Assembly: GCA_902763185.1 (NCBI GenBank)
Contig: CACWQT010000004.1
Coordinates: forward strand, 54,535 to 118,534
Length of the DNA: 64,000 bases
Source of the DNA: an uncultured Rhodospirillales bacterium
GTDB taxonomy: Bacteria; Pseudomonadota; Alphaproteobacteria; RF32; CAG-239
Reading direction: 5' to 3'
In this document: one piece after another, positions 1-64,000 of the stretch
Layout: each line of letters opens with the position of its first letter
How positions within the stretch are numbered: position 1 is the first letter of the stretch
Program-made: the position numbers and the translations under genes
Notes under the pieces: model-generated
What the model was told of the DNA's origin: nothing
Database searches by the model: none
The model's input: the letters and a program-made list of their open reading frames with translations, nothing else

Positions 1-1247
1 TTCCAAGTGCCATTGTTATAACGTATAGTATTAATCTTAAGTCCTGAAAATTTTGTTAACATCGGCTTCCAAATTTCAGGATCGTAACGAGAATTTATTT
101 TATAAGTAAGATATTGATAAACTTTATCACCTACTTTAGTTTTCCCGTCACTTAACGATATAGATAAATTCAAAGATTGAAACAAATCATTTATTTGATT
201 TCTGAGCTCTGAATTTGTCTTCTTAGGAATAGACTTAATATTTCTAACCTTTTGGAAAGGAATAGAAACCTTTACTTCAGTACCCTTTGGATTTATAATT
301 TTACTAGCGAAAGTCAATCCCGAATAACTCAAGGACATTTCTAACCAAGAAATACGGCCAAACTGCCTTTTCCAAGAAGTAATTGCGTTTGAAGATGTAC
401 AAGTGACACCACCGTTTGTCCATCCGGGAGTGGATATTGCAACAAGTGACAAAATTTTCTCACGGCAAGTATCTAACATCCAAATTGGATCGACAATAGA
501 TTCCCACGGAGCCGGAACAACTTTTGCCACCTGTTTAACAACCTTTTTCTTGGCGTGTCTGGTAATAACTTTATTCTGTTGAGGAGCGGTATTAAAGAAC
601 TTCTTAGAAATAAACATAACAAGCCAAATACCAATTAGCACCGATAGGATAACAACAATGGCGAGCTCTGTCCCTCGAAGGGCATTGATTTTTTCTAATT
701 TAGTATCTAATCCGGAAGCGAAAACTTCTGCAATATCTTTTTGTTCGGTTTCATCAATTCCCCATTCTGCTGGTGCAATTTTCTTAGACCAATCTGGAAC
801 TGAAAGCATAGACATAAACTGCTCTTTAGCATCAGCTTCTTTAACAAATAACACATCGCCGTCAGAAAGAATAACATCGTTTCTGACACAGAGATACCAA
901 TACCCTGCATCAACCTTGAAAACTGCTAATAATGAAGACGCTTCACTCATCGCAGTTACGGCAGCAACAGCCGCAACACTCATTCCTTTTTGAAAACCTT
1001 GAGAGGAAATAGCTAATCCTAACTGTGGAGATTTACCATGCTTAACGCAAAATAAATCCGCACCAATAAGAACATTGGTAGCAGCTTCTTTCGCATCTAA
1101 AAAAGGTGCATCTATGTTTTGCAAACTTTCCCAAAAGATACTGGCGGCATAACGCACACCGTCAACCGTAAAGCTGGAAGCCCATTCTTTACTGTCTTGA
1201 TTGGTGCCGTCAAAATCATCGGTATTATTTTCTAAAGCTTCTACCAA
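1..1247 (-). CDS. PilO2-like type IVb pilus assembly protein (bitopic inner membrane); 3' end runs off the window
   Basis: Absent from the supplied ORF track because there is no stop in the window. My own minus-strand translation gives one open frame from TTG 1247..1245 (AAGGAG at 1259..1254, 6-nt spacer) to position 1: LVEALENNTDDFDGT...VRYAASIFWESLQ...GTELAIVVILSVLIGIWLVMFISKKF...PAPWESIVDPIWMLDTCREKILSL.... It has a single central TM helix. It lies directly downstream of the lipoprotein secretin, as pilO does in pilL-pilN-pilO clusters (R64/PAPI-1 type). The call rests on position and topology only. Confidence 0.4.
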   Translation of the reverse strand, partial: MVEALENNTDDFDGTNQDSKEWASSFTVDGVRYAASIFWESLQNIDAPFLDAKEAATNVLIGADLFCVKHGKSPQLGLAISSQGFQKGMSVAAVAAVTAMSEASSLLAVFKVDAGYWYLCVRNDVILSDGDVLFVKEADAKEQFMSMLSVPDWSKKIAPAEWGIDETEQKDIAEVFASGLDTKLEKINALRGTELAIVVILSVLIGIWLVMFISKKFFNTAPQQNKVITRHAKKKVVKQVAKVVPAPWESIVDPIWMLDTCREKILSLVAISTPGWTNGGVTCTSSNAITSWKRQFGRISWLEMSLSYSGLTFASKIINPKGTEVKVSIPFQKVRNIKSIPKKTNSELRNQINDLFQSLNLSISLSDGKTKVGDKVYQYLTYKINSRYDPEIWKPMLTKFSGLKINTIRYNNGTW

Positions 1248-1263
1248 CGCCTTCTCCTTTAGA

Positions 1264-2892
1264 CTAATATCTCATGCGAGATTCTGGTAATAAGGGTGAC
1301 GCCAAAACAACAGGAGTCATCAAAATAACGATAATACTGCGCTTCTTGTTAACAGATTGATGACCACCTAGTATGTTATTATTGACTGCACCTAAACCGG
1401 CTTTGGAACTGTCTGTTTCAACTCTTTCAAAACCAGCCAACACAAGAGTATCTCCTGATTTCATGGCAACTTCTTGAGAGAAACCGCGCTCTTCTATAAT
1501 CGGGTTCTGAATATATCCGTCTTTTTTAGCACTTGTGTCACCTTTATCTCCGCTTAATGGAATATCCTCAAGATCCAAAAGTTCAGATAAGCTTAAACTG
1601 AATAACATCATCAACCGACCATGATCCATGATACGCGGCAAAACATCAAGTGTAAAACCTGTCTCAATTTCTTCTGTGTCAATAGAAACATCATAGCTTG
1701 CATCACCGCCAACGGTACCATTATTTGTCTTGGTATATTCGGAAATGTAGTTCTGTGTGGTGACAACCTTAATCGGTGCCGGTTTGTTATTCATCGTTGT
1801 AACTGTACCACTGGTAACAAGCGTAGTGGTTGTTTGTTCGGCTAAATTTTTAATAGCAGCATCAATGTTTACATCTCCACCCAAAATCTTCATAGATAAA
1901 GTGCTATTATTTCCATCGGGCAAAGTTTTCGGTCCGTTAGCACCCAATAAGGTAAAGTGTCCACCATTTGCTGTTCTATCCTTAAATGTTGCATTAAGAT
2001 CAAAGCCAACCCCCAAACTGTCATTTATTAAAACATGGAGCACTTTAACACTAATAGCAACCTGACGCGCTAAGCGAATGTTTTGTTCATTTACAAATTT
2101 AGAAATCTTTTTAATTTCTGTAGGTGTTGCCGTTACGGTTAAGGTGCCGTTCATTGGGTCAGACATTAAAGTAGAACCTTTGCCAAGCATAGATTTAGCT
2201 GCAGCAACAATATTTGTCCATAAATCCACATTAGATAAACCACTTGTTACGCTACCGCCGCCTTTAGAACTACTAACACTTGCAGTCATAGAAGGTTTAG
2301 TCGGCAAGGTATATAATGTAAATGTTTTAGTCGTGTATTTATAGATGTAAATTTCACCGTTTTCGTACTTCCACCAAACACCAAAATAAGAACAAACATC
2401 ATCTAATAATCCGCTTAAGGATCCTTTATAGGAAACAAGCATACGAGAAGTGTCAGACCATTTTGAGCCGACTTTTGAAACTGTCGGCGCATTTTTATCC
2501 GCTACGGCTTTAACTGTTCCTTCTATTTGTGGCGCAAAACGAATTTTAATGGAGGTTATTTGGCTAATCATATTGCCTATTTCATATAATGTAATAGGCC
2601 TGTTGCTTACCAAAGTTACGCCATCAGCCGTTTCTAAGTAATTAGGCAAAGGCTTATCACCTTCATATTCAACATCACTGGTATCACCAAGCCAAATGTC
2701 ATCTTTTACACGAACAACATCGGTATCTGCAGGAGGTTGAGGCTTTTTAGCTTCCTCTTTAGTAACAATGGCGGCATCCACATCACGTTCTATTGCTGCA
2801 TCATAATCTGTCGGTAGAGAGCATGAAGCCACACCTAATAACAATAAGGCGGCAAAACCAATTAAATATTTTTTATTAGTAAGCATTCTCAT
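1264..2892 (-). CDS. Lipoprotein secretin of the type IVb pilus class (PilN/TcpC/BfpB-like)
   Basis: 542-aa ORF with lipobox LLLLGVASC-S. The C-terminal secretin domain pattern is VTSGTVTTMNNKPAPIKVVTTQNYISEYT...GFTLDVLPRIMDHGRLMMLFSLSLSEL...IQNPIIEERGFSQEVAMKSGDTLVLAGFERVETDSSKAGLG...SIIVILMTPVVL. It overlaps the upstream TcpQ-domain gene by 17 nt. Confidence 0.75.
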   Translation of the reverse strand: MRMLTNKKYLIGFAALLLLGVASCSLPTDYDAAIERDVDAAIVTKEEAKKPQPPADTDVVRVKDDIWLGDTSDVEYEGDKPLPNYLETADGVTLVSNRPITLYEIGNMISQITSIKIRFAPQIEGTVKAVADKNAPTVSKVGSKWSDTSRMLVSYKGSLSGLLDDVCSYFGVWWKYENGEIYIYKYTTKTFTLYTLPTKPSMTASVSSSKGGGSVTSGLSNVDLWTNIVAAAKSMLGKGSTLMSDPMNGTLTVTATPTEIKKISKFVNEQNIRLARQVAISVKVLHVLINDSLGVGFDLNATFKDRTANGGHFTLLGANGPKTLPDGNNSTLSMKILGGDVNIDAAIKNLAEQTTTTLVTSGTVTTMNNKPAPIKVVTTQNYISEYTKTNNGTVGGDASYDVSIDTEEIETGFTLDVLPRIMDHGRLMMLFSLSLSELLDLEDIPLSGDKGDTSAKKDGYIQNPIIEERGFSQEVAMKSGDTLVLAGFERVETDSSKAGLGAVNNNILGGHQSVNKKRSIIVILMTPVVLASPLLPESRMRY

Positions 2893-3733
2893 TCTCCATC
2901 GTTTCTACAACTATAACACGATTACCTTTATAGAAGGTTGCAATCGGTGCAGGTCTGGCACGAGCAAAAGCACGGATAAGCGCTGCGCTGACATCTGTAA
3001 ATTTGCCCTTAAACATCACACCGGCATTCAAAGTATAATTCCTGTTTGTATTCCACAAAAGTTTCCAACCTGCCATACCACTCCATTTGGTAAGTAATTC
3101 ACGTAAGGTGTCACCTTCGTTAGCTTCCCAGGTTAAGATGGTGTCGTCAGCAATATTTTCTGCTTCGGCAACTTTTTCTTCAGAGCCATCGCCGATTTCA
3201 GTAAATTCAATATCGTCATCATCAATCTTAAATGAATCTTCCGTGAATTCTGAAGTAATGGAATCATCATTAATATCATCTAGCAAGCTACCACAATCTT
3301 CAGTGCAAATAACTTCATACCCATCAATATTTCTGGCGCGCCGAACATTGTTTTCTGCAACTTCATATTCTGGCTCCGGCTCAGATTCAAATTTAGGTTT
3401 TTCAACAATATCTTCTTCATAACCCGGGCGAACGGTTGCTGAAATGTTGTTGCCTGCGGCTTCCTGTGTATAAAGGTGATCACGCTTTGTCCTTTCACCA
3501 TAAGCCCTGTAATCGGCTTCAGTCTTTGTGTAATTAATTAAAGGTGAATCATTACAACCGATACCGTCCACACCACATCTGCTTGATGGATCTACGGTCG
3601 CATCAATAACCTGTGCTTGGTCATTAACCGCAATGTACTCAGGGGTGAATTCATCATCAGAATGAAATATGCCACATGCCGACAAACTGCATGTGCATAA
3701 TAAATAAAACGATAATAAAACATTCTTTTTCAT
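2876..3733 (-). CDS. PilL-like lipoprotein with C-terminal TcpQ domain
   Basis: The ORF extends to 3763, but the likely start is MKKNVLLSFYLLCTCSLSAC-G (lipobox). The middle is acidic and disordered. The C-terminus TLRELLTKWSGMAGWKLLWNTNRNYTLNAGVMFKGKFTDVSAALIRAFARARPAPIATFYKGNRVIVVET matches the TcpQ/PilL pattern, the partner of T4b-pilus lipoprotein secretins. Confidence 0.6.
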   Translation of the reverse strand: MKKNVLLSFYLLCTCSLSACGIFHSDDEFTPEYIAVNDQAQVIDATVDPSSRCGVDGIGCNDSPLINYTKTEADYRAYGERTKRDHLYTQEAAGNNISATVRPGYEEDIVEKPKFESEPEPEYEVAENNVRRARNIDGYEVICTEDCGSLLDDINDDSITSEFTEDSFKIDDDDIEFTEIGDGSEEKVAEAENIADDTILTWEANEGDTLRELLTKWSGMAGWKLLWNTNRNYTLNAGVMFKGKFTDVSAALIRAFARARPAPIATFYKGNRVIVVETMENENAY

Positions 3734-3854
3734 AATTTGACTCATCTTTAAATATAATCTCACTTCACAATAAAGGTTAAAATTTAATTAATCAAGCGTA
3801 ACACTTTATTTATAAACGAATTGTGGATTCTTTTGTAAAATGCATATACCATTG

Positions 3855-5195
3855 TTACTTAATCCTTATTGTTCTTATAATTAAAGCGTTGGGCTCGGTT
3901 GTTGAAAAGACTGTGTCAACTTTTTTGAAGTCTACACCGTTATTCATAAAAATAGTGTATAATAGGTTAAGGCGTTTCTTTTGGAGCTCCGTGGCAACAG
4001 ATGCATCTAGTCTGACTTGCAGACGGATGTCATCACTGGTTGCGGCCTCTGAAAAAGCCTTAAGCCATGTCAGAGTGGTTCCTGAAATTTCAGCTTTGCC
4101 CGGCTGAAAGGATAACTTGAGCTCCGAAGGAATAATTTTTCTTTGCGCGTATTCTTGTCTGGTTTCTTGCAAAGATGAATAAAAGTCTACTAATTCTTCT
4201 TGTTTGGTTTTGCTTATTTTCTGTGTAGAAACGCTCTGCGTATTTGTTTCATAAGTCGGTGCAGGTTTCTTCTTTTTAGCAATAGGGGCTTCTATGGCGA
4301 CATCTTCTGTCTGATTTTGCTTGGAACTGCTAAACCATGAAGATATACTGTCCAAAATACCGGAAGCATCAGTACTTGTGTCTGCTGTATCTGAAATTGT
4401 ATTTAAGGATGGCTTCTTAAATGTTGTATCTTCTTTTTTTATTTGCAATGAAGAAGTGTCATCCTTTTGAGAAATTTGTTTCTTAGTATTTGCTTTTTTT
4501 GCAGGGGTGGAATTACCTTTAATAAATGTAGGTGTTAAATTCTCATCATTTAAAATTTCATCAGGGATTGGGAATATAACGCTTTGTTTAATTCGTTCGG
4601 CAACTTTATATGAAACAGCCTCATCATTTTGAGTAAGTTGTTGTAAATTTTCAGTAAATAGATTCTCTTTGTTATTATTTATCATTTGCGTAAAATTTTT
4701 ATTTTTGGCCGCTTTTTTGGTTTTGGCGGTCACCCAAGGGGAATCGTCAACAAAAGGAACGTCTTGGAAGGTGCGGGATTCTTCTGTGTTGGGAAGCATG
4801 GCAACGCTGGCATCTGGTACATTGTCATTTTGAAAATCTGAAGGCTCAAAATCGTTAGCGCTGATTTCCTGTTCTATAGGAATTTGATCATCAAAGTTGA
4901 TACTTATTATTTCGTCATCTTCAACACCTTCTGGGGAAACTTCAATAGGGTTGAATGATTGAGGCGTGGCTAAAGATAACTTTTTTACTTCTGTAAGCAT
5001 TAGGGGTGGAAGAGGAATACTACTATTAATGTGATCCTTAAATAAGCTTATTCTGATGTTTTGCTTATTGCTAAAGCGAACATTTCGGGGTGATGAAGAT
5101 GTAAGTCGTTCACAGAGTGTAACGCTGAATACTGATAGGCAAAACCCTATAATAAAATTCCGAATACCTGACATAGGTAGGCTTTTCCCCGACAT
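3855..5195 (-). CDS. Hypothetical membrane-anchored or secreted protein, mostly low-complexity, first gene of the pil-like operon
   Basis: 446-aa ORF with an N-terminal hydrophobic segment (IRNFIIGFCLSVFSVTL). About 300 aa are rich in K/S/T/N/D/E and look disordered. The last ~90 aa look folded (SELKLSFQPGKAEISGTTLTWLKAFSEAATSDDIRLQVRLDAS...LLYTIFMNNGVDFKKVDTVF). No family recognised. Confidence 0.5.
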   Translation of the reverse strand: MSGKSLPMSGIRNFIIGFCLSVFSVTLCERLTSSSPRNVRFSNKQNIRISLFKDHINSSIPLPPLMLTEVKKLSLATPQSFNPIEVSPEGVEDDEIISINFDDQIPIEQEISANDFEPSDFQNDNVPDASVAMLPNTEESRTFQDVPFVDDSPWVTAKTKKAAKNKNFTQMINNNKENLFTENLQQLTQNDEAVSYKVAERIKQSVIFPIPDEILNDENLTPTFIKGNSTPAKKANTKKQISQKDDTSSLQIKKEDTTFKKPSLNTISDTADTSTDASGILDSISSWFSSSKQNQTEDVAIEAPIAKKKKPAPTYETNTQSVSTQKISKTKQEELVDFYSSLQETRQEYAQRKIIPSELKLSFQPGKAEISGTTLTWLKAFSEAATSDDIRLQVRLDASVATELQKKRLNLLYTIFMNNGVDFKKVDTVFSTTEPNALIIRTIRIK

Positions 5196-5463
5196 ATAAG
5201 ATAAGTTATATTTAAATTTAACTATATTTTAAACATTGTTTATTTTCTTTAGCAAACAGATTTATACAATTAGTAACAATAAAAATGCATTTTGTGGCAA
5301 AATAACCCAAAACCTAGTATGAAACTTTTGTTACAGAAGTTAAAAAGTGATTAAAAACAATATGTTGATTTAAAAACAGGGGCGTCCAAAAATCTTGATT
5401 TTTTTTGAATTTTGAGGTAAAGTAAAATTGTGAAATGAAATCAGATTTTTTAGGAGAACTGAA

Positions 5464-5796
5464 ATGTTTAATTGGAAAAAAATGTTAGTATTGTGCACAT
5501 TGGCACTTGTATTAACGGTAGCTTTTACTGATGTTGCTTCTGCAGATGTTATGGCTACAGCTTTAAATAAAGTAAACAATGTATTCCAAAAGACCAGAAG
5601 AATTGTGTTCGTTTTGGGTGCATTTGGTTTGATTGGTCTTGCGTTCCAAGCAATTTTTGGTAAGGTAAAATGGTCTTGGTTTGCAGGTCTTGCTGTAGGT
5701 TTGGCAATTGTTGCAGCAGCTCAAGCAGTTGTTCAATATGCTGCAGGTCAATCTCAAGACGGTGTAACGGTTACCGATACTTTTGATGAAAACTAA
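5464..5796 (+). CDS. virB2: VirB2/TrbC-family pilin paralog 1
   Basis: 110 aa with signal peptide ...AFTDVASA-DV, then two hydrophobic helices around a basic loop, with the pilin-family motif AIFGKVKWSWFAGLAVGLAIVAAAQAVV. RBS is AGGAGAA. Confidence 0.75.
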   Translation: MFNWKKMLVLCTLALVLTVAFTDVASADVMATALNKVNNVFQKTRRIVFVLGAFGLIGLAFQAIFGKVKWSWFAGLAVGLAIVAAAQAVVQYAAGQSQDGVTVTDTFDEN

Positions 5797-5815
5797 TAAG
5801 TATATCAGTAATCAA

Positions 5816-5864
5816 CAACAGAAAGAGGCATCTTGCATAAAGATGCCTCTTTTAGTTTCTGTTG
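5816..5864 (+). terminator. Intrinsic terminator after virB2 paralog 1
   Basis: Perfect 10-bp inner stem agaggcatct (5824-5833) pairing with agatgcctct (5841-5850), 7-nt loop, followed by tttagttt. An outer stem caacagaa/ttctgttg (5816-5823 with 5857-5864) extends the structure. Confidence 0.7.
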
Positions 5865-6001
5865 AGCAAATAAAAAGAGCTTTTATATGTTAGACACAAA
5901 TTGATTTGAAAGTAGAAATATCTATATGAAATTTTTGTTACGAGGAAAATAAATACAATTAAAACAATAAAATAAGTTAAATTATGCTTGAATCTTTTTT
6001 G

Positions 6002-6030
6002 TGGAAAAATTTTGAAAATTGTGTTATAAT
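6002..6030 (+). promoter_or_regulatory. Candidate extended -10 promoter for virB2 paralog 2
   Basis: TGTTATAAT at 6022-6030 matches the TGnTATAAT extended -10. There is a weak -35 tggaaa at 6002-6007 with a 17-nt spacer, 24 nt upstream of the ATG. Sequence pattern only. Confidence 0.4.
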
Positions 6031-6053
6031 AAACTAAACTTTAGGAGGGAATT

Positions 6054-6383
6054 ATGATGTTCGGACTGACTAAAAAAGAAACATATATCCTTTTAATCGC
6101 ATTAGCGGTAGTGATTTGTTTACCGACAGATGCTTTCGCGGCCTTTGAATCTTTAAGGGATTCTGGTAAGACAATATTTACAGGACTTCGCAAAGTTATT
6201 TACCCGGCATCAGCCATTGGCATTATTTGCGTTTGTATCGGTGGGTTCTTTGGTAATATTAACTGGAAATGGCTGTTAACACTTGTTGTTGGGTTAATAG
6301 TTATTGCCGGTTGCGCAGGTCTGGTGCAATTATTTACTGGTAACTCTGGAGATATTCCGGCGGATACGTTAAGTGGAGCATAA
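6054..6383 (+). CDS. virB2: VirB2/TrbC-family pilin paralog 2
   Basis: 109 aa with signal peptide ...PTDAFA-AF. Motif FFGNINWKWLLTLVVGLIVIAGCAGLVQLF. RBS is AGGAGGGA. Confidence 0.7.
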   Translation: MMFGLTKKETYILLIALAVVICLPTDAFAAFESLRDSGKTIFTGLRKVIYPASAIGIICVCIGGFFGNINWKWLLTLVVGLIVIAGCAGLVQLFTGNSGDIPADTLSGA

Positions 6384-6394
6384 GGAGAAAAGTC

Positions 6395-6757
6395 ATGACA
6401 AAGACAAATAGAATAATTGTTTTAAGTATAATGGTACTTCTTTTAAGTTCTCTCGTTGTTATGCCAGCATATGCCGGTGCGGATACTATTTTTAAGGAAC
6501 TGGCCGAAAGAATAGGTACCTTTGCTTCTGGATTTAGAAAAATTGCTTTGGTTATGGGCGCATTTGGTTTGGTAATGTTTACCTTTATGGCAATCAGCGG
6601 TAAAATTAATTTTAAGCACCTCGGCTATATCGCAATTTGTCTTTTTATCCTGGGTGGTGTTGCCACATTTATTTCGCAGGATATCGTTGGAAATGCTGAA
6701 TTGCCCACAACATTCAATGAAGCTAATGACACATATATGAGTTCTGCTGGTATTTAA
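6395..6757 (+). CDS. virB2: VirB2/TrbC-family pilin paralog 3
   Basis: 120 aa with signal peptide ...VMPAYA-GA. Motif AISGKINFKHLGYIAICLFILGGVATFI. RBS is AAGGAG, 11 nt after the paralog 2 stop. Confidence 0.65.
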   Translation: MTKTNRIIVLSIMVLLLSSLVVMPAYAGADTIFKELAERIGTFASGFRKIALVMGAFGLVMFTFMAISGKINFKHLGYIAICLFILGGVATFISQDIVGNAELPTTFNEANDTYMSSAGI

Positions 6758-6838
6758 GAAATACACAATTTAATGACAAATTAACCGTTTTGTAATAAAT
6801 TTCTGTTACACTCTTCTCAAATAGTCGACGAGGGGATA

Positions 6839-7129
6839 ATGAGAGATATAATTCTAAAAGCCGTAGCCAATCCGCCCAAACTTTTTTGGGCGCCGATTTT
6901 GCCTGCTGCATTAAATGGCGGCTTGCAAATGCCATTTATGTTTATTGCAATGGCATTTTGGAACGCAAATCCATTGATTTTTGTGATAACCATAATTTTA
7001 GGACATATGATTATGGTTGGCTTAGGAGCCAGAGATCCACATCTTTCCGGAATGATACAAGCCTTTGGCGCAACCAATGTTGTATCCACAAATCTATATA
7101 GAGTGAAAGGACATAAATTTGAACCTTGA
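6839..7129 (+). CDS. virB3: VirB3-like protein
   Basis: 96 aa with two hydrophobic segments and the VirB3-type pattern LFWAPILPAALNGGLQM...ILGHMIMVGLGARDPHLSGMIQAF. It lies immediately upstream of and overlapping virB4. Confidence 0.7.
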   Translation: MRDIILKAVANPPKLFWAPILPAALNGGLQMPFMFIAMAFWNANPLIFVITIILGHMIMVGLGARDPHLSGMIQAFGATNVVSTNLYRVKGHKFEP

Positions 7130-9569
7130 TTTTGACTTTTATACTCTGTTTTTAACGGGCCTAAAGAGCATAGATGCCGTAGTTGCAACTTTTGGTATTA
7201 TTGCCGCTGCGGCAATAGCTATTTCTTTAGTTTCTAAAATCGGCACATGGGTTTTGCCACAACCAAGAGAATCACGGGTGGCGGATTTTCTGCCTTTCAA
7301 AAATTTATTATCTGATGGAGCAACGATTCGCTGTGATAACGGCACCTATGTTCGGGTATTCCAAATAGAAGGTGTAGACTTAACTTCAGCCCGCGAAGAA
7401 ACAGTTTTATCAATGTTTGAAGCAAGAAAAGCTTGGGTAGATAATATGGCAGATATGCAGGTAACCTGCCGCATTATTACGATTCGTGAGCGTGCACCGG
7501 TAGAAGGTAATAAAAGCGATTTTGGCAATAAGTGGCTGAAAATTGTAGATGATACATGGCGTGCGAATTTAAGTCGTGTTTATAAAAATGATCACTATTT
7601 GATTATTTCGGTAGAAGACCGTAAAGATGCCATTAAGGACTTAAACTATGCAACACAATCGGTTATGGCAAACCTTAATGATTATGGTGTTAAAGCTATG
7701 CATGAAGATGATGACACGCCGCCGGAGCGTAGTCCGTTCTATCCGTTTGTTCGTGTCTTAAATCCAATCAGCAAGCCGACACCTAAAATACGAAACGCAG
7801 AAGGTTTTCAATTAAAAGAGCTTTTAACTGCAGATGGAATACATTTTACCGGAGAAGAGGGGGTAATTAAATTCTTTTCAGGTAATAAAGAAAAATATGC
7901 CATAGCAATGGGAATACGCAATTCCGGTGATTATATGGATGAAAGCATGATTTCAAGTTTGTTGGCCATAGATTGTGAAATCACAGTGTTACATAATATT
8001 CATCCGATATTTAAGCCAAAAGCACGTATGATATTGGTGCAACAACAAAGAATGGCAGGACTTACAAGTTTTTCCGGTGATGTTGTCGGACAATATAGTG
8101 AGGCTTTAGCTGCAATTGAAGATAGTGATGCGGATCACCAGTCGTTAGTAGAATATTCAATGAGCTTTATTCTTAAAGGTGATAGCCTGAAAGAGGTGGA
8201 ATTCGGTGAAAGCGAAGTTCAAAGAATTTGCCGTTTGTTCAGCGTGACACCGGTTCGTGAAAATTGGATTGCGCAAGCGACATTTTTTAATCAATTTCCG
8301 GGGTTTGATACTTGCGGACGCACATATTTCTATCTTTCAAGAATTGTAACTTTGGCAGTGGCCTTTGAACAATTATCAACTGGTTTACCGAGAAGTGACT
8401 GGGGTGAGGGCGCTATTACCGTATTCCGCACCATGAGTGGATCACCCTATCGATTCCAATTCCATATTTCTGCTGCTGAATCTGCCGTGGCTCACTGTTG
8501 TATTGTTGGTCCGACCGGTCAAGGTAAAACGACTTTACTAACGTTCTTAGCTGGGCAGGCAATGCGTCATGGTGATCTAAAGGTTTATTTCTTTGACCGT
8601 CACCGTGGTGCTGAAATCTTCACGCACATGGTAAAAGGAAAATATGTCGGATTTAGCGGTGAACGTAAAAATGTGTCCTTAAATCCGTTTGATACGCGAG
8701 ACACAATGAGCAATCGCGCCTTTTTGCGTAACTGGTTAAAAGCAATTACCTTGGCCGGAGATGCTCTATCAGAACGAGAGGCAGCCCGAGCTGTAACAAC
8801 GGCATTTGATTACTTAAAACCGGAAGAACGCGTATTAAGTAACTTATATAAAAGCTGTTTTTCGCCAACAGGAACAATGCGTCGTGAACTGTTTCGTTGG
8901 GTAAACCCGGATCAGTATGGCAACATCTTTAATGCCGAACATGATAGCCTGGATTTAAGTTCCAATCGATTCGTTGCCTTTGATTTCACAGAGATCTTTG
9001 ATGATGATACTTTGGCAGCGGCATCAATTAGTTATATTATGCACCGCATTAATGCTGAAAGTACGGATACAGGTAATCCTGCGTTGGTGATGATTGATGA
9101 AACAGCGCCGATGTTAAAGCATGAAATGTTCCGTGATGCCTTTATTAAAGGTTTACAAGAAGGACGTAAAAAACGTCAGGCGTATCTTTGCGCCTTCCAA
9201 CAACCAAATATTATAGATACATTAGGAGTTGGTGATGCAGTGCGCGGTCAATGTAAAACCATGATTTTCTTCCGCAATACACAAGCAACGCCTGAATCTT
9301 ATGAAAAATGGAATTTAACCGCCAGTGAATACGATTTTATTAGCGGTAAATCATTCCGTGATTGCCCGTATGCCATATTATTAAAACGGCCGGATGCTGA
9401 TGACGGTAAAGGCGAGTCAGTTGTTTTGGATGTTAATTTAAGTGGTCTTGGACCTTATCTTAAATTATACAACTCCGGCATTAAAAATGTATTGCTTGTT
9501 GACAGCCTAGTAAAAGAGTTCGGCGAAGACGGCTTTGTAACCAAGTATTTGGATGGAATGGGCGGATAG
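7119..9569 (+). CDS. virB4: VirB4/TrbE-family ATPase
   Basis: 816 aa with Walker A GPTGQGKTT and Walker B-like ALVMIDETAPML. The N-terminal region shows the typical ...DGATIRCDNGTYVRVFQIEGVDLTS. The TTG start overlaps the virB3 end by 11 nt. Confidence 0.9.
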   Translation: MNLDFDFYTLFLTGLKSIDAVVATFGIIAAAAIAISLVSKIGTWVLPQPRESRVADFLPFKNLLSDGATIRCDNGTYVRVFQIEGVDLTSAREETVLSMFEARKAWVDNMADMQVTCRIITIRERAPVEGNKSDFGNKWLKIVDDTWRANLSRVYKNDHYLIISVEDRKDAIKDLNYATQSVMANLNDYGVKAMHEDDDTPPERSPFYPFVRVLNPISKPTPKIRNAEGFQLKELLTADGIHFTGEEGVIKFFSGNKEKYAIAMGIRNSGDYMDESMISSLLAIDCEITVLHNIHPIFKPKARMILVQQQRMAGLTSFSGDVVGQYSEALAAIEDSDADHQSLVEYSMSFILKGDSLKEVEFGESEVQRICRLFSVTPVRENWIAQATFFNQFPGFDTCGRTYFYLSRIVTLAVAFEQLSTGLPRSDWGEGAITVFRTMSGSPYRFQFHISAAESAVAHCCIVGPTGQGKTTLLTFLAGQAMRHGDLKVYFFDRHRGAEIFTHMVKGKYVGFSGERKNVSLNPFDTRDTMSNRAFLRNWLKAITLAGDALSEREAARAVTTAFDYLKPEERVLSNLYKSCFSPTGTMRRELFRWVNPDQYGNIFNAEHDSLDLSSNRFVAFDFTEIFDDDTLAAASISYIMHRINAESTDTGNPALVMIDETAPMLKHEMFRDAFIKGLQEGRKKRQAYLCAFQQPNIIDTLGVGDAVRGQCKTMIFFRNTQATPESYEKWNLTASEYDFISGKSFRDCPYAILLKRPDADDGKGESVVLDVNLSGLGPYLKLYNSGIKNVLLVDSLVKEFGEDGFVTKYLDGMGG

Positions 9570-9572
9570 TAG

Positions 9573-9601
9573 TTGACAAAAATAAAAAAATATGATAAAA
9601 T
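9573..9601 (+). promoter_or_regulatory. Candidate sigma70-type promoter inside the T4SS locus
   Basis: TTGACA (9573-9578), 17-nt spacer, TAAAAT (9596-9601), in the 83-nt gap between virB4 and the next gene. Pattern only. Confidence 0.45.
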
Positions 9602-9652
9602 AATTCAACGTAAAATAGGCGTATACCGTATTATTTTTAAGGGAGATTTAAT

Positions 9653-10627
9653 ATGAAAAAATGTAAATTAGGCACAATAATTGCTTGTTGTGGGGTGCTT
9701 TTTTTATGCAATACGACAAACGCTATAGTAGTATTAGATCCCGGACAAATGATTCCAGTTCCAAAAGAGATTAGTAATGGCATTACAAAATTTGGTGAAA
9801 TGAAAAGTGCTTTAACAAATCTTAAAGAAAATCTCTCTGCCATCGGTGATAAAGTTAATAGCATTTCTGAGTTTAATAAAGACGCATCCAAAGATAACGG
9901 AAAATGTAAAAACGCTGCTACAGCAGCAAATGATAGAGTAATGAACAATATTAAAAGTATTGCTGTGGCTCAAAGTGGTATAGCGAACATATTAAAAATT
10001 GCTCAATCTGCCAAAGAAAATCTGGCAGATGGGATAGTGCTTCAGACAGAGGAGCTTATAAATATTGCAACTGCTGAAAATAATGCAGAAATTAAGGCAA
10101 ATATCGCAGCTAATTTTGAAAATGTCAAAGAACTGAGTTCCCAGTTAACTGAAAATGTAAATGAAGCTTTTGATACTGCATTAAATACAGTTAATCAGAA
10201 TGCCCAAAAAAGTCACGAAGCACTGACTAAACTACGCAAAGTTGCTATGTTTGAAGAGAAGTTGAACGCCGAAGAAAGGGATAGTTGGCGCACAAATGAT
10301 TTAAATAATCGTGAACAGGCTGTTTCTGATGAAGGTATAGGTATGATAGAAGTAGCACACGAACAATATAATAGGGAATACAAAGAAAAATTTTCTGATG
10401 AGCTGAATAATTATCAAAAAATAGTTCTAGCATACGCAGACGGTAATGTCGATAAAGAAGATGTTATCAAAGCAGGCGAACAGTTTAAAATTGCAGTGGC
10501 AAATATCAATACAGCCTTGAACGAAGATAAACGTGCAATCTACGAGCAAAATGCTATTGGCTTACAACACGAAGTGGAAAGCGTAACCCAAAATATTATT
10601 CAACGCTTTGAGGTTCGTCAAAGTTAA
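9653..10627 (+). CDS. Secreted helical protein, VirB5/TrbJ-like N-terminus (paralog A)
   Basis: 324 aa with signal peptide ...CNTTNA-IVVLDPGQMIPVPKEISNGITKFGEMKSALTNLKENL. The hydrophobic-hydrophobic-D-P start followed by a long helix is as in TrbJ/VirB5. The remainder is predicted helical or coiled coil. The C-terminal YADGNVDKEDVIKAGEQFKIAVANINTAL is paralogous to YYAGKTTKEEMIAAGKAFKEKIAATNVSL in the 11171 gene. Confidence 0.45.
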   Translation: MKKCKLGTIIACCGVLFLCNTTNAIVVLDPGQMIPVPKEISNGITKFGEMKSALTNLKENLSAIGDKVNSISEFNKDASKDNGKCKNAATAANDRVMNNIKSIAVAQSGIANILKIAQSAKENLADGIVLQTEELINIATAENNAEIKANIAANFENVKELSSQLTENVNEAFDTALNTVNQNAQKSHEALTKLRKVAMFEEKLNAEERDSWRTNDLNNREQAVSDEGIGMIEVAHEQYNREYKEKFSDELNNYQKIVLAYADGNVDKEDVIKAGEQFKIAVANINTALNEDKRAIYEQNAIGLQHEVESVTQNIIQRFEVRQS

Positions 10628-10661
10628 GCGCTGGGGAAATAGATTATTAGGGAGGGTTGAG

Positions 10662-11093
10662 ATGAAAATAAAACTACATATTAAAAAATTTTTAGCAGTA
10701 ATGTTATTAACTTGTAGTTTGGTAGTGCCAAAGCCTGCACATGCCTTTGTTTGGCCGGCTATTGCTCCGGCAGAGATTGGCCTTTTTGTAAACAATGTTA
10801 TTACGGCACTAAGTGTAATTGCAACTGATAATGCAAAAATTCAAGGATATATAGCCACAATTCAGGCAATCGGTGATCAGGTAAGTATGGTTTGTAAATA
10901 TGCCCAAGATATCGGGGATGCCATAAACAGCATAGAAGATAGCGTGGAGCGTCTGGGCAGAGTAACAAGAGAAGCTAATGAATATGTAGCAATAACCATG
11001 GAAACATCCGTTGATGATTTAGCAAACGTAAATACAGAAAATAATCAAATGGCGGATAATTTGGTAAATGCTGTAGAGAAGGCGATGAAGTAA
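10662..11093 (+). CDS. Small secreted helical protein, VirB5/TrbJ-like (paralog B)
   Basis: The ORF is open from 10608, but the likely start is ATG 10662 after GGGAGGG. Signal peptide ...PKPAHA-FVWPAIAPAEIGLFVNNVITALSVIATDNAKIQGYIATIQAIGDQ. Confidence 0.4.
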   Translation: MKIKLHIKKFLAVMLLTCSLVVPKPAHAFVWPAIAPAEIGLFVNNVITALSVIATDNAKIQGYIATIQAIGDQVSMVCKYAQDIGDAINSIEDSVERLGRVTREANEYVAITMETSVDDLANVNTENNQMADNLVNAVEKAMK

Positions 11094-11170
11094 AGGGGTA
11101 TCAATTTTTTGTTTTAAAATAACGGTTTATTAAATATTGCACATTAGACTGGGATTATTAGAGAGGACCA

Positions 11171-13105
11171 ATGAATATGCTAAAATCAATTTTCTTAAGT
11201 TTGGTAAGTATACTATGTATAAACAACGTATATGCCATAGATGCTGCAATATCCCAACAAACCGATGAAGAAAATATCCAAGAAATAATTGTTCGAGCCA
11301 AAAGCGAAAATGAAATTCGTGACAAAGAAATTTTAGCAGTATTAGAAAAAGCTGATACTACAATAACCGAAACATTAAATTCAGTACAAACATCATTAGA
11401 TGTCGTGGAAAAAACTGTATTTGCCACAGGAAGGCTGGGAGCACCAGAACAGGACGTTGTTACAAAAGAAGTAAATCAGGTAAAACAGGAATTTGCAGAT
11501 CTCAGAGATGAAACATCAAAAATTATTGCAGAGATGCGCGATAACTATGCCAAAGAAAGTTCAAAAGTTTTAAGAGCCTATGATGAATATAGTTTGGCAA
11601 TTAGTGATTATTATGCAGGTAAAACAACAAAAGAAGAGATGATAGCAGCAGGAAAAGCTTTCAAAGAAAAAATTGCCGCAACAAATGTAAGCCTAGATAA
11701 GCAAAGACTGGATACTCTAAAAAAACTGACACAAGAGATTTCAGTCAAAACCAAAGATTTACAAGAGGATATCTTAAATAAAATTTCTAATAGCAGAGAA
11801 TATTCCGATGAAGACGAAGAGGAAGATAAAACATCATTCTTAAAAACAACAGATGGTGTTCACTATGTATATAACTATCATACCCAAAACGAACATATTT
11901 ATCTTAAAAGTCAATATTCAACAGAAACAGATGGCAACTTCTTAATGTCAACAGAACTTGTTTGTGAGGATTTAGATATTACAAAATTAGAGGAAAGCGC
12001 AAGTGAGGTTGAAAAATTTCGTGATTGCGTAACCAGAGCCAAAACAGAAAAAGAATATTTTGCCATTAAAGGGATAGCCGGTTGCAGTGCAAGTAATTTG
12101 CACGGATGTGATCCTTTTAAGGAAAAGCTGTATGAACCATATAAAAATAAAGGTGTTTATAAACATATTTTAGAGGACTATGACGCAGCTAATGTAGCAA
12201 ATATTGCTAAAACCAAACAATATGCACATTCTTGGCAGGGGAAATATGACGAAAGCACTGGAGAATGTAAAGAGGGAACTCTATGCGAGTTTTCGAATAA
12301 AGTTCGTGATGGAACCATCAGCAACGCCAACGATGCAACAAAATTCTTAGCAAAAGTAGAATTGGAAGCCGCTAAATTTTGGAGCTTTTTAAGGCGCGTA
12401 GATGCATTACATCGTTCTAAGAAGGCAGTTAATTATTTTACACCAATGCAGACATTATATTTGGATGGTAGAGATGATGGTAGACAGGAAAGTCCGTATG
12501 TAGATGCTACAGCTGCCGCATCAGAACGTCCTGGAGTAGTTAAGGTGGAAGATAAAGACCAAGATGTAGCGCCGAACGTATTGCTATATGTATGCAAAAT
12601 AAAGGCTGAAGATGTTTCTATGGATCCGGAAGATGCCGGAAATGAAAGCAAAAAAGAAGAAGCGGAAAAAAAGATTGTTAAATGTCTAAAGACTTATGCT
12701 AAATGGGTAGATAAAGGAACAGACAAGGATCAGCTTTCAGCCGGAGAAGCCAGCCAAGTTAATGATAAAAAGAAATTATGGAAAGAAAAAGAAATCGGCG
12801 CAGCAACGGATAGCATGTTCAAAAATTTAACAGTTGCTGCTATTAATCTATATAAATCAAGCTTGGATTATAAAGAAGAGCCGCCGGAGGATGGGATTAA
12901 TATAGTTTCGTTGGATAAAGGCTTAAGTGAAAAAGCAACTCAAGTAATGGATGGCTATGCTGCTGGCGCCAAAATTAACTATTATACAACAAATCAAATT
13001 TTAAGCGTTGTAGATGCAGATGCTCTGGAATTACAAACAGAAATTATTCAGAACTTAAATGAAATGGGATACAATTTCTTTCAAATTGAAGAGGGAGGAA
13101 ACTAA
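11171..13105 (+). CDS. Secreted coiled-coil protein, paralogous to 9653 product (paralog C)
   Basis: 644 aa with signal peptide ...INNVYA-ID. It has no internal hydrophobic helices. The N-terminal third aligns by eye with the 9653 product. The Cys-containing middle has no recognisable family. Confidence 0.4.
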   Translation: MNMLKSIFLSLVSILCINNVYAIDAAISQQTDEENIQEIIVRAKSENEIRDKEILAVLEKADTTITETLNSVQTSLDVVEKTVFATGRLGAPEQDVVTKEVNQVKQEFADLRDETSKIIAEMRDNYAKESSKVLRAYDEYSLAISDYYAGKTTKEEMIAAGKAFKEKIAATNVSLDKQRLDTLKKLTQEISVKTKDLQEDILNKISNSREYSDEDEEEDKTSFLKTTDGVHYVYNYHTQNEHIYLKSQYSTETDGNFLMSTELVCEDLDITKLEESASEVEKFRDCVTRAKTEKEYFAIKGIAGCSASNLHGCDPFKEKLYEPYKNKGVYKHILEDYDAANVANIAKTKQYAHSWQGKYDESTGECKEGTLCEFSNKVRDGTISNANDATKFLAKVELEAAKFWSFLRRVDALHRSKKAVNYFTPMQTLYLDGRDDGRQESPYVDATAAASERPGVVKVEDKDQDVAPNVLLYVCKIKAEDVSMDPEDAGNESKKEEAEKKIVKCLKTYAKWVDKGTDKDQLSAGEASQVNDKKKLWKEKEIGAATDSMFKNLTVAAINLYKSSLDYKEEPPEDGINIVSLDKGLSEKATQVMDGYAAGAKINYYTTNQILSVVDADALELQTEIIQNLNEMGYNFFQIEEGGN

Positions 13106-13107
13106 TA

Positions 13108-13851
13108 ATGAGGAAAAGAATAAGCATATTGTTACTCCTTTTTTGTTTAGTATATACGCGACCGGCATATGCCGTGTTTGACTTTATTTCTGCCATAGAA
13201 GATGGTATTAACCTAGCTATAGATATTCAAAACAAAGTAGAGCAAATACAGAACAAAATTGCGGAAATAAAAAAACGTATTACACAAGGTTTTGCTCTCG
13301 CTGGTGGATGCATTCAAAATCCGATGCAATGTGATGTGAATGCATTAGAGAACTTTATTGGGGATGGCCTCGGTGTTGTTAGCAAAACTCTTGATGGAGT
13401 ATATGTTATGAAACAAGCCAAACTAATGGCAAAAGAAAACTTAAATGAACAATGCACCTCCTGTTTAGAAGATGAAGTAAAAGATACTTATATCTATAAA
13501 AGAGGTGAAGGCGATGATATGAAAAGGTTGAGTGAAAATCGCGAAAATATTAATGGTATCGTTATTAATGACACGAATGTTTTGTTTGCTAAAGCGATAA
13601 CCACACGTCATGCTATTATCATGGAAGACGCCTCTATTTATCAAACAAATTTTGGTGATAATTCAGGAGCGTCAGATCCGGAAAATCCTAAAAATCCGGA
13701 AAATATACAAAAGATTTTGCGGGCACAAACTTTTGTATCCATTTATACACAAAGTCGCTTGGCGCGTATATTGGAACTCCGTGCACATATGGTCGGCGCA
13801 GAAGCAACCGTAGAGTTAACAAAGCAAGGTAAAGATAAAGGTGAAGAATAG
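13108..13851 (+). CDS. Secreted helical protein, VirB5/TrbJ-like (paralog D)
   Basis: 247 aa with signal peptide ...TRPAYA-VFDFISAIEDGINLAIDIQNKVEQIQNKIAEIKKRITQG. The size and N-terminal pattern are the closest to canonical VirB5/TrbJ in this set. RBS is GGGAGGA. Confidence 0.5.
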   Translation: MRKRISILLLLFCLVYTRPAYAVFDFISAIEDGINLAIDIQNKVEQIQNKIAEIKKRITQGFALAGGCIQNPMQCDVNALENFIGDGLGVVSKTLDGVYVMKQAKLMAKENLNEQCTSCLEDEVKDTYIYKRGEGDDMKRLSENRENINGIVINDTNVLFAKAITTRHAIIMEDASIYQTNFGDNSGASDPENPKNPENIQKILRAQTFVSIYTQSRLARILELRAHMVGAEATVELTKQGKDKGEE

Positions 13852-13852
13852 C

Positions 13853-15184
13853 ATGAAAAAAATATTATCAGTCATAATATTATCAGCATTATTAGTAACA
13901 GGAAGTCCAAAACCTGCCCATGCCATTATTATTGATCCGGGGCAAATTGCTGCCAAAATTGCAGAAATAGTGCAAGACATTGCCGATGCTGTGGCGACAG
14001 GTATTGAAGAAGTAAACAAAGTTAAGCAAATGGCAGCACAAGGGTTCAATTATCAAGCTTTGATAAATAAGGCAACGGAATTTGCAACTAAATATGCAAT
14101 TGACTATGTTACACAAAAGATTTTAACAAAGCGCTTCAAAGAAGTTGAAGGCGATACCAATAAGCAAAACAAGAAAGTCTTGGAAAAAGATAAAGAAAAT
14201 TATAAAGAGGCAACAGAAGCCTTATATGATAAGCAACTGGAGATTTTAGAAGGGGAAATTTCAAAAACTAATAGTGCAAAAGCAGAAGCGCAATCCAAAA
14301 TGAATGAGGCTAAAAGCAAAGAAGCATCAGCAAAAGCGGCTTATGAGGCTGAAACAAGCCCTGAAGCAAAGAATCACAAGCTGATGGAATATATGAAGTG
14401 GTCAGCAGAAGCTGAAAAATGGACCAACGATTACTTTGAACTTGATAAAAAGAGCATTGAACTTCAAAAACAGAAAGAATATCTGCTGCAAGAAAAAAAT
14501 AAAATTGCATCAGAAGATGAGCAATATAAGGCTCTTGAGGAACGTGTTAAGGCCATGGAAGAAGATAAGAACGAGTTGGTATCTATTGATCCGAAAGAAG
14601 CCGAATGGGATGAAGTTGATGTAGAAGATTTTGATATAAATAAATACTATGATAAATTTGTTGAACAATATTTCTTTGATCCCAAAGAGTTGGGAGATAA
14701 CGGTAAAGAGGGACTAACTGCTCATCAAAGCCGTATGGATAGAATTATGCGCCAAAGGCGGTATTTGGTTGTTAATAGTGCCGCACATTTAATGCAGGTG
14801 GCTGCTTCAATGCGTCGCTCATTACCGGTTGAGTATAAAAAGAACAAAGAGATGTTTACATCTATCGGGCAAGATGAAGGCGAATTAGCAGCAATGAATG
14901 TATATTCTGCGACCAGAGTTGAAACAGCCAGAGCTTTATTGATGTATGCCAAATTGCTTTGCGCTAAACTGCAGTATGAAACAGCGCGTGATTTAGTCAA
15001 GTCAGATGTTCAAAGAGACAAGACTGAAAATGCAGATTTTAACTTAGAAAAATATATATTAGATTCCTCAGATGTTGAAGCCGTGGTGAAGAAGTTCACA
15101 TATGGTGAAAACGCAGAAGCAGAAAAATCAAATTTGAATTCGGATTATTACAACAATGCTAATGAAGCATTTAGGAATTATTAA
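13853..15184 (+). CDS. Secreted coiled-coil protein, VirB5/TrbJ-like N-terminus (paralog E)
   Basis: The ORF is open from GTG 13841, but the likely start is ATG 13853 (MKKILSVIILS). Signal peptide ...PKPAHA-IIIDPGQIAAKIAEIVQDIADAVATGIEEVNKVKQMAAQG. A long K/E-rich coiled coil follows. Confidence 0.45.
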   Translation: MKKILSVIILSALLVTGSPKPAHAIIIDPGQIAAKIAEIVQDIADAVATGIEEVNKVKQMAAQGFNYQALINKATEFATKYAIDYVTQKILTKRFKEVEGDTNKQNKKVLEKDKENYKEATEALYDKQLEILEGEISKTNSAKAEAQSKMNEAKSKEASAKAAYEAETSPEAKNHKLMEYMKWSAEAEKWTNDYFELDKKSIELQKQKEYLLQEKNKIASEDEQYKALEERVKAMEEDKNELVSIDPKEAEWDEVDVEDFDINKYYDKFVEQYFFDPKELGDNGKEGLTAHQSRMDRIMRQRRYLVVNSAAHLMQVAASMRRSLPVEYKKNKEMFTSIGQDEGELAAMNVYSATRVETARALLMYAKLLCAKLQYETARDLVKSDVQRDKTENADFNLEKYILDSSDVEAVVKKFTYGENAEAEKSNLNSDYYNNANEAFRNY

Positions 15185-15201
15185 TTAAGGAGTGATGAGC
15201 A

Positions 15202-18200
15202 ATGACAAAGATACAGGGATTATTAAGAAGCATACTGATTTTATGTTTGTTTCTTTCTACTAACATAAAAAAAGCGGAAGCATTTGGATGGCTTCCGCCA
15301 CTCCCACCGGAGCCTGTTGTAGACTTTCCGGATGAAGGCGGAAAAGTTGTATCAGTTGCCCAGGCAGCCTATCAAAAGGTTCAATCTATTGATTCCAAAC
15401 TTGCCACACTCCGCTTGGATGCAATCAAAAAAGGTGACCTTTTTGCGCTTAAAGAATTGCTTAGCACAGCCAATGCTCTGACTGAAGGTGGTAAAAAGAA
15501 ATCTCCTAATAAAGGCACCGTTCAGCCCAATTCTGACCTTAAAATAACCAATGATAATAAAGGTTTGCTGGATGAAGAAGCTTTCTTTAATGCTCATAAC
15601 GCTCTATTCTTTACTTATCCGTCAATAGCTGATTATCAAAGTATGTTTCCTGAGGGAGAGGCGGATTATTCATTTATGCGCACAATTTATGAGGGAAAAG
15701 CCGCAAAATATCGTCAAGATATGTTAATAGATACATATTTGACCGCACGTGTTATGGAAGATTACTTAGTAACAGTTGAACGGACACTTAATCGTTTAGA
15801 TAAATGCCAAAAAGAACCGGACCCTGAAAAGTGCACATTTTTTGGCATGACTATGGCTAAGGTCGAGTCAAAAGAAGAAGCGCCCCAACCAGGGGATAAT
15901 AACAATCCTGGGCAGATGGGGGCTGCAACAAATGCGTATATTGTAACTATGGTGTATGACAGATTAATGCGTATTGTGGAAGATTTAACAGCAACAGAAG
16001 CACTATATCAATCAGCCAAACAAACAGACATGGCAGATCCGGTTTATCCGAAAGCAAATGAAAGCAACGCCGCAGATTATGTACCACAAAAATATCACTT
16101 TGCATATAGCAAAACACATGAGCATTCTTATGCAAAAGGTTTGATAAATAGTGATGGTTTTAATCGCTTAAAGTGTAATCCGGGTGAAAAAGGTTGTCCG
16201 GCAAGTAACAATGAGGCTAAAGCCAAAAAACTGATGGATGACACGGAGATCCTGACAAAGTTGCAACCTTTAGATAATATTTTAACCGAGGCAATCACAA
16301 TACACAACATAAAGAACCAGTTGCCTTCTTATAAAGTGCAATATCGTAAATATTTGCGTGCCATAGAGAACCACAAGCGAGCACTGCAAGCAGTTTATGA
16401 TAGTGACCAATGTATTGTAAAATTCTTTATGCGTCACGGTGCAGATACAGTTATTGACCCGATAACACATCAAGAAAGAAAGAGAAATAAAGAGGAATGG
16501 GATGGCTTCTGGGGAACACCTAAAGGCAGAGGCGAACAACCGACTGAAGACGGTCACGTGTTCAAATATGAAAAAGATTACAATAACTACGAAAGTCGTG
16601 GTGGTTATTCCTTAGAATTAATTAAGGAATATCAGGCACGCACAGAAAACACTATTTTAGGCACTTCAAGCGAGTGCGAGAACTATTATGCGGAAGGACA
16701 ATGTGCTGATGGTTATAAATCAGATACAGACCATCCGTGTGCCGCAGATAAAACATTATATCCTTGTGTATTAGAAAATGCCGTTGAATTTGATGCCAAC
16801 ACCCCTTCATCCGTTAATACTGACAATATGCAGGATTCGCTAGACGGTGGTGTAGAAAAACTGGCAGACAATCAAAAAGGCTCATTAAGTTTTGATGAAA
16901 AAGATTATGTTGCCAGCAACACAGATATTGAAAACATTGTTGACGATAACCGTGTTCGCACAGAAACACCATGGCGTATCGGTGCAGAAAAAGTAGTAGA
17001 AATGACCGGTAGAACTGACGGCTTTAAGATTTTATTCTATCCGTGGAATGACCAGAAAGGGTTCCAAGTTGAATATTTGCGTCAAAAATACCACAATATT
17101 GGCAATATTATAAAAACCACGGATAAAGGTTGGGCATCTTTCAAGATTACACAATCGTTATCTGAAAATCCGGATCCTAATGCTGCTGAAGATGCAGAAG
17201 AAGCCAAATTACAGCAAGCAATTAAATCGCTTGTTAATGGTGGACGGACTTGTTTGTCAGTAGATGATGCTGTAGTAAAGGCAAGAAACGAGATATGCTC
17301 TGGTTATCCTTCAGATCAATACGAATGTAATGTAGAAGGAGATGCCTCTACGGGTATAATTCATTACGAAATCATAACCAAAGGTCAAGAGGCTACATTT
17401 ACCAGCAGAGAAGAAGTTACCGAGGGAACGGATACTTTGGAAGAAGATGAAACTCTTGAAGAAGCTGAAGAAAGAATCTGCGGTGATTATGAGGATGAAG
17501 AAGATATTACCTGTAGTGTAGAAGAGGGTGAGGAAGAAGGCGAAATCTCTTATACAATAACCGAAACCATCAAAGAGGAGGCTACGGCGGCAGTTGCAGG
17601 TGGTGAAGTTGTTGCATCAGGCGATAAGAAACAGTATGCAAGTGAAACCGGACCGCAATGTGAATATACAAATTCAGGTACATTCGATTTTGAAATAACT
17701 CCGTCAGGTGGTATGGGCTGTAATGATACATGGGATTTAACCAAAGGTTTCTTAGTTAAGAGATATCTGCGGTGTCTTGTTGCTGAAGATGCAGATAAAT
17801 TTTATAGCGATGCTAAAGGTAAAGGGAGAAGAGTCGCACGCAATAAATTAGCTGAGGTGATGTGGACACGTAAAGGCACAGATATTGTTATGAAAGAAAC
17901 TGTAAATGATTATAATCTTAAAATTGAAGCCTTAGAAAGCAAATTAGCTAAAACGAAAGAGCTAATGACATCTTATAACAAGTTGGTAGATTCGGCGATT
18001 GAAGAAAAGAATCTTATCCAAAAGCTTAAAGATAAGTCAGAAAAACGTATCAAGAGTATTGAAGATGAAATAGCTAGTATTACTGAGCGAGAAGCTAAAG
18101 TAAATATACAGAGCGATAAATGCGCAATGGATTATCGCAAAGCTAAACTCAATCATGAAATGAATTGTATAAAAAGCGGCACTGGTAACTTTGCTTGTCC

Positions 18201-27900: not shown

Positions 27901-30900
27901 TAGTGGCAAAGTTTTAGGATCGGCCGGAAATTATCGTCGTTTGGCTTACGATGAAAACGGCAAAGTGATTGGCTATGTAGACAAAGACGGTAATGTGCGA
28001 GACTTTAATGGTAATTTGATTGGCAAGATGTTGCCGGATGGAACAATTGTAGATAAAAACGGTCGGGTTATTGGTAAAGCCGGAGATTTTAAGCAAGTTG
28101 CAGTTGATAAAGACGGTAATGTGATTGGTTATATAGATGAAAATGGTCGGGTTATCGGGGCTAATAGCAAACTTGTTGGCTTTATAGATAAAAACGGTAA
28201 TGTGATTAAAGCCGGGGATAAAGTTATCGGTAAAACCTGTATCAAGAAAAAGACCATAGTAAACGAGCGTGGAAAAATCATTGGTTATTTGGATAAAGGC
28301 GGCGTTGTTGAAAATTTCCGTGGAAAAGCCATTGGGCAAAATCGCAATGGCACAGTTTTTGATAGCAATAACATTGTTATCGGCAAAACAAGCGTTGCGC
28401 TGAATATGATCAAATTAGGAGATGATATTGTCGGCTATGTTGACGGCAAAAGCTATGCTCGCGGACAGGATAATGAGATTTTTGGTATTGTCGATATGAG
28501 CGGTAATGTTCTTTCTACCAAAAATAATAACATTATCGGCAAAATTGATGTAGGCAAAAAAAGCTTACGCAATCGTAATGACGAAATTATCGGCTATGCC
28601 AAAGAAAATAATTTTGCTTATGATAAAAATAACAAGTTAATTGGTTATGTAAATGATAAAGGAGAAGTTGTTGCTGCTGGTGAAAGATTATGTTCAGCTT
28701 GTAAAGCTGCAAAATTGGCTTATGATAAAGACGGTAATATAATAGGTTATGTAGATGAGAATGGTAATGTTATTGGTCCAGACGGGAAAATTGTCGGCTA
28801 TGTGGACAAAGATGGTAATGTTATTGGAACAAATGGTAAAATTATCGGTCACGTTGGTGAGGGTCGCCGTTTAGCTTATGATAAAAATGGTAAAGTTATC
28901 GGATACATCGAGCCAGATGGCACAGTGCGTGATTTTAAAGGAAATGTTATCGGGCATTTAGATGAAGAAGGCAATATTAGAGATAAAGACGGTAATATTA
29001 TCGGTTATGCAGGTGAAGAACGCCTCTTGGCTTATGACAAAGATGGTAAGGTGATTGGTTATGTTGATGAAAAAGGGCGTGTTATAGATGGTGACGGCAA
29101 TGTTATCGGAGTGGTTGATAAAGACGGTAATATTATCGGTACTGATGGTGAAGTTATTGGCAAAGTAGGGGATGCTAAGAATCTAGTCTATGATGAGAAA
29201 GGCAATGTAATTGGCTATGTAGATGATGACGGGGCGGTTAAAGATTTTAACGGTAATGTGATTGGTTATGTAGATGAAAATGGCAAAGTGCTGAATAATA
29301 CAGGAGAAGTTATTGGCTCTGTTGGCAAAATGGGGCGTCTTGCCTATGATGAAGATGGTAATGTGATTGGCTATGTAGATGAAAATGGCAACGTTTATGA
29401 CTTTAATGGTCGACTAATTGGCAAAGCCTTGCCTGATGGTTCAATTGCAGATGAAAATGGCAATATGATTGGTAAAGTCGGAGATGAGTTGGTGGGGCTG
29501 GCTGTTGATGAAAACGGTAATGTTATCGGTTACATAGGTTCGGACGGTAAAGTTTACGGTGAAAATGGTGAACTGATCGGCTATTTAGATGATGAAGGTA
29601 ATGTTATTGGTCTAACCGGAGATGTTTTAGGCAAAGCTAGTGCCATGAAGAGATTGGCTTATGATGAAAATGGTAATGTGATTGGCTATGTGGATGATGA
29701 TGGAACGGTTCGAGATTTTGATGGCAATGTTATCGGATATTTAGGTGAAGACGGTAAAACAATTCATGATTTGAACGGTAAAGTTATCGGTTATGCCGGA
29801 GATTTGGCACGTGTTGTTTTAGATGAAGACGGCAATGTTATCGGTTATGTTGATGAAAAAGGACGTGTTATCGGTAAAGACGGTGAAATCATAGGTGTTT
29901 TAGGAGATGATGGAACAGTTTATGCAACATCAGGTGAAGTTATCGGTAAAGTTGCTAATGCAACCAATGCAAAGTTAGGAGTTGTTAAACGTCGGGCTGT
30001 CTTAGATAAAGATGGCAATGTTATCGGTTATATAGATGAAAACGGTATACCACGTGATTTTAATGGCAATATATTGGGAACATTAAGAGAAGATGGAACG
30101 ATTGTTGATAAAGATGGCAACGTCATCGGTCGTGTCGGTAATGAAATAGAGTATACAGTTGATGAAACCGGCAAAATTATCGGCGTTGTCGGAGGATATT
30201 CCAATTTAGTTGTTGATAAAAATGGTAAAGTTATCGGATATGTTGGTAAAGATGGCAAAGTCTATGGTCTTGACGGCGTGATGATTGGCTATATAGATGA
30301 AAACGGTAATGCCATAACTTCTCGCGGAATAAAAATTGGTGCCGTCGTTAAGAAAGATATGTTAACTGTTTCCCCTCAAGGCAAAAGCTTAGGATTGATT
30401 AATAATCGAGGCGAAGTATTGAATACCGAAGAAGAAATCATTGGTAAAATATTGCCCAATGGGCTTATTAAAGCGGTTGAAAGCGATAAAATTATTGGAA
30501 AAACAGTTATTGGAGGTATGGCGTTAGGTTGGGATTGCAAACAATTGGGATATGTTGAAAAAGATTTAAGTATTAAGAATAACAATAAAGAAACAGACTA
30601 TAAAATGCTGTTTGACCGCAGTATCGTTGATAAAAATGGCAAACATGTCGGTGATGTTGTCAAAATCGGCTGGGTGAGAGATAATAAGTGCAATTTGATA
30701 GGTAAAGTAGACTATGACGGTAGCGTGAAAAATGAAAAAGGTGAATATATCGGATGCTCTAATCCTGATGGGCGAGTGATAAGTAAAAATAACGGTAAAA
30801 TTATCGGTAAAGTCTATGAACCTGGATTTGCATTATATTATAACGGAAAATATATGGGATTACTTAGTCCGGATGGAAGCATCAGATCTGGTAAAACATT

Positions 30901-32200
30901 GGTGGGCTGTGCTAATTTAGACAATGAAGTGTTAAACAGAGACGGCTTTGTTATCGGATATATTATGGATAAAACAGCGGTATATGATAAAGACGGAAAA
31001 TTTGTAGATAATATGCATCAAAATAATTATAATGAACCTTTAATTCCTAATACCAAGATACTGTTTAACAAACTGTTGGTTAACTCCAAAAAAGAGATTA
31101 AAGGAATTATTCTGCCCGAAAAGAATATTATAATTGGCGCTAATGGTAATGTTATAGGGCATTTATTTGCTGATGGTAAAATATATAATCAAAAGGGCAT
31201 AGCGGTAGATAATATAAATTCCGATGGTAATTCATTTTATGCGGGACAGGCTGGGAGAATATTGCCCAAAGGCAATGTGGTTGATTTCTTTGGTGACATC
31301 ATAGGATTTATAGATGATAATGCGGATGTCATAGATGAAACAGGCAATGTTTTAGGTCATATTGATGCAAAAGGACGCATGTTCACTAAAGACGGTGAAT
31401 ACAAAGGAGGTATTGTAAAAACCGGTGCTGGTATTGGATATGACGGTTCTTATTTAGGTTATGTAAGTAAGAGCGGAAAGGTTGTTGATGTAGATGGTAA
31501 TATCACCGGTATAATAAGTTCCGATGGTCATATACTGGATAATAATAAGCAGATTGTTGGAGAAGTTATCTCAGAAGACTTTGTGATTGACATTCAAGGC
31601 AATATTAAAGGCTATGTTAATGTATTAGGGGATGTTATAGATTTGGATGATAAAATTTCCGGAGCTATTTTACCGGGGGGAACATCTGGCAAAAATTATA
31701 GTGTTATTAGAAACGGAGCAATAGTCGATTATTCGGGATCAATTATCGGACAAGTTTCTGCCGGTGGTGAAATATTATCCGTAGCAAATAAGCAAATTGG
31801 GCGCATACTGGGATCTAATAAAGCAATAAACGATAAAGGGGCACTAATGGGAGAACTGGTTGAAGGCGATATTGTTATCAATGAGCAAGATAAAGTAGTT
31901 GGCTTTGTAAATATGGACGGAAAAGTGGTTAATAAAGAAAAAGCAGTCATCGGAAAAGTCATTTCGGCAAATTTAGTTGTAGATAACAATGGAAAAATTA
32001 TGGGACATACATATAAAATAGGTGCTAATATACTAAGCAATGACGGAAAATTTATTGGTCGCTTAGCGCCAAACGGGGAAGTTTTAAGCACCACTAACGG
32101 CAAAATAGGATATTTAAAAAGCAATGGCACATATATCAATACTAAAAATAAAGTTTCCGGCTATGTATTGGATGAAGTAGCACAAAATCGGAGGAACTAG
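24941..32200 (+). CDS. Giant (2419 aa) single-pass membrane protein built of D-x-x-G-x-h-I-G short repeats, unknown family
   Basis: Its ATG overlaps the virB9 stop (ATGA at 24941-24944). It has a TM helix LIVLTGIIFGVLFLFGLLII, an acidic linker and a Cys-containing beta-rich module (CRGKDLRGNETCNVLISWIPHLPGN). From ~25600 to the stop the repeats are continuous, e.g. LAYDKDGNVIGYVDENGNVRDFNGNLIGK. Confidence 0.8.
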   Translation: MSENTRFEEYEKKTRKLIVLTGIIFGVLFLFGLLIISSDGEDYNPEEAAPEFTEDESMTATVEDTEDMSIETEDENISEKKKPITIIPSQINMNEFVLGVDTQNQTVLTIGTDGTESIHIVRVDLVEETEDGFIPTDKCRGKDLRGNETCNVLISWIPHLPGNVQNNFKIIWYESRLGPQNAKSEIVSIRGNAIYPEDNYSKYQGEGNASTTIQPSGMRKGAHRLAIGPNGEIIGYIDEAGNVYDKEGNLIGRVNEEGLVVDENGNVIGVAQNMRLAYDKDGNLMGYVKTDGSVVDFNGNVIGKALPDGTIVDENGKVIGHAVEAGFVYDENGKITGRVLPDGTVVDINDPNKVIGHLNEKGEVVDEKGNVIGKVTSSGEIVVDEDGNVLGVVMPDNSVVDKDGNIVGYVGEDGTVYKTSAEKIGANGDSHKLVYDADGKAIGYIDENGNVVKFSDMEGKGNGISAHLAYDKDGNVIGTISPDGTVRDFKGNIIGQVDKDGNIRDKNGNIIGHAGGMARLAYDKDGNVIGTIDPDGTVRDLKGNIIGHVDKDGNIRDKDGNIIGRAGGMAQLAYDKDGNVIGTISPDGTVRDFKGNIIGQVGKDGNIRDKNGNIIGRAGGMAQLAYDKNGNVIGAIDPDGAVRDFKGNIIGHVDKDGNIRDKDGNTIGTTNTNKLANTKGGKIIGKVGSSRRLALDKNGNVIGYIESDGTVKDFNGNIIGRLDKDGNIRDKDGNIIGKAGSYAKLALDKDGNVIGYVDEKGRVFDALGKQIGYVDENGNIVSLDGGAGADKKRLAIGSNGEVIGYIDDDGNVYDFEGNLIGKVDKDGNIKDKNGNIIGKAGEYKTLAYDKDGKVIGYIDDNGRVIGKDSKVIGYVDENGMIIGTTGKVIGKAGKSGRIAYNNDKKFIGYVETDGRVIACGGAEIGKMNKNGDIYNGNKKIGTAGEVRELAFGANNVFIGYIDDKKRVVDCDGKVIAVVDKNGNIIASSGKVLGSAGNYRRLAYDENGKVIGYVDKDGNVRDFNGNLIGKMLPDGTIVDKNGRVIGKAGDFKQVAVDKDGNVIGYIDENGRVIGANSKLVGFIDKNGNVIKAGDKVIGKTCIKKKTIVNERGKIIGYLDKGGVVENFRGKAIGQNRNGTVFDSNNIVIGKTSVALNMIKLGDDIVGYVDGKSYARGQDNEIFGIVDMSGNVLSTKNNNIIGKIDVGKKSLRNRNDEIIGYAKENNFAYDKNNKLIGYVNDKGEVVAAGERLCSACKAAKLAYDKDGNIIGYVDENGNVIGPDGKIVGYVDKDGNVIGTNGKIIGHVGEGRRLAYDKNGKVIGYIEPDGTVRDFKGNVIGHLDEEGNIRDKDGNIIGYAGEERLLAYDKDGKVIGYVDEKGRVIDGDGNVIGVVDKDGNIIGTDGEVIGKVGDAKNLVYDEKGNVIGYVDDDGAVKDFNGNVIGYVDENGKVLNNTGEVIGSVGKMGRLAYDEDGNVIGYVDENGNVYDFNGRLIGKALPDGSIADENGNMIGKVGDELVGLAVDENGNVIGYIGSDGKVYGENGELIGYLDDEGNVIGLTGDVLGKASAMKRLAYDENGNVIGYVDDDGTVRDFDGNVIGYLGEDGKTIHDLNGKVIGYAGDLARVVLDEDGNVIGYVDEKGRVIGKDGEIIGVLGDDGTVYATSGEVIGKVANATNAKLGVVKRRAVLDKDGNVIGYIDENGIPRDFNGNILGTLREDGTIVDKDGNVIGRVGNEIEYTVDETGKIIGVVGGYSNLVVDKNGKVIGYVGKDGKVYGLDGVMIGYIDENGNAITSRGIKIGAVVKKDMLTVSPQGKSLGLINNRGEVLNTEEEIIGKILPNGLIKAVESDKIIGKTVIGGMALGWDCKQLGYVEKDLSIKNNNKETDYKMLFDRSIVDKNGKHVGDVVKIGWVRDNKCNLIGKVDYDGSVKNEKGEYIGCSNPDGRVISKNNGKIIGKVYEPGFALYYNGKYMGLLSPDGSIRSGKTLVGCANLDNEVLNRDGFVIGYIMDKTAVYDKDGKFVDNMHQNNYNEPLIPNTKILFNKLLVNSKKEIKGIILPEKNIIIGANGNVIGHLFADGKIYNQKGIAVDNINSDGNSFYAGQAGRILPKGNVVDFFGDIIGFIDDNADVIDETGNVLGHIDAKGRMFTKDGEYKGGIVKTGAGIGYDGSYLGYVSKSGKVVDVDGNITGIISSDGHILDNNKQIVGEVISEDFVIDIQGNIKGYVNVLGDVIDLDDKISGAILPGGTSGKNYSVIRNGAIVDYSGSIIGQVSAGGEILSVANKQIGRILGSNKAINDKGALMGELVEGDIVINEQDKVVGFVNMDGKVVNKEKAVIGKVISANLVVDNNGKIMGHTYKIGANILSNDGKFIGRLAPNGEVLSTTNGKIGYLKSNGTYINTKNKVSGYVLDEVAQNRRN
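25600..32170 (+). repeat. Protein-level array of ~17-20-aa repeats, often grouped as ~52-aa super-repeats
   Basis: Read directly from the translation. The recurring unit is h-x-h-D-x-x-G-x-h-I-G-x, and the super-repeat is LAYDKDGNVIGxIxPDGTVRDFKGNIIGxVDKDGNIRDKxGNIIGxAGxxxx. The boundaries are approximate. Confidence 0.8.
26342..26965 (+). repeat. Near-identical in-frame DNA tandem repeats (156-bp units in an A-B-A'-B' arrangement, 312-bp period)
   Basis: Units start at 26342, 26498, 26654 and 26810. Unit 1 and unit 3 differ at one position (gac/ggc) over the first ~135 nt on manual comparison. Units 2 and 4 share long identical blocks, e.g. atcatcggtcatgtagataaagatggtaacatcagagataaagatggtaata. 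Confidence 0.85.
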
Positions 32201-32201
32201 A

Positions 32202-35200
32202 GTGCATATTAAAACATTAAAAATGAAGCAAATAGCTCTGGTGTTTATGATGTCCTTTTTAGGCAGTGCTTCCGTCTATGCCGCAGATATGAGCGCTTTA
32301 GACTATAATGGTGATTTGTTAGGAAAAGTTATTCCGGATGGTTCTGTAATAAATGCGCAAAACGAATTGATAGGACACATTACGGCTGACGGCTCAGTTA
32401 TGGATGATAATAATAATTTGATAGGTGGTGTTGTTCCTCAAGGAATTGCAATTTCTGTAAATAACTCTGTTTTAGGGAAAGTTAATAATGATGGTTCTGT
32501 AACCTCAGCAGATGATAGCTTGGTGGGTAAAGTTTTACCTAACGGTCTGGTTGTCGATTTAAACTATAATGTACTTGGCGCAGTGGTTGTTCCCGGATTG
32601 GTATATAATGATGATGGAAATATAATCGGACGCATATCCGGAGATGGAAAATTCTATACTCTTGACGGAATAAGTTCCGGATTTATTACTTCTACGGGCG
32701 AGGTTTATGCGGTATCAGAGGCCAGTAGAAAAGAAGTATTGGTAGGTAGGGTGATTTCATCAAAAATTGTTATTTCTTCTAACGGGAGGTTTTTAGGCAG
32801 TATATCTCCCGATGGCAAGGTTATGGATTTAAAGAAAAATCTCATAGGCAATGTCCATGCCAATGGCTTTGTATATAATGCTGACGGATTAGCTATCGGA
32901 CATATTGTAAAGCAAGGATATGCCTTCAATTTGGACGGTTCATACTTAGGATCAATCAGTTATAATGGAGAAGTGATAAACAAAGGCACAACAGTTGCTT
33001 TTAGTTCGTATGATGATAAAATTATCGGAAAAGATGGAAAAGTTATCGGCTTTGCAACTAATACCTCTGCAACGGCAAATACTTTAGATGGCAAATATTT
33101 AGGATATATCATTAATAATGGGAATATTGCTAAAGGAAGAGAAATTGTCGGTAAAATAGGTGCTTCCGGTGATGTGATAGATTCAACGGGAAAGGTTATC
33201 GGATTTATAAATAAAACCGGTCCAATTTTTGATTACACAGGTGAAGTTCAAGCAACAGCTGCTGTTAACGGTGCCGTTATATCCTTAAACGGTATTGAAC
33301 AAGGGTATATGCAAAAGAAACGCGCATATGATTATAAAGACAAAGAGATCGGCCGTATTTTAAGCAATAAAGTGAACTTTGATAACAGTAATAATTTTAT
33401 GGGTTTAAGTGGTATTTCCTCCTCACTTGTGCATCAGGGAAAAGCATATAGAATCTCGCCTTACGGTTATATATTTGATGAAACAGGTAATATTGTCGGA
33501 CAAAATTATGATTTATCTGGGGTATATGCACCGGATGGTGCACTTTTAGCTGGCGTTTCCGGTAATGGTAAAATAGAAAATATAGCCTTAAGCGAAAAGT
33601 CAAAAATGACAAATGCTGGTTATTTATTATCTGCCGATGATAAAATTTTAGGGCGTGTGATTGCAAAAGAATATGCGACAAATTTCAGAGGAAAAGATTT
33701 AGGTTATGTAAATCCGACCAATTTAATTATTGGTACCCAAAATAATGTGGTAGCTAAAATTTTACCAAACGGCAATGTCGTGAGCAATAATGCAAGCGAA
33801 ACACAAATAATGGGATATGCAGATGATGCGCCGTTCAGTATTAGCATTAATGGTGACTATTTAGGCGCCAATAAACCCAATGGTGAAGTTCAAAAAGGGA
33901 CAGAAGTAGTTGGTAATATAACATCTAACCAATATGTTATAGATAACATGGGTGCATTATATGGAAAGACATTATCTTATGGTGTGATAATTTCTAAGAA
34001 TTGTAAGTTTTTAGGTGTCGTGTCGGATAAAGGAGATGCAAGAACAGCTAAAAATAGCTATTTGGGTATGATTTTAGCTAATAATCAAGTGATAAACGAC
34101 GCGGAAGAAGTAATCGGTTACATGATTACCCCTAAAGTCGTAAATGGCAAAAAAGGTGCTGTTATAGGTGTAGAAACACCTTTAGGAACAGTGTTAAATT
34201 ACAAAAGTCAAAATTTAGGCTGTCAGGATATTTATGGCAAAATAAGAAATACGCAAAAAGAAGTTGTCGGACAAGTTATTCCCAATGTCTCTGTAATGGA
34301 TTTCAGTAATAAAATTATCGGAAATATTAATTTTAATGGAGAAATAGAAGACATTTCCGGAAATAAAGTGGGCTATATAGATATTGATGGTGGCGCACAT
34401 GCAAACAGCGGAGAAGATATCGGTAGCTTGTTTGAATATACGGTAGCTTTTGATAATAATAATACTTATATTGGTCAGATTAATGATGAAGGAAAGGTCA
34501 TTAATGAAAATGGCGAAAACATCGGAACGGTTAATTATGACGGTGCTGTTTTATTAAATGATGGTCAACTTGGCTATGCACTTTATGATTTGTATATATA
34601 TGATAATGAAGGAAACACAATTGGCTATATCGCCAAAAATGGTCGTGTATATAGCATAATGGGGGATGTTAAAGGTTCTGTTTACAAAGGATTTTGTTTA
34701 GATAAAAAACAAAATCTTATTGGTCGAGGGGCACGTGATTATTATATACGTGATGGTGAGCAAAAAATTTTGGGTTACTTGGGGTTAGATGGAAAAGTTA
34801 CTAATATACGGAATATAGAAGTCGGTCAATTAGGAACTAACGGTGAAATACTGGATACAAACGGAACGGTGATTGCCACAGCTAATCCTTTGCAATATTA
34901 TCAAAAAGAAGTTGTTGAAGAACCTGAACTGATACCTGAACCAGAAATAGAACCGGAAGCAACAGAGACCGAAGAAGATGAACCGGAGGTTCTGGAAGAA
35001 ACTAGCGATGAAGAAAACATTGAGGATATAGAGACAGAAGAAGAACTTCCAGATACAAATTTCTCCCAAAATATAATAGGTGTCGCATTAAGCCCGACAG
35101 GGCAATATTTAGGTCAAATAAATGACAATAATGAGGTTTTGGATAGCAACGGAAATGTAATTGCCAGAGTTGATGAAAATGGAAACATTATTGATGAGCA

Positions 35201-36452
35201 TGGTAATAAAATCGGCGAATTCCAAGGGCAACAATCAGAAAGACCTCAAGTCTCAAACAGTAATTGGTTTAAGGATATAATAAAGGGTGTAACAGTATCT
35301 CCTTATGATGATACAAACAATATATCCAATGTAGGTGAGGGTGGAGGTATTGGACCTGGCGGACGATACAATCCGCGCCGAGCGGCAATTTTAAGCCGGT
35401 TATATGCAGAACGGCGGCAAAGTCTGTCCGGCACAAAGATTGGAAATCCATCAGATATATCAGTTTATACCGGCTGGCAGGAGGACTGGGGAGCGGTTGC
35501 CAATATCAATAAAACCATATCTACATTGCGTGTAGATATGAGTAATATGATAACTTCAGATAAACCAATTCCTGCTATTTTGGCTCGCACGGTAATTTCT
35601 TTAGGTAAAGCACCTATTACAGCTATCGTAGAACGTAATATTTATGGAGAACATGGGCGTAACGTGATTATTCCTGCAGGTAGTCGAATTATCGGTGTTT
35701 GGGATAATGACGAGAATGATGAAGATGGAATGACCAGAGATGATGGTAATAGCGGTGGATTAAAGTTAGAGATGCGTTGGCAACGTATCATCCGTCCGGA
35801 TGGCATAGCCTTTAAATTAGATAGTTCTGAAACAGGTGATGCCCAAGGTCGTGGTGGCGGCGCATTAGGTTATGTAGATGAACAACTGATAAGAAAATAT
35901 GCTATGCCGTTATTTGGCAACGTAGCCACCTCAGCAATAGCCTATATGATGGCAGTTAATGAAGATTCAAAAGGTGATGTGGAAAACTCAAAGCAACAGG
36001 CAGCTTCAGATGCCAGAGAGAACTTTCTTGAAAAAATGAATGATATCCTGGATAAAATTATGGAGAAAAAAGAAGAAATAACTCCGGTAACTTATATACC
36101 GGCAGGTACAAGAGTTATTATTTATCCGATGGCAGATTTATGGTTGAGAACAACCAAGAATATAGAAAGCTATGCTGGTTCAGACATCAAGAAAGACAAC
36201 ACTTCATTTGTCGATGATGATGAAACAGAAATGGAAAATGATCAAATGAGAAACAAAATGCAAAACCGCAACAACAGCAACAGCCAACAACCAATAAATA
36301 ATGATGCAAACAAAGCAACAGGTTCTGATACGACCAATCAATCCGGTAACAGCGGTGGGCGTTCCAATGTTGCATTACCGCCACCATCAGCTGATGGCTC
36401 CGGAGGACAAATGCCGGAGGAAAGCAAAGATGACATGGAACTGGAGTTTTAG
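32202..36452 (+). CDS. virB10: VirB10/TrbI-family protein expanded to 1416 aa by the same short repeat
   Basis: GTG start 6 nt after GGAGGAA and 1 nt after the upstream stop. Signal/anchor is MKQIALVFMMSFLGSASVYA. About 850 aa of repeats follow (DYNGDLLGKVIPDGSVINAQNELIGHITADGSVMDDNNNLIGGVV...), then the acidic Pro/Glu linker EEPELIPEPEIEPEATETEEDEPEVLEE. The C-terminal VirB10 domain is ISTLRVDMSNMITSDKPIPAILARTVISLGKAPITAIVERNIYGEHGRNVIIPAGSRIIGVW...LEMRWQRIIRPDGIAFKLDSSETGDAQGRGGGALGYVDEQLIRKY. Confidence 0.8.
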   Translation: MHIKTLKMKQIALVFMMSFLGSASVYAADMSALDYNGDLLGKVIPDGSVINAQNELIGHITADGSVMDDNNNLIGGVVPQGIAISVNNSVLGKVNNDGSVTSADDSLVGKVLPNGLVVDLNYNVLGAVVVPGLVYNDDGNIIGRISGDGKFYTLDGISSGFITSTGEVYAVSEASRKEVLVGRVISSKIVISSNGRFLGSISPDGKVMDLKKNLIGNVHANGFVYNADGLAIGHIVKQGYAFNLDGSYLGSISYNGEVINKGTTVAFSSYDDKIIGKDGKVIGFATNTSATANTLDGKYLGYIINNGNIAKGREIVGKIGASGDVIDSTGKVIGFINKTGPIFDYTGEVQATAAVNGAVISLNGIEQGYMQKKRAYDYKDKEIGRILSNKVNFDNSNNFMGLSGISSSLVHQGKAYRISPYGYIFDETGNIVGQNYDLSGVYAPDGALLAGVSGNGKIENIALSEKSKMTNAGYLLSADDKILGRVIAKEYATNFRGKDLGYVNPTNLIIGTQNNVVAKILPNGNVVSNNASETQIMGYADDAPFSISINGDYLGANKPNGEVQKGTEVVGNITSNQYVIDNMGALYGKTLSYGVIISKNCKFLGVVSDKGDARTAKNSYLGMILANNQVINDAEEVIGYMITPKVVNGKKGAVIGVETPLGTVLNYKSQNLGCQDIYGKIRNTQKEVVGQVIPNVSVMDFSNKIIGNINFNGEIEDISGNKVGYIDIDGGAHANSGEDIGSLFEYTVAFDNNNTYIGQINDEGKVINENGENIGTVNYDGAVLLNDGQLGYALYDLYIYDNEGNTIGYIAKNGRVYSIMGDVKGSVYKGFCLDKKQNLIGRGARDYYIRDGEQKILGYLGLDGKVTNIRNIEVGQLGTNGEILDTNGTVIATANPLQYYQKEVVEEPELIPEPEIEPEATETEEDEPEVLEETSDEENIEDIETEEELPDTNFSQNIIGVALSPTGQYLGQINDNNEVLDSNGNVIARVDENGNIIDEHGNKIGEFQGQQSERPQVSNSNWFKDIIKGVTVSPYDDTNNISNVGEGGGIGPGGRYNPRRAAILSRLYAERRQSLSGTKIGNPSDISVYTGWQEDWGAVANINKTISTLRVDMSNMITSDKPIPAILARTVISLGKAPITAIVERNIYGEHGRNVIIPAGSRIIGVWDNDENDEDGMTRDDGNSGGLKLEMRWQRIIRPDGIAFKLDSSETGDAQGRGGGALGYVDEQLIRKYAMPLFGNVATSAIAYMMAVNEDSKGDVENSKQQAASDARENFLEKMNDILDKIMEKKEEITPVTYIPAGTRVIIYPMADLWLRTTKNIESYAGSDIKKDNTSFVDDDETEMENDQMRNKMQNRNNSNSQQPINNDANKATGSDTTNQSGNSGGRSNVALPPPSADGSGGQMPEESKDDMELEF
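32290..34900 (+). repeat. Protein-level short-repeat array within virB10, same type as in the upstream giant gene
   Basis: Read from the translation. The units are more divergent than in the 24941 gene, and a few more copies lie after the acidic linker (~35070-35220). The boundaries are approximate. Confidence 0.7.
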
Positions 36453-36457
36453 CCGGG

Positions 36458-36486
36458 TTGACATAAAAAGATAAATAGGGTAGAAT
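36458..36486 (+). promoter_or_regulatory. Candidate sigma70-type promoter upstream of virB11
   Basis: TTGACA (36458-36463), 17-nt spacer, TAGAAT (36481-36486), in the 59-nt virB10-virB11 gap. Pattern only. Confidence 0.45.
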
Positions 36487-36511
36487 ATCAAGTATGTTAG
36501 GGAGATAGTCA

Positions 36512-37492
36512 ATGGGAAAGCTGGAAGATCAAGTATTAACCTCTGTGTTGAGACCGCTTGCCTATTGGTATGAGCAGGATAATATTGAAGAGGTGGCAAT
36601 CAACCACCCCGGAGATATTTGGCTTCGTCTGCGTGGTAAACGAGCTTTTCCTTGGGTAAATTACAAAGATCCGAAATTATCGCGTGAGTATCTCATCAAT
36701 TTATTGCACATTATCGCTAACCTAAATGACCAAGAATTTGATCCGATTAGCGGTTCACCTGTTGTTTATGCTCGTATTCCGGGCGGACACCGTTTTACCG
36801 GTGTTGCCGGCAAAAACATTGAATATGATTTGGATGACGCAGCCACCGGTGGTGTCGCAATAGCAATTCGTCTGCACACGGATGATGTGGCATTCGGTTT
36901 TGGTGATTATGGCTTGGAACAAGGAAAAGAATTAAAGCAGGTTAATCCCTTAAAAGATATCAAAGATCCACCGGATGCTTATGAAAGGTTATTATTAGCA
37001 CTGCGTCGCGGCGACCATATCCTGGTCAGCGGTGGAACGGGTACCGGTAAAACGACATTATTGAATAACCTATTAAAGCTTTTGGATATCCATAAACGTG
37101 TGATAACCGTAGAAGATACGCGCGAGTTGAATGTGCCGCAACCGAACCACGTTCATATCGTGTTATCCAGAACTGAGCAGACCAACAGTATGGACTATTC
37201 CAAAGTGATTGACTTAATTGTGCGTTTCACACCAGACGCCATCATCGGTGGTGAGATTTCCACCAGCAACGCGGCGGCTCTTTGGGAGCTGATGGGGTCT
37301 GGTCACGATAACTGCTTAGCAACTATTCACGCCGAGAGCTCGATGGCGGCATACGAAGCATTTGTAAAACGTATCATGAGAACATCTCCGCATATTGATG
37401 TGGAAAAGACCATTGAAGAAATGCGCCGCAAACTGCATGTAGTGCAAATTGTCCGTGACGGCAACATCCGCGGCATTACCGAAATTACTTAA
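36512..37492 (+). CDS. virB11: VirB11-family traffic ATPase
   Basis: 326 aa with Walker A SGGTGTGKTT, then RVITVEDTRELN, then GGEISTSNAAALWELMGSGHDNCLATIHAES (His box). Confidence 0.9.
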   Translation: MGKLEDQVLTSVLRPLAYWYEQDNIEEVAINHPGDIWLRLRGKRAFPWVNYKDPKLSREYLINLLHIIANLNDQEFDPISGSPVVYARIPGGHRFTGVAGKNIEYDLDDAATGGVAIAIRLHTDDVAFGFGDYGLEQGKELKQVNPLKDIKDPPDAYERLLLALRRGDHILVSGGTGTGKTTLLNNLLKLLDIHKRVITVEDTRELNVPQPNHVHIVLSRTEQTNSMDYSKVIDLIVRFTPDAIIGGEISTSNAAALWELMGSGHDNCLATIHAESSMAAYEAFVKRIMRTSPHIDVEKTIEEMRRKLHVVQIVRDGNIRGITEIT

Positions 37493-37498
37493 ATAAAG

Positions 37499-38143
37499 TT
37501 AGTCAACAAGTTCAGCCACTTCAGCCTTAAGCTCATCAAGGAACAGATTCTTTTCGGAACTGGTTTTAAGCACGTTAACGTGTGCCGCTGTGTGCTTGGT
37601 AATTTGAGCGTTGGTATTTGCAATAACTTTTTCCAGTTCTTTGGCGCTGATTTTATCAATTTTTGTTAAAACTATCTGATAAGTCACCGCCGCCTTATCC
37701 AACATATCCATAATTTCTTCATCAATTTTTTTGATACCATGTCTTGAATCAATCAACAAGAAAACACGCCTCAAACTGGCTCTGCCGACAAGATACATAT
37801 TGATGAGATTCTGCCAATTTTTAACAATATCCTTAGGCGCTTTGGCAAAGCCATACCCAGGTAAATCCACCACATAGAGTTTGTTTGCTAAATTAAAATA
37901 ATTAAGTTGCTGCGTGCGCCCCGGTGTAGAGGATGTTTTGGCCAACTTTCTTTGCCCGAAAAGCGCATTGATAAGACTTGATTTACCGACATTAGAGCGA
38001 CCGGCAAAGGCAATCTCCACCAAATCATCAGATGGTAATTGCTTTAAGTTGGCAACGCTTAACACAAAATCACATTTTTGGTTAAAAAGGTCTTTGCCTT
38101 TTTGCAAGCGTATTTTTTCTTCTTCCTCACTCAACTCAGCCAT
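37499..38143 (-). CDS. engB: Ribosome biogenesis GTPase EngB/YihA
   Basis: G1 motif GRSNVGKSSLINAL, G3 motif DLPGYGFA and TKIDK. It lies downstream of yidC, as in alphaproteobacteria. Confidence 0.85.
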   Translation of the reverse strand: MAELSEEEEKIRLQKGKDLFNQKCDFVLSVANLKQLPSDDLVEIAFAGRSNVGKSSLINALFGQRKLAKTSSTPGRTQQLNYFNLANKLYVVDLPGYGFAKAPKDIVKNWQNLINMYLVGRASLRRVFLLIDSRHGIKKIDEEIMDMLDKAAVTYQIVLTKIDKISAKELEKVIANTNAQITKHTAAHVNVLKTSSEKNLFLDELKAEVAELVD

Positions 38144-39810
38144 TATTTAACTCCGTTCTTTATCATAATTGCCTTTTGTTGAATGATAGATAGAATATTA
38201 CTCAATGTCCAGTAAATGACTAAACCTGAAGCAAAATGTCCGAGCATAAAGGTAAAGAACACCGGCATCAAAGCAAACATCCGAGCTTGGTCTTTGTTCA
38301 TAGGTTGCGGATTGAGCTTTTGTTGCAAATACATGGTTATCCCCATCAAGATTGGCCATACACCGATATCTATGAAACTCGGCACATAAATGTGTAACAT
38401 TTGCGATAAAGTCAAAGGATCTGGTGCAGACAAGTCTTTAATCCACCCTACAAACGGTGCATGTCTGATTTCAATAGAGAAATTAAGCACTTTATACAAA
38501 GAAAAGAATACCGGAATTTGAATAAACAGTGGCAAGCATCCTGATGCCGGATTGACTTTTTCTCGCTTATAAAGTTCCATGGTTGCCTGTTGGATGAGCA
38601 TATTATTGTTACCGTATTTCTCTTTAATGTCATTGAGCTTCGGCTGGAGTGCTTTCATCTTAGCCATACTGGTATAAGATTTATTGGCAATCGGGAACAT
38701 CAAAAGCCTTAAAATTGCCGCAAACAGCAAAATTGCCCAACCCATATTACCCAAATATCCATAAAGGAAATCTAAAATATAGAAAAACGGTTTAGTTAAG
38801 AAATAATACCACCCGAAATCAACCGCCAAATCAAACTTAGGTATGTTTAGCTCTTTTTTATATGTATCTAACAACTTAATCTCTTTTGCGCCGGCAAAAA
38901 GTTTATAAGTATAAGTTTTAGTTTTGTGTGCCGGAACAATGATTCTGTCACCTCTGAAATCAACTTGATAATTATCTCCGTCGCTGTTCTTAAACGTGAT
39001 ATTGGTATTTTGATTATTATCCAAAATAAGTGAACTGAACCAATATCTATCAGTAAAGCCAATCCAACCGCCTTTAGAATCAAGAGATTTAGTCGCACCT
39101 TTTTTAAGGTCGGAATATTTAAATTCTTTAAGTGTGTCATCAATAATACCAAGCATCCCTTCATGCACAACAGAGTTAGATTTTGCCTCACCCTTAATAT
39201 TTTTGCTGATAAGTGCATAAGGAAAAACTTCTAATTCTGTGCCGGAGTTATTTTCAATCTCATCAGTGATGGTAAACATATAATTATTATCAAGAGCAAT
39301 CTTGCGGATGATTGTAATACCATTACTATGCCATGTTAATGTAACAGGATGTTTAGGAGAAAGCTCATTATCTTTTGTTTGCCACATGGAACTAGGCGAA
39401 GGAAGTGTAACTTCTTTATCAAGTGTTAGCCACCCCAGTTCGGCAAAATAATGATTAAGTGTGCCTTGCGGCTTAAATAATTCCACATCATCATCACTAT
39501 CTAGTGTTTTTTTGTATTTTTTTAAGTAAAGATTGTCAAAGCGCGCCCCTTTAAGCCGGATACTTCCTAAAACAGCATCATTTTGGAGATTAAGCCGCGT
39601 ATCTTCTTTAACCGCACTTTGTGTATCCTGAAAAATCGGCTCTTGCGACGCAATCGTCTGAGGTGTGTCAGTAACTTCTGCATCAGCCACGGTTGGCACA
39701 GGTTGAGGCTTTACGCTGGGTTTATTTAGTCCAAAGAAAGCATTAACGGAATAAATAGCAATAAATGACAGCACAACCGCCAAAGCTAAAGATTTCTTTT
39801 CATCGTTCAT
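38143..39810 (-). CDS. yidC: Membrane protein insertase YidC
   Basis: The ORF is open to 39828, but the likely start is MNDEKKSLALAVVL. It has a large periplasmic domain and then the conserved core GWAILLFAAILRLLMFPI...MKALQPKLNDIKEKYG...GCLPLFIQIPVFFSLY. Confidence 0.9.
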   Translation of the reverse strand: MNDEKKSLALAVVLSFIAIYSVNAFFGLNKPSVKPQPVPTVADAEVTDTPQTIASQEPIFQDTQSAVKEDTRLNLQNDAVLGSIRLKGARFDNLYLKKYKKTLDSDDDVELFKPQGTLNHYFAELGWLTLDKEVTLPSPSSMWQTKDNELSPKHPVTLTWHSNGITIIRKIALDNNYMFTITDEIENNSGTELEVFPYALISKNIKGEAKSNSVVHEGMLGIIDDTLKEFKYSDLKKGATKSLDSKGGWIGFTDRYWFSSLILDNNQNTNITFKNSDGDNYQVDFRGDRIIVPAHKTKTYTYKLFAGAKEIKLLDTYKKELNIPKFDLAVDFGWYYFLTKPFFYILDFLYGYLGNMGWAILLFAAILRLLMFPIANKSYTSMAKMKALQPKLNDIKEKYGNNNMLIQQATMELYKREKVNPASGCLPLFIQIPVFFSLYKVLNFSIEIRHAPFVGWIKDLSAPDPLTLSQMLHIYVPSFIDIGVWPILMGITMYLQQKLNPQPMNKDQARMFALMPVFFTFMLGHFASGLVIYWTLSNILSIIQQKAIMIKNGVK

Positions 39811-39888
39811 CTCAAAAAAACACTCCAAAATTTATATTCTATCCGTTTGTAATCTAAAAAAGCGTGATTGTAAAGCATTTCCAAGCGG

Positions 39889-40161
39889 TTAATCAGCGCT
39901 CTTTTCTTTATGGTCCTCTTTTTCGGGAACTGGGTCAAATCCGGAACCGCCCCACGGATGACAACGGCCGATTCGTTTAAGTCCTAAAATAACACCGTGC
40001 CAAGCACCGTGTTTTTGAATAGCCTCAATCATATATTCTGAGCAAGTCGGTTTATAGCGACACGCCACCGGCAACCATGGGGAAATTGCTTTTTTATAAA
40101 ATGTAACACCCTCGATAAGCAAATACGAAACAAAAGATTGCAAACTATGCATGATCTTCAT
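39889..40161 (-). CDS. yidD: Membrane protein insertion efficiency factor YidD
   Basis: [59 protein letters not shown]. The start is uncertain because the ORF is open to 40185 and overlaps the rnpA end. Confidence 0.8.
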
Positions 40162-40549
40162 TTTCTGTTTTATCCTTATCAGCAAGGGTATTTGCTTCTA
40201 TAAACGTTTTATTGATTTTTTTTATCGCATAAACTGTATCGCTTTTAAGTTCTTGATAATCACAAAATGGTGTAGAATTACGAGCGATAAACACATAATC
40301 CGTATGAGGCAGAGCATGCTTAGCCAACACCTCACGCACCACAGCGCGTAGCCGCCGCTTACTCTTGTTGCGTAGCACAGCATTACCGATTTTTTTTGTG
40401 GCGGTGTATCCCACCATAATATCATCAGATACAGATAAACTGGGAGCCGCCTGAAGCACCATATTGTGTGTAGCAACAAAAGCACTCTTAGCGACTCTTA
40501 GAAAATCTTTTCGTTTTTTAAATGTAAAAATTTTTACCATATTGCGCAA
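40145..40549 (-). CDS. rnpA: Ribonuclease P protein component
   Basis: Basic ~130-aa protein directly after rpmH, with [10 protein letters not shown]...[27 protein letters not shown]. Confidence 0.8.
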
Positions 40550-40551
40550 AA

Positions 40552-40686
40552 TTAAGCAGAAAGCTTTTTACGACCTCTTGCACGACGTGCAGCTAAAACT
40601 TTACGTCCGCCGGCGGTTGCCATACGAGTGCGGAAACCGTGGCGATGAGCTCTAACGAGCTTGCTTGGTTGATAAGTTCTTTTCAT
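40552..40686 (-). CDS. rpmH: 50S ribosomal protein L34
   Basis: Below the ORF-track size cutoff. My translation is [44 protein letters not shown], with GGAGAT as RBS. Confidence 0.9.
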
Positions 40687-40754
40687 ATTAAAATCTCCGG
40701 TTAAATTATTTATTATTTAAAGGCTTTCCCCATGAAAGCCTCTCGGTTCGGGAA

Positions 40755-40783
40755 ATGTATAATGTCATTTTACTGATAAGTCA
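40755..40783 (-). promoter_or_regulatory. Candidate promoter of the rpmH operon
   Basis: On the minus strand: TTGACT (40783-40778), 17-nt spacer, TATACA (40760-40755). A 7-bp hairpin aggcttt/aaagcct (about 40715-40735) lies in the predicted leader. Confidence 0.4.
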
Positions 40784-40880
40784 ACATTTTTTTACCTTAA
40801 AGCTCATGCCTTTAAAATCGCTTGCAAAATAAAATAAATATGCTATAAAATAAGCATACTATGGAGGTTTAGTTCTTGCT

Positions 40881-41234
40881 ATGATAATTGACAGCAAAAA
40901 TGAAACGCAAAAAAGTATATTAACCAACAAATGTTTTTATCAGACTACGGCGCAGATTATGCACGAGTTTGAACAGAAAGGTTATGCCAATTCGGCAGAT
41001 GAAACCGCCAAAGTAATTGCCGCCTATCATGATGTGGTGCAAAAAAAGGCTAAAAATCATTTTAATAAAGACTATAATGAGGCGTTCAAAAAAATTGATG
41101 ACGCCATTAAAGGCTTAGCTAATAAAGTTTTTTATAGTGAAAAAGAAAGCATGGACCAGGCATATAAATCTTTTGTAAAGTTTGACTATATCAATGCCAT
41201 CATTGGTCGCCAACGCACCAAGAAAAAAATTTGA
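40881..41234 (+). CDS. Hypothetical protein
   Basis: 117-aa ORF preceded by GGAGG and a TTGCAA-16-nt-TATAAA element (40822-40849, with TGn). No family recognised. Confidence 0.4.
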   Translation: MIIDSKNETQKSILTNKCFYQTTAQIMHEFEQKGYANSADETAKVIAAYHDVVQKKAKNHFNKDYNEAFKKIDDAIKGLANKVFYSEKESMDQAYKSFVKFDYINAIIGRQRTKKKI

Positions 41235-41340
41235 GTCTCCTTTTATTACTCATTCTTGTTAATTTCTTTAAAACTTGGTTTGCCAAGCGCCCGTTTGCAC
41301 TTTAATTTTTGCATATACGTATGATATAAGAGAGGTTAAT

Positions 41341-42315
41341 ATGGCAGAAATTTCTGTAATCGGCAGTGGTCGTTGGGGCACGTTTTTGGCATGGTATGCT
41401 GCAAACTATTGTCACATGGATAAAGTAAAAATTTATAGCAAGCCGGATGCACCGGATTTTATTGAACTTAAAGAAACACGTAAGAATCCTTATTTATCTT
41501 TAACGGATAATATGGAATTGCACGAGAATATCGCTGATATTTTGGATAATGACCTGATTATCATTTCGATTGGCAGCCAACACGTACGCTCACTGGCAAA
41601 AGAGCTGAACAGTTATAATGTGGCCGGTAAAACCTTTCTTTTGGCAATGAAAGGTTTAGAAGAGCCAAATGCTAAAATCTTAAGCGATGTAATGAGAGAA
41701 GAAATCAATGTGCCGATACATATTGCAACTTTAGGTGGCCCTGGGCATGTTCAGGATTATATGAAAAAAGTTCCCTCCTGCGCAGTAATAGATAGCGATG
41801 AGGATATTGTAAAAGAGCGAGTCGTTAAAACCTTGCAAAGCGAGCTTATCCGATTTTACTATGGCTCAGATTTTATCGGCAATCAAATCGGCGCAGCACT
41901 AAAAAACGTGATAGGCATCGCGGCCGGTATCTTGGATGGTTTAGAGTGGTATGGCTTAAAAGGTGCTTTAATGGCGCGTGCACCGGTAGAAGTTGGGCGC
42001 TTTATCAAGCACTTTGGCGGCAACCCGATGACTGCTTACGGTTTATCTCATTTAGGCGATTATGAGGCAACATTGTTCTCTAAGCATAGTCATAATCGTA
42101 TGTTTGGCGAAATGCTTGCTAAAGGCGAGAGCTTCGGAAAATTGGCAGAAGGTTATTATACCCTAAAGGCAGTCAAGAATATTGCCGATAAGGAAGATAT
42201 CAGTATGCCGATTTGCCAAGGCCTGTATAAAGCGGTTTATGAAGGTGCTGATGTTAAACAGACGATTCGCACCATGTTTGACCGCAATCTAAAACAAGAA
42301 TTTGACCAGTTTTAG
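41341..42315 (+). CDS. gpsA: NAD(P)H-dependent glycerol-3-phosphate dehydrogenase
   Basis: The ORF is open from 41275, but the likely start is MAEISVIGSGRWGT (Rossmann motif). It also has KNVIGIAAGILDGLEWYGLKGALMARAPVEVGRF. Confidence 0.8.
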   Translation: MAEISVIGSGRWGTFLAWYAANYCHMDKVKIYSKPDAPDFIELKETRKNPYLSLTDNMELHENIADILDNDLIIISIGSQHVRSLAKELNSYNVAGKTFLLAMKGLEEPNAKILSDVMREEINVPIHIATLGGPGHVQDYMKKVPSCAVIDSDEDIVKERVVKTLQSELIRFYYGSDFIGNQIGAALKNVIGIAAGILDGLEWYGLKGALMARAPVEVGRFIKHFGGNPMTAYGLSHLGDYEATLFSKHSHNRMFGEMLAKGESFGKLAEGYYTLKAVKNIADKEDISMPICQGLYKAVYEGADVKQTIRTMFDRNLKQEFDQF

Positions 42316-42321
42316 AAAAAA

Positions 42322-43545
42322 TCAAATTAACCGTGCAGTATTATCCTTTATTTCAAAAAACTGAGCCATATCTTTAATACGCGTAAACTCAAAAAGAGAA
42401 GTCGTTGTAAGCCAACATTGTGTTTGAAGCGCGGCGATTTTATCTAAAAACGCATCGCGCTTAAAATCATCCAAATGCGCTGCCACTTCATCTAACAAAA
42501 GGATTGGCGGATATCCGCGATAGGCAGTCAAGCATTTAGCTTGAGAAAGAATAATGCTGAGTAACAATGACTTTTGTTCGCCGGTAGAACACAATGCTGC
42601 CGGCATATTCTTTTGCTTGTAATAGGCTTTGAGGTCAGTTTTACTCACCTCGGTTGCGGTGTCATTATAAAGGATGCTGCGCCGCTGTCTCATAAGCGAT
42701 TCGCGATAAAAATCTTCCACGTAAACGGCCGGCTTTTGTGTAATCATCTGTTCCAAGGTGCCGTCAAGCTCCAAATAAACATCAGGGAAAATGTCGTCAC
42801 TATTCTTTTCCATAAAATTATTAAGCTTGTTAACTTGCTCCAACCTTGCCGCGGCAATTGCTACGCCATATCCGGCCATTTGTTCTTCTAAAGAACTAAG
42901 CCACCTTTGATTCGGATTGTTACCTTTTAAGACCTGTATCCATTGGCGATAAAGATTATCAAAAGCTGATAATCTCTTAGCATGATCGGTATCAAATGCA
43001 TAGACGATTCTATCTAAAAAACTACGCCGATTCTGCGCCCCACCCAAGAATAGCCTGTCCATTTGTGGTGTTACCCAAATAAGTGAAATAAAATTTCCCA
43101 ATTCATTTTGCGAAGAGAGTTTTTGATTATTAACTTGAACGATTCGCCGCTCAACTTCTTTCAGTTCATTATCATCGCTTTCTCTGATTTGACTCTCCAC
43201 AGATGTGCCGATGACAAACTCGTCATCATCGCGCATAATTTGAGCCGAAACTGTCCAACCGGTTTGTGAATCAAAAGAGTTATTTTTAAGCTTTGGGATA
43301 AAATCAAGCGTTTTAATTTCGGATAATTTGGCGTTTCTCAAGCCGCGCCCTTGGGATAAAAAGGATATGGCTTCTAAGATATTGGTTTTGCCGCTTCCGT
43401 TTTCGCCGCTTAAAACAACAAACGGCTTATCAAGTGACAATCTTAAAAAACGATAATTACGAAAATTAACTAAGGTTAGATTGCCGACCGCAGACCTAAC
43501 CTTAGCATTATTTATCAAAAAATCATCGCACTTTTGAGTATTCAC
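42322..43545 (-). CDS. recF: DNA replication and repair protein RecF
   Basis: Walker A GENGSGKTNILEAI, signature STGEQKSLLLSIILSQ and LLLDEVAAHLD. It follows dnaN. Confidence 0.9.
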   Translation of the reverse strand: MNTQKCDDFLINNAKVRSAVGNLTLVNFRNYRFLRLSLDKPFVVLSGENGSGKTNILEAISFLSQGRGLRNAKLSEIKTLDFIPKLKNNSFDSQTGWTVSAQIMRDDDEFVIGTSVESQIRESDDNELKEVERRIVQVNNQKLSSQNELGNFISLIWVTPQMDRLFLGGAQNRRSFLDRIVYAFDTDHAKRLSAFDNLYRQWIQVLKGNNPNQRWLSSLEEQMAGYGVAIAAARLEQVNKLNNFMEKNSDDIFPDVYLELDGTLEQMITQKPAVYVEDFYRESLMRQRRSILYNDTATEVSKTDLKAYYKQKNMPAALCSTGEQKSLLLSIILSQAKCLTAYRGYPPILLLDEVAAHLDDFKRDAFLDKIAALQTQCWLTTTSLFEFTRIKDMAQFFEIKDNTARLI

Positions 43546-44664
43546 TTAGATTCTCATCGGCATTAATACATAAATTGCACTGTTATCAGAAGTATCATTG
43601 ATAACGGTTGCCGCAGCACTACCAGACAAGCTAAAGCGAACATCATCGCCTTTAATTTGTGCTAAGATATCCAAGAGATAACGGAAGTTATATCCGGTAT
43701 CAATCGATTCTTTGTCATATTTTGCTTCTAACTCTTCGGTTGCATTACCCAACTCTGCATTAGAAGCGGCAATCGTTACACGATTCGTATCTGTAATCAA
43801 GCGGATTCCACGACTACGCTCGGTAACAACCGAAACACGGTCAACCGCCGCAGACAACTCTTTTACATTAACTTCTAAAATTTTATCATTATCTGTCGGA
43901 ATAACGCGTTCATAATCTGGGAAAGTACCATCAATCAACTTGGATGTCAAAGTAACATCTTCAAAAGAAATACGAACTTTGTTTTCAGATAAAGCCATAG
44001 CAACGGTATCGGTTGAGGCATCATCCAAAAGTTTGCGAATTTCTAAAACAGACTTTCTCGGAATAATAACACCTTCTAACTTCTCAGCACCTTGTGGTAA
44101 CGGCGATTCGGCACAAGCTAAACGGTGTCCGTCTGTTGCAACAACACGCAAAACATTAGCTTCGCCTTCTGTTTTGGCATGAACGTATAAACCGTTTAAG
44201 TAATAACGTGCTTCTTCAACGGAGGCAGAAAATTGTGTGCGGTCAATCAAAGTCTTTAATTCATCTTTATTTATCTCAAAATTAATCGGCAAATTATCAC
44301 CGGAAATGACCGGAAAGTCTTCTACACCGATTGTAGAAAGCGAGAAGTTAGAGCGCCCCGAAGCAATAGTTAAAGCCCCTTTGTCATTTGGATAAGTAAG
44401 CTCAACATCAGAACCTTCTGAAAGCTTTCTGACAATATCATACAGCATATGTGCAGGAGCAGTTGTCGCGCCTTCTTCGGCAATTTTAGCTTCCACAATT
44501 TCCGTGATTTCAATATCCATATCGGTCGCCTTGAAGTTAATGGTATTGTCCTTGGCTTCAATGCGAACATTTGATAAGACCGGTATGGTGTTTCTTTTCT
44601 CAACAATGCTTTGAACATGGCTGAGTGTTTTTAGTAAATGAGCACGTTCTATTGTAAATTTCAT
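43546..44664 (-). CDS. dnaN: DNA polymerase III beta sliding clamp
   Basis: The likely start is MKFTIERAHLLKTLSHVQSIVEKRNTIPVLSNVRIEA (the ORF is open to 44715). It ends ...AIYVLMPMRI. Confidence 0.9.
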   Translation of the reverse strand: MKFTIERAHLLKTLSHVQSIVEKRNTIPVLSNVRIEAKDNTINFKATDMDIEITEIVEAKIAEEGATTAPAHMLYDIVRKLSEGSDVELTYPNDKGALTIASGRSNFSLSTIGVEDFPVISGDNLPINFEINKDELKTLIDRTQFSASVEEARYYLNGLYVHAKTEGEANVLRVVATDGHRLACAESPLPQGAEKLEGVIIPRKSVLEIRKLLDDASTDTVAMALSENKVRISFEDVTLTSKLIDGTFPDYERVIPTDNDKILEVNVKELSAAVDRVSVVTERSRGIRLITDTNRVTIAASNAELGNATEELEAKYDKESIDTGYNFRYLLDILAQIKGDDVRFSLSGSAAATVINDTSDNSAIYVLMPMRI

Positions 44665-44775
44665 TATTTTTATCCCAAAAAAAAGACTTGTTTCAAACTT
44701 CTTACAATTTATCACAAATCAATAAAATCAGAAGTCAAAAAACAAGTCTTCAACAATTTTTTTGAAAAACACAAA

Positions 44776-46236
44776 TTAGTTTTCTAAAGTGCGTCTCAAA
44801 ATCTCAATGTTTTCGGCTAAGGTCGGATCTTCAACAATCAACTCTTCCACTTTTCTTACTGCGTGCATAACTGTTGTGTGATCTCTGTCAAATTTGCGTC
44901 CGATTTCAGGAAGCGAACGAGAGGTTAACTGCTTTGCTAAATACATAGCAACTTGGCGCGGTCTGGCCACCGTGCGAGCGCGGCGAGATGACTGCAACTC
45001 TTTAACCGAGATATTGAAATGTTCGGCAACTTTCTTCTGTATCTCATCGATTGTTGTCTTACGGTCAATGGAGCGAAGCATATCCTTTAATACATCTTGT
45101 GTCATATCAAGGGTGATTTCTTTTGCTCCTGAAAGAAGTTGTGAATGAGCCGCAACACGTTTCAAAGAACCTTCAAGCTCACGCACATTTGATGTAATCT
45201 TTTGAGCCAAGAACTCTGCAACTTTGAGCGGAAGTTCAATTCCCATAAGTTGTGCCTTCTTTTGCAAAATACCGATTCTTAAATCAAAATCCGTCGGCAT
45301 AATATCAACCACCAAACCACCTGCTAAACGAGACTTAAGGCGTTCTTCAATACCTTCCAAATCCGTCGGAGATTTATCGGCAGAAATGATAACTTGTTTA
45401 CCTTCTGCAACAAGAGAACTGAATGTGTGAAGAAACTCATCTTGTGTGGTGCCTTTGTTGCCCATAAATTGAAAGTCATCAACCATCAAAACATCAACAG
45501 AACGGAATTGCTCCTTAAATGCTGCAGTATCTTTGTAACGAAGAGCCTTAACAAACTTAAATACAAATTGTTCGGCGGTTAAATAGATAACATTGCGTGT
45601 CGGGTCATTTTTCTTTATATGCCAAATAATAGATTGCATTAAGTGTGTTTTACCCAAGCCTACGCTAGAATACAAAAATAAAGGATTAAAGGAAACGTTC
45701 TTAGCTTCAGCAACTTTGTGTGCGGCAGCATACGCAAATTCATTGGTTTTGCCAACCACAAAGTTTTCAAAGGTATAATTAGGATTAAGCGGTGCGGCAT
45801 TATTAATTGCATTATTTTTTACCGTATCATTTGCCAGACTTGCACCTGAAACCAATCCGAAATCTTTATTACTGATATTACTTCCGTAAACATTTTGCGG
45901 TGTAGGTGTTGAGGATATTTGTTTCAATAAAGAGGAATCCACACTACGACGACTACTGAATCCGGACTGAACCACAAAATTTACTTTTTTTATGCTGGGA
46001 TTTCTTTGTTCCCATATTTTATTAATTCTGTCAGCATAATGTGTAACAACCCAGTTTTTCATAAAAGCGGTCGGTGCGCATACATTCATCTCCCCATTCT
46101 TAAAATCACCGACTGTCAACGGTTTTAACCAACTATCAAAAGCAGTTGCTCCGAATTCTGTTTTTAATTGGCAGCAAATCTGATCCCATTGTGCGTTAAA
46201 AGAATTCAATTCACTTGCCAAAGCTTCTTCTGCCAT
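44776..46236 (-). CDS. dnaA: Chromosomal replication initiator DnaA
   Basis: AAA+ Walker A SSVGLGKTHLMQSI, Walker B LMVDDFQF, and a C-terminal DNA-binding domain RPRQVAMYLAKQLTSRSLPEIGRKFDRDHTTVMHAVRKVEEL. An alternative start lies at 46251. Confidence 0.95.
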   Translation of the reverse strand: MAEEALASELNSFNAQWDQICCQLKTEFGATAFDSWLKPLTVGDFKNGEMNVCAPTAFMKNWVVTHYADRINKIWEQRNPSIKKVNFVVQSGFSSRRSVDSSLLKQISSTPTPQNVYGSNISNKDFGLVSGASLANDTVKNNAINNAAPLNPNYTFENFVVGKTNEFAYAAAHKVAEAKNVSFNPLFLYSSVGLGKTHLMQSIIWHIKKNDPTRNVIYLTAEQFVFKFVKALRYKDTAAFKEQFRSVDVLMVDDFQFMGNKGTTQDEFLHTFSSLVAEGKQVIISADKSPTDLEGIEERLKSRLAGGLVVDIMPTDFDLRIGILQKKAQLMGIELPLKVAEFLAQKITSNVRELEGSLKRVAAHSQLLSGAKEITLDMTQDVLKDMLRSIDRKTTIDEIQKKVAEHFNISVKELQSSRRARTVARPRQVAMYLAKQLTSRSLPEIGRKFDRDHTTVMHAVRKVEELIVEDPTLAENIEILRRTLEN

Positions 46237-46696
46237 ATATCCATCTCCCACATTCTAGATATTTACATACAAATAGTTAATTGGTTAAGCGGTTGGATTA
46301 TAAGAGGATAGATTCTCTCAGCTTTTTATTTAAGAAACTGATGCTTCATTCACTCTTTATATCTGTAACCGGTTATGTGCTAGGGATAATTTTTTAAAGA
46401 GAAGATTATTTGCTGTTTTCTATACTTTGATACCTTATCTGAATCGAAGTGGAATCGTCTATTATAAAGCTGTATAACCCTCTTAAAAATTACTCCTGAA
46501 ATCTCATAACAAGAGGAATGCTAAACATAAAAAAATGAAATCACAACCACTTTTTTTAACATTTTTTAAATAATTTGGCTTGACAAGTTTTTTAAAACGA
46601 TTCGGAATTAAGTGTCTGAAAATACAAACAAAAAACGCAAATACCCACACCAAGATGAAGGTATTTGCGAAACCTTATCAAATAAACAAAAAAGAA

Positions 46697-46957
46697 CTAA
46701 AGAGCTTTGACTTTTTGGTTCAAGCGAGCAATTGTTCGAGAAGCTTTGTTTTTATGGAAAACACCTTTTTGAGCAGCTCTCATCATTTCGCTTTCAGCAA
46801 CCTTCAAAGCAGAAGTGGCAGCAGCTTTATCTCCGGCCAAAACAGCAGCAATAACTTTCTTTACAAAAGTTCTTACTCTGCTTCTGCGAGCACCGTTAAT
46901 AATGCCTCTTTTGTTGTTTCTGTTTATTCTTGTTTTTGCCGATTTATGATTGGCCAT
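46697..46957 (-). CDS. rpsT: 30S ribosomal protein S20
   Basis: MANHKSAKTRINRNNKRGIINGARRSRVRTFVKKV..., 86 aa. Confidence 0.9.
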   Translation of the reverse strand: MANHKSAKTRINRNNKRGIINGARRSRVRTFVKKVIAAVLAGDKAAATSALKVAESEMMRAAQKGVFHKNKASRTIARLNQKVKAL

Positions 46958-47009
46958 ATTTTTATCCTGTCTTAAAATTTAAGTTAATTACAAATAAAAT
47001 TCGGAATAA

Positions 47010-47037
47010 CTTATAAACGATAATCCGTGATAGTCAA
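47010..47037 (-). promoter_or_regulatory. Candidate rpsT promoter
   Basis: On the minus strand: TTGACT (47037-47032), 16-nt spacer, TATAAG (47015-47010). Pattern only. Confidence 0.35.
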
Positions 47038-47104
47038 CAAATTTTTTAAAAAATAATTAAAATTTAAATCTAATCAAAACTTTACATCTCAAAAAACATG
47101 CGCG

Positions 47105-47944
47105 TTACTTTTGTAAGTGCGGACAATAATAAGTAGAGCGCCCACTTTGCACTAATTTTTGGATTCCTTTGCAAGGCTTATCGGGGAAAAGACAATTTGG
47201 GCATTTCTGTCCTTCTTTGCCATAGACCGCATGTTGTAGTTGGAAATAGCCGATATCGCCATCGGGTTTGCGGTAGTCATGGAGTGTGGAGCCTCCGGCT
47301 TTAATGGCTTTATTTAACACCTCTCTTATGGCCTCAATCAAATCCTTTAACTCCTTTTGGGTTATAGTAAGAGATTCTCTCAAAGGCGAGATTCTGGCAA
47401 GATATAGTGCCTCAGAAGCATAGATATTGCCGATTCCTGAAATGATTGCCTGGTCTAAGAGTGCTTGTTTAATCGAAATTTTCTTTTCTCTCAATTTGCC
47501 TTTAAGGTAATTGACATTAAGATTCTCATCAAACGGATCAAGACCTAGATGACACAACAACGGATTCGTAAAAATGTTTTCTGTTTGGCAAATTGTTACC
47601 ACGCCAAAACGCCGCGGATCATTATAAATAAGTGAGCCTTTTGTTGTATTCATAACCACATGGTCATGCTTTTCTAAAATAGGATTCCGCTCATTATTTA
47701 TTTTAATTTTGCCACTCATCCCGAAATGCCAAATCACACTATAGCCATTATCAAGCTCCATAACGGCATATTTTGCGATTCTATAAAATTTTATAATCTT
47801 TGCACCCACAACCGCATTTTCAAATACATCGGGAATGGGGCATCTTAAGCTTCTGTTATAAACCTTTGCGGATTCGATTACTGCACCATCAAGTGCCTTT
47901 CGCATGGATTCTTTAATTGTTTCAACTTCCGGTAATTCGGGCAT
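47105..47944 (-). CDS. mutM: Formamidopyrimidine-DNA glycosylase
   Basis: The N-terminus is MPELPEVETI. It has an H2TH region LLDQAIISGIGNIYASEALYLARI and a C-terminal Zn-finger region with an atypical last ligand (see findings). Confidence 0.9.
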   Translation of the reverse strand: MPELPEVETIKESMRKALDGAVIESAKVYNRSLRCPIPDVFENAVVGAKIIKFYRIAKYAVMELDNGYSVIWHFGMSGKIKINNERNPILEKHDHVVMNTTKGSLIYNDPRRFGVVTICQTENIFTNPLLCHLGLDPFDENLNVNYLKGKLREKKISIKQALLDQAIISGIGNIYASEALYLARISPLRESLTITQKELKDLIEAIREVLNKAIKAGGSTLHDYRKPDGDIGYFQLQHAVYGKEGQKCPNCLFPDKPCKGIQKLVQSGRSTYYCPHLQK

Positions 47945-48118
47945 TGTCTCTTTCCTTAAAAATATTATTCCTAAAATAGGTATAAATTTTTCTAAAGGCG
48001 ATAATAAAATGAGCTTTATTCACGCTGAATAATTGGCGATTCTTTTTTGTATTTAATATTTGACGTGCGCTGAAATATAAGTTATACTCACCCAAATGCA
48101 AATTTTAAGGAACAAATT

Positions 48119-48673
48119 GTGATTAGCAAAGCACACACCAAAAGACAAAGGAAATACTTTGCCCCGCAAAACGAGGGCGTTAAACATATGTGTGATCATC
48201 CGGGGTGCGAGAAAGAAGGCGAATTCAGAGCGCCCAAGGATAGAACGCTTAAGAGCTATTATTGGTTTTGCTTAGAACATGTTCAGGAATATAACGCCAA
48301 ATGGAACTACTACGCCGGAGAAGCCCCCGAAAAGGAGGAGGAACAAACAAAAAGAAAAGCGCATTTCAACAGCTTTCACTCACGTATTAAATATAAATTT
48401 GGCAATGACTTGGATGATGAATTGTCTTTTTTGCACGGATTCTCTAACTATGACAAGATTGCAGACAGCGTTTATTTTACCAAAAAAGACCGCAAAGAAT
48501 TAGAGCATCTTGAGATGACCGAAGATGACTTCAGCGTAGAAAACTTAAAAAAGCAATATAAGAAACTGGCCAAATCCTGCCATCCGGATTTGCATCCGGA
48601 AGATAAAGAGGCAGAAGAAAAATTCAAGCGCCTAACTGAGGCTTATAAAAAGCTATTGGAAAAAATGTCTTAA
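48119..48673 (+). CDS. J-domain protein (alphaproteobacterial DnaJ-like with N-terminal Cys/His motif)
   Basis: GTG start. The N-terminal region is [18 protein letters not shown]...[19 protein letters not shown]. The C-terminal J domain is [37 protein letters not shown]. Confidence 0.75.
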
Positions 48674-51600
48674 AGCGACAGTTCATATAATTTAGCTGCA
48701 TATTTTTTAATAACATCTAGCCTTGTTTGATACGAGGCTAGATTTTTTTCGATAAATAACTTTTGGTCACTACGCACTTTAATTGCACCGAGTTGCGAAG
48801 TAATAAAACTCATCAGCTTGTCAACGTTCTTAAAGGTATTATTATGGAAAGAAATCAAAATACCTCTTGCACCGGCATCAACGCGTTCAATGTTTGCTAA
48901 CTGGCAAATCTGTTTAATTTCAACCGTCTTTAGTAGGTTCTCCACTTCTTCAGGAATTTGCCCGAACCGGTCAATCAGTTCCTCACGCATATCATTGAGT
49001 TCTTCTACTGTTTTAAGATTACCGATTCGCTTATAAAGTCCCAATCGCACACCTAAATCCGCCACATAATTTTCAGGGATAATAATCGGCACGCCGGTTG
49101 TGATTTGAACGCTCCAATCATCTTGTGGACGAACCAACTCACCATTACTGTTCATATTAACTTTAATCCGATTTATCTCTTCTTCCAAAAGATGATGATA
49201 AAGAGCGATACCCACATCTTTAATGTGCCCCGATTGCTCAACGCCCAAAATATTTCCGGCACCTCTGATATCTAAATCATGATTGGCAAGCGAGAAGCCT
49301 GCACCGAGCTGATTGAGAGCCTGTAAGATATTGAGCCTTTTCTCGGCAACTTGTGTGAGAACTTTTTTGTTAGGGATTGTAAAGTAACAATATCCGCGTT
49401 GTTTAGAACGCCCGATTCTTCCGCGTAATTGATAGAGTTGAGCTAACCCGAACATATCTGCGCGGTAGATAATCATTGTGTTAACATTAGGCAAATCAAT
49501 GCCCGATTCTATAATTGTTGTAGAGAGCAAAATATCTGCTTTTCCATCAGCAAAATCACACATCACATCTTCCAAATGCGTTGGAGCCATTTGCCCATGC
49601 GCCACGGCAATTTTTATATCTGGCACCAATGCACGCAGTTTAGGTTCTATCTGTAAAATATCAGATACTCTCGGGCATACAAAATAAATCTGTCCGCCAC
49701 GATATTTTTCGCGGTATATAGCCTCTTTAATCATCACCGTATCAAACGGCATAACAAAAGTTCTGGCGGCAAGCCTGTCAACCGGAGGAGTAGCAATAAT
49801 GCTAAGTTGCTTAACACCGGTCAAAGATAGTTGTAATGTTCTGGGGATTGGTGTTGCGCTCAAGGTTAAAATATGCACGTCTGACTTAAGTTGTTTTAAG
49901 CGTTCTTTATGTGCCACACCGAAATGCTGTTCTTCATCAATAATCAAAAGCCCCAAATTACAAAACTCAATATCTTTGGCAAGGAGTGCATGTGTGCCGA
50001 TAACAATCTCAAGTGCCCCATCTTTAAGCTCTTGTTTAATTGCTTTGGATTCTTTGGCATTAACCAATCGTGAAAGCATTTTAACTTTAATCGGAAAACC
50101 TTGAAGCCGTTGTTTAAAATTAAGATAATGCTGACGGGCAAGCAATGTTGTCGGCACAACGACCGCTACTTGCGCGCCACAAGAAGCAACGGTAAATGCT
50201 GCCCTAAGGGCTACTTCTGTTTTGCCAAACCCCACATCACCGCAAATGAGCCTATCCATCGGCATACCTTCCGATAAATCCTTAATGACATCATTAACAG
50301 CACTCAACTGGTCATCTGTTTCAGTAAATAAAAAGCGACTGCAAAATTCATCATAGGCTCCACGTTCGGGCACAAAAATTTCAGCATGCTTCATTCGTCT
50401 TTCAGCGGCAATTTTAATCAATTTATCGGCAATATCTTTAATCTTTTCTTTGACTTTGGATTTCTTGGCTTCCCACGCTGAACCGCCTAATGTATCTAAG
50501 GTAACATTAGCATCCTCAGCACCATACCGGCTGATAACATCAATATTTTCAACCGGAACATAGAGTTTATCTCCGTTAGCATAAATAAGTTTTAAGCAGT
50601 CATGCGCCGCGCCGTCGGTTACAATGTTTTCCAACCCTTCAAAGCGCCCGATACCATGCTCAATATGCACCACGTATTCGCCGATGTTTAAAGACGAAAT
50701 ATCAGAAATAAGGTTTTCAGCTGAAACTTTTTTCTGGTTGCGTAAATGTTTACGCTCACCCCAAAGATCTTGCTCTGTAACGATAAAATAATCCTTGGAA
50801 TTAAAACCGTGCTGCATTTCTAAACGAATAAGTGCAACTTTTCCCTTAGCGGATTCTTTTTCGGCTTCTTGCCAATTAGCGGCAACAATAAGCGATTCTA
50901 CCTTGTTTTCGCTCAACATATTGCGCATACGGTCAAGGGAGCCATCGGTATAGCAACAAATAATTTTCTTTTTATTTTGATTTTGCGAAAACTCATTTTT
51001 CAAATCTTCGTAAACCGAAAGATTATTGATATTTTTAAGCGAAGCAAAAATCTTTTGCGGCACGGCTCCAAAATCAATCACATCTTTGGCATGAGGTAAA
51101 GAGCGATTGGTCAACTGAACATATCTTTTACTATGCACTTGCTCAATAACATCTTTATCGCTTAAAAACAGTAAATCTGGTTTAATTGGGCGATAGACAT
51201 CAATATCCGCCATGGGATTAACAATTTTAAGCGCTTCCAAGCGTGCTTGATAATGATCATAAATCGCCTCATTTTTCGCCTTAAATGCGTTGTCGGCATC
51301 GATTCCCATAACGACATCAGCTTGAGGTATATAGTCAAATATCGTTGGCAAAGCATCATCATAAAAAAACGGTAACCAGTTTTCCATACCGAGATATTTT
51401 TTGCCATTGGAGATGTTTTCATAAAGCTCATCTTTTAGTCCGGCAGCTCCAAATGCCTCGCGATATTTGGAACGAAACGCTTTAATCGTATTTTGATCTA
51501 AAATAACCTCATTAGCACTGCCAAAGTTATAAAACGCAATGTCCCCTGTACTTCTTTGCGTTTCCACCTCAAAATAGCGGAGTCTTTCTATCTCATCATC

Positions 51601-52152
51601 AAACAGGTCAATACGGATAGGCTGCTCAGAACCACTCGGAAAAATATCAATAATATCGCCGCGAACAGCATATTCACCCGCTTCCATAACCTGTTCCACA
51701 CGCGTATAGCCGTTAATAACCGCATAATGCAAAAAGTTATCGAAATTCAACTTTCCACCGACTTTTAGCATTTTTCGTGCATTCATAAAAATCTTTTTTG
51801 GCGGTAGTTTTTGGATAACCGCACCGACACTGCTTAAGATAATCTTATGATTTTTAGTATTGCCTTCAAGCACCAATCTGGAGAGCGTGTCAGTACGTTG
51901 CGATAATATGTGTGGGTTAGGAGAAACCCTGTCGTATGGCACGGTATCCCAAGCCGGAAACATCAATACTTCCACCTCATGCGCTATTGCCTTTAAGGTA
52001 TTATAAACCTGTGTCAGGCTTATCCCGTCGCTTAAAATACACAACAAATCGCGATTGGCAGCAAAAAACAAATCACGTATGGCAAAGGCCTCTGCATCTT
52101 TTGCCACACCGCTTAAGGTTTTTGTGTTGTAATCATCAAAATCAATAGACAT
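48670..52152 (-). CDS. mfd: Transcription-repair coupling factor Mfd
   Basis: 1160 aa with helicase motifs [40 protein letters not shown] and QLRGRIGRS. Confidence 0.95.
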
Positions 52153-52223
52153 TTTTACACATTTTATGGTATAAACTAATCAGTCAAAATAAACCAAAAG
52201 AGCAAATTGTAAAGAGTTTAAAT

Positions 52224-54305
52224 ATGCGCCCGAAGATTTTATATCCGCTGTTTGACACCATAGATGCCCTAAAAGGCGTTGGCACAAAATATGGCAAACT
52301 CATTAAAAATCTTTGTGGTGAAAAAGTCGTGGACATCTTGTTTCATCTGCCATCTAATGTCGTGGACAGGACTTATACCGTGCCTTTATGTGAGGCTCAA
52401 GACAACAGAATTTGGACAGGCGTTATCACCATTACCGAGCACCAACCGCCCGCCACTAAAAAACATCCGTATCGTATTTATGCCACTGACGGCACCGCTG
52501 AGATTGTTTTGGTATTTTTTAAGGTTTATGCGGATTCGCTAAAAAAGAATTATCCTATCGGCGAGAAACGCGCCATCAGCGGCAAGCTTGAATATTTTAA
52601 CGGTATGTGGCAGATGACACATCCGGATTATGTTATTCCTGAAAATAAGTTAAATGATTTAGCGCGTTTAGAGCCTGTGTATCCTTTAACCGCCGGTGTG
52701 ACTAACAAAATGGTGCTAAAACTTGTTTCAGAATCATTTTTACGCCTTCCTAAAATGCCGGAATGGCTTGCACCTAATTCTTTGGGAGATTTGGAATATA
52801 TCAGCTTCAATGACGCCCTGTATAAAGCTCATCACCCTCAAAATATCGCAGATTTGTTGCCCTCTTCTCAAGCGCGGCGTCGTTTGGCTTATGATGAAAT
52901 TTTATCAAACCAACTGGCTTTAGCGTTTATTCGTCAAAAGGTGCGTCAGTATAAAGGACACAGTTTTAAGGGGACAGGTGAGCTTTATAATAAAGTTCGT
53001 CAAACGCTTCCCTTTGAACTGACCAATGCGCAGGAAAATGCCTTAAAAGAAATCACAGCAGACCAAGAATCCCCCTATAAAATGCTCCGGCTGTTACAAG
53101 GAGATGTAGGCTCGGGCAAAACCGTTGTTGCCCTTTTAAGTATGTTAAGAGTGATAGAATGCGGTGCACAAACCGCCCTTATGGCGCCAACCGAGATTTT
53201 AGCCAAACAACATTACGATACCATAACTGAGCTCTGCGCCAATACAGACCTAAAAATTGGGTTGCTGACCGGTAAATTGCGTCCCAAAGAAAAACGTGAG
53301 ATAAACCAAAAAATTGCCTCCGGCGAAATAAATATCCTTATCGGCACCCACGCTCTATTTACGGATTCGGTAATTTTCAAAGATTTGGGTTATGTTGTCA
53401 TAGACGAGCAACATCGTTTTGGCGTCAACCAGCGTTTATCTCTTTCTGCCAAAGGGGCAATGTGTGATGTTTTGGTAATGACCGCCACCCCGATTCCAAG
53501 GAGTCTGCTCTTAACCGCATACGGCGATATGGATTATTCCAAAATCGGTGAACTTCCCCAAGGGCGCAAACCGACACAAACCGCGATTGCTAATGTAAAT
53601 AAAATGCCGGATGTTATTCAAAATCTAAAGCGCAAATTAGAGCAGGGGACACGTGCTTATTGGGTTTGTCCACTGGTTGAAGAAAGTGAAAAATCAGATT
53701 TAGCCGCAGCAACCGAACGTTACGAAATGCTCAAACAAGAGTTTGGCGATTCTGTTGGTCTTATTCACGGCAAGATGAAAGAGGCAGAAAAAGACGCCGT
53801 TATGGAAGAATTTAAACAGGGCAAAAAGACACTTCTGGTTGCAACCACGGTAATAGAAGTCGGCGTTAATGTGCCGGAAGCAACCATTATGATAATTGAA
53901 CACGCCGAGCGATTCGGACTAGCTCAACTGCATCAATTGCGCGGGCGAATAAAACGCGGTTACGAGTCCGGCTCTTGTTTATTGATGTATAGTTATCCTT
54001 TAAGCACAGTATCTCGCGAGCGCCTAAACATCATGAAACAGACTGAAGACGGATTCTACATTGCCGAAAAAGATTTGGAACTTCGCGGTGGGGGGGAGAT
54101 TTTAGGTACGCGCCAGTCAGGATTTACCGAATTTAAGTTGGCAGATATGAGTTGTCACCAAGATTTATTGATAAAAGCACGAGATGATGTTTTAGCGATA
54201 CTAAAAACTGATCCGAAACTCGAAACCGAACGCGGTCAGGCGCTAAAAGTTCTTCTTTATCTCTTTGAACAAAACGAAGCCGTAAGGACATACTTAGCAG
54301 GGTAA
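52224..54305 (+). CDS. recG: ATP-dependent DNA helicase RecG
   Basis: 693 aa with GDVGSGKTVVALL, VVIDEQHRFGV, MTATPIPRSL and QLRGRIKRG. Confidence 0.95.
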   Translation: MRPKILYPLFDTIDALKGVGTKYGKLIKNLCGEKVVDILFHLPSNVVDRTYTVPLCEAQDNRIWTGVITITEHQPPATKKHPYRIYATDGTAEIVLVFFKVYADSLKKNYPIGEKRAISGKLEYFNGMWQMTHPDYVIPENKLNDLARLEPVYPLTAGVTNKMVLKLVSESFLRLPKMPEWLAPNSLGDLEYISFNDALYKAHHPQNIADLLPSSQARRRLAYDEILSNQLALAFIRQKVRQYKGHSFKGTGELYNKVRQTLPFELTNAQENALKEITADQESPYKMLRLLQGDVGSGKTVVALLSMLRVIECGAQTALMAPTEILAKQHYDTITELCANTDLKIGLLTGKLRPKEKREINQKIASGEINILIGTHALFTDSVIFKDLGYVVIDEQHRFGVNQRLSLSAKGAMCDVLVMTATPIPRSLLLTAYGDMDYSKIGELPQGRKPTQTAIANVNKMPDVIQNLKRKLEQGTRAYWVCPLVEESEKSDLAAATERYEMLKQEFGDSVGLIHGKMKEAEKDAVMEEFKQGKKTLLVATTVIEVGVNVPEATIMIIEHAERFGLAQLHQLRGRIKRGYESGSCLLMYSYPLSTVSRERLNIMKQTEDGFYIAEKDLELRGGGEILGTRQSGFTEFKLADMSCHQDLLIKARDDVLAILKTDPKLETERGQALKVLLYLFEQNEAVRTYLAG

Positions 54306-54309
54306 CAAC

Positions 54310-55044
54310 ATGACCATAGACTTATACCACGGTGATTGCATAGACATCATGCACCAACTAATCAAAAAGGGTATCAAGGTTGACGCCGTGATTACCGATA
54401 TCCCTTACGGCACAACTGCTTGTCCGTGGGATGAGGTCATACCTTTTGACAAGATGTGGAATTGCATAAAACAACTTCGCTTTGACACCACGCCGATTCT
54501 CCTTTTTGGCAATGAGCCGTTTAACAGCTATCTCCGTATCTCTAACATCAAGGAATATCGTTATGATATTTATTGGCAAAAGGAGCGCGCAACCAACATT
54601 TTTCAGCTGAAAAAGCGTCCGGCAAAAGTCATAGAAACGATTAATGTGTTTTATAAAAAGCAATGCACCTATAATCCGCAGATGACCACGTATGACGGCC
54701 CTTTAAGGAGCAATAAGATTAAAGACGGTAAACTGGGTGTTTTGGTGGATTCTCAAAACCGCAAACCGAACGAATATCAAGACACAGGTCTACGCTATCC
54801 CTTGCAGATTGTGCAGTTTAAGCGCGATATATTATCATCAAATTTGCATCCTACGCAAAAGCCCGTGGCTTTAATGGAGTATCTTGTTAAAACCTATACC
54901 AATAAAGGAGATACTGTGCTTGATTTTACGATGGGTTCCGGCACGACCGGTGTCGCCTGCCAAAACCTAAATCGTAATTTTATCGGCATTGAACTGGATG
55001 AAAAGTATTTTACCATCGCTGAAACTCGTCTCCTAACGAAGTAA
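54310..55044 (+). CDS. Beta-class N6-adenine/N4-cytosine DNA methyltransferase, no cognate endonuclease seen
   Basis: 244 aa. Motif IV variant AVITDIPYG precedes HPTQKPVALMEYL and motif I VLDFTMGSGTTGVA. That IV-before-I order is typical of the beta class. Confidence 0.8.
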   Translation: MTIDLYHGDCIDIMHQLIKKGIKVDAVITDIPYGTTACPWDEVIPFDKMWNCIKQLRFDTTPILLFGNEPFNSYLRISNIKEYRYDIYWQKERATNIFQLKKRPAKVIETINVFYKKQCTYNPQMTTYDGPLRSNKIKDGKLGVLVDSQNRKPNEYQDTGLRYPLQIVQFKRDILSSNLHPTQKPVALMEYLVKTYTNKGDTVLDFTMGSGTTGVACQNLNRNFIGIELDEKYFTIAETRLLTK

Positions 55045-55109
55045 TATACCTTTACTTTATCTTTAGAATTGTGGTGTTATCTTACAAGGCAATATAAAGG
55101 AGAAAAAAT

Positions 55110-56147
55110 ATGTCTTGTTATCTCATCACCGGTGGCGCGGGTTTCTTTGGCTCGATCTTAAAAAAATATTTTTTGGATTTGGGCGCTGAATGTGTCAGTA
55201 TAGATTTAGAGCCGGATAATTTCAAACATCCGCATTTTACAGCCTATCAAGGTGATATCAATGATGATGAGTTGATGGATAAAGTTTTTGCAACCCATAA
55301 ATTTGATGCCATTTTTCACTGCGCGGCACTTTTAGCCCACGTCAAAAAGGATTTGAAAAGACTTTGGCACGCCAATGTGGATGGTACCAAAAATGTCTGT
55401 AAATATGCTATTCATAACCACATCAACAAAATTATTTTTATCTCCAGTAATTGCTTATGGGCAAAGAATTTTGATGAGCCGGTAACAGAAACTGAAACGC
55501 CAAATCCGGTAGAGATTTATGGCAAGTCAAAGCTGGAAGGAGAGCGGATTCTCCTTTCGCACAAAGACAAGATTAACAGTATTATCTTCCGTTCGCCGAC
55601 CATTATGGACGAAGGTCGTCTCGGGCTATTAGGGATTCTCTTTGAGTTTATAGACGAAAACCGCAAACTTCCGATGGTAGGTGACGGTTCTAACCGTTAC
55701 CAATTCATTTATGCCAAAGATTTAGCCAAAGCCTTTGAACTGGCACTTATTGCTGATTACACCGAGATTTTTAATATCGGCGCCGATGATGTGAAGAGCT
55801 TTAACGAGGTTTATGAGTTTGTGATTAAAAAATCCGGCTCCAAGTCGCGCCTCTGGCATTTCCCCAAAGCCCCGATGATTTGGGCAATGAAAATCTGTTT
55901 TTGGCTGGGGATTTCACCTCTAGGCCCATATCAATATAAAATGATTGCCTCAAACTTTATCTTTGATACTGCCAAAATAAAAGAAAAACTAGGATTTAAA
56001 CCTACATTAAAAAATGAAGAAATGCTCTTGCGGGCCTATGAGTTTTATCATCAAAACAAAACGGAAATTCTAAACCGTAAAGATGTTTCGGCACATAACA
56101 GCGTTGCTAAAATGGGTGTGATAAAAGTCTTAAAATGGCTGATGTAA
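55110..56147 (+). CDS. NAD-dependent epimerase/dehydratase family protein
   Basis: N-terminal ITGGAGFFGS and catalytic YGKSK (YxxxK). The substrate is not assignable. Confidence 0.75.
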   Translation: MSCYLITGGAGFFGSILKKYFLDLGAECVSIDLEPDNFKHPHFTAYQGDINDDELMDKVFATHKFDAIFHCAALLAHVKKDLKRLWHANVDGTKNVCKYAIHNHINKIIFISSNCLWAKNFDEPVTETETPNPVEIYGKSKLEGERILLSHKDKINSIIFRSPTIMDEGRLGLLGILFEFIDENRKLPMVGDGSNRYQFIYAKDLAKAFELALIADYTEIFNIGADDVKSFNEVYEFVIKKSGSKSRLWHFPKAPMIWAMKICFWLGISPLGPYQYKMIASNFIFDTAKIKEKLGFKPTLKNEEMLLRAYEFYHQNKTEILNRKDVSAHNSVAKMGVIKVLKWLM

Positions 56148-56151
56148 AAGC

Positions 56152-56685
56152 TTAATTTTCATCTTCCAACACAGTTTTTGCCACATCATAGTCAAATCCG
56201 GCGCGTACCAATGCGGCCAAATCTTTTTGCCGATTTTCAGCGCGTCTGGATTCGTCTTCTCTAAAGCGCCCGATTTTCTTTTTCCTTGCAAAGTTAAGTG
56301 CCACCTCAAGTTCGGAATAGTTATCATCATCAAAAAACTGTGCCACCACATTTTCAGCTATTCCTTTTTGCTTTAATTTTTGCTCAATATAACGGCGTGA
56401 TTTTCCGGCACTGAGATAATTATTAATCTTAAACTCGGCATAACGTTCATCATTAACAAAGTTTTGTTTGAGGCATTCGGCAATCACTTCTTCTGCCCAC
56501 TGATACGCCGCATTTGGATTATAGCTTTTATCAAAAAAAGCATATTTATCAATCCGGCGCTTTAATACGGCGCGCAAATTTTCTTCCGAACTTTCAAAGC
56601 GATCAAGATAATAGAGTGCAATATTACGCAAGCGCGCCTTTGTTGGCGGCTTAGGGGGAGATTTTTTTGTTTTTTCTATAAACAC
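56152..56685 (-). CDS. recX: RecX-family regulatory protein
   Basis: 177 aa, helical-repeat pattern ARLRNIALYYLDRFESSEENLRAVLKRR...YLSAGKSRRYIEQKLKQKGIAENVV. A moderate match by eye. Confidence 0.6.
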   Translation of the reverse strand: MFIEKTKKSPPKPPTKARLRNIALYYLDRFESSEENLRAVLKRRIDKYAFFDKSYNPNAAYQWAEEVIAECLKQNFVNDERYAEFKINNYLSAGKSRRYIEQKLKQKGIAENVVAQFFDDDNYSELEVALNFARKKKIGRFREDESRRAENRQKDLAALVRAGFDYDVAKTVLEDEN

Positions 56686-56753
56686 TTGAAATTTACCTTA
56701 AAATAAATTAACTTCACTTAAAATCTTTAATCAGTATAACAAGGAATAAGAAA

Positions 56754-57677
56754 TTGGCGAATGAAAATTTTGACGAGTGTGTATCATTTTTGATAGATGA
56801 CGGACTTTTTGTCGGGCGTATTGCACGCTTGGAAAATGTCTTAAAGACAATAATCCATAAGCACGGATATGTGAAAAACGTATCAGCCGCATTGTCTGAA
56901 ACAACCGCATTGGCAGTATTGTTGGCAAATGCACTAAAGTTTGAAGGTTTATTTACCCTGCAATTACAAGGTAACGGTCCGGTTTCAACTGTTGTTGTTG
57001 ATGTCACATCAGACGGCTCTATCCGCGCTTGTGCTAATTATGATAAAGCCCATTTAGAAAAAGCATTTGCTCTGCGCAAAAATGAGGGAGAAATTGAGGC
57101 AACACCGCATCTTTTAGGTAACGGCACATTGGCATTTACCATAGATGATGGCAAGAATAATTATCATCAAGGGGTGGTGGATTTACAAGGTAAAACCCTA
57201 ACTGAGTGCGCGCTTCGCTATTTTAAACAATCCGAGCAAATCGAGACAATGCTAAAGTTGTTTGTTGATATTCCCTCAGATGATGAGGGTTCATGGCGAG
57301 CCGGTGGCATATTGCTACAAAGAATACCAAATATTGGCGGAAAAAATGTTGCGCTTGAAGACATACCGGAACTTAAAAATGAAGCGGAAATTTTATTAAA
57401 CTCGCTTAAACAAGAAGAGATATTTGATGAAAATCTGAGTTTACCGGAGATACTGCATCGTCTGTATCATGCCAATAACTTGGTTTTAACCAAAGAAAAT
57501 AAATATCAATTCAAGTGCCGTTGCAGTCGCGAAAAGTTGCTTAAAACCTTACGCGGTTTTTCAGAAAATGAATTATCCTCTATGCTTGATGAAAATTCAA
57601 AAATTACGGCAACTTGTAATTTTTGCTCAGAGACATATGCTTTTACCATCCCGGAGATACTGAAAAAATTAAATTGA
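56754..57677 (+). CDS. hslO: Redox-regulated chaperone Hsp33
   Basis: TTG start after AAGGA. The C-terminal zinc centre is CRCSREKLL...TATCNFCSETYAF. Confidence 0.85.
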   Translation: MANENFDECVSFLIDDGLFVGRIARLENVLKTIIHKHGYVKNVSAALSETTALAVLLANALKFEGLFTLQLQGNGPVSTVVVDVTSDGSIRACANYDKAHLEKAFALRKNEGEIEATPHLLGNGTLAFTIDDGKNNYHQGVVDLQGKTLTECALRYFKQSEQIETMLKLFVDIPSDDEGSWRAGGILLQRIPNIGGKNVALEDIPELKNEAEILLNSLKQEEIFDENLSLPEILHRLYHANNLVLTKENKYQFKCRCSREKLLKTLRGFSENELSSMLDENSKITATCNFCSETYAFTIPEILKKLN

Positions 57678-57766
57678 CTTTAAACAAGTATTAAGCATTA
57701 TAAACATAAAATACGGACAACGGACGTAAGTTCACGATTAATGGACATTAGAAAGGAACTGTTTCA

Positions 57767-58381
57767 ATGAATAAACTAAAAAATATTGCGTTGATGCTTG
57801 CAAGCGTATTTTTGTTTGCCTGCTCTTCTACCACAGATACGGATGCTGTACCGCTAAAATATAGTGAACCCCGTTTTCAAAGAATAGCACCGATTGTGCT
57901 TAATGTTGAAAAAGTGGATGTTTCATCAGAATTTGTGCCTTCATTTACACGTCCGAACGTAGAACACTTGTTTCCGATTTCTATTGAAAAAACGGCCAGA
58001 ATTTGGGCTGAAGACCGCTTAAAAGCCGATGGCTTTTCTTCTAATAAAATTGCCGAGTATGTTATCAAAGATGCAAGCGTAACAGAAGAAGTTGAAAAAT
58101 CAGGAGATATGTTTCAAAAAGATCGCTTGAAATATCGAGCTCATTTGGCCGTGTTATTAAAAATTGTAGATAAATCGAACATGTCTGCAGCAGAAACCAC
58201 AATTGATGCATGGCGAGAATTATTGATGCCGGTTGATACCAAAATAGCAGACAAAGAAAGGCTTTGGAATGATATGGTGAATAAATTGTTTGATGACTTT
58301 AACCGTCGTATGGAACAAAGTCTTAATGATTCTTTGAATATGTATGTCAAAAATAATTATCGAGCCAAAGAATATAAATAA
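57767..58381 (+). CDS. Hypothetical lipoprotein
   Basis: Lipobox SVFLFAC-S, 204 aa. No family recognised. Confidence 0.5.
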   Translation: MNKLKNIALMLASVFLFACSSTTDTDAVPLKYSEPRFQRIAPIVLNVEKVDVSSEFVPSFTRPNVEHLFPISIEKTARIWAEDRLKADGFSSNKIAEYVIKDASVTEEVEKSGDMFQKDRLKYRAHLAVLLKIVDKSNMSAAETTIDAWRELLMPVDTKIADKERLWNDMVNKLFDDFNRRMEQSLNDSLNMYVKNNYRAKEYK

Positions 58382-58404
58382 AACTAAGTTTGATGAATAA
58401 AAAA

Positions 58405-58428
58405 AGCACCGTCAAGGTGCTTTTTTTG
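58405..58428 (+). terminator. Intrinsic terminator
   Basis: AGCACC (58405-58410), loop gtcaa, GGTGCT (58416-58421), followed by a T run. Confidence 0.7.
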
Positions 58429-58581
58429 TGTCGATTCGTTATCACTACAACATCTTTTCATACCGACAAAAAACGCAAAAATTAAACACAAATATATAAG
58501 TATTTATGTCATGTGTATTTTTCATTTTTAACCTCCGGAAAACATCCGTATTTTACGAAAAACTTAATACTGGAGGGTAAA

Positions 58582-58995
58582 ATGAAACTGAATAATAAAT
58601 GGTCACTAATTGAACAAATAGATTATCTTCATGAATCCATAGAAGACGAGTGTCAGGAATATTTATATTATCTGCCGCACGCCAATCGATGTATTTATGA
58701 GCGAATAAATAATGCTTCAACATTTTTGTTACATAACGCGTTGCGCATTTTTCGTAATCAAAAACCGCTTATAAGGACAAATAAAGCATTTCTGACAATA
58801 GAGAATACTAAAGAGCTGATGCTCAAAATTTATCAGACAATGCTGACTACAGATTTTCCAATTCAAAAAGAAAATCAGATAAAAAGCATAATGCGAGAAG
58901 AATTTATGCTAAATCCGGAGGATTTGCTGCGAACAACGCCGACAACTGAGCAAGAGTATTACAAAAATCTATCCTTATTAAATGGAAAATGCTGA
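58582..58995 (+). CDS. Hypothetical protein
   Basis: The ORF is open from 58513, but the likely start is ATG 58582 after GGAGGG. 137 aa, no signal peptide, no family recognised. Confidence 0.4.
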   Translation: MKLNNKWSLIEQIDYLHESIEDECQEYLYYLPHANRCIYERINNASTFLLHNALRIFRNQKPLIRTNKAFLTIENTKELMLKIYQTMLTTDFPIQKENQIKSIMREEFMLNPEDLLRTTPTTEQEYYKNLSLLNGKC

Positions 58996-59079
58996 ATAGT
59001 AAAAAACTTGACATTAAAGAAAAATCAGCCTACAAACAAACCAATAAATATATTATTGTCTAACTAAAAACTAAGGATT

Positions 59080-59703
59080 ATGGCACAAAAAGTTATTCTT
59101 TTTAATTATTTTTTGCATCAGGCAGCAGAGCGCATGCAAAAACAGTGTGGATTGGATGAAAAGGCAGCATTACTGTCCATTATCTTCTCCAAGGCAAATA
59201 TTTTCCGCCGTTATGCAAGCGGTGGCTCTTCTCAACTAACATGGTCATGTCATCCGCAGTATGCCGAGGATTTATTCTGGACTGTCTTACTCAATGCCAA
59301 GGCCAATGGTGAGGATTTACTGAGATACTATCAGCCGAGAGCATCTTTCCTGTTTGGTGGGCAAAAACAATGGGGTGCGCCAATCCTAGAGGACGCAGAC
59401 ATACAGGCAGTATGTGCCGAGATTTATCCGAAGTCTGCACCGGACCATGAGCTGTATGCAAAGGTTTTAGGAAAGGAAACATTGCCCAATATTGATCACG
59501 CCAAGTCTGTTGATGTATCCAAACTGGAACTTCCGACACCTGATGCAGACACCTCCGTAATCGATCGAGCTTTTTCCCGCTTGTGCGAGGATACCGAATT
59601 TATCAAATTACTTGGTATAGAGGGTAAGTATGATTTTTACGGAAGAAGTCTGGCGCATAAGTATTACGCAACACATTATGCGCCGCTCATTCCGGCAGTG
59701 TAA
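59080..59703 (+). CDS. Hypothetical protein
   Basis: 207-aa ORF after AAGGA. No signal peptide or TM helix, no family recognised. Confidence 0.4.
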   Translation: MAQKVILFNYFLHQAAERMQKQCGLDEKAALLSIIFSKANIFRRYASGGSSQLTWSCHPQYAEDLFWTVLLNAKANGEDLLRYYQPRASFLFGGQKQWGAPILEDADIQAVCAEIYPKSAPDHELYAKVLGKETLPNIDHAKSVDVSKLELPTPDADTSVIDRAFSRLCEDTEFIKLLGIEGKYDFYGRSLAHKYYATHYAPLIPAV

Positions 59704-59719
59704 GAACAACTTGATTAAC

Positions 59720-59753
59720 AAAAAAGGTTATCGTTTTAGCGATAACCTTTTTT
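59720..59753. terminator. Bidirectional intrinsic terminator between convergent genes
   Basis: GGTTATCG (59726-59733), loop ttttag, CGATAACC (59740-59747), flanked by an A run (59720-59725) and a T run (59748-59753). Confidence 0.7.
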
Positions 59754-59759
59754 GTTTGA

Positions 59760-60776
59760 TTAAATTTTGCCTATACGTTGCTTAATGAATTTCATGGCGA
59801 GGCTTAATTCAGTTTTTTCGCGATCAGGAGCTTCTTCAGTGCAAATATCCGGTTTGATACCGATATGGTGAATAGCATTTCCTGATGGTGAAAAAAAGTA
59901 ACCGCTGGTTAAATAGAGTTTTTGATTAAAAAATTTTTCGACTTGTTGAATGCTTCCTTTGCCATATGTTTGTGCGCCAATCAAAGTGGCTCGTCCTTGT
60001 TCATGCAGAGCCGCTGTTACAATTTCTGCAGCGGAAGCCGTATGTGAACCAGTCAATACAACAATGGGTTTTTCAGCTAAAATATCACCGGAGTTAGCGT
60101 TATAAAATTGTGGAGAGGAATTTTTATCTTTTCGATAAGCAATAAGAACATCATCTAAAAATAAATCAGCAGTTTTAATTGCTTCATTAAAATCGCCACC
60201 TTGATTTTCACGCAAATCTAAAATAAAGCCCTTAACAAAAGGATATTGCTCAATAACATTTTTAATAAGTTTACTTGTCCCATTGGCAAACGAGTCGCAA
60301 CGAACATATAAAATATTGTCTTGAATCCGATAATCTACATCAGCTACAGAAAATACGCTATTTTCCAAACGAGAATAGCTGTCTAATTTCCGCAAAGTAT
60401 TTTTCAAAACTGCATTTTCCAAATTTATGGCAGAGGATGCAATTTTATCAGAGTGTTTAACACTTTCTTTCAGCAATGTAGTAACAAAATCCTGCCAAGC
60501 CATAATATCATTATTTTGCGGAACACTAATAGTGGCTACTAATTCATTCGTCTGGTACAAAAAAGCTTTTGTGTGATTATGATAGAATTTAAGACCATTA
60601 TCATAATGTTGCACCAAATCACAACTTTCTTGAACAATATCATTAAAATCAACTATTTGTGCATATTTATCACTAATCTCAGAGAACAGATCTTCTACGC
60701 GCCGAAATTCATACGCAGATACATTAACTGTTTCCAATAACAAACAAATAATGCCTAAACCAATCCGTTGCCACAT
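59760..60776 (-). CDS. S41-family C-terminal processing peptidase
   Basis: PIVVLTGSHTASAAEIVTAALHEQGRATLIGAQTYGKGSIQ. The ORF is open to 60797, but the start MWQRIGLGIICLLLETVNVSA (signal peptide) at 60776 avoids overlap with xthA. Confidence 0.75.
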   Translation of the reverse strand: MWQRIGLGIICLLLETVNVSAYEFRRVEDLFSEISDKYAQIVDFNDIVQESCDLVQHYDNGLKFYHNHTKAFLYQTNELVATISVPQNNDIMAWQDFVTTLLKESVKHSDKIASSAINLENAVLKNTLRKLDSYSRLENSVFSVADVDYRIQDNILYVRCDSFANGTSKLIKNVIEQYPFVKGFILDLRENQGGDFNEAIKTADLFLDDVLIAYRKDKNSSPQFYNANSGDILAEKPIVVLTGSHTASAAEIVTAALHEQGRATLIGAQTYGKGSIQQVEKFFNQKLYLTSGYFFSPSGNAIHHIGIKPDICTEEAPDREKTELSLAMKFIKQRIGKI

Positions 60777-60777
60777 A

Positions 60778-61572
60778 TTATTCGTCAAACTCCGCAATTA
60801 AAGCAGTATGATCCGAGGGTTTATCCATCATACGCGGTGTTTTATCCGGTCGGCAGAGTTTAAGCGTTTCTGCAAACTTGGCGCTGATGAATATATAATC
60901 AATTCTTAAACCTAAATTAGTTACAAAAGAGTTACCAAAGTAATCCCAAAACGTATATCCCTCTATATTAGGATGTAATAACCGAAATGCATCATGCAAG
61001 CCTATAAATTCAAAAGCTTTAATTTTATCTTTTACTTCCTTAACATACAAAGGCGTATCAACGAATTTATTTTCATCGTAAACATCAATGGATTCCATCA
61101 TAACATTAAAGTCGCCGCCTAAGATAATTGGAAGACCTGAATTTTTTAAGAAAAGTAGTCTTTGGTAGAGCATATCAAACCAGTGAAGTTTATAAGAAAG
61201 TTTTTCTTTTTCTACATTTTTATCAGGAGAGCAACCATTAGGTGCATAAACCGATGCGACATAAAATTTTTCTTTTCCTTTTTTGATTAGCACTTCTAAA
61301 TAGCGCATAGCCGTATCATCATTAAATTGCGGCAGATTCTCAGATGTAACCACAAAATCATATTTACTTAAAACAGCCACACCGTTATAGCTCTTTTGTC
61401 CGAGCACAGCTACCTTATATCCTAAACTTTCACACTCAAGAAATAAAAAATTCTCAGTTTCACATTTAATCTCTTGTAAAAAGACTATATCAGGGTTATA
61501 TTTTTTTAACCATGAAAAAAAAGAGCCGGTACGTGCTTTAATGGAGTTTACATTAAATGTTGCAATTTTCAT
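60778..61572 (-). CDS. xthA: Exodeoxyribonuclease III
   Basis: MKIATFNVNSIKAR...IVFLQEIK...GGDFNV...SDHTALIAEF. The ORF is open to 61587. Confidence 0.9.
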   Translation of the reverse strand: MKIATFNVNSIKARTGSFFSWLKKYNPDIVFLQEIKCETENFLFLECESLGYKVAVLGQKSYNGVAVLSKYDFVVTSENLPQFNDDTAMRYLEVLIKKGKEKFYVASVYAPNGCSPDKNVEKEKLSYKLHWFDMLYQRLLFLKNSGLPIILGGDFNVMMESIDVYDENKFVDTPLYVKEVKDKIKAFEFIGLHDAFRLLHPNIEGYTFWDYFGNSFVTNLGLRIDYIFISAKFAETLKLCRPDKTPRMMDKPSDHTALIAEFDE

Positions 61573-61683
61573 AAACTTATTCCTCATCCTAAAACAATCA
61601 AAGTGTAATCTGAATAATATTAAAGGATTGTAAACATATTAAGGTTATACTAACCTCAAGTTATAACGGATAGGGGCAATAAG

Positions 61684-62637
61684 ATGCACTATGGATTCAA
61701 GGCAAATCGGAGAATGGGAATGGATGATTTTCAACAGCGTTCAATTGAGCAAAGTATGCAGAGCATCAGCGATAGACAGGAAGCAATTCGCCATGCAAAG
61801 CATGGCTACATAGGCATGTTACTAGGCATATTAACCGGCGGTGTTGTCAGTTGGTTATTTTTTGGTGCTCATGGTGATACCGATATGGAAAAGACGATTC
61901 CTGTTATCCGCCGGCCGCTCATGGCAGCCAAGGTTCAACCTAATGAACCAGGCGGAATGGAAATAGATAATCAGGATCGTGAGATATATCATATTGTAGA
62001 TAATATCCCCACAAAGGCCGAAGAAGTAAAAATTATTCCGGCACCGGAAGTGCCGCAAATTGTTGTAGAAAACACAATAGCCGCACCGGAAAATATGGAA
62101 AATCTGGTTGAAAGTATTAGCGAAGAAAGTAGCCTGAATCAAGCAGAAATTACTTTGGAAACAAATCCTCAAGAAGAAACAAAAGTTGCAAGTCAGGCGT
62201 TGGCACCGATTAAAACCAATAGTAATGATAAAATTATTATTCCGGAAAAGATACCGGATATTGCTGTAAAATTACAAAAAAATATTAATAACGAACCGGA
62301 AGCAACTTCTGCTAATATGCCAAATCCGCAACCTCAAGCCAAAACCGAAGAAAAAATAACGGTCGAAGAGCCGATAACGCACGGGGCAAAGGGCACATGG
62401 TATGCACAAATCATTGCTTCATCAAGCCGCAAAGCTGTCGAAAATCTTTGGAATCAATTATCTGTAAAGCACGATTTCTTAAAAGGATATACTCATGAAA
62501 TAGAAGAGATTGTGGCAGCAAACGGTAATAAATTATATCGCTTAAAGGTTGGCGCATTTAAAACACGCTTAGAGGCTGAAAACTTGAGTAATAAGCTAAA
62601 ACAAAACCAAATCAGCAGTATTATTAAGCAGAACTAG
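61684..62637 (+). CDS. SPOR domain-containing membrane protein
   Basis: One TM helix (YIGMLLGILTGGVVSWLFF), a Pro/Glu-rich linker and a C-terminal SPOR pattern WYAQIIASSSRKAVENLWNQLSVKHDFLKGY...NKLYRLKVGAFKTRLEAENLSNKLK. Confidence 0.75.
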   Translation: MHYGFKANRRMGMDDFQQRSIEQSMQSISDRQEAIRHAKHGYIGMLLGILTGGVVSWLFFGAHGDTDMEKTIPVIRRPLMAAKVQPNEPGGMEIDNQDREIYHIVDNIPTKAEEVKIIPAPEVPQIVVENTIAAPENMENLVESISEESSLNQAEITLETNPQEETKVASQALAPIKTNSNDKIIIPEKIPDIAVKLQKNINNEPEATSANMPNPQPQAKTEEKITVEEPITHGAKGTWYAQIIASSSRKAVENLWNQLSVKHDFLKGYTHEIEEIVAANGNKLYRLKVGAFKTRLEAENLSNKLKQNQISSIIKQN

Positions 62638-62642
62638 GGGCG

Positions 62643-63710
62643 ATGATGACAAAACCGATTCTTGCGGCAATATTATCCTGTAGTAATACCAGATTAACAG
62701 ATGACGAAAAAAGACTGTTTGCAGAAGCGAACCCATTGGGCGTATCACTGTTTATGCGCAACATAGAAAACAATTTTCAACTTAAAGCCCTTATAAAAGA
62801 GATTAAAGAAGTTATCGGCAGGGATAATGTGCTGATTGCAATAGACGAAGAAGGTGGCAGAGTAACAAGATTAAAACCGGTTACTAAACACCAATTTGCC
62901 TCAGCAGAAACATTGGCAAAAGCAGATATAAGATATAGTCGAATGCACGCAGAGCTTATTGCCCATGACATGAAGCGCTATGGGATTAATGTTAATTACT
63001 CTCCGGTAATCGATAGGAAAAACGCAAAACAAAATGCAGTTCTTTCCGGACGCTGTTTTAGCCCTGATTCCAAGAAAATAGTAGCTTATGCCAAACAGAT
63101 TGCAGATACCTATATAAAATCCGGAATATGCCCCTGTATCAAACATATTCCGGGGCATTTTGCAACATCTTTAGACCCGCATTTGAATATAATCTCAACA
63201 GATTGGTCTTTAGATAAAATTAAAAAAGAAACAGAATACATAAAAAACTTTGCAGAATATCCATTGATTATGACTTCGCATATTATTCTAAAAGCCCTAG
63301 ATGATAACAACCCTGTAACAATGTCTGAAATATGTATAAACGAATTTCTTCGCGGCTATTTGGGGCTAAAAGGTTTGCTCATAAGTGATGCAATAGATAT
63401 GCATTCATTAAGGGGCAGTATAACCGAGCGAGCTGAAAATTGTTGGAATGCTGGTATAGATATTATTTGCTATTGCTCCGGAATATACGAAGATATGTAT
63501 AATATTTGCAATCAGAAGCGGTTTATGTCGGAAAAAGCGCTAATAAAATTTGCAAATATAGAAAATATTATTCATAATACCAAAAAAGATATAGATATCT
63601 CTCGCACCTTGCAACTGTATCAAACAGAGTTTGAGGGAAAATTGGAGGTTAACTATATGTATGATGCAACAGAAGTATTAAATCAAATGCTTCAGAAAGG
63701 GAGAAAATAA
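62643..63710 (+). CDS. nagZ: Beta-N-acetylhexosaminidase (GH3, NagZ-like)
   Basis: IAIDEEGGRVTRL and CIKHIPGH...DPHL, with overall GH3 N-domain length. Confidence 0.75.
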   Translation: MMTKPILAAILSCSNTRLTDDEKRLFAEANPLGVSLFMRNIENNFQLKALIKEIKEVIGRDNVLIAIDEEGGRVTRLKPVTKHQFASAETLAKADIRYSRMHAELIAHDMKRYGINVNYSPVIDRKNAKQNAVLSGRCFSPDSKKIVAYAKQIADTYIKSGICPCIKHIPGHFATSLDPHLNIISTDWSLDKIKKETEYIKNFAEYPLIMTSHIILKALDDNNPVTMSEICINEFLRGYLGLKGLLISDAIDMHSLRGSITERAENCWNAGIDIICYCSGIYEDMYNICNQKRFMSEKALIKFANIENIIHNTKKDIDISRTLQLYQTEFEGKLEVNYMYDATEVLNQMLQKGRK

Positions 63711-63896
63711 ATGATATGGGTTTTAGTTATCATTGCGGTATTTGTTATTTATAATGCGGAACGTATGCCTGATTTGATTAATAAGTTCAAAAAAGAAGTT
63801 CCAAATTTAGTAGATACAGGAAAAAAGGTTTCTAAAGAACTTAAAGAAAAGGCGCACGCCGCTACAGAAAAGAAGAATACCAAAAATAAAGAATAA
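63711..63896 (+). CDS. tatA: Probable TatA/E-like Sec-independent translocase subunit
   Basis: 61 aa with an N-terminal TM helix IWVLVIIAVFVIY, then an amphipathic basic helix ERMPDLINKFKKEV. The usual FG hinge is replaced by YN, so the call is tentative. Confidence 0.45.
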   Translation: MIWVLVIIAVFVIYNAERMPDLINKFKKEVPNLVDTGKKVSKELKEKAHAATEKKNTKNKE

Positions 63897-63909
63897 AATT
63901 CAAAATAAA

Positions 63910-63937
63910 AGGGGGCTGAAATTCCCCCTCTTTTTTT
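63910..63937 (+). terminator. Intrinsic terminator
   Basis: AGGGGG (63910-63915), loop ctgaaatt, CCCCCT (63924-63929), followed by a T run. Confidence 0.7.
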
Positions 63938-64000
63938 ATAACAATTATTTCAAAGCCGGAATGTTAAGTTGCACAAAAAAGCCCGGCTTAATTTTTGTTG

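Follow-up and report, generated by a model that had tools for sequence, protein, structure and literature searches.

What is a secreted protein of 1989 residues doing at the point in a type IV secretion system (T4SS) operon where canonical virB operons have VirB6? The question is raised by the 64-kb stretch of DNA analysed here, which we call the window and which comes from an uncultured alphaproteobacterium. The first-pass annotation had placed the gene, which we refer to as the giant, inside a T4SS operon, and the genes on both sides bear this out, with VirB2, VirB3 and VirB4 upstream and VirB8, VirB9, VirB10 and VirB11 downstream:

5464-5796, 6054-6383 and 6395-6757 (span 5464-6757), + strand: three VirB2/TrbC pilin paralogues
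6839-7129 and 7119-9569 (span 6839-9569), + strand: VirB3-like protein and VirB4
9653-10627, 10608-11093 and 11171-13105, + strand: secreted VirB5-like paralogues o324, o161 and o644
13108-13851 and 13841-15184, + strand: secreted helical proteins o247 and o447, family unassigned
15187-15192, + strand: Shine-Dalgarno sequence AAGGAG, 9 nt 5' of the giant's ATG and 2 nt past the upstream stop
15202-21171, + strand: giant ORF, 1989 aa, ATG start, with homologues and sheep gut metatranscriptome contigs
21156-21950, 22093-22281 and 22303-23067, + strand: VirB8a, VirB7-like lipoprotein and VirB8b
23085-24944, + strand: VirB9/CagX
24941-32200, + strand: 2419-aa beta-flower repeat protein
32202-36452, + strand: VirB10/TrbI with beta-flower repeats and a C-terminal TrbI domain
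36512-37492, + strand: VirB11

The giant ORF is real and transcribed. From base composition, 1989 open codons would arise by chance with a probability of about 1e-64, the remaining five frames over the ORF hold open stretches of at most 111 codons, GC content at codon positions 1, 2 and 3 is 0.51, 0.36 and 0.31, and transcript contigs covering the gene are found in two sheep gut metatranscriptomes. Near-identical strains also occur in bovine and sheep metagenomes. The gap to the upstream gene is 17 nt. The mature protein has a computed mass of about 221 kDa and a pI of 4.9.

The giant had been described as Sec-dependent, with a signal peptide ending ...KKAEA-FGW, and as having no transmembrane helices, and both statements hold. 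Residues 4-22 are the only segment with a Kyte-Doolittle(19) score above 1.6, with KKAEA/FGW coming after them; the runner-up scores 0.86, leaving no second hydrophobic segment and thus none of the multiple helices that had been named as evidence against the description. Among 52 homologues, A27 and F28, which flank the putative cleavage site, show at least 90% conservation. By these measures the giant begins with a Sec-type signal peptide and lacks an anchor in the membrane, and we infer cleavage at AEA/F. A motif scan of the giant found no HExxH, Walker A, SLT-type, E-S...GLMQ-type, RGD or LPXTG motif, in agreement with the original view that it lacks a catalytic signature. Nor does it contain an SLT or lysozyme-like domain of the VirB1 lytic transglycosylase type (by Pfam, NCBIfam, fold search or motif) or the C-terminal TrbI domain of VirB10/CagY, which is found in the 32202-36452 ORF.

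The first-pass annotation had suggested a search for homologues and their genomic context, together with profile searches and structure prediction. When 1.84 billion proteins were searched exhaustively with an HMM, 172 relatives emerged, whose lengths and match positions fit giants of the same architecture or fragments of them, with no other domain contexts. Hallmarks of the family are a signal peptide ending AxA/F with a PPxP motif after it, a PPLREVFYF / WRYLLARPN core and a C-terminal PYCPxY tail, and the window giant carries them all; its gene, with the secreted helical proteins before it and VirB8 after it, also has the family's characteristic place. Across 35 species genomes the gene order is VirB2 (three copies), VirB3, VirB4, the VirB5-like and other secreted proteins, the giant, VirB8, VirB7, VirB8, VirB9, the giant repeat protein and VirB10; the window and two distant subfamily loci match this order as far as their sequence reaches. 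Both distant relatives whose context was checked lie in the same T4SS operon, and each operon locus examined has one copy of the giant. On this synteny, the giant is a fixed part of an unusual T4SS in uncultured gut and rumen Alphaproteobacteria, a system and a lineage for which we found no published account in the literature. The invariant order also lends weight to the option, raised at first pass, of a novel structural component.

The family resembles nothing that we could recognise. Neither Pfam (E <= 0.1) nor NCBIfam assigned the window giant to a family, and a Pfam scan of 27 family members (E <= 0.01) gave nothing consistent. Searched against PDB sequences, the giant's own sequence, a profile of the full family and an N-terminal profile all returned coiled-coil noise only, the family profile matching such proteins as Rad50 and prefoldin. 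Foldseek searches with AlphaFold2 models against PDB (both pieces) and BFVD (C-terminal piece) gave nothing below E = 0.1, although the queries were whole multi-domain models, from which domain-level likeness could escape. Homology to a well-characterised family unrelated to secretion, which would have spoken against the original description, thus did not appear in Pfam, NCBIfam, PDB or Foldseek. A search for internal repeats in the giant found none; two other family members bear acquired beta-flower repeats.

Conservation, cysteine patterns and the AlphaFold2 models divide the protein into the following parts:

15202-15282, + strand: signal peptide, aa 1-27, putative cleavage AEA/F from hydropathy and A27, F28 conservation
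15283-15426, + strand: conserved mature N-terminus, aa 28-75, consensus F..PPMPWDIEVDIPG and then an amphipathic helix, low pLDDT
15574-16437, + strand: N-terminal helical domain, aa 125-412, Cys pairs 202/211 and 325/332, and C404 (putative partner of C1986)
16438-16776, + strand: small beta-rich Cys module, aa 413-525, C492/C501 and C513/C522
16912-17301, + strand: conserved helical bundle, aa 571-700, invariant W591, F612, W615, D617, Q618, Y625, K629 and N632
17251-17661, + strand: hypervariable insert, aa 684-820, bounded by covarying C684/C820, with an acidic tract and two beta-meanders
17836-18561, + strand: long-helix region, aa 879-1120, helices 879-964, 970-992, 1035-1054 and 1078-1120, pLDDT 85-94
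18694-19401, + strand: middle alpha/beta region, aa 1165-1400, pair C1209/C1218
19495-19836, + strand: most conserved block of the family, aa 1432-1545, YFVxLPARG ... GRD ... PLLNLPPLREVFYF ... EYLPExWRYLLARPN ... YQQTFVER
19924-20331, + strand: beta-rich domain, aa 1575-1710, invariant C1581/C1615, clade-specific C1636/C1650, HLLADHG motif (aa 1652-1657)
20329-21138, + strand: C-terminal helical bundle, aa 1710-1979, Cys 1776/1810 and covarying pair 1860/1874
21127-21168, + strand: conserved C-terminal tail MDNQSQxVPYCPxY, C1986 covarying perfectly with C404

In the window protein the N-terminal consensus reads FGWLPPLPPEPVVDFPDEG; P32, P33, P35 and K48 are invariant in the family, and D41 and P43 in a 20-sequence N-terminal alignment. 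The low pLDDT of aa 28-75 marks it as a possible docking segment, and aa 1432-1474, the first third of the most conserved block, may likewise bind a partner, being conserved yet modelled at a pLDDT below 50. The helical bundle at aa 571-700 bears a PWNDQK motif. The hypervariable insert has a gap fraction of 0.4-0.64 and the lowest conservation in the family, and it contains the acidic tract reported at first pass (aa 734-793, with 27 D/E among 60 residues). The several long coiled coils of that report are likewise borne out by the family's coiled-coil matches and by the AlphaFold2 long helices, which include aa 879-964, 1078-1120 and 1289-1336. In the model, aa 879-1120 probably folds back on itself as an antiparallel coiled-coil hairpin about 13 nm long; its turn (aa 974-1024) bears a variable cluster of cysteines, those at the apex being partly conserved. 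We considered a Rad50-like zinc hook at this turn and rejected it, the motif being CPASC (CxxxC) and the apex cysteines being present in only 19-36 of the 52 homologues. The C-terminal 600 residues, earlier judged globular and without recognisable motif, are modelled as a mixed alpha/beta part and a helical bundle, mostly at a pLDDT of 70-90.

It had also been suggested that the mature N-terminus loosely continues the theme of the preceding secreted paralogues. These neighbours are themselves instructive: the best PDB match of the o324 family is TrwJ (7o3v; E = 0.006), PF07996 is matched by 4 of its 19 members, and hhalign relates o324, o161 and o644 to one another with a probability of 97-99.5%. 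Judged by these matches, the o324 family is VirB5-like. When seven segments of the giant were compared by BLASTP and hhalign with the five upstream secreted families, only the N-terminus bearing the signal peptide matched: hhalign gave 84-92% against the o324 family with signal peptides and 12% without, and BLASTP against the upstream secreted proteins gave nothing significant. The suggested kinship is thus weak, being lost once the signal peptides are taken off. The pattern after the signal peptide in the giant (hydrophobic residues, Asp and an amphipathic helix) resembles that of the VirB5-like neighbours.

The cysteines point to where the protein resides. Of the 37 in the giant, 36 lie in the mature chain, mostly 7-15 residues apart, and the mature count is even in 44 of 52 homologues. 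The numerous paired cysteines first noticed in the single sequence are gained and lost pairwise across homologues: C404/C1986 in 46 of 46 cases, C684/C820 in 43 of 43 (phi = 1.0), C1209/C1218 in 47 of 47 and C1636/C1650 in 23 of 23. Both C404 and C1986 stay invariant even in the subfamily at 18-21% identity, and their losses are confined to eight loci, apparently of one clade and possibly a single evolutionary event. Such pairwise covariation implies an oxidising compartment and suggests a disulfide-stapled extracytoplasmic protein. In particular, we infer that the PYCPxY tail (C1986) is tied to an N-domain helix (C404), and a C684-C820 disulfide would close the hypervariable acidic insert; the covariation thereby supplies concrete, testable disulfide links and a topology. 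Two other roles for the C-terminus were rejected. A disulfide from C1986 to another operon protein finds no covarying Cys column in VirB2-B9, o324-o447 or the repeat protein, the one C1986-covarying position outside the giant being a Cys column in the signal peptide of o324. The C-terminal aromatic residue as an outer-membrane beta-signal lacks the alternating hydrophobic pattern, and many homologues carry extra tails.

The giant also evolves fast. Mean identity to the window is 86% for VirB4, 77% for VirB7, 72% for VirB3, 67% for VirB9 and 61-63% for VirB8, and in the secreted block 34% for the giant, 26% for o324, 34% for o644, 38% for o247 and 33% for o447. In two closer relatives the giant is the most divergent gene (67% against 73-91% for its neighbours, and 42% against 46-94%). 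Its dN/dS is about 0.15, with a maximum in windows within aa 601-900 and the second-highest windowed value in the insert at aa 684-820. By these measures the giant evolves faster than any other gene of the operon while remaining under purifying selection. This rate and the hypervariable insert, closed by a putative disulfide, speak for a role in which the giant is exposed, although the rate argument is only suggestive given that long helical proteins evolve fast at any location.

Our preferred reading, towards which we are evenly balanced between belief and doubt, is that the giant is an extracytoplasmic subunit, specific to its lineage, of a VirB-type T4SS encoded on the chromosome, and that it belongs to an outward-facing module; within it, an exposed contact or adhesin subunit is the most likely role. 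The giant, the VirB5-like paralogues and o247/o447 would together form this module at a distal stalk, a pilus tip or the cell surface. The N- and C-terminal parts may form a head from which the helical hairpin (aa ~879-1120) projects with its Cys-rich turn, a picture that is not directly modelled, since the halves were predicted as two separate pieces with a pLDDT of 62 for the N-half. The conserved N-terminal peptide and the conserved unstructured aa 1432-1474 would dock the giant to the apparatus, and its hypervariable loops would touch the target cell.

VirB5 is found at T-pilus tips and acts in host-cell recognition (PMC2653234). Like VirB5, TraC, TrwJ and CagL, the giant is Sec-exported and extracytoplasmic (as judged by the AxA/F site and Cys covariation), helix-rich, fast-evolving, encoded just after VirB4 and presumed to face outwards, and it adjoins genuine VirB5-like paralogues. 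It differs from that class in being about nine times larger and multi-domain, with about 18 predicted disulfides, in place of some 220 aa folded as a three-helix bundle with a globular appendage. The giant family has no match to PF07996, TraC (1R8I) or TrwJ (7O3V), and Foldseek found no VirB5 match. TraN of F-type systems is a Cys-rich, Sec-exported mating-pair stabilisation protein presumed to reach the partner cell by way of a variable tip, and the giant resembles it by analogy only, as a Cys-rich exported accessory protein. TraN has about 600 aa and no long coiled coil. The giant's system is P-type (VirB-like), not F-type, and the TraN Pfam profile matches neither the giant (E <= 0.1) nor 27 family members (<= 0.01).

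There are four other explanations to weigh. The first is that the giant is a periplasmic scaffold or spacer, bracing an enlarged machine from the inner-membrane complex to the VirB7/9/10 outer-membrane complex. The Sec signal without anchor, the place between the VirB5-like genes and VirB8/VirB7 and the rigid modelled hairpin of about 13 nm would all suit such a brace, as would the other oversized periplasmic parts (a VirB10 with about 1000 aa of beta-flower repeats, the repeat protein of 2419 aa and VirB9, whose C-terminus gives a weak SPOR match below the threshold). However, the giant's rate of evolution is about double that of each recognised core component in the periplasm, and a hypervariable, disulfide-closed acidic insert is unexpected in an internal brace, making us regard the scaffold as unlikely.

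The second, which we consider more improbable, did not figure among the first-pass options: the giant would be a Sec-dependent substrate or released exoprotein, a large adhesin or toxin acting on target cells, folded and oxidised in the periplasm and then expelled through the T4SS as pertussis toxin is. The giant shares with that toxin a Sec signal, disulfide formation in the periplasm and linkage of its gene to the T4SS operon, and the Ptl system offers a precedent for a T4SS secreting without cell-cell contact (PMC2653234). The giant's rank as fastest-evolving gene of the operon would also fit, as would the fact that neither the 64-kb window nor the flanks we examined showed a relaxase or a VirD4 coupling protein, although VirD4 may lie elsewhere, the genomes being fragmented MAGs. 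Against this, the giant is a single 221-kDa chain with no ADP-ribosyltransferase or AB5 features and no catalytic or toxin domain or motif, its strictly fixed mid-operon place and single copy per locus are unlike typical effector repertoires, and the Ptl system lacks VirB5 (PMC2653234) while the giant's has VirB5-like genes.

Thirdly, the lack of detectable homology to any T4SS component might mean a surface or envelope protein that is merely co-transcribed and functionally independent of the system. We hold this to be very improbable, as the giant was never found outside the operon among the 172 relatives (the contexts checked were all of the same operon), and both its gene order and its 17-nt spacing speak for integration.

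Finally, that the giant is the VirB6 equivalent, or a detached VirB6 extension in the VirB6 slot, is scarcely credible despite its position and the oversized VirB6 proteins of Rickettsiales (674-1154 aa; PMC2653234), because it has no membrane segment beyond aa 4-22 (at least five transmembrane helices being a VirB6/TrbL trait), PF04610 (TrbL/VirB6) matches neither it nor 27 family members, and a separate polytopic TrbL/VirB6-like gene of 1055 aa lies on the same contig about 6.4 kb outside the window. That gene (L040:17719-20886, - strand) matches TrbL at E = 0.011, PF04610 is present in five of its homologues, and it is likely the true VirB6, oversized as in Rickettsiales; its C-terminal extension has no profile similarity to the giant. 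As first proposed, then, the giant occupies the VirB6 position and is not VirB6. VirB8 in duplicate, multiple VirB2 copies and a gene set divided among islands are Rickettsiales-like T4SS traits (PMC2653234), which the giant's system shares along with an oversized VirB6 encoded apart. The giant resembles RvhB6 in being oversized and in or near the VirB6 slot, but RvhB6 proteins are polytopic whereas the giant has no transmembrane helix, and the rvh system lacks VirB5 while this system has VirB5-like genes.

The Cag T4SS of Helicobacter pylori has very large lineage-specific extracytoplasmic proteins and a repeat-expanded VirB10 (CagY), and the system described here is analogous in both respects; it differs in having no sequence or fold similarity to Cag, in repeats of beta-flower type and in a giant that is itself repeat-free. 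This mix, of Rickettsiales-like features, VirB5-like genes, a repeat-expanded VirB10 and a 221-kDa subunit without detectable homologue or fold match, belongs to a conserved chromosomal T4SS of a common, uncultured alphaproteobacterial lineage of gut and rumen, and structural detail is available for only a few model T4SS machines. Returning to the outward-facing module, a bolder and in our judgement doubtful extension is that its six fast-evolving Sec-exported proteins (the three VirB5-like proteins, o247, o447 and the giant) form a new extracellular organelle of a kind not seen in studied T4SSs, in which the giant would be a disulfide-locked head with a ~13 nm coiled-coil spike and its hypervariable loops would set target-cell specificity. 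If true, this would imply a contact-dependent lifestyle, whether epibiotic, predatory or host- or protist-associated. If the giant is a contact element, it would be the best lead to what these bacteria bind to or inject, and an obvious subject for metaproteomics, cryo-ET and expression work.

The open reading frame at 15202-21171 (+), here called the giant, is a real gene. Its ATG lies 17 nt past the upstream gene's stop, with AAGGAG ahead of it at 15187-15192, and opens a frame of 1989 codons, a size with a chance probability of about 1e-64 from the base composition of the window; none of the other five frames at the locus stays open beyond 111 codons. The gene is transcribed, though DNA carry-over is possible in the data concerned: contigs from two sheep gut metatranscriptomes span the giant and its neighbours at low depth, the first pilin gene being highest. 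The DNA is also present in bovine and sheep gut metagenomes. The gene sits within a single co-directional T4SS operon.

Layout of the operon
Operon start, same strand as the giant: three VirB2/TrbC pilins, a VirB3-like gene and VirB4
Between VirB4 and the giant: five secreted helical proteins, o324 (9653-10627), o161 (10608-11093), o644 (11171-13105), o247 (13108-13851) and o447 (13841-15184)
15202-21171 (+): the giant
Directly after the giant: VirB8, a VirB7-like lipoprotein (62 aa) and a second VirB8
After the second VirB8: VirB9/CagX, a beta-flower repeat protein of 2419 aa that has a single TM segment at its N-terminus, VirB10/TrbI and VirB11

By sequence comparison the o324 family is VirB5-like: a PDB sequence search returned TrwJ of R388 as top match (E = 0.006) and TraC among the others, PF07996 is matched by 4 of 19 members, and o161 and o644 are paralogues of o324 (hhalign probability 97-99.5%). 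The conserved, secreted, helical o247 and o447, of unknown family, carry hydrophobic residues then Asp after the signal peptide, and one o447 member weakly matches the VirB5-family PF07996 (E = 0.007). Because engB, yidC, gpsA, recF, dnaN and dnaA adjoin the operon (37499-46251), it is chromosomal and near the replication origin, not on a mobile element. Neither VirD4 nor a relaxase turned up in the 64-kb window and the flanks examined.

Several neighbouring features deserve mention in their own right. The 2419-aa protein (24941-32200) and the 1416-aa VirB10/TrbI homologue (32202-36452) are both full of beta-flower repeats (PF21785, PF21784, DUF3659), of which VirB10/TrbI bears about 1000 aa of the same type as its partner; the pair is a CagY-like expansion divided between two genes, and shows very strong GC skew (0.36-0.44). 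The lipoprotein, from a small unlisted ORF at 22093-22281 (+) with lipobox ILAAC and an invariant CxC, is kept between the two VirB8 paralogues in 30 loci and is probably VirB7. The VirB9/CagX homologue (23085-24944) contains a long linker of low complexity, and its C-terminus weakly matches SPOR, a peptidoglycan-binding domain (E = 0.005, under the curated cut-off). Directly upstream of the T4SS lies a divergent cluster at 1264-5195 (-), whose products are a secretin (PF00263), a lipoprotein with a TcpQ domain and a single-TM protein of 446 aa that lacks a Pfam match; the cluster may be the outer-membrane module of a type IVb/Tad-like pilus. In three genomes (L016, L020, L027) the ORF matching the third VirB2 paralogue has 210-223 aa and 5 hydrophobic segments, and is either an ORF-caller upstream-start artefact or a pilin that has been fused or duplicated.

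Among 5.8 billion proteins searched by word index, 60 homologues turned up, with lengths of 1131-2006 aa. All come from MAGs, are unnamed or called 'hypothetical protein [Alphaproteobacteria bacterium]', and lack Pfam domains. When every GTDB species was scanned through a single genome, 35 species proved to carry the gene; each is an uncultured alphaproteobacterium of the gut or rumen (deer, buffalo, cattle, mouse and human catalogues). In the ORF/BLAST survey of those loci the gene order was invariant, B2x3-B3-B4-o324-(o161)-o644-o247-o447-GIANT-B8-B7-B8-B9-repeat protein-B10, and a polytopic protein was never found between VirB4 and VirB8. Exhaustive HMMER against 1.84 billion representatives, with a profile built from the last 565 aa, gave 172 proteins (E ≤ 0.001). 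Judged by their length and by where the match falls, these are either fragments or giants of 1250-2030 aa whose matching region occupies the same relative position; two distant members that we looked up have the same operon context. A subfamily of shorter proteins, with about 1380 aa and 18-28% identity, retains the N-domain, helical middle, conserved core and C-terminal YC tail, without most Cys-rich inserts. Sequence, profile and Foldseek searches detected neither relatives beyond this operon nor fold matches.

The first-pass annotation had described a signal peptide and no TM helices, and this holds because only aa 4-22, directly followed by the putative cleavage site KKAEA-FGW, reach the hydrophobicity of a membrane segment; a hydropathy scan of the whole protein found no second segment near threshold, and hence no anchor. 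Its further observations of an acidic tract (aa 734-793, D/E at 27 of 60 residues) and of no catalytic signature were borne out: in a motif search of the protein, HExxH, Walker A and SLT-type motifs were all absent, as were RGD and LPXTG. Pfam and NCBIfam gave no match for the window protein, Pfam gave no consistent match over 27 family members, and PDB searches with the sequence, family profile and N-terminal profile returned only coiled-coil proteins with weak E-values. On an alignment of 52 sequences, AlphaFold2 produced a usable model for aa 861-1989 (pLDDT 76, pTM 0.54) and a weaker one for aa 28-880 (pLDDT 62); Foldseek found nothing below E = 0.1 against PDB for both or BFVD for the C-terminal model, and a search for internal repeats found none.

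Anatomy of the giant
aa 1-27: signal peptide
aa 28-75: Pro-rich, highly conserved mature N-terminus and helix, low pLDDT
aa 125-412: helical domain
aa 413-525: small beta/Cys module
aa 571-700: conserved helical bundle with PWNDQK motif
aa 684-820: acidic insert, hypervariable and rich in indels
aa 879-1120: very long helices whose turn bears a Cys cluster, read from the model as a putative coiled-coil hairpin about 13 nm long
aa 1165-1400: alpha/beta region
aa 1432-1545: the family's most conserved block, its first third modelled as unstructured, as is often the case in segments that bind a partner
aa 1575-1710: beta-rich domain
aa 1710-1979: helical bundle
C-terminus: conserved tail MDNQSQxVPYCPxY

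The giant's 37 cysteines, spaced mostly by 7-15 residues, are paired, as had been noticed from the sequence: across 52 homologues they are gained and lost in pairs, and the mature number is even in 44 of 52 proteins. Co-occurrence is complete (phi 1.0) for C404/C1986 (46/46), C684/C820 (43/43), C1209/C1218 (47/47) and C1636/C1650 (23/23), and 45 of 45-46 (phi 0.92) for C1860/C1874. In eight loci with tail PYAP or PYSP, apparently one clade and maybe a single event, C404 is replaced as well; C404 and C1986 are both invariant in the distant subfamily, and no Cys in other operon proteins tracks loss of C1986, barring a signal-peptide position in o324. This pairwise covariation points to multiple disulfides and argues for an oxidising, extracytoplasmic location, for a C-terminal tail that folds back and is tethered to the N-terminal domain, and for closure of the hypervariable insert by a disulfide.

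The first-pass annotation had also suggested that the N-terminus loosely continues a theme of the preceding proteins. With signal peptides included, it aligns with the o324 family at hhalign probability 84-92% (PVVD/evDiP opposite PVfDf); with them removed the probability is 12%, and BLASTP found no similarity to the upstream secreted proteins. A docking module common to both is plausible.

Mean identity to the window splits the operon genes into two groups, high for the core machinery (VirB4, 86%; VirB7, 77%; VirB3, 72%; VirB9, 67%; repeat protein, 64%; VirB8, 61-63%) and low for the secreted block (o247, 38%; giant, 34%; o644, 34%; o447, 33%; o324, 26%). The giant is 67% identical in the nearest relative, against 73-91% for o447, o247, o644 and VirB8, and 42% in the next, against 46-94% for all other genes. 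It is under purifying selection, with dN/dS of about 0.15 against 0.04 for VirB8, highest in aa 601-900, and a dN peak at aa 1201-1350 (Nei-Gojobori; dS is saturated, so values are rough). From these low identities and this dN/dS, we judge the gene functional, yet the operon's least constrained part. Such a pattern is expected of exposed, target-facing parts, though long helical proteins drift fast regardless.

The reading that we favour, with middling confidence, is that the giant, the VirB5-like proteins and o247/o447 would form the machine's outward-facing module, the giant being docked via two conserved stretches, its N-terminal peptide and the unstructured segment 1432-1474, and presenting its hypervariable loops to the target. 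With an export signal and no anchor, it could instead be a periplasmic scaffold, which we consider unlikely, or a Sec-dependent substrate that leaves by a pertussis toxin/Ptl-like route, which we doubt rather more. Its place in the operon is fixed, and that it should be an unrelated envelope protein, merely co-transcribed, seems highly improbable. In the orthologues P0014 and P0009, outside the window, beta-flower units like those of the VirB10 pair have been acquired before the conserved core or at the C-terminus; this uptake hints that giant and VirB10 pair share a compartment or ligand.

That the giant is a VirB6 surrogate is effectively refuted: it fills the VirB6 slot, as the first-pass annotation had recognised, but has no TM helices, PF04610 match or similarity to VirB6 extensions. 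Oversized VirB6/TrbL-like genes were seen elsewhere, at L040:17719-20886 (-), equivalent to about 70361-73528 in window numbering, and at L041:7312-10488, with a long, variable C-terminal extension and, in some homologues, beta-flower repeats. The former, on the rightward extension of the contig, starts about 6.4 kb past the window end and encodes a protein of 1055 aa, which combines a signal peptide with about 7 TM segments and whose only Pfam match is TrbL/VirB6 (E = 0.011, under the curated cut-off). Precomputed PF04610 annotation exists for 5 of its 57 homologues, and several homologues lie on contigs exactly equal in size to giant-bearing ones. Its island, with about ten genes without Pfam match and one HTH regulator, may be a second T4SS island.

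Compared with the hallmarks of the Rickettsiales system, rvh, namely oversized VirB6 (674-1154 aa), duplicated VirB8, several VirB2 and scattered gene islands (PMC2653234), the giant's T4SS has several traits in common; VirB5 is absent from rvh (PMC2653234), whereas VirB5-like genes are kept here. The literature library searched contained no description of this T4SS. Lineage-specific accessory subunits are already known in T4SSs (Cag, Dot/Icm).

Follow-up and report, generated by a model that had tools for sequence, protein, structure and literature searches.

A probable two-gene VirB10 enlarged by beta-flower repeats in gut Alphaproteobacteria

A VirB-ordered locus with two giant genes

The window, that is, the whole 64-kb stretch of DNA analyzed here, carries two adjoining giant genes in a VirB-like setting on the forward strand. 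The first (24941..32200, +; 2419 aa) directly follows virB9/CagX (23085..24944, +), whose stop overlaps its start and whose product is an enlarged, 619-aa protein with a SPOR-like C terminus (CagX E=1.5e-14, SPOR 0.005). The second is the open reading frame (ORF) 32202-36452 (+), encoding 1416 aa from a GTG start at 32202, with the virB11 ATPase gene (36512..37492, +; T2SSE E=3e-26) directly downstream. Neither a VirB6-like polytopic protein nor VirD4 was found in the 64-kb window. We refer to the two large genes as the N-half and the C-half, anticipating the reading proposed below. They are tightly joined: the N-half ends with a TAG at 32198-32200, the C-half ORF lies 1 nt away in a different frame, and the C-half Shine-Dalgarno sequence GGAGG (32190..32194, +), 7 nt before the GTG, sits in the last N-half codons (CGG AGG, Arg-Arg).

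The C-terminal part of the C-half forms a true VirB10/TrbI barrel, antenna helices included. The initial annotation had called this ORF a VirB10 homologue with its barrel at about nt 35500-36150 and had proposed a TrbI profile search; the ORF is real, and Pfam TrbI PF03743 matches at 35550..36146 (+; aa 1117-1315) over the full profile (positions 2-188 of 188) with E=6.1e-27 and 95 bits, the cut-off being 35 bits. The antenna helix-loop-helix occupies aa 1227-1254 and 1263-1292 (nt 35880-36077). NCBIfam ComB10 and VirB10 also match the barrel, both below their own cut-offs, and the PDB sequence matches include ComB10 (2bhv, the best, 1.4e-18) and TrwE (1.4e-4). AlphaFold2 models a barrel plus two long helices; the 25 best Foldseek matches of this model in the PDB are all VirB10-family C-terminal domains, from TrwE, CagY, X. 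citri VirB10, ComB10, TraF, TraB, and DotG. A Gly-rich segment (GEGGGIGPGGRYNPRR) and a conserved helix (aa 1058-1077 in the AlphaFold2 model) precede the barrel (35232..35549, +) and contain invariant G/P/R/Y columns. A low-complexity tail (36147..36452, +) follows it, with the conserved end ...ALPPPSADG...ELEF, in which PPP and the terminal F are near-invariant among orthologues. In the initial annotation, a separate, canonical-length virB10 elsewhere in the genome and tied to the core complex would have undermined the assignment; within the 64 kb covered here, no TrbI domain other than that of the C-half occurs, and a second virB10 outside this stretch is possible.

Residues 1-16 of the N-half form a cytoplasmic tail and residues 17-38 a transmembrane helix; an acidic linker (aa 39-82) then leads to an ASH-type Ig domain (aa ~83-196), beyond which beta-flower hairpin repeats run for about 2190 aa. 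The transmembrane anchor (LIVLTGIIFGVLFLFGLLIISS; 24989..25054, +) reaches a 19-residue Kyte-Doolittle mean of 2.97; in 60 orthologues, the stretch free of charged residues has a median length of 22 aa. The ASH / HYDIN-VesB-CFA65-type Ig-like domain (25187..25528, +) was assigned through profile-to-relative matches: positions ~80-172 of profile A3 match tandem domains in the relatives P0220, P0247, P0254, and P0266 (E=5e-69 to 4.5e-17), which Pfam in turn identifies as ASH / HYDIN_VesB_CFA65-like_Ig / Cep192_D4 (E down to 1e-99). Direct Pfam ASH matches are subthreshold and confined to clade-B orthologues (P0092, 1.2e-4; P0221, 4.4e-5), and the window's own Ig-domain sequence has no Pfam match. 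The N-half C terminus is conserved, ending ...KVSGYVLDEVAQNRRN, and the ...NRRN end is kept in both clades.

The C-half is predicted to start with a Sec/SPase-I-type signal peptide (32202..32282, +; MHIKTLKMKQIALVFMMSFLGSASVYA then ADMSALDYNG...) in place of a cytoplasmic tail and transmembrane anchor, a reading supported by motif conservation and hydropathy, the two grounds on which cleavage was judged. No 19-residue segment at the N terminus attains a Kyte-Doolittle value of 1.7 (maximum ≥1.5, at residue 10), and the hydrophobic core is short (~12-15 residues). At the A-x-A-type site, 72/72 orthologues have A/S/G at position -1 and 72/72 have A/V/T/S/L at position -3, and a nearly invariant mature N terminus follows, with the motif (A/Q)(D/E)(I/M)(S/T)A(I/L)(D/N)FNG. 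Alternatively, this segment could be a signal anchor that escapes cleavage. The C-half would then be a bitopic VirB10 held in the inner membrane, with a cytoplasmic tail of minimal length, and the upstream protein would be its paralogous partner, not its missing half. The basic n-region (K4, K7, K9) would suit an anchor, some orthologues could be extended N-terminally via an upstream start codon, and sequence alone separates the two kinds of segment with less than certainty. However, the core stays below a hydropathy threshold that the N-half helix easily passes, the 72/72 pattern and near-invariant mature N terminus are expected of a processing site and not of a membrane helix, and the other gene demonstrably encodes the tail, transmembrane helix, and Ig module of the ancestral protein. 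We therefore consider a signal anchor improbable and retain the cleavable signal peptide, as first annotated.

The beta-flower repeats

Between the signal peptide and the barrel, the C-half carries a body of about 52 beta-flower-type hairpins (32283..34934, +; aa 28-911, ~885 aa). Judged by its profile matches, the repeat belongs to an already described fold family, the beta-flower (Bflower/DUF3659): Bflower_2 PF21785 matches the C-half in 8 stretches (E=4e-50), alongside Bflower and DUF3659, and the N-half in 26 stretches (E=2e-177), bearing out the earlier remark that the upstream giant has the same repeat. The motif G-x-x-h-G occurs 17 times in aa 28-1000 (4.1+/-1.9 in shuffles) and the strict D/N-x-x-G-x-x-h-G 10 times in the C-half (0.7+/-0.8 in shuffles). 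The true unit is a 17-residue beta-hairpin, degenerate in the C-half, where about 47 loose copies can be recognized. AlphaFold2 models aa 28-911 as about 104 strands, or 52 hairpins, forming one rigid all-beta unit (pLDDT 90.1, pTM 0.87). Cys601 and Cys674 are invariant in C-half orthologues, which fits with a periplasmic location.

The body is followed by an acidic Pro/Glu-rich disordered linker (34935..35066, +; aa ~912-955), with the acidic stretch EEPELIPEPEIEPEATETEEDEPE at aa 906-929 and pLDDT values below 50 at model residues 885-913, and then by three conserved hairpins (35067..35231, +; aa 956-1010, ...GVALSPTGQYLGQINDNNEVLDSNGNVIARVDENGNIIDEHGNKIG). These hairpins appear as AlphaFold2 strands E4-55 (pLDDT about 80) and are kept in relatives P0003-P0036. 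The threefold enlargement by ~850 aa of repeats, a linker, and a few further copies, as described in the initial annotation, is borne out. Membership in the described beta-flower family and the colinearity of the C-half repeat between species had both gone unnoticed there.

Since the repeat matches the beta-flower profiles and no Pentapeptide Pfam match was found at E<=0.01, it is unrelated to the repeats of CagY and DotG, as had been claimed, and the expansion is an independent one. Whether it might nevertheless behave like them deserves consideration: the region could, like that of CagY, be a variable, recombination-driven module at the cell surface that adjusts the secretion system or hides it from host immunity. 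The bacteria come from the mammalian gut (by record titles), and the repeats of CagY and DotG vary by intragenic recombination (PMC6761968). Moreover, the N-half contains a DNA tandem repeat (26342..26943, +; 156 nt x 3.9 copies, or 312 nt x 1.9 at 93% identity), which is a recent hairpin-block duplication and the sole sizeable DNA-level tandem repeat in the two genes. In the N-half translation it shows as the protein repeat LAYDKDGNVIGTI...GGMA. N-half length also depends on the clade, varying twofold (1092-2419 aa), whereas the C-half stays near 1400-1500 aa. Against such a module, no tandem repeats were found in the C-half DNA; its repeat body is colinear with those of orthologues at 39-86% identity over 94-100% of the region; the C-half measures 1374-1494 aa in those orthologues whose repeat region shares at least 49% identity with that of the window; the body is modeled as rigid and well packed; and VirB10 topology would put the repeats on the periplasmic side of the barrel. 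A variable surface module is very improbable.

Unsplit relatives and the origin of the split

An HMM built from the first 230 N-half residues was used to find single-chain relatives. It identified eight clusters (P0268, P0270, P0284, P0295, P0303, P0319, P0322, and P0331; 1498-2350 aa) in which the N-terminal module, Bflower repeats, and a C-terminal TrbI barrel form one chain. In the three whose context was checked (P0268, P0319, and P0270), the gene is flanked by virB9/CagX and virB11 and follows virB8, the gene order of the window; the virB11 position is the same in loci L081, L083, and L085, and in L083 a CagX gene (with a weak SPOR match) precedes the unsplit VirB10. Since these single-chain relatives occupy the same operon position, the window probably encodes a two-gene split VirB10 of 3835 aa in total. 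The conjecture about the inner membrane anchor missing from the C-half also holds: the upstream protein does carry it. As a whole, the initial observation is confirmed and its interpretation supported.

In a neighbor-joining tree of the barrel, built without bootstrap values, the 75 split forms make up a single monophyletic group that excludes the unsplit forms. All sequences derive from metagenome assemblies. Both halves align to overlapping parts of the unsplit proteins, and their repeats cross-match, so that simple fission and tandem duplication with complementary loss are equally possible.

The break itself could in principle be artefactual, reflecting a frameshift introduced by sequencing or assembly, a pseudogene, or programmed frameshifting within a single giant gene. 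The two ORFs lie 1 nt apart in different frames, and one locus (L033) has an additional break within the C-half. Nevertheless, wherever the upstream sequence extends far enough (about 70 of 80 genome loci), the C-half gene is directly preceded or overlapped by the N-half gene, which is complete in 59. The break falls at the same position in these about 70 independently assembled species, and all three relative reading frames occur among them, including in-frame stops, which excludes a sequencing frameshift. A new signal peptide always follows the break, and an identical C-half protein occurs in 9 member sequences. An artefactual split is effectively refuted.

The family comprises at least 120 full-length orthologous clusters, with relatives in 265 GTDB species representatives, its hosts being gut Alphaproteobacteria known from metagenome-assembled genomes (mouse, ruminants, and human). 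The window protein had been presented as a third case alongside CagY and DotG; the independence of the expansion stands, but it is not a single case. We found no publication describing a split giant VirB10 family in the literature, and the gene split, not the repeat expansion, is the most unusual feature.

Proposed assembly and comparison with known systems

Canonical VirB10 is described as joining the inner and outer membranes and forming an outer membrane core with VirB7 and VirB9 (PMC6120205, PMC3093366). We consider it likely that the products of 24941-32200 and 32202-36452 together make one functional, beta-flower-enlarged VirB10 divided into two polypeptides. The C-half would be exported via its cleavable signal peptide, its barrel and antenna helices forming the outer membrane channel layer with VirB9 and a VirB7-like lipoprotein, and its rigid, 885-aa hairpin body would hang into the periplasm. 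The N-half, which retains the cytoplasmic tail, membrane-spanning helix, and ASH-type Ig domain of the ancestral protein, would extend its roughly 2190 aa of beta-flower repeat from the inner membrane. We infer that the halves reassociate noncovalently in the periplasm, with likely contacts between the N-half C terminus and the mature C-half N terminus and/or by packing of the hairpin arrays; these facing ends are unusually strongly conserved. Reassociation would restore the link coupling inner membrane ATPases to the outer membrane gate, and the paired halves may build a periplasmic structure much larger than that of minimal VirB systems, as in Cag and Dot/Icm. Such a split would break the rule of one VirB10 chain spanning both membranes.

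The two genes may, on the other hand, descend from one VirB10 and no longer cooperate, leaving an untethered outer membrane C-half and an N-half that acts as an independent inner membrane-anchored periplasmic scaffold, for instance a cell wall-binding or spacing protein. The SPOR-like domain of the adjoining VirB9 hints at peptidoglycan contacts, the N-half varies in length between clades while the C-half remains steady, and the interaction of the halves is a prediction. Yet adjacency is strictly kept, with stop/start overlap and an embedded Shine-Dalgarno sequence, at all loci covered by enough sequence; strong conservation also marks the two termini that face each other; and the locus has no other inner membrane-anchored VirB10. 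We regard loss of cooperation as unlikely and favor a reassembled VirB10.

At the level of single hairpins, the window repeats resemble Rhs/YD-repeat shells (RhsA, TcB-TcC, and teneurin): Pfam RHS_repeat and TIGR01643 match the N-half, and Foldseek finds local matches to the C-half body (E~1e-20). Global superposition with these shells fails (TM 0.07-0.11, rmsd about 29 Å), and Rhs core, plug, and toxin domains are absent from the window proteins. The [DNEQ]xxG hairpin motif is common to the window repeats and the beta-flower proteins (PF21784/PF21785, clan CL0395), whose Pfam scores here lie far above the gathering cut-offs. The beta-flowers already described (Durairaj et al. 2023, PMC10584680) comprise 8-12 strands in a small domain of roughly 100 aa, whereas the window proteins carry about 52 (C-half) and 130 (N-half) unbroken hairpins, fused to a secretion system subunit.

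The barrel and antenna fold is common to the C-half, canonical VirB10 (A. tumefaciens VirB10, R388 TrwE, pKM101 TraF, and X. citri VirB10), and ComB10, with Foldseek matches to 6gyb (TMt 0.68), 7o3j, 8rt6, 3jqo, and 2bhv, and canonical virB10, like the window pair, lies between virB9 and virB11. However, a canonical VirB10 chain measures about 350-500 aa and itself includes the cytoplasmic tail, the transmembrane helix, and a Pro-rich linker, whereas the C-half has a signal peptide instead and about 940 extra residues, its anchor residing on a separate 2419-aa protein.

DotG (IcmE) of Legionella/Coxiella likewise has a TrbI-like C terminus behind long repeats (Foldseek 9ngw and 7muq) and couples the outer membrane core to the inner membrane (PMC6761968). 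As part of a type IVB system, DotG is one integral membrane protein whose pentapeptide repeats vary in number even between strains; the window locus is VirB-ordered (type IVA-like) and its VirB10 split. CagY of the Helicobacter pylori Cag T4SS also places a VirB10-type barrel behind a very large repeat region in an enlarged machine, and it matches the C-half barrel (6x6k, 6x6s, and 6odi; E~1e-11), but it is a single polypeptide with its own membrane anchor, and its repeats are unrelated in sequence to the beta-flower hairpin. Compared with the repeats of both proteins, the C-half hairpin repeat is colinear, length-stable between species, and stable at the DNA level. Closest are the unsplit giant beta-flower VirB10s, which share the N-terminal module and repeat family and have barrels 31-47% identical to that of the window; each is one polypeptide (1498-2350 aa) that lacks an internal signal peptide, whereas the window pair spreads 3835 aa over two chains.

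The secretion locus and its VirB10 barrel

On its forward (+) strand, the window contains a type IV secretion system (T4SS) locus of the VirB type: three virB2 pilin paralogues (110, 109, and 120 aa; 5464-6757), virB4 (816 aa; 7119-9569), six signal-peptide-bearing open reading frames (ORFs; 324, 161, 644, 247, 447, and 1989 aa; 9653-21171), virB8 (21156-21950), a 66-aa lipoprotein ORF with the lipobox FCILAAC (22081-22281), a second virB8 (22303-23067), an enlarged virB9/CagX (619 aa; 23085-24944), two large ORFs of 2419 aa (24941-32200) and 1416 aa (32202-36452), and virB11 (36512-37492). In this order the two large ORFs, here called the N-half and the C-half, take the position of the VirB10 gene, between virB9 and virB11. 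The locus is chromosomal, and the opposite strand then carries engB, yidC, rnpA, rpmH, gpsA, recF, dnaN, and dnaA. GC skew switches sign near 37 kb, beside engB-yidC-yidD-rnpA-rpmH and recF-dnaN-dnaA (~36000-46300), so that the T4SS operon directly borders the genes of the replication origin. Between 26 and 32 kb the skew is very high, an effect of the Gly-rich (GGN) repeats.

Several neighboring genes have features of their own. Each of the three tandem virB2/TrbC paralogues encodes a signal peptide and two transmembrane segments, a multiplicity that recalls Rickettsiales-type vir loci. VirB4 has a strong transmembrane helix at its start (aa 20-38), a separate virB3 was not recognized, and VirB4 may be a VirB3-VirB4 fusion. 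The six ORFs between virB4 and virB8 matched no Pfam or NCBIfam family; all have signal-peptide-like N termini, and the 1989-aa product is acidic and rich in Lys and Glu. A polytopic VirB6 was not found in the 64-kb window by hydropathy scan or Pfam and NCBIfam searches, nor was a VirD4. The lipobox ORF flanked by the virB8 paralogues is a candidate VirB7-like lipoprotein. VirB9/CagX, about twice the usual size, contains a long low-complexity region rich in Asn, Thr, and Ser and ends in a weak SPOR-like (peptidoglycan-binding) domain, a combination of CagX and weak SPOR also present in two other loci, L083 and L084. Just upstream of the T4SS locus, on the - strand (1264-3763), a secretin (541 aa) and a TcpQ-domain protein (294 aa) appear to be part of a separate pilus or secretion system.

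VirB10 proteins form a 14-fold outer-membrane core with VirB7 and VirB9 and sense energy from inner-membrane ATPases. The barrel that the initial annotation had assigned to this family is borne out by the TrbI profile (Pfam PF03743), which matches C-half aa 1117-1315 over positions 2-188 of 188 (E=6.1e-27; 95 bits against a cut-off of 35). An AlphaFold2 model of aa 955-1340, built from 54 aligned sequences, consists of three hairpins, a Gly-rich disordered stretch, a helix, and then the barrel with two long helices. These helices (aa 1227-1254 and 1263-1292) lie inside the barrel domain as the antenna helix-loop-helix, with a local pLDDT of only about 50-77, and the region aligns with the matching part of ComB10. 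When the barrel model was compared with the PDB by Foldseek, the top 25 matches were all VirB10-family C-terminal domains, including TrwE, CagY, Xanthomonas VirB10 (TMt 0.68), ComB10, TraF, TraB, and DotG; among solved structures, ComB10 is the nearest in sequence (1.4e-18). A second VirB10 barrel was sought in all six frames of the 64-kb window, where the C-half's TrbI domain is the only one. Beyond the barrel, the C-half ends in a low-complexity tail of ~100 aa (36147-36452) with a kept ending, ALPPPxADG followed by an acidic stretch and L-x-F. The terminal Phe is conserved, relatives finishing in IDLSF, IPALF, or VPQLF.

Export signal and repeat body of the C-half

The C-half chain begins with a signal peptide where VirB10 proteins have a cytoplasmic tail and a single transmembrane anchor; the anchor is on the upstream gene. 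The first 27 residues comprise a basic n-region, a hydrophobic core of ~13 residues, and V-Y-A ahead of the predicted cleavage site. Among 72 orthologues, position -1 is Ala in 68 and Ser or Gly in the rest, position -3 is A, V, T, S, or L in all, and the mature start, (A/Q)(D/E)(I/M)(S/T)A(I/L)(D/N)FNG, is nearly invariant, a pattern that reads as the signature of a processing site. The alternative that this segment stays uncleaved and serves as the anchor has no appreciable probability: no 19-residue Kyte-Doolittle window in the C-half N terminus reaches a mean of 1.7, against 2.97 for the N-half helix. The conserved A-x-A-type site and the subthreshold hydropathy thus favor a signal peptide instead of a transmembrane anchor, as originally predicted.

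The repeat region belongs to the beta-flower clan (CL0395: PF21784 and PF21785), with scores above the Pfam gathering cut-offs for both Bflower_2 (168.7 bits against 38) and Bflower (60.8 against 25). The hairpin-tip motif [DNEQ]xxG is present four- to fourteenfold above shuffled sequence, with a period of 17 residues. Beta-flower hairpins characteristically form shallow barrels of 4-, 5-, or 6-fold symmetry. For the window's repeat region, AlphaFold2, run on aa 28-940 with an alignment of 41 sequences, returned an all-beta model of about 104 strands (mean pLDDT 90.1, pTM 0.87) in which the acidic linker is the only disordered part; so high a pTM over these 913 residues indicates one rigid body and not beads on a string. 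The models and Pfam matches place repeats, acidic linker, a few more hairpins, and barrel in the order first described. Two invariant cysteines, Cys601 and Cys674, would fit an oxidizing periplasm.

When the repeat body was compared with the PDB by Foldseek, its only similarity was at the hairpin level, to the YD shells of Rhs proteins and teneurin. A reading as an Rhs cocoon was rejected, given TM scores of 0.07-0.11 and an rmsd of about 29 Å to RhsA, RhsP, TcB-TcC, and teneurin despite local E values of ~1e-20, and Pfam and NCBIfam searches gave no match to the Rhs core domain. The Pentapeptide family was likewise absent among the Pfam matches of the proteins, which, with the beta-flower match, upholds the claim that the repeat differs from those of CagY and DotG.

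CagY-type repeats rest on direct DNA repeats that drive in-frame length variation. No tandem DNA repeats were found in 32202-36452, and the N-half has a single array (26342-26943; 156 nt x 3.9, or 312 nt x 1.9 at 93%), a recent duplication whose product contains four hairpin blocks of 52 aa, nearly identical to one another. Among orthologues with at least 49% identity, the C-half is colinear and 1374-1494 aa long. This conservation indicates an ancient, length-stable array, and the idea that the repeats provide CagY-like variability has no appreciable probability.

A VirB10 divided between two genes

With each GTDB species represented by a single genome, a pattern scan identified a relative in 265 species. 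The best 80 of these 265, examined further, are all metagenome-assembled genomes (MAGs) of uncultured Alphaproteobacteria from mouse, deer, buffalo, sheep, reindeer, and human gut, under record titles as varied as Alphaproteobacteria, 'Acetobacter sp.', 'Azospirillum sp.', 'Rickettsiales', and CAG:495. In these best 80, the survey of VirB10 lengths proposed earlier gave barrel-bearing ORFs of 1380-2370 aa, always starting with a signal peptide. Where enough upstream sequence is available, an ORF of 1092-2419 aa abuts or overlaps the C-half on its upstream side; it encodes a short tail, a strong transmembrane helix, and an acidic segment as well as the same repeats. When the repeat region served as the query of a protein search, P0098, which is the window's protein itself, was recovered along with over 100 full-length orthologous clusters that share 39-86% identity across 94-100% of the region and that NCBI names 'TrbI/VirB10 family protein' or 'hypothetical'. 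Could the split be an artefact? Across species, each of the three possible relative frames of the two ORFs occurs, which excludes a frameshift as the source of the split and leaves this explanation no appreciable probability. In one MAG locus (L033, CAYJKS010000009.1, 2085-6402), the C-half is broken again soon after the signal peptide, into a 205-aa and then a 1194-aa ORF, through either an assembly frameshift or a pseudogene.

By Kyte-Doolittle analysis and translation, the N-half carries the tail and transmembrane helix absent from the C-half. We searched 1.84 billion representative proteins with a profile of its first 230 residues (tail, transmembrane helix, linker, and Ig-like domain). 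Many of the matches are giant proteins with tandem copies of the Ig-like part, called ASH or HYDIN-VesB-CFA65 Ig by Pfam, and in P0220, P0247, P0254, and P0266 the module HMM falls on Pfam ASH or HYDIN_VesB_CFA65-like_Ig domains (5e-69 to 4.5e-17). N-half aa ~83-196 is thus a predicted ASH-clan Ig domain by transitive support; a direct Pfam search gave no ASH match for the window's own N-half and below-threshold matches in orthologues (1.2e-4 and 4.4e-5).

In eight representative clusters (P0268, P0270, P0284, P0295, P0303, P0319, P0322, and P0331), the whole module occurs once, at the N terminus of a single polypeptide of 1498-2350 aa that continues through beta-flower repeats to a C-terminal TrbI barrel. 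Three of these unsplit proteins (P0268, P0319, and P0270), seen in context, have virB9/CagX and virB11 as their immediate neighbors, with virB8 and a small ORF farther upstream, precisely the place that the two genes take in the window. The virB8-small ORF-virB8 arrangement also adjoins the unsplit VirB10s in loci L081 and L083. In a neighbor-joining tree of the barrel (87 sequences, no bootstrap values, ordinary-length VirB10s as the outgroup), the 75 split forms are monophyletic and the unsplit forms fall outside. Position and tree together identify the upstream gene, on sequence grounds, as the N-terminal half of VirB10 and the split as the derived state of one clade. The proposal that the upstream giant holds the missing inner-membrane anchor gains support from the tail and helix found there, which in unsplit relatives share one chain with the barrel. 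A word-indexed homology search with the N-module recovered contig-truncated fragments only and no fusions. When each half and a junction probe were compared with the unsplit proteins by BLAST, the repeats cross-matched widely and each half aligned to overlapping parts, so that fission and duplication followed by complementary loss are both possible origins.

Distant single-chain VirB10s (P0072-P0077) also have an ASH-clan Ig domain between anchor and barrel; compared with the N-half's by hhalign, their N termini gave a probability of only 38.5% (E=3e-4 over 80 columns), a suggestive result superseded by the unsplit relatives. Five of them (P0072-P0076, ~500 aa) start with a lipoprotein signal peptide (LVGC) in place of a transmembrane anchor, ahead of the Ig domain and barrel, which is another noncanonical way to anchor VirB10.

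Of 60 N-halves compared, that of the window is the longest, and with its C-half it also makes up the largest pair (3835 aa). Half lengths correlate at -0.52 overall and only weakly within clades, which gives no sign of compensation between the halves. That the halves act independently is the only alternative with appreciable probability. Across both clades, conservation over the last ~60 residues of the N-half and the first ~25 residues of the mature C-half far exceeds that of the adjoining repeat arrays. The N-half ends in EVAQNRRN, and its codons AAT CGG AGG AAC contain the GGAGG Shine-Dalgarno sequence of the C-half (32186-32204). Since this GGAGG is formed by Arg-Arg codons of a conserved end, the genes are probably translationally coupled, and conservation of NRRN may partly reflect that constraint.

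Proposed assembly and comparison with known systems

VirB10, usually present in 14 copies, is thought to relay ATP-dependent conformational signals from the inner membrane to the outer-membrane gate. The C-half has all that is needed for export and for the outer-membrane layer, the N-half has the inner-membrane anchor, and both bear long arrays of the same hairpin repeat. In the arrangement that we favor over independent action, the two would rejoin noncovalently in the periplasm. The conserved facing termini point toward such rejoining, and the existence of beta-flower proteins that are 'half flowers' (PMC10584680) makes shared-domain complementation conceivable. Fourteen copies of the pair would amount to several MDa of beta-structure, and an enlarged periplasmic assembly would be expected, functionally analogous to Cag and Dot/Icm and built differently. 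We give an even chance to the full reading, that of a widespread T4SS of gut Alphaproteobacteria whose VirB10 is cut in two, with rigid-array halves docking noncovalently, the energy or gating signal crossing a protein-protein joint, ~5-6 MDa of periplasmic beta-structure at 14-fold, and a third, structurally distinct route to an expanded T4SS besides Cag and Dot/Icm.

The initial observation is confirmed and its interpretation supported. Its view of a third independent case of expansion stands as to the distinct repeat type, and is recast as a finding broader in covering a whole clade and more specific in being a true gene split. The literature searched contained no description of a beta-flower-expanded or split VirB10, an absence that is not proof, and public databases already list the proteins, though under generic names. 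A two-gene VirB10 with unbroken sister forms is a ready-made experiment on the need for covalent continuity. For the beta-flower repeat, which was named only recently, this is the first setting in the cell that is clear: it is part of the structure of a secretion machine. It is also a third route, independent of the others, to a larger T4SS, and its carriers are Alphaproteobacteria that are common in the guts of humans, mice, and ruminants but uncultured.

The C-half differs from both CagY and DotG in repeat type, repeat dynamics, and topology. Whereas the repeats of those proteins recombine (PMC6761968), those of the C-half are colinear, length-stable, and free of DNA tandem repeats. DotG/IcmE-type proteins have pentapeptide repeats within a type IVB gene set; here Pentapeptide is absent, and the neighbors are VirB2, VirB4, VirB8, VirB9, and VirB11. 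Compared with canonical VirB10, the C-half has the barrel, the antenna, and the synteny but lacks an anchor in the same chain, and it is this departure that makes it of interest.
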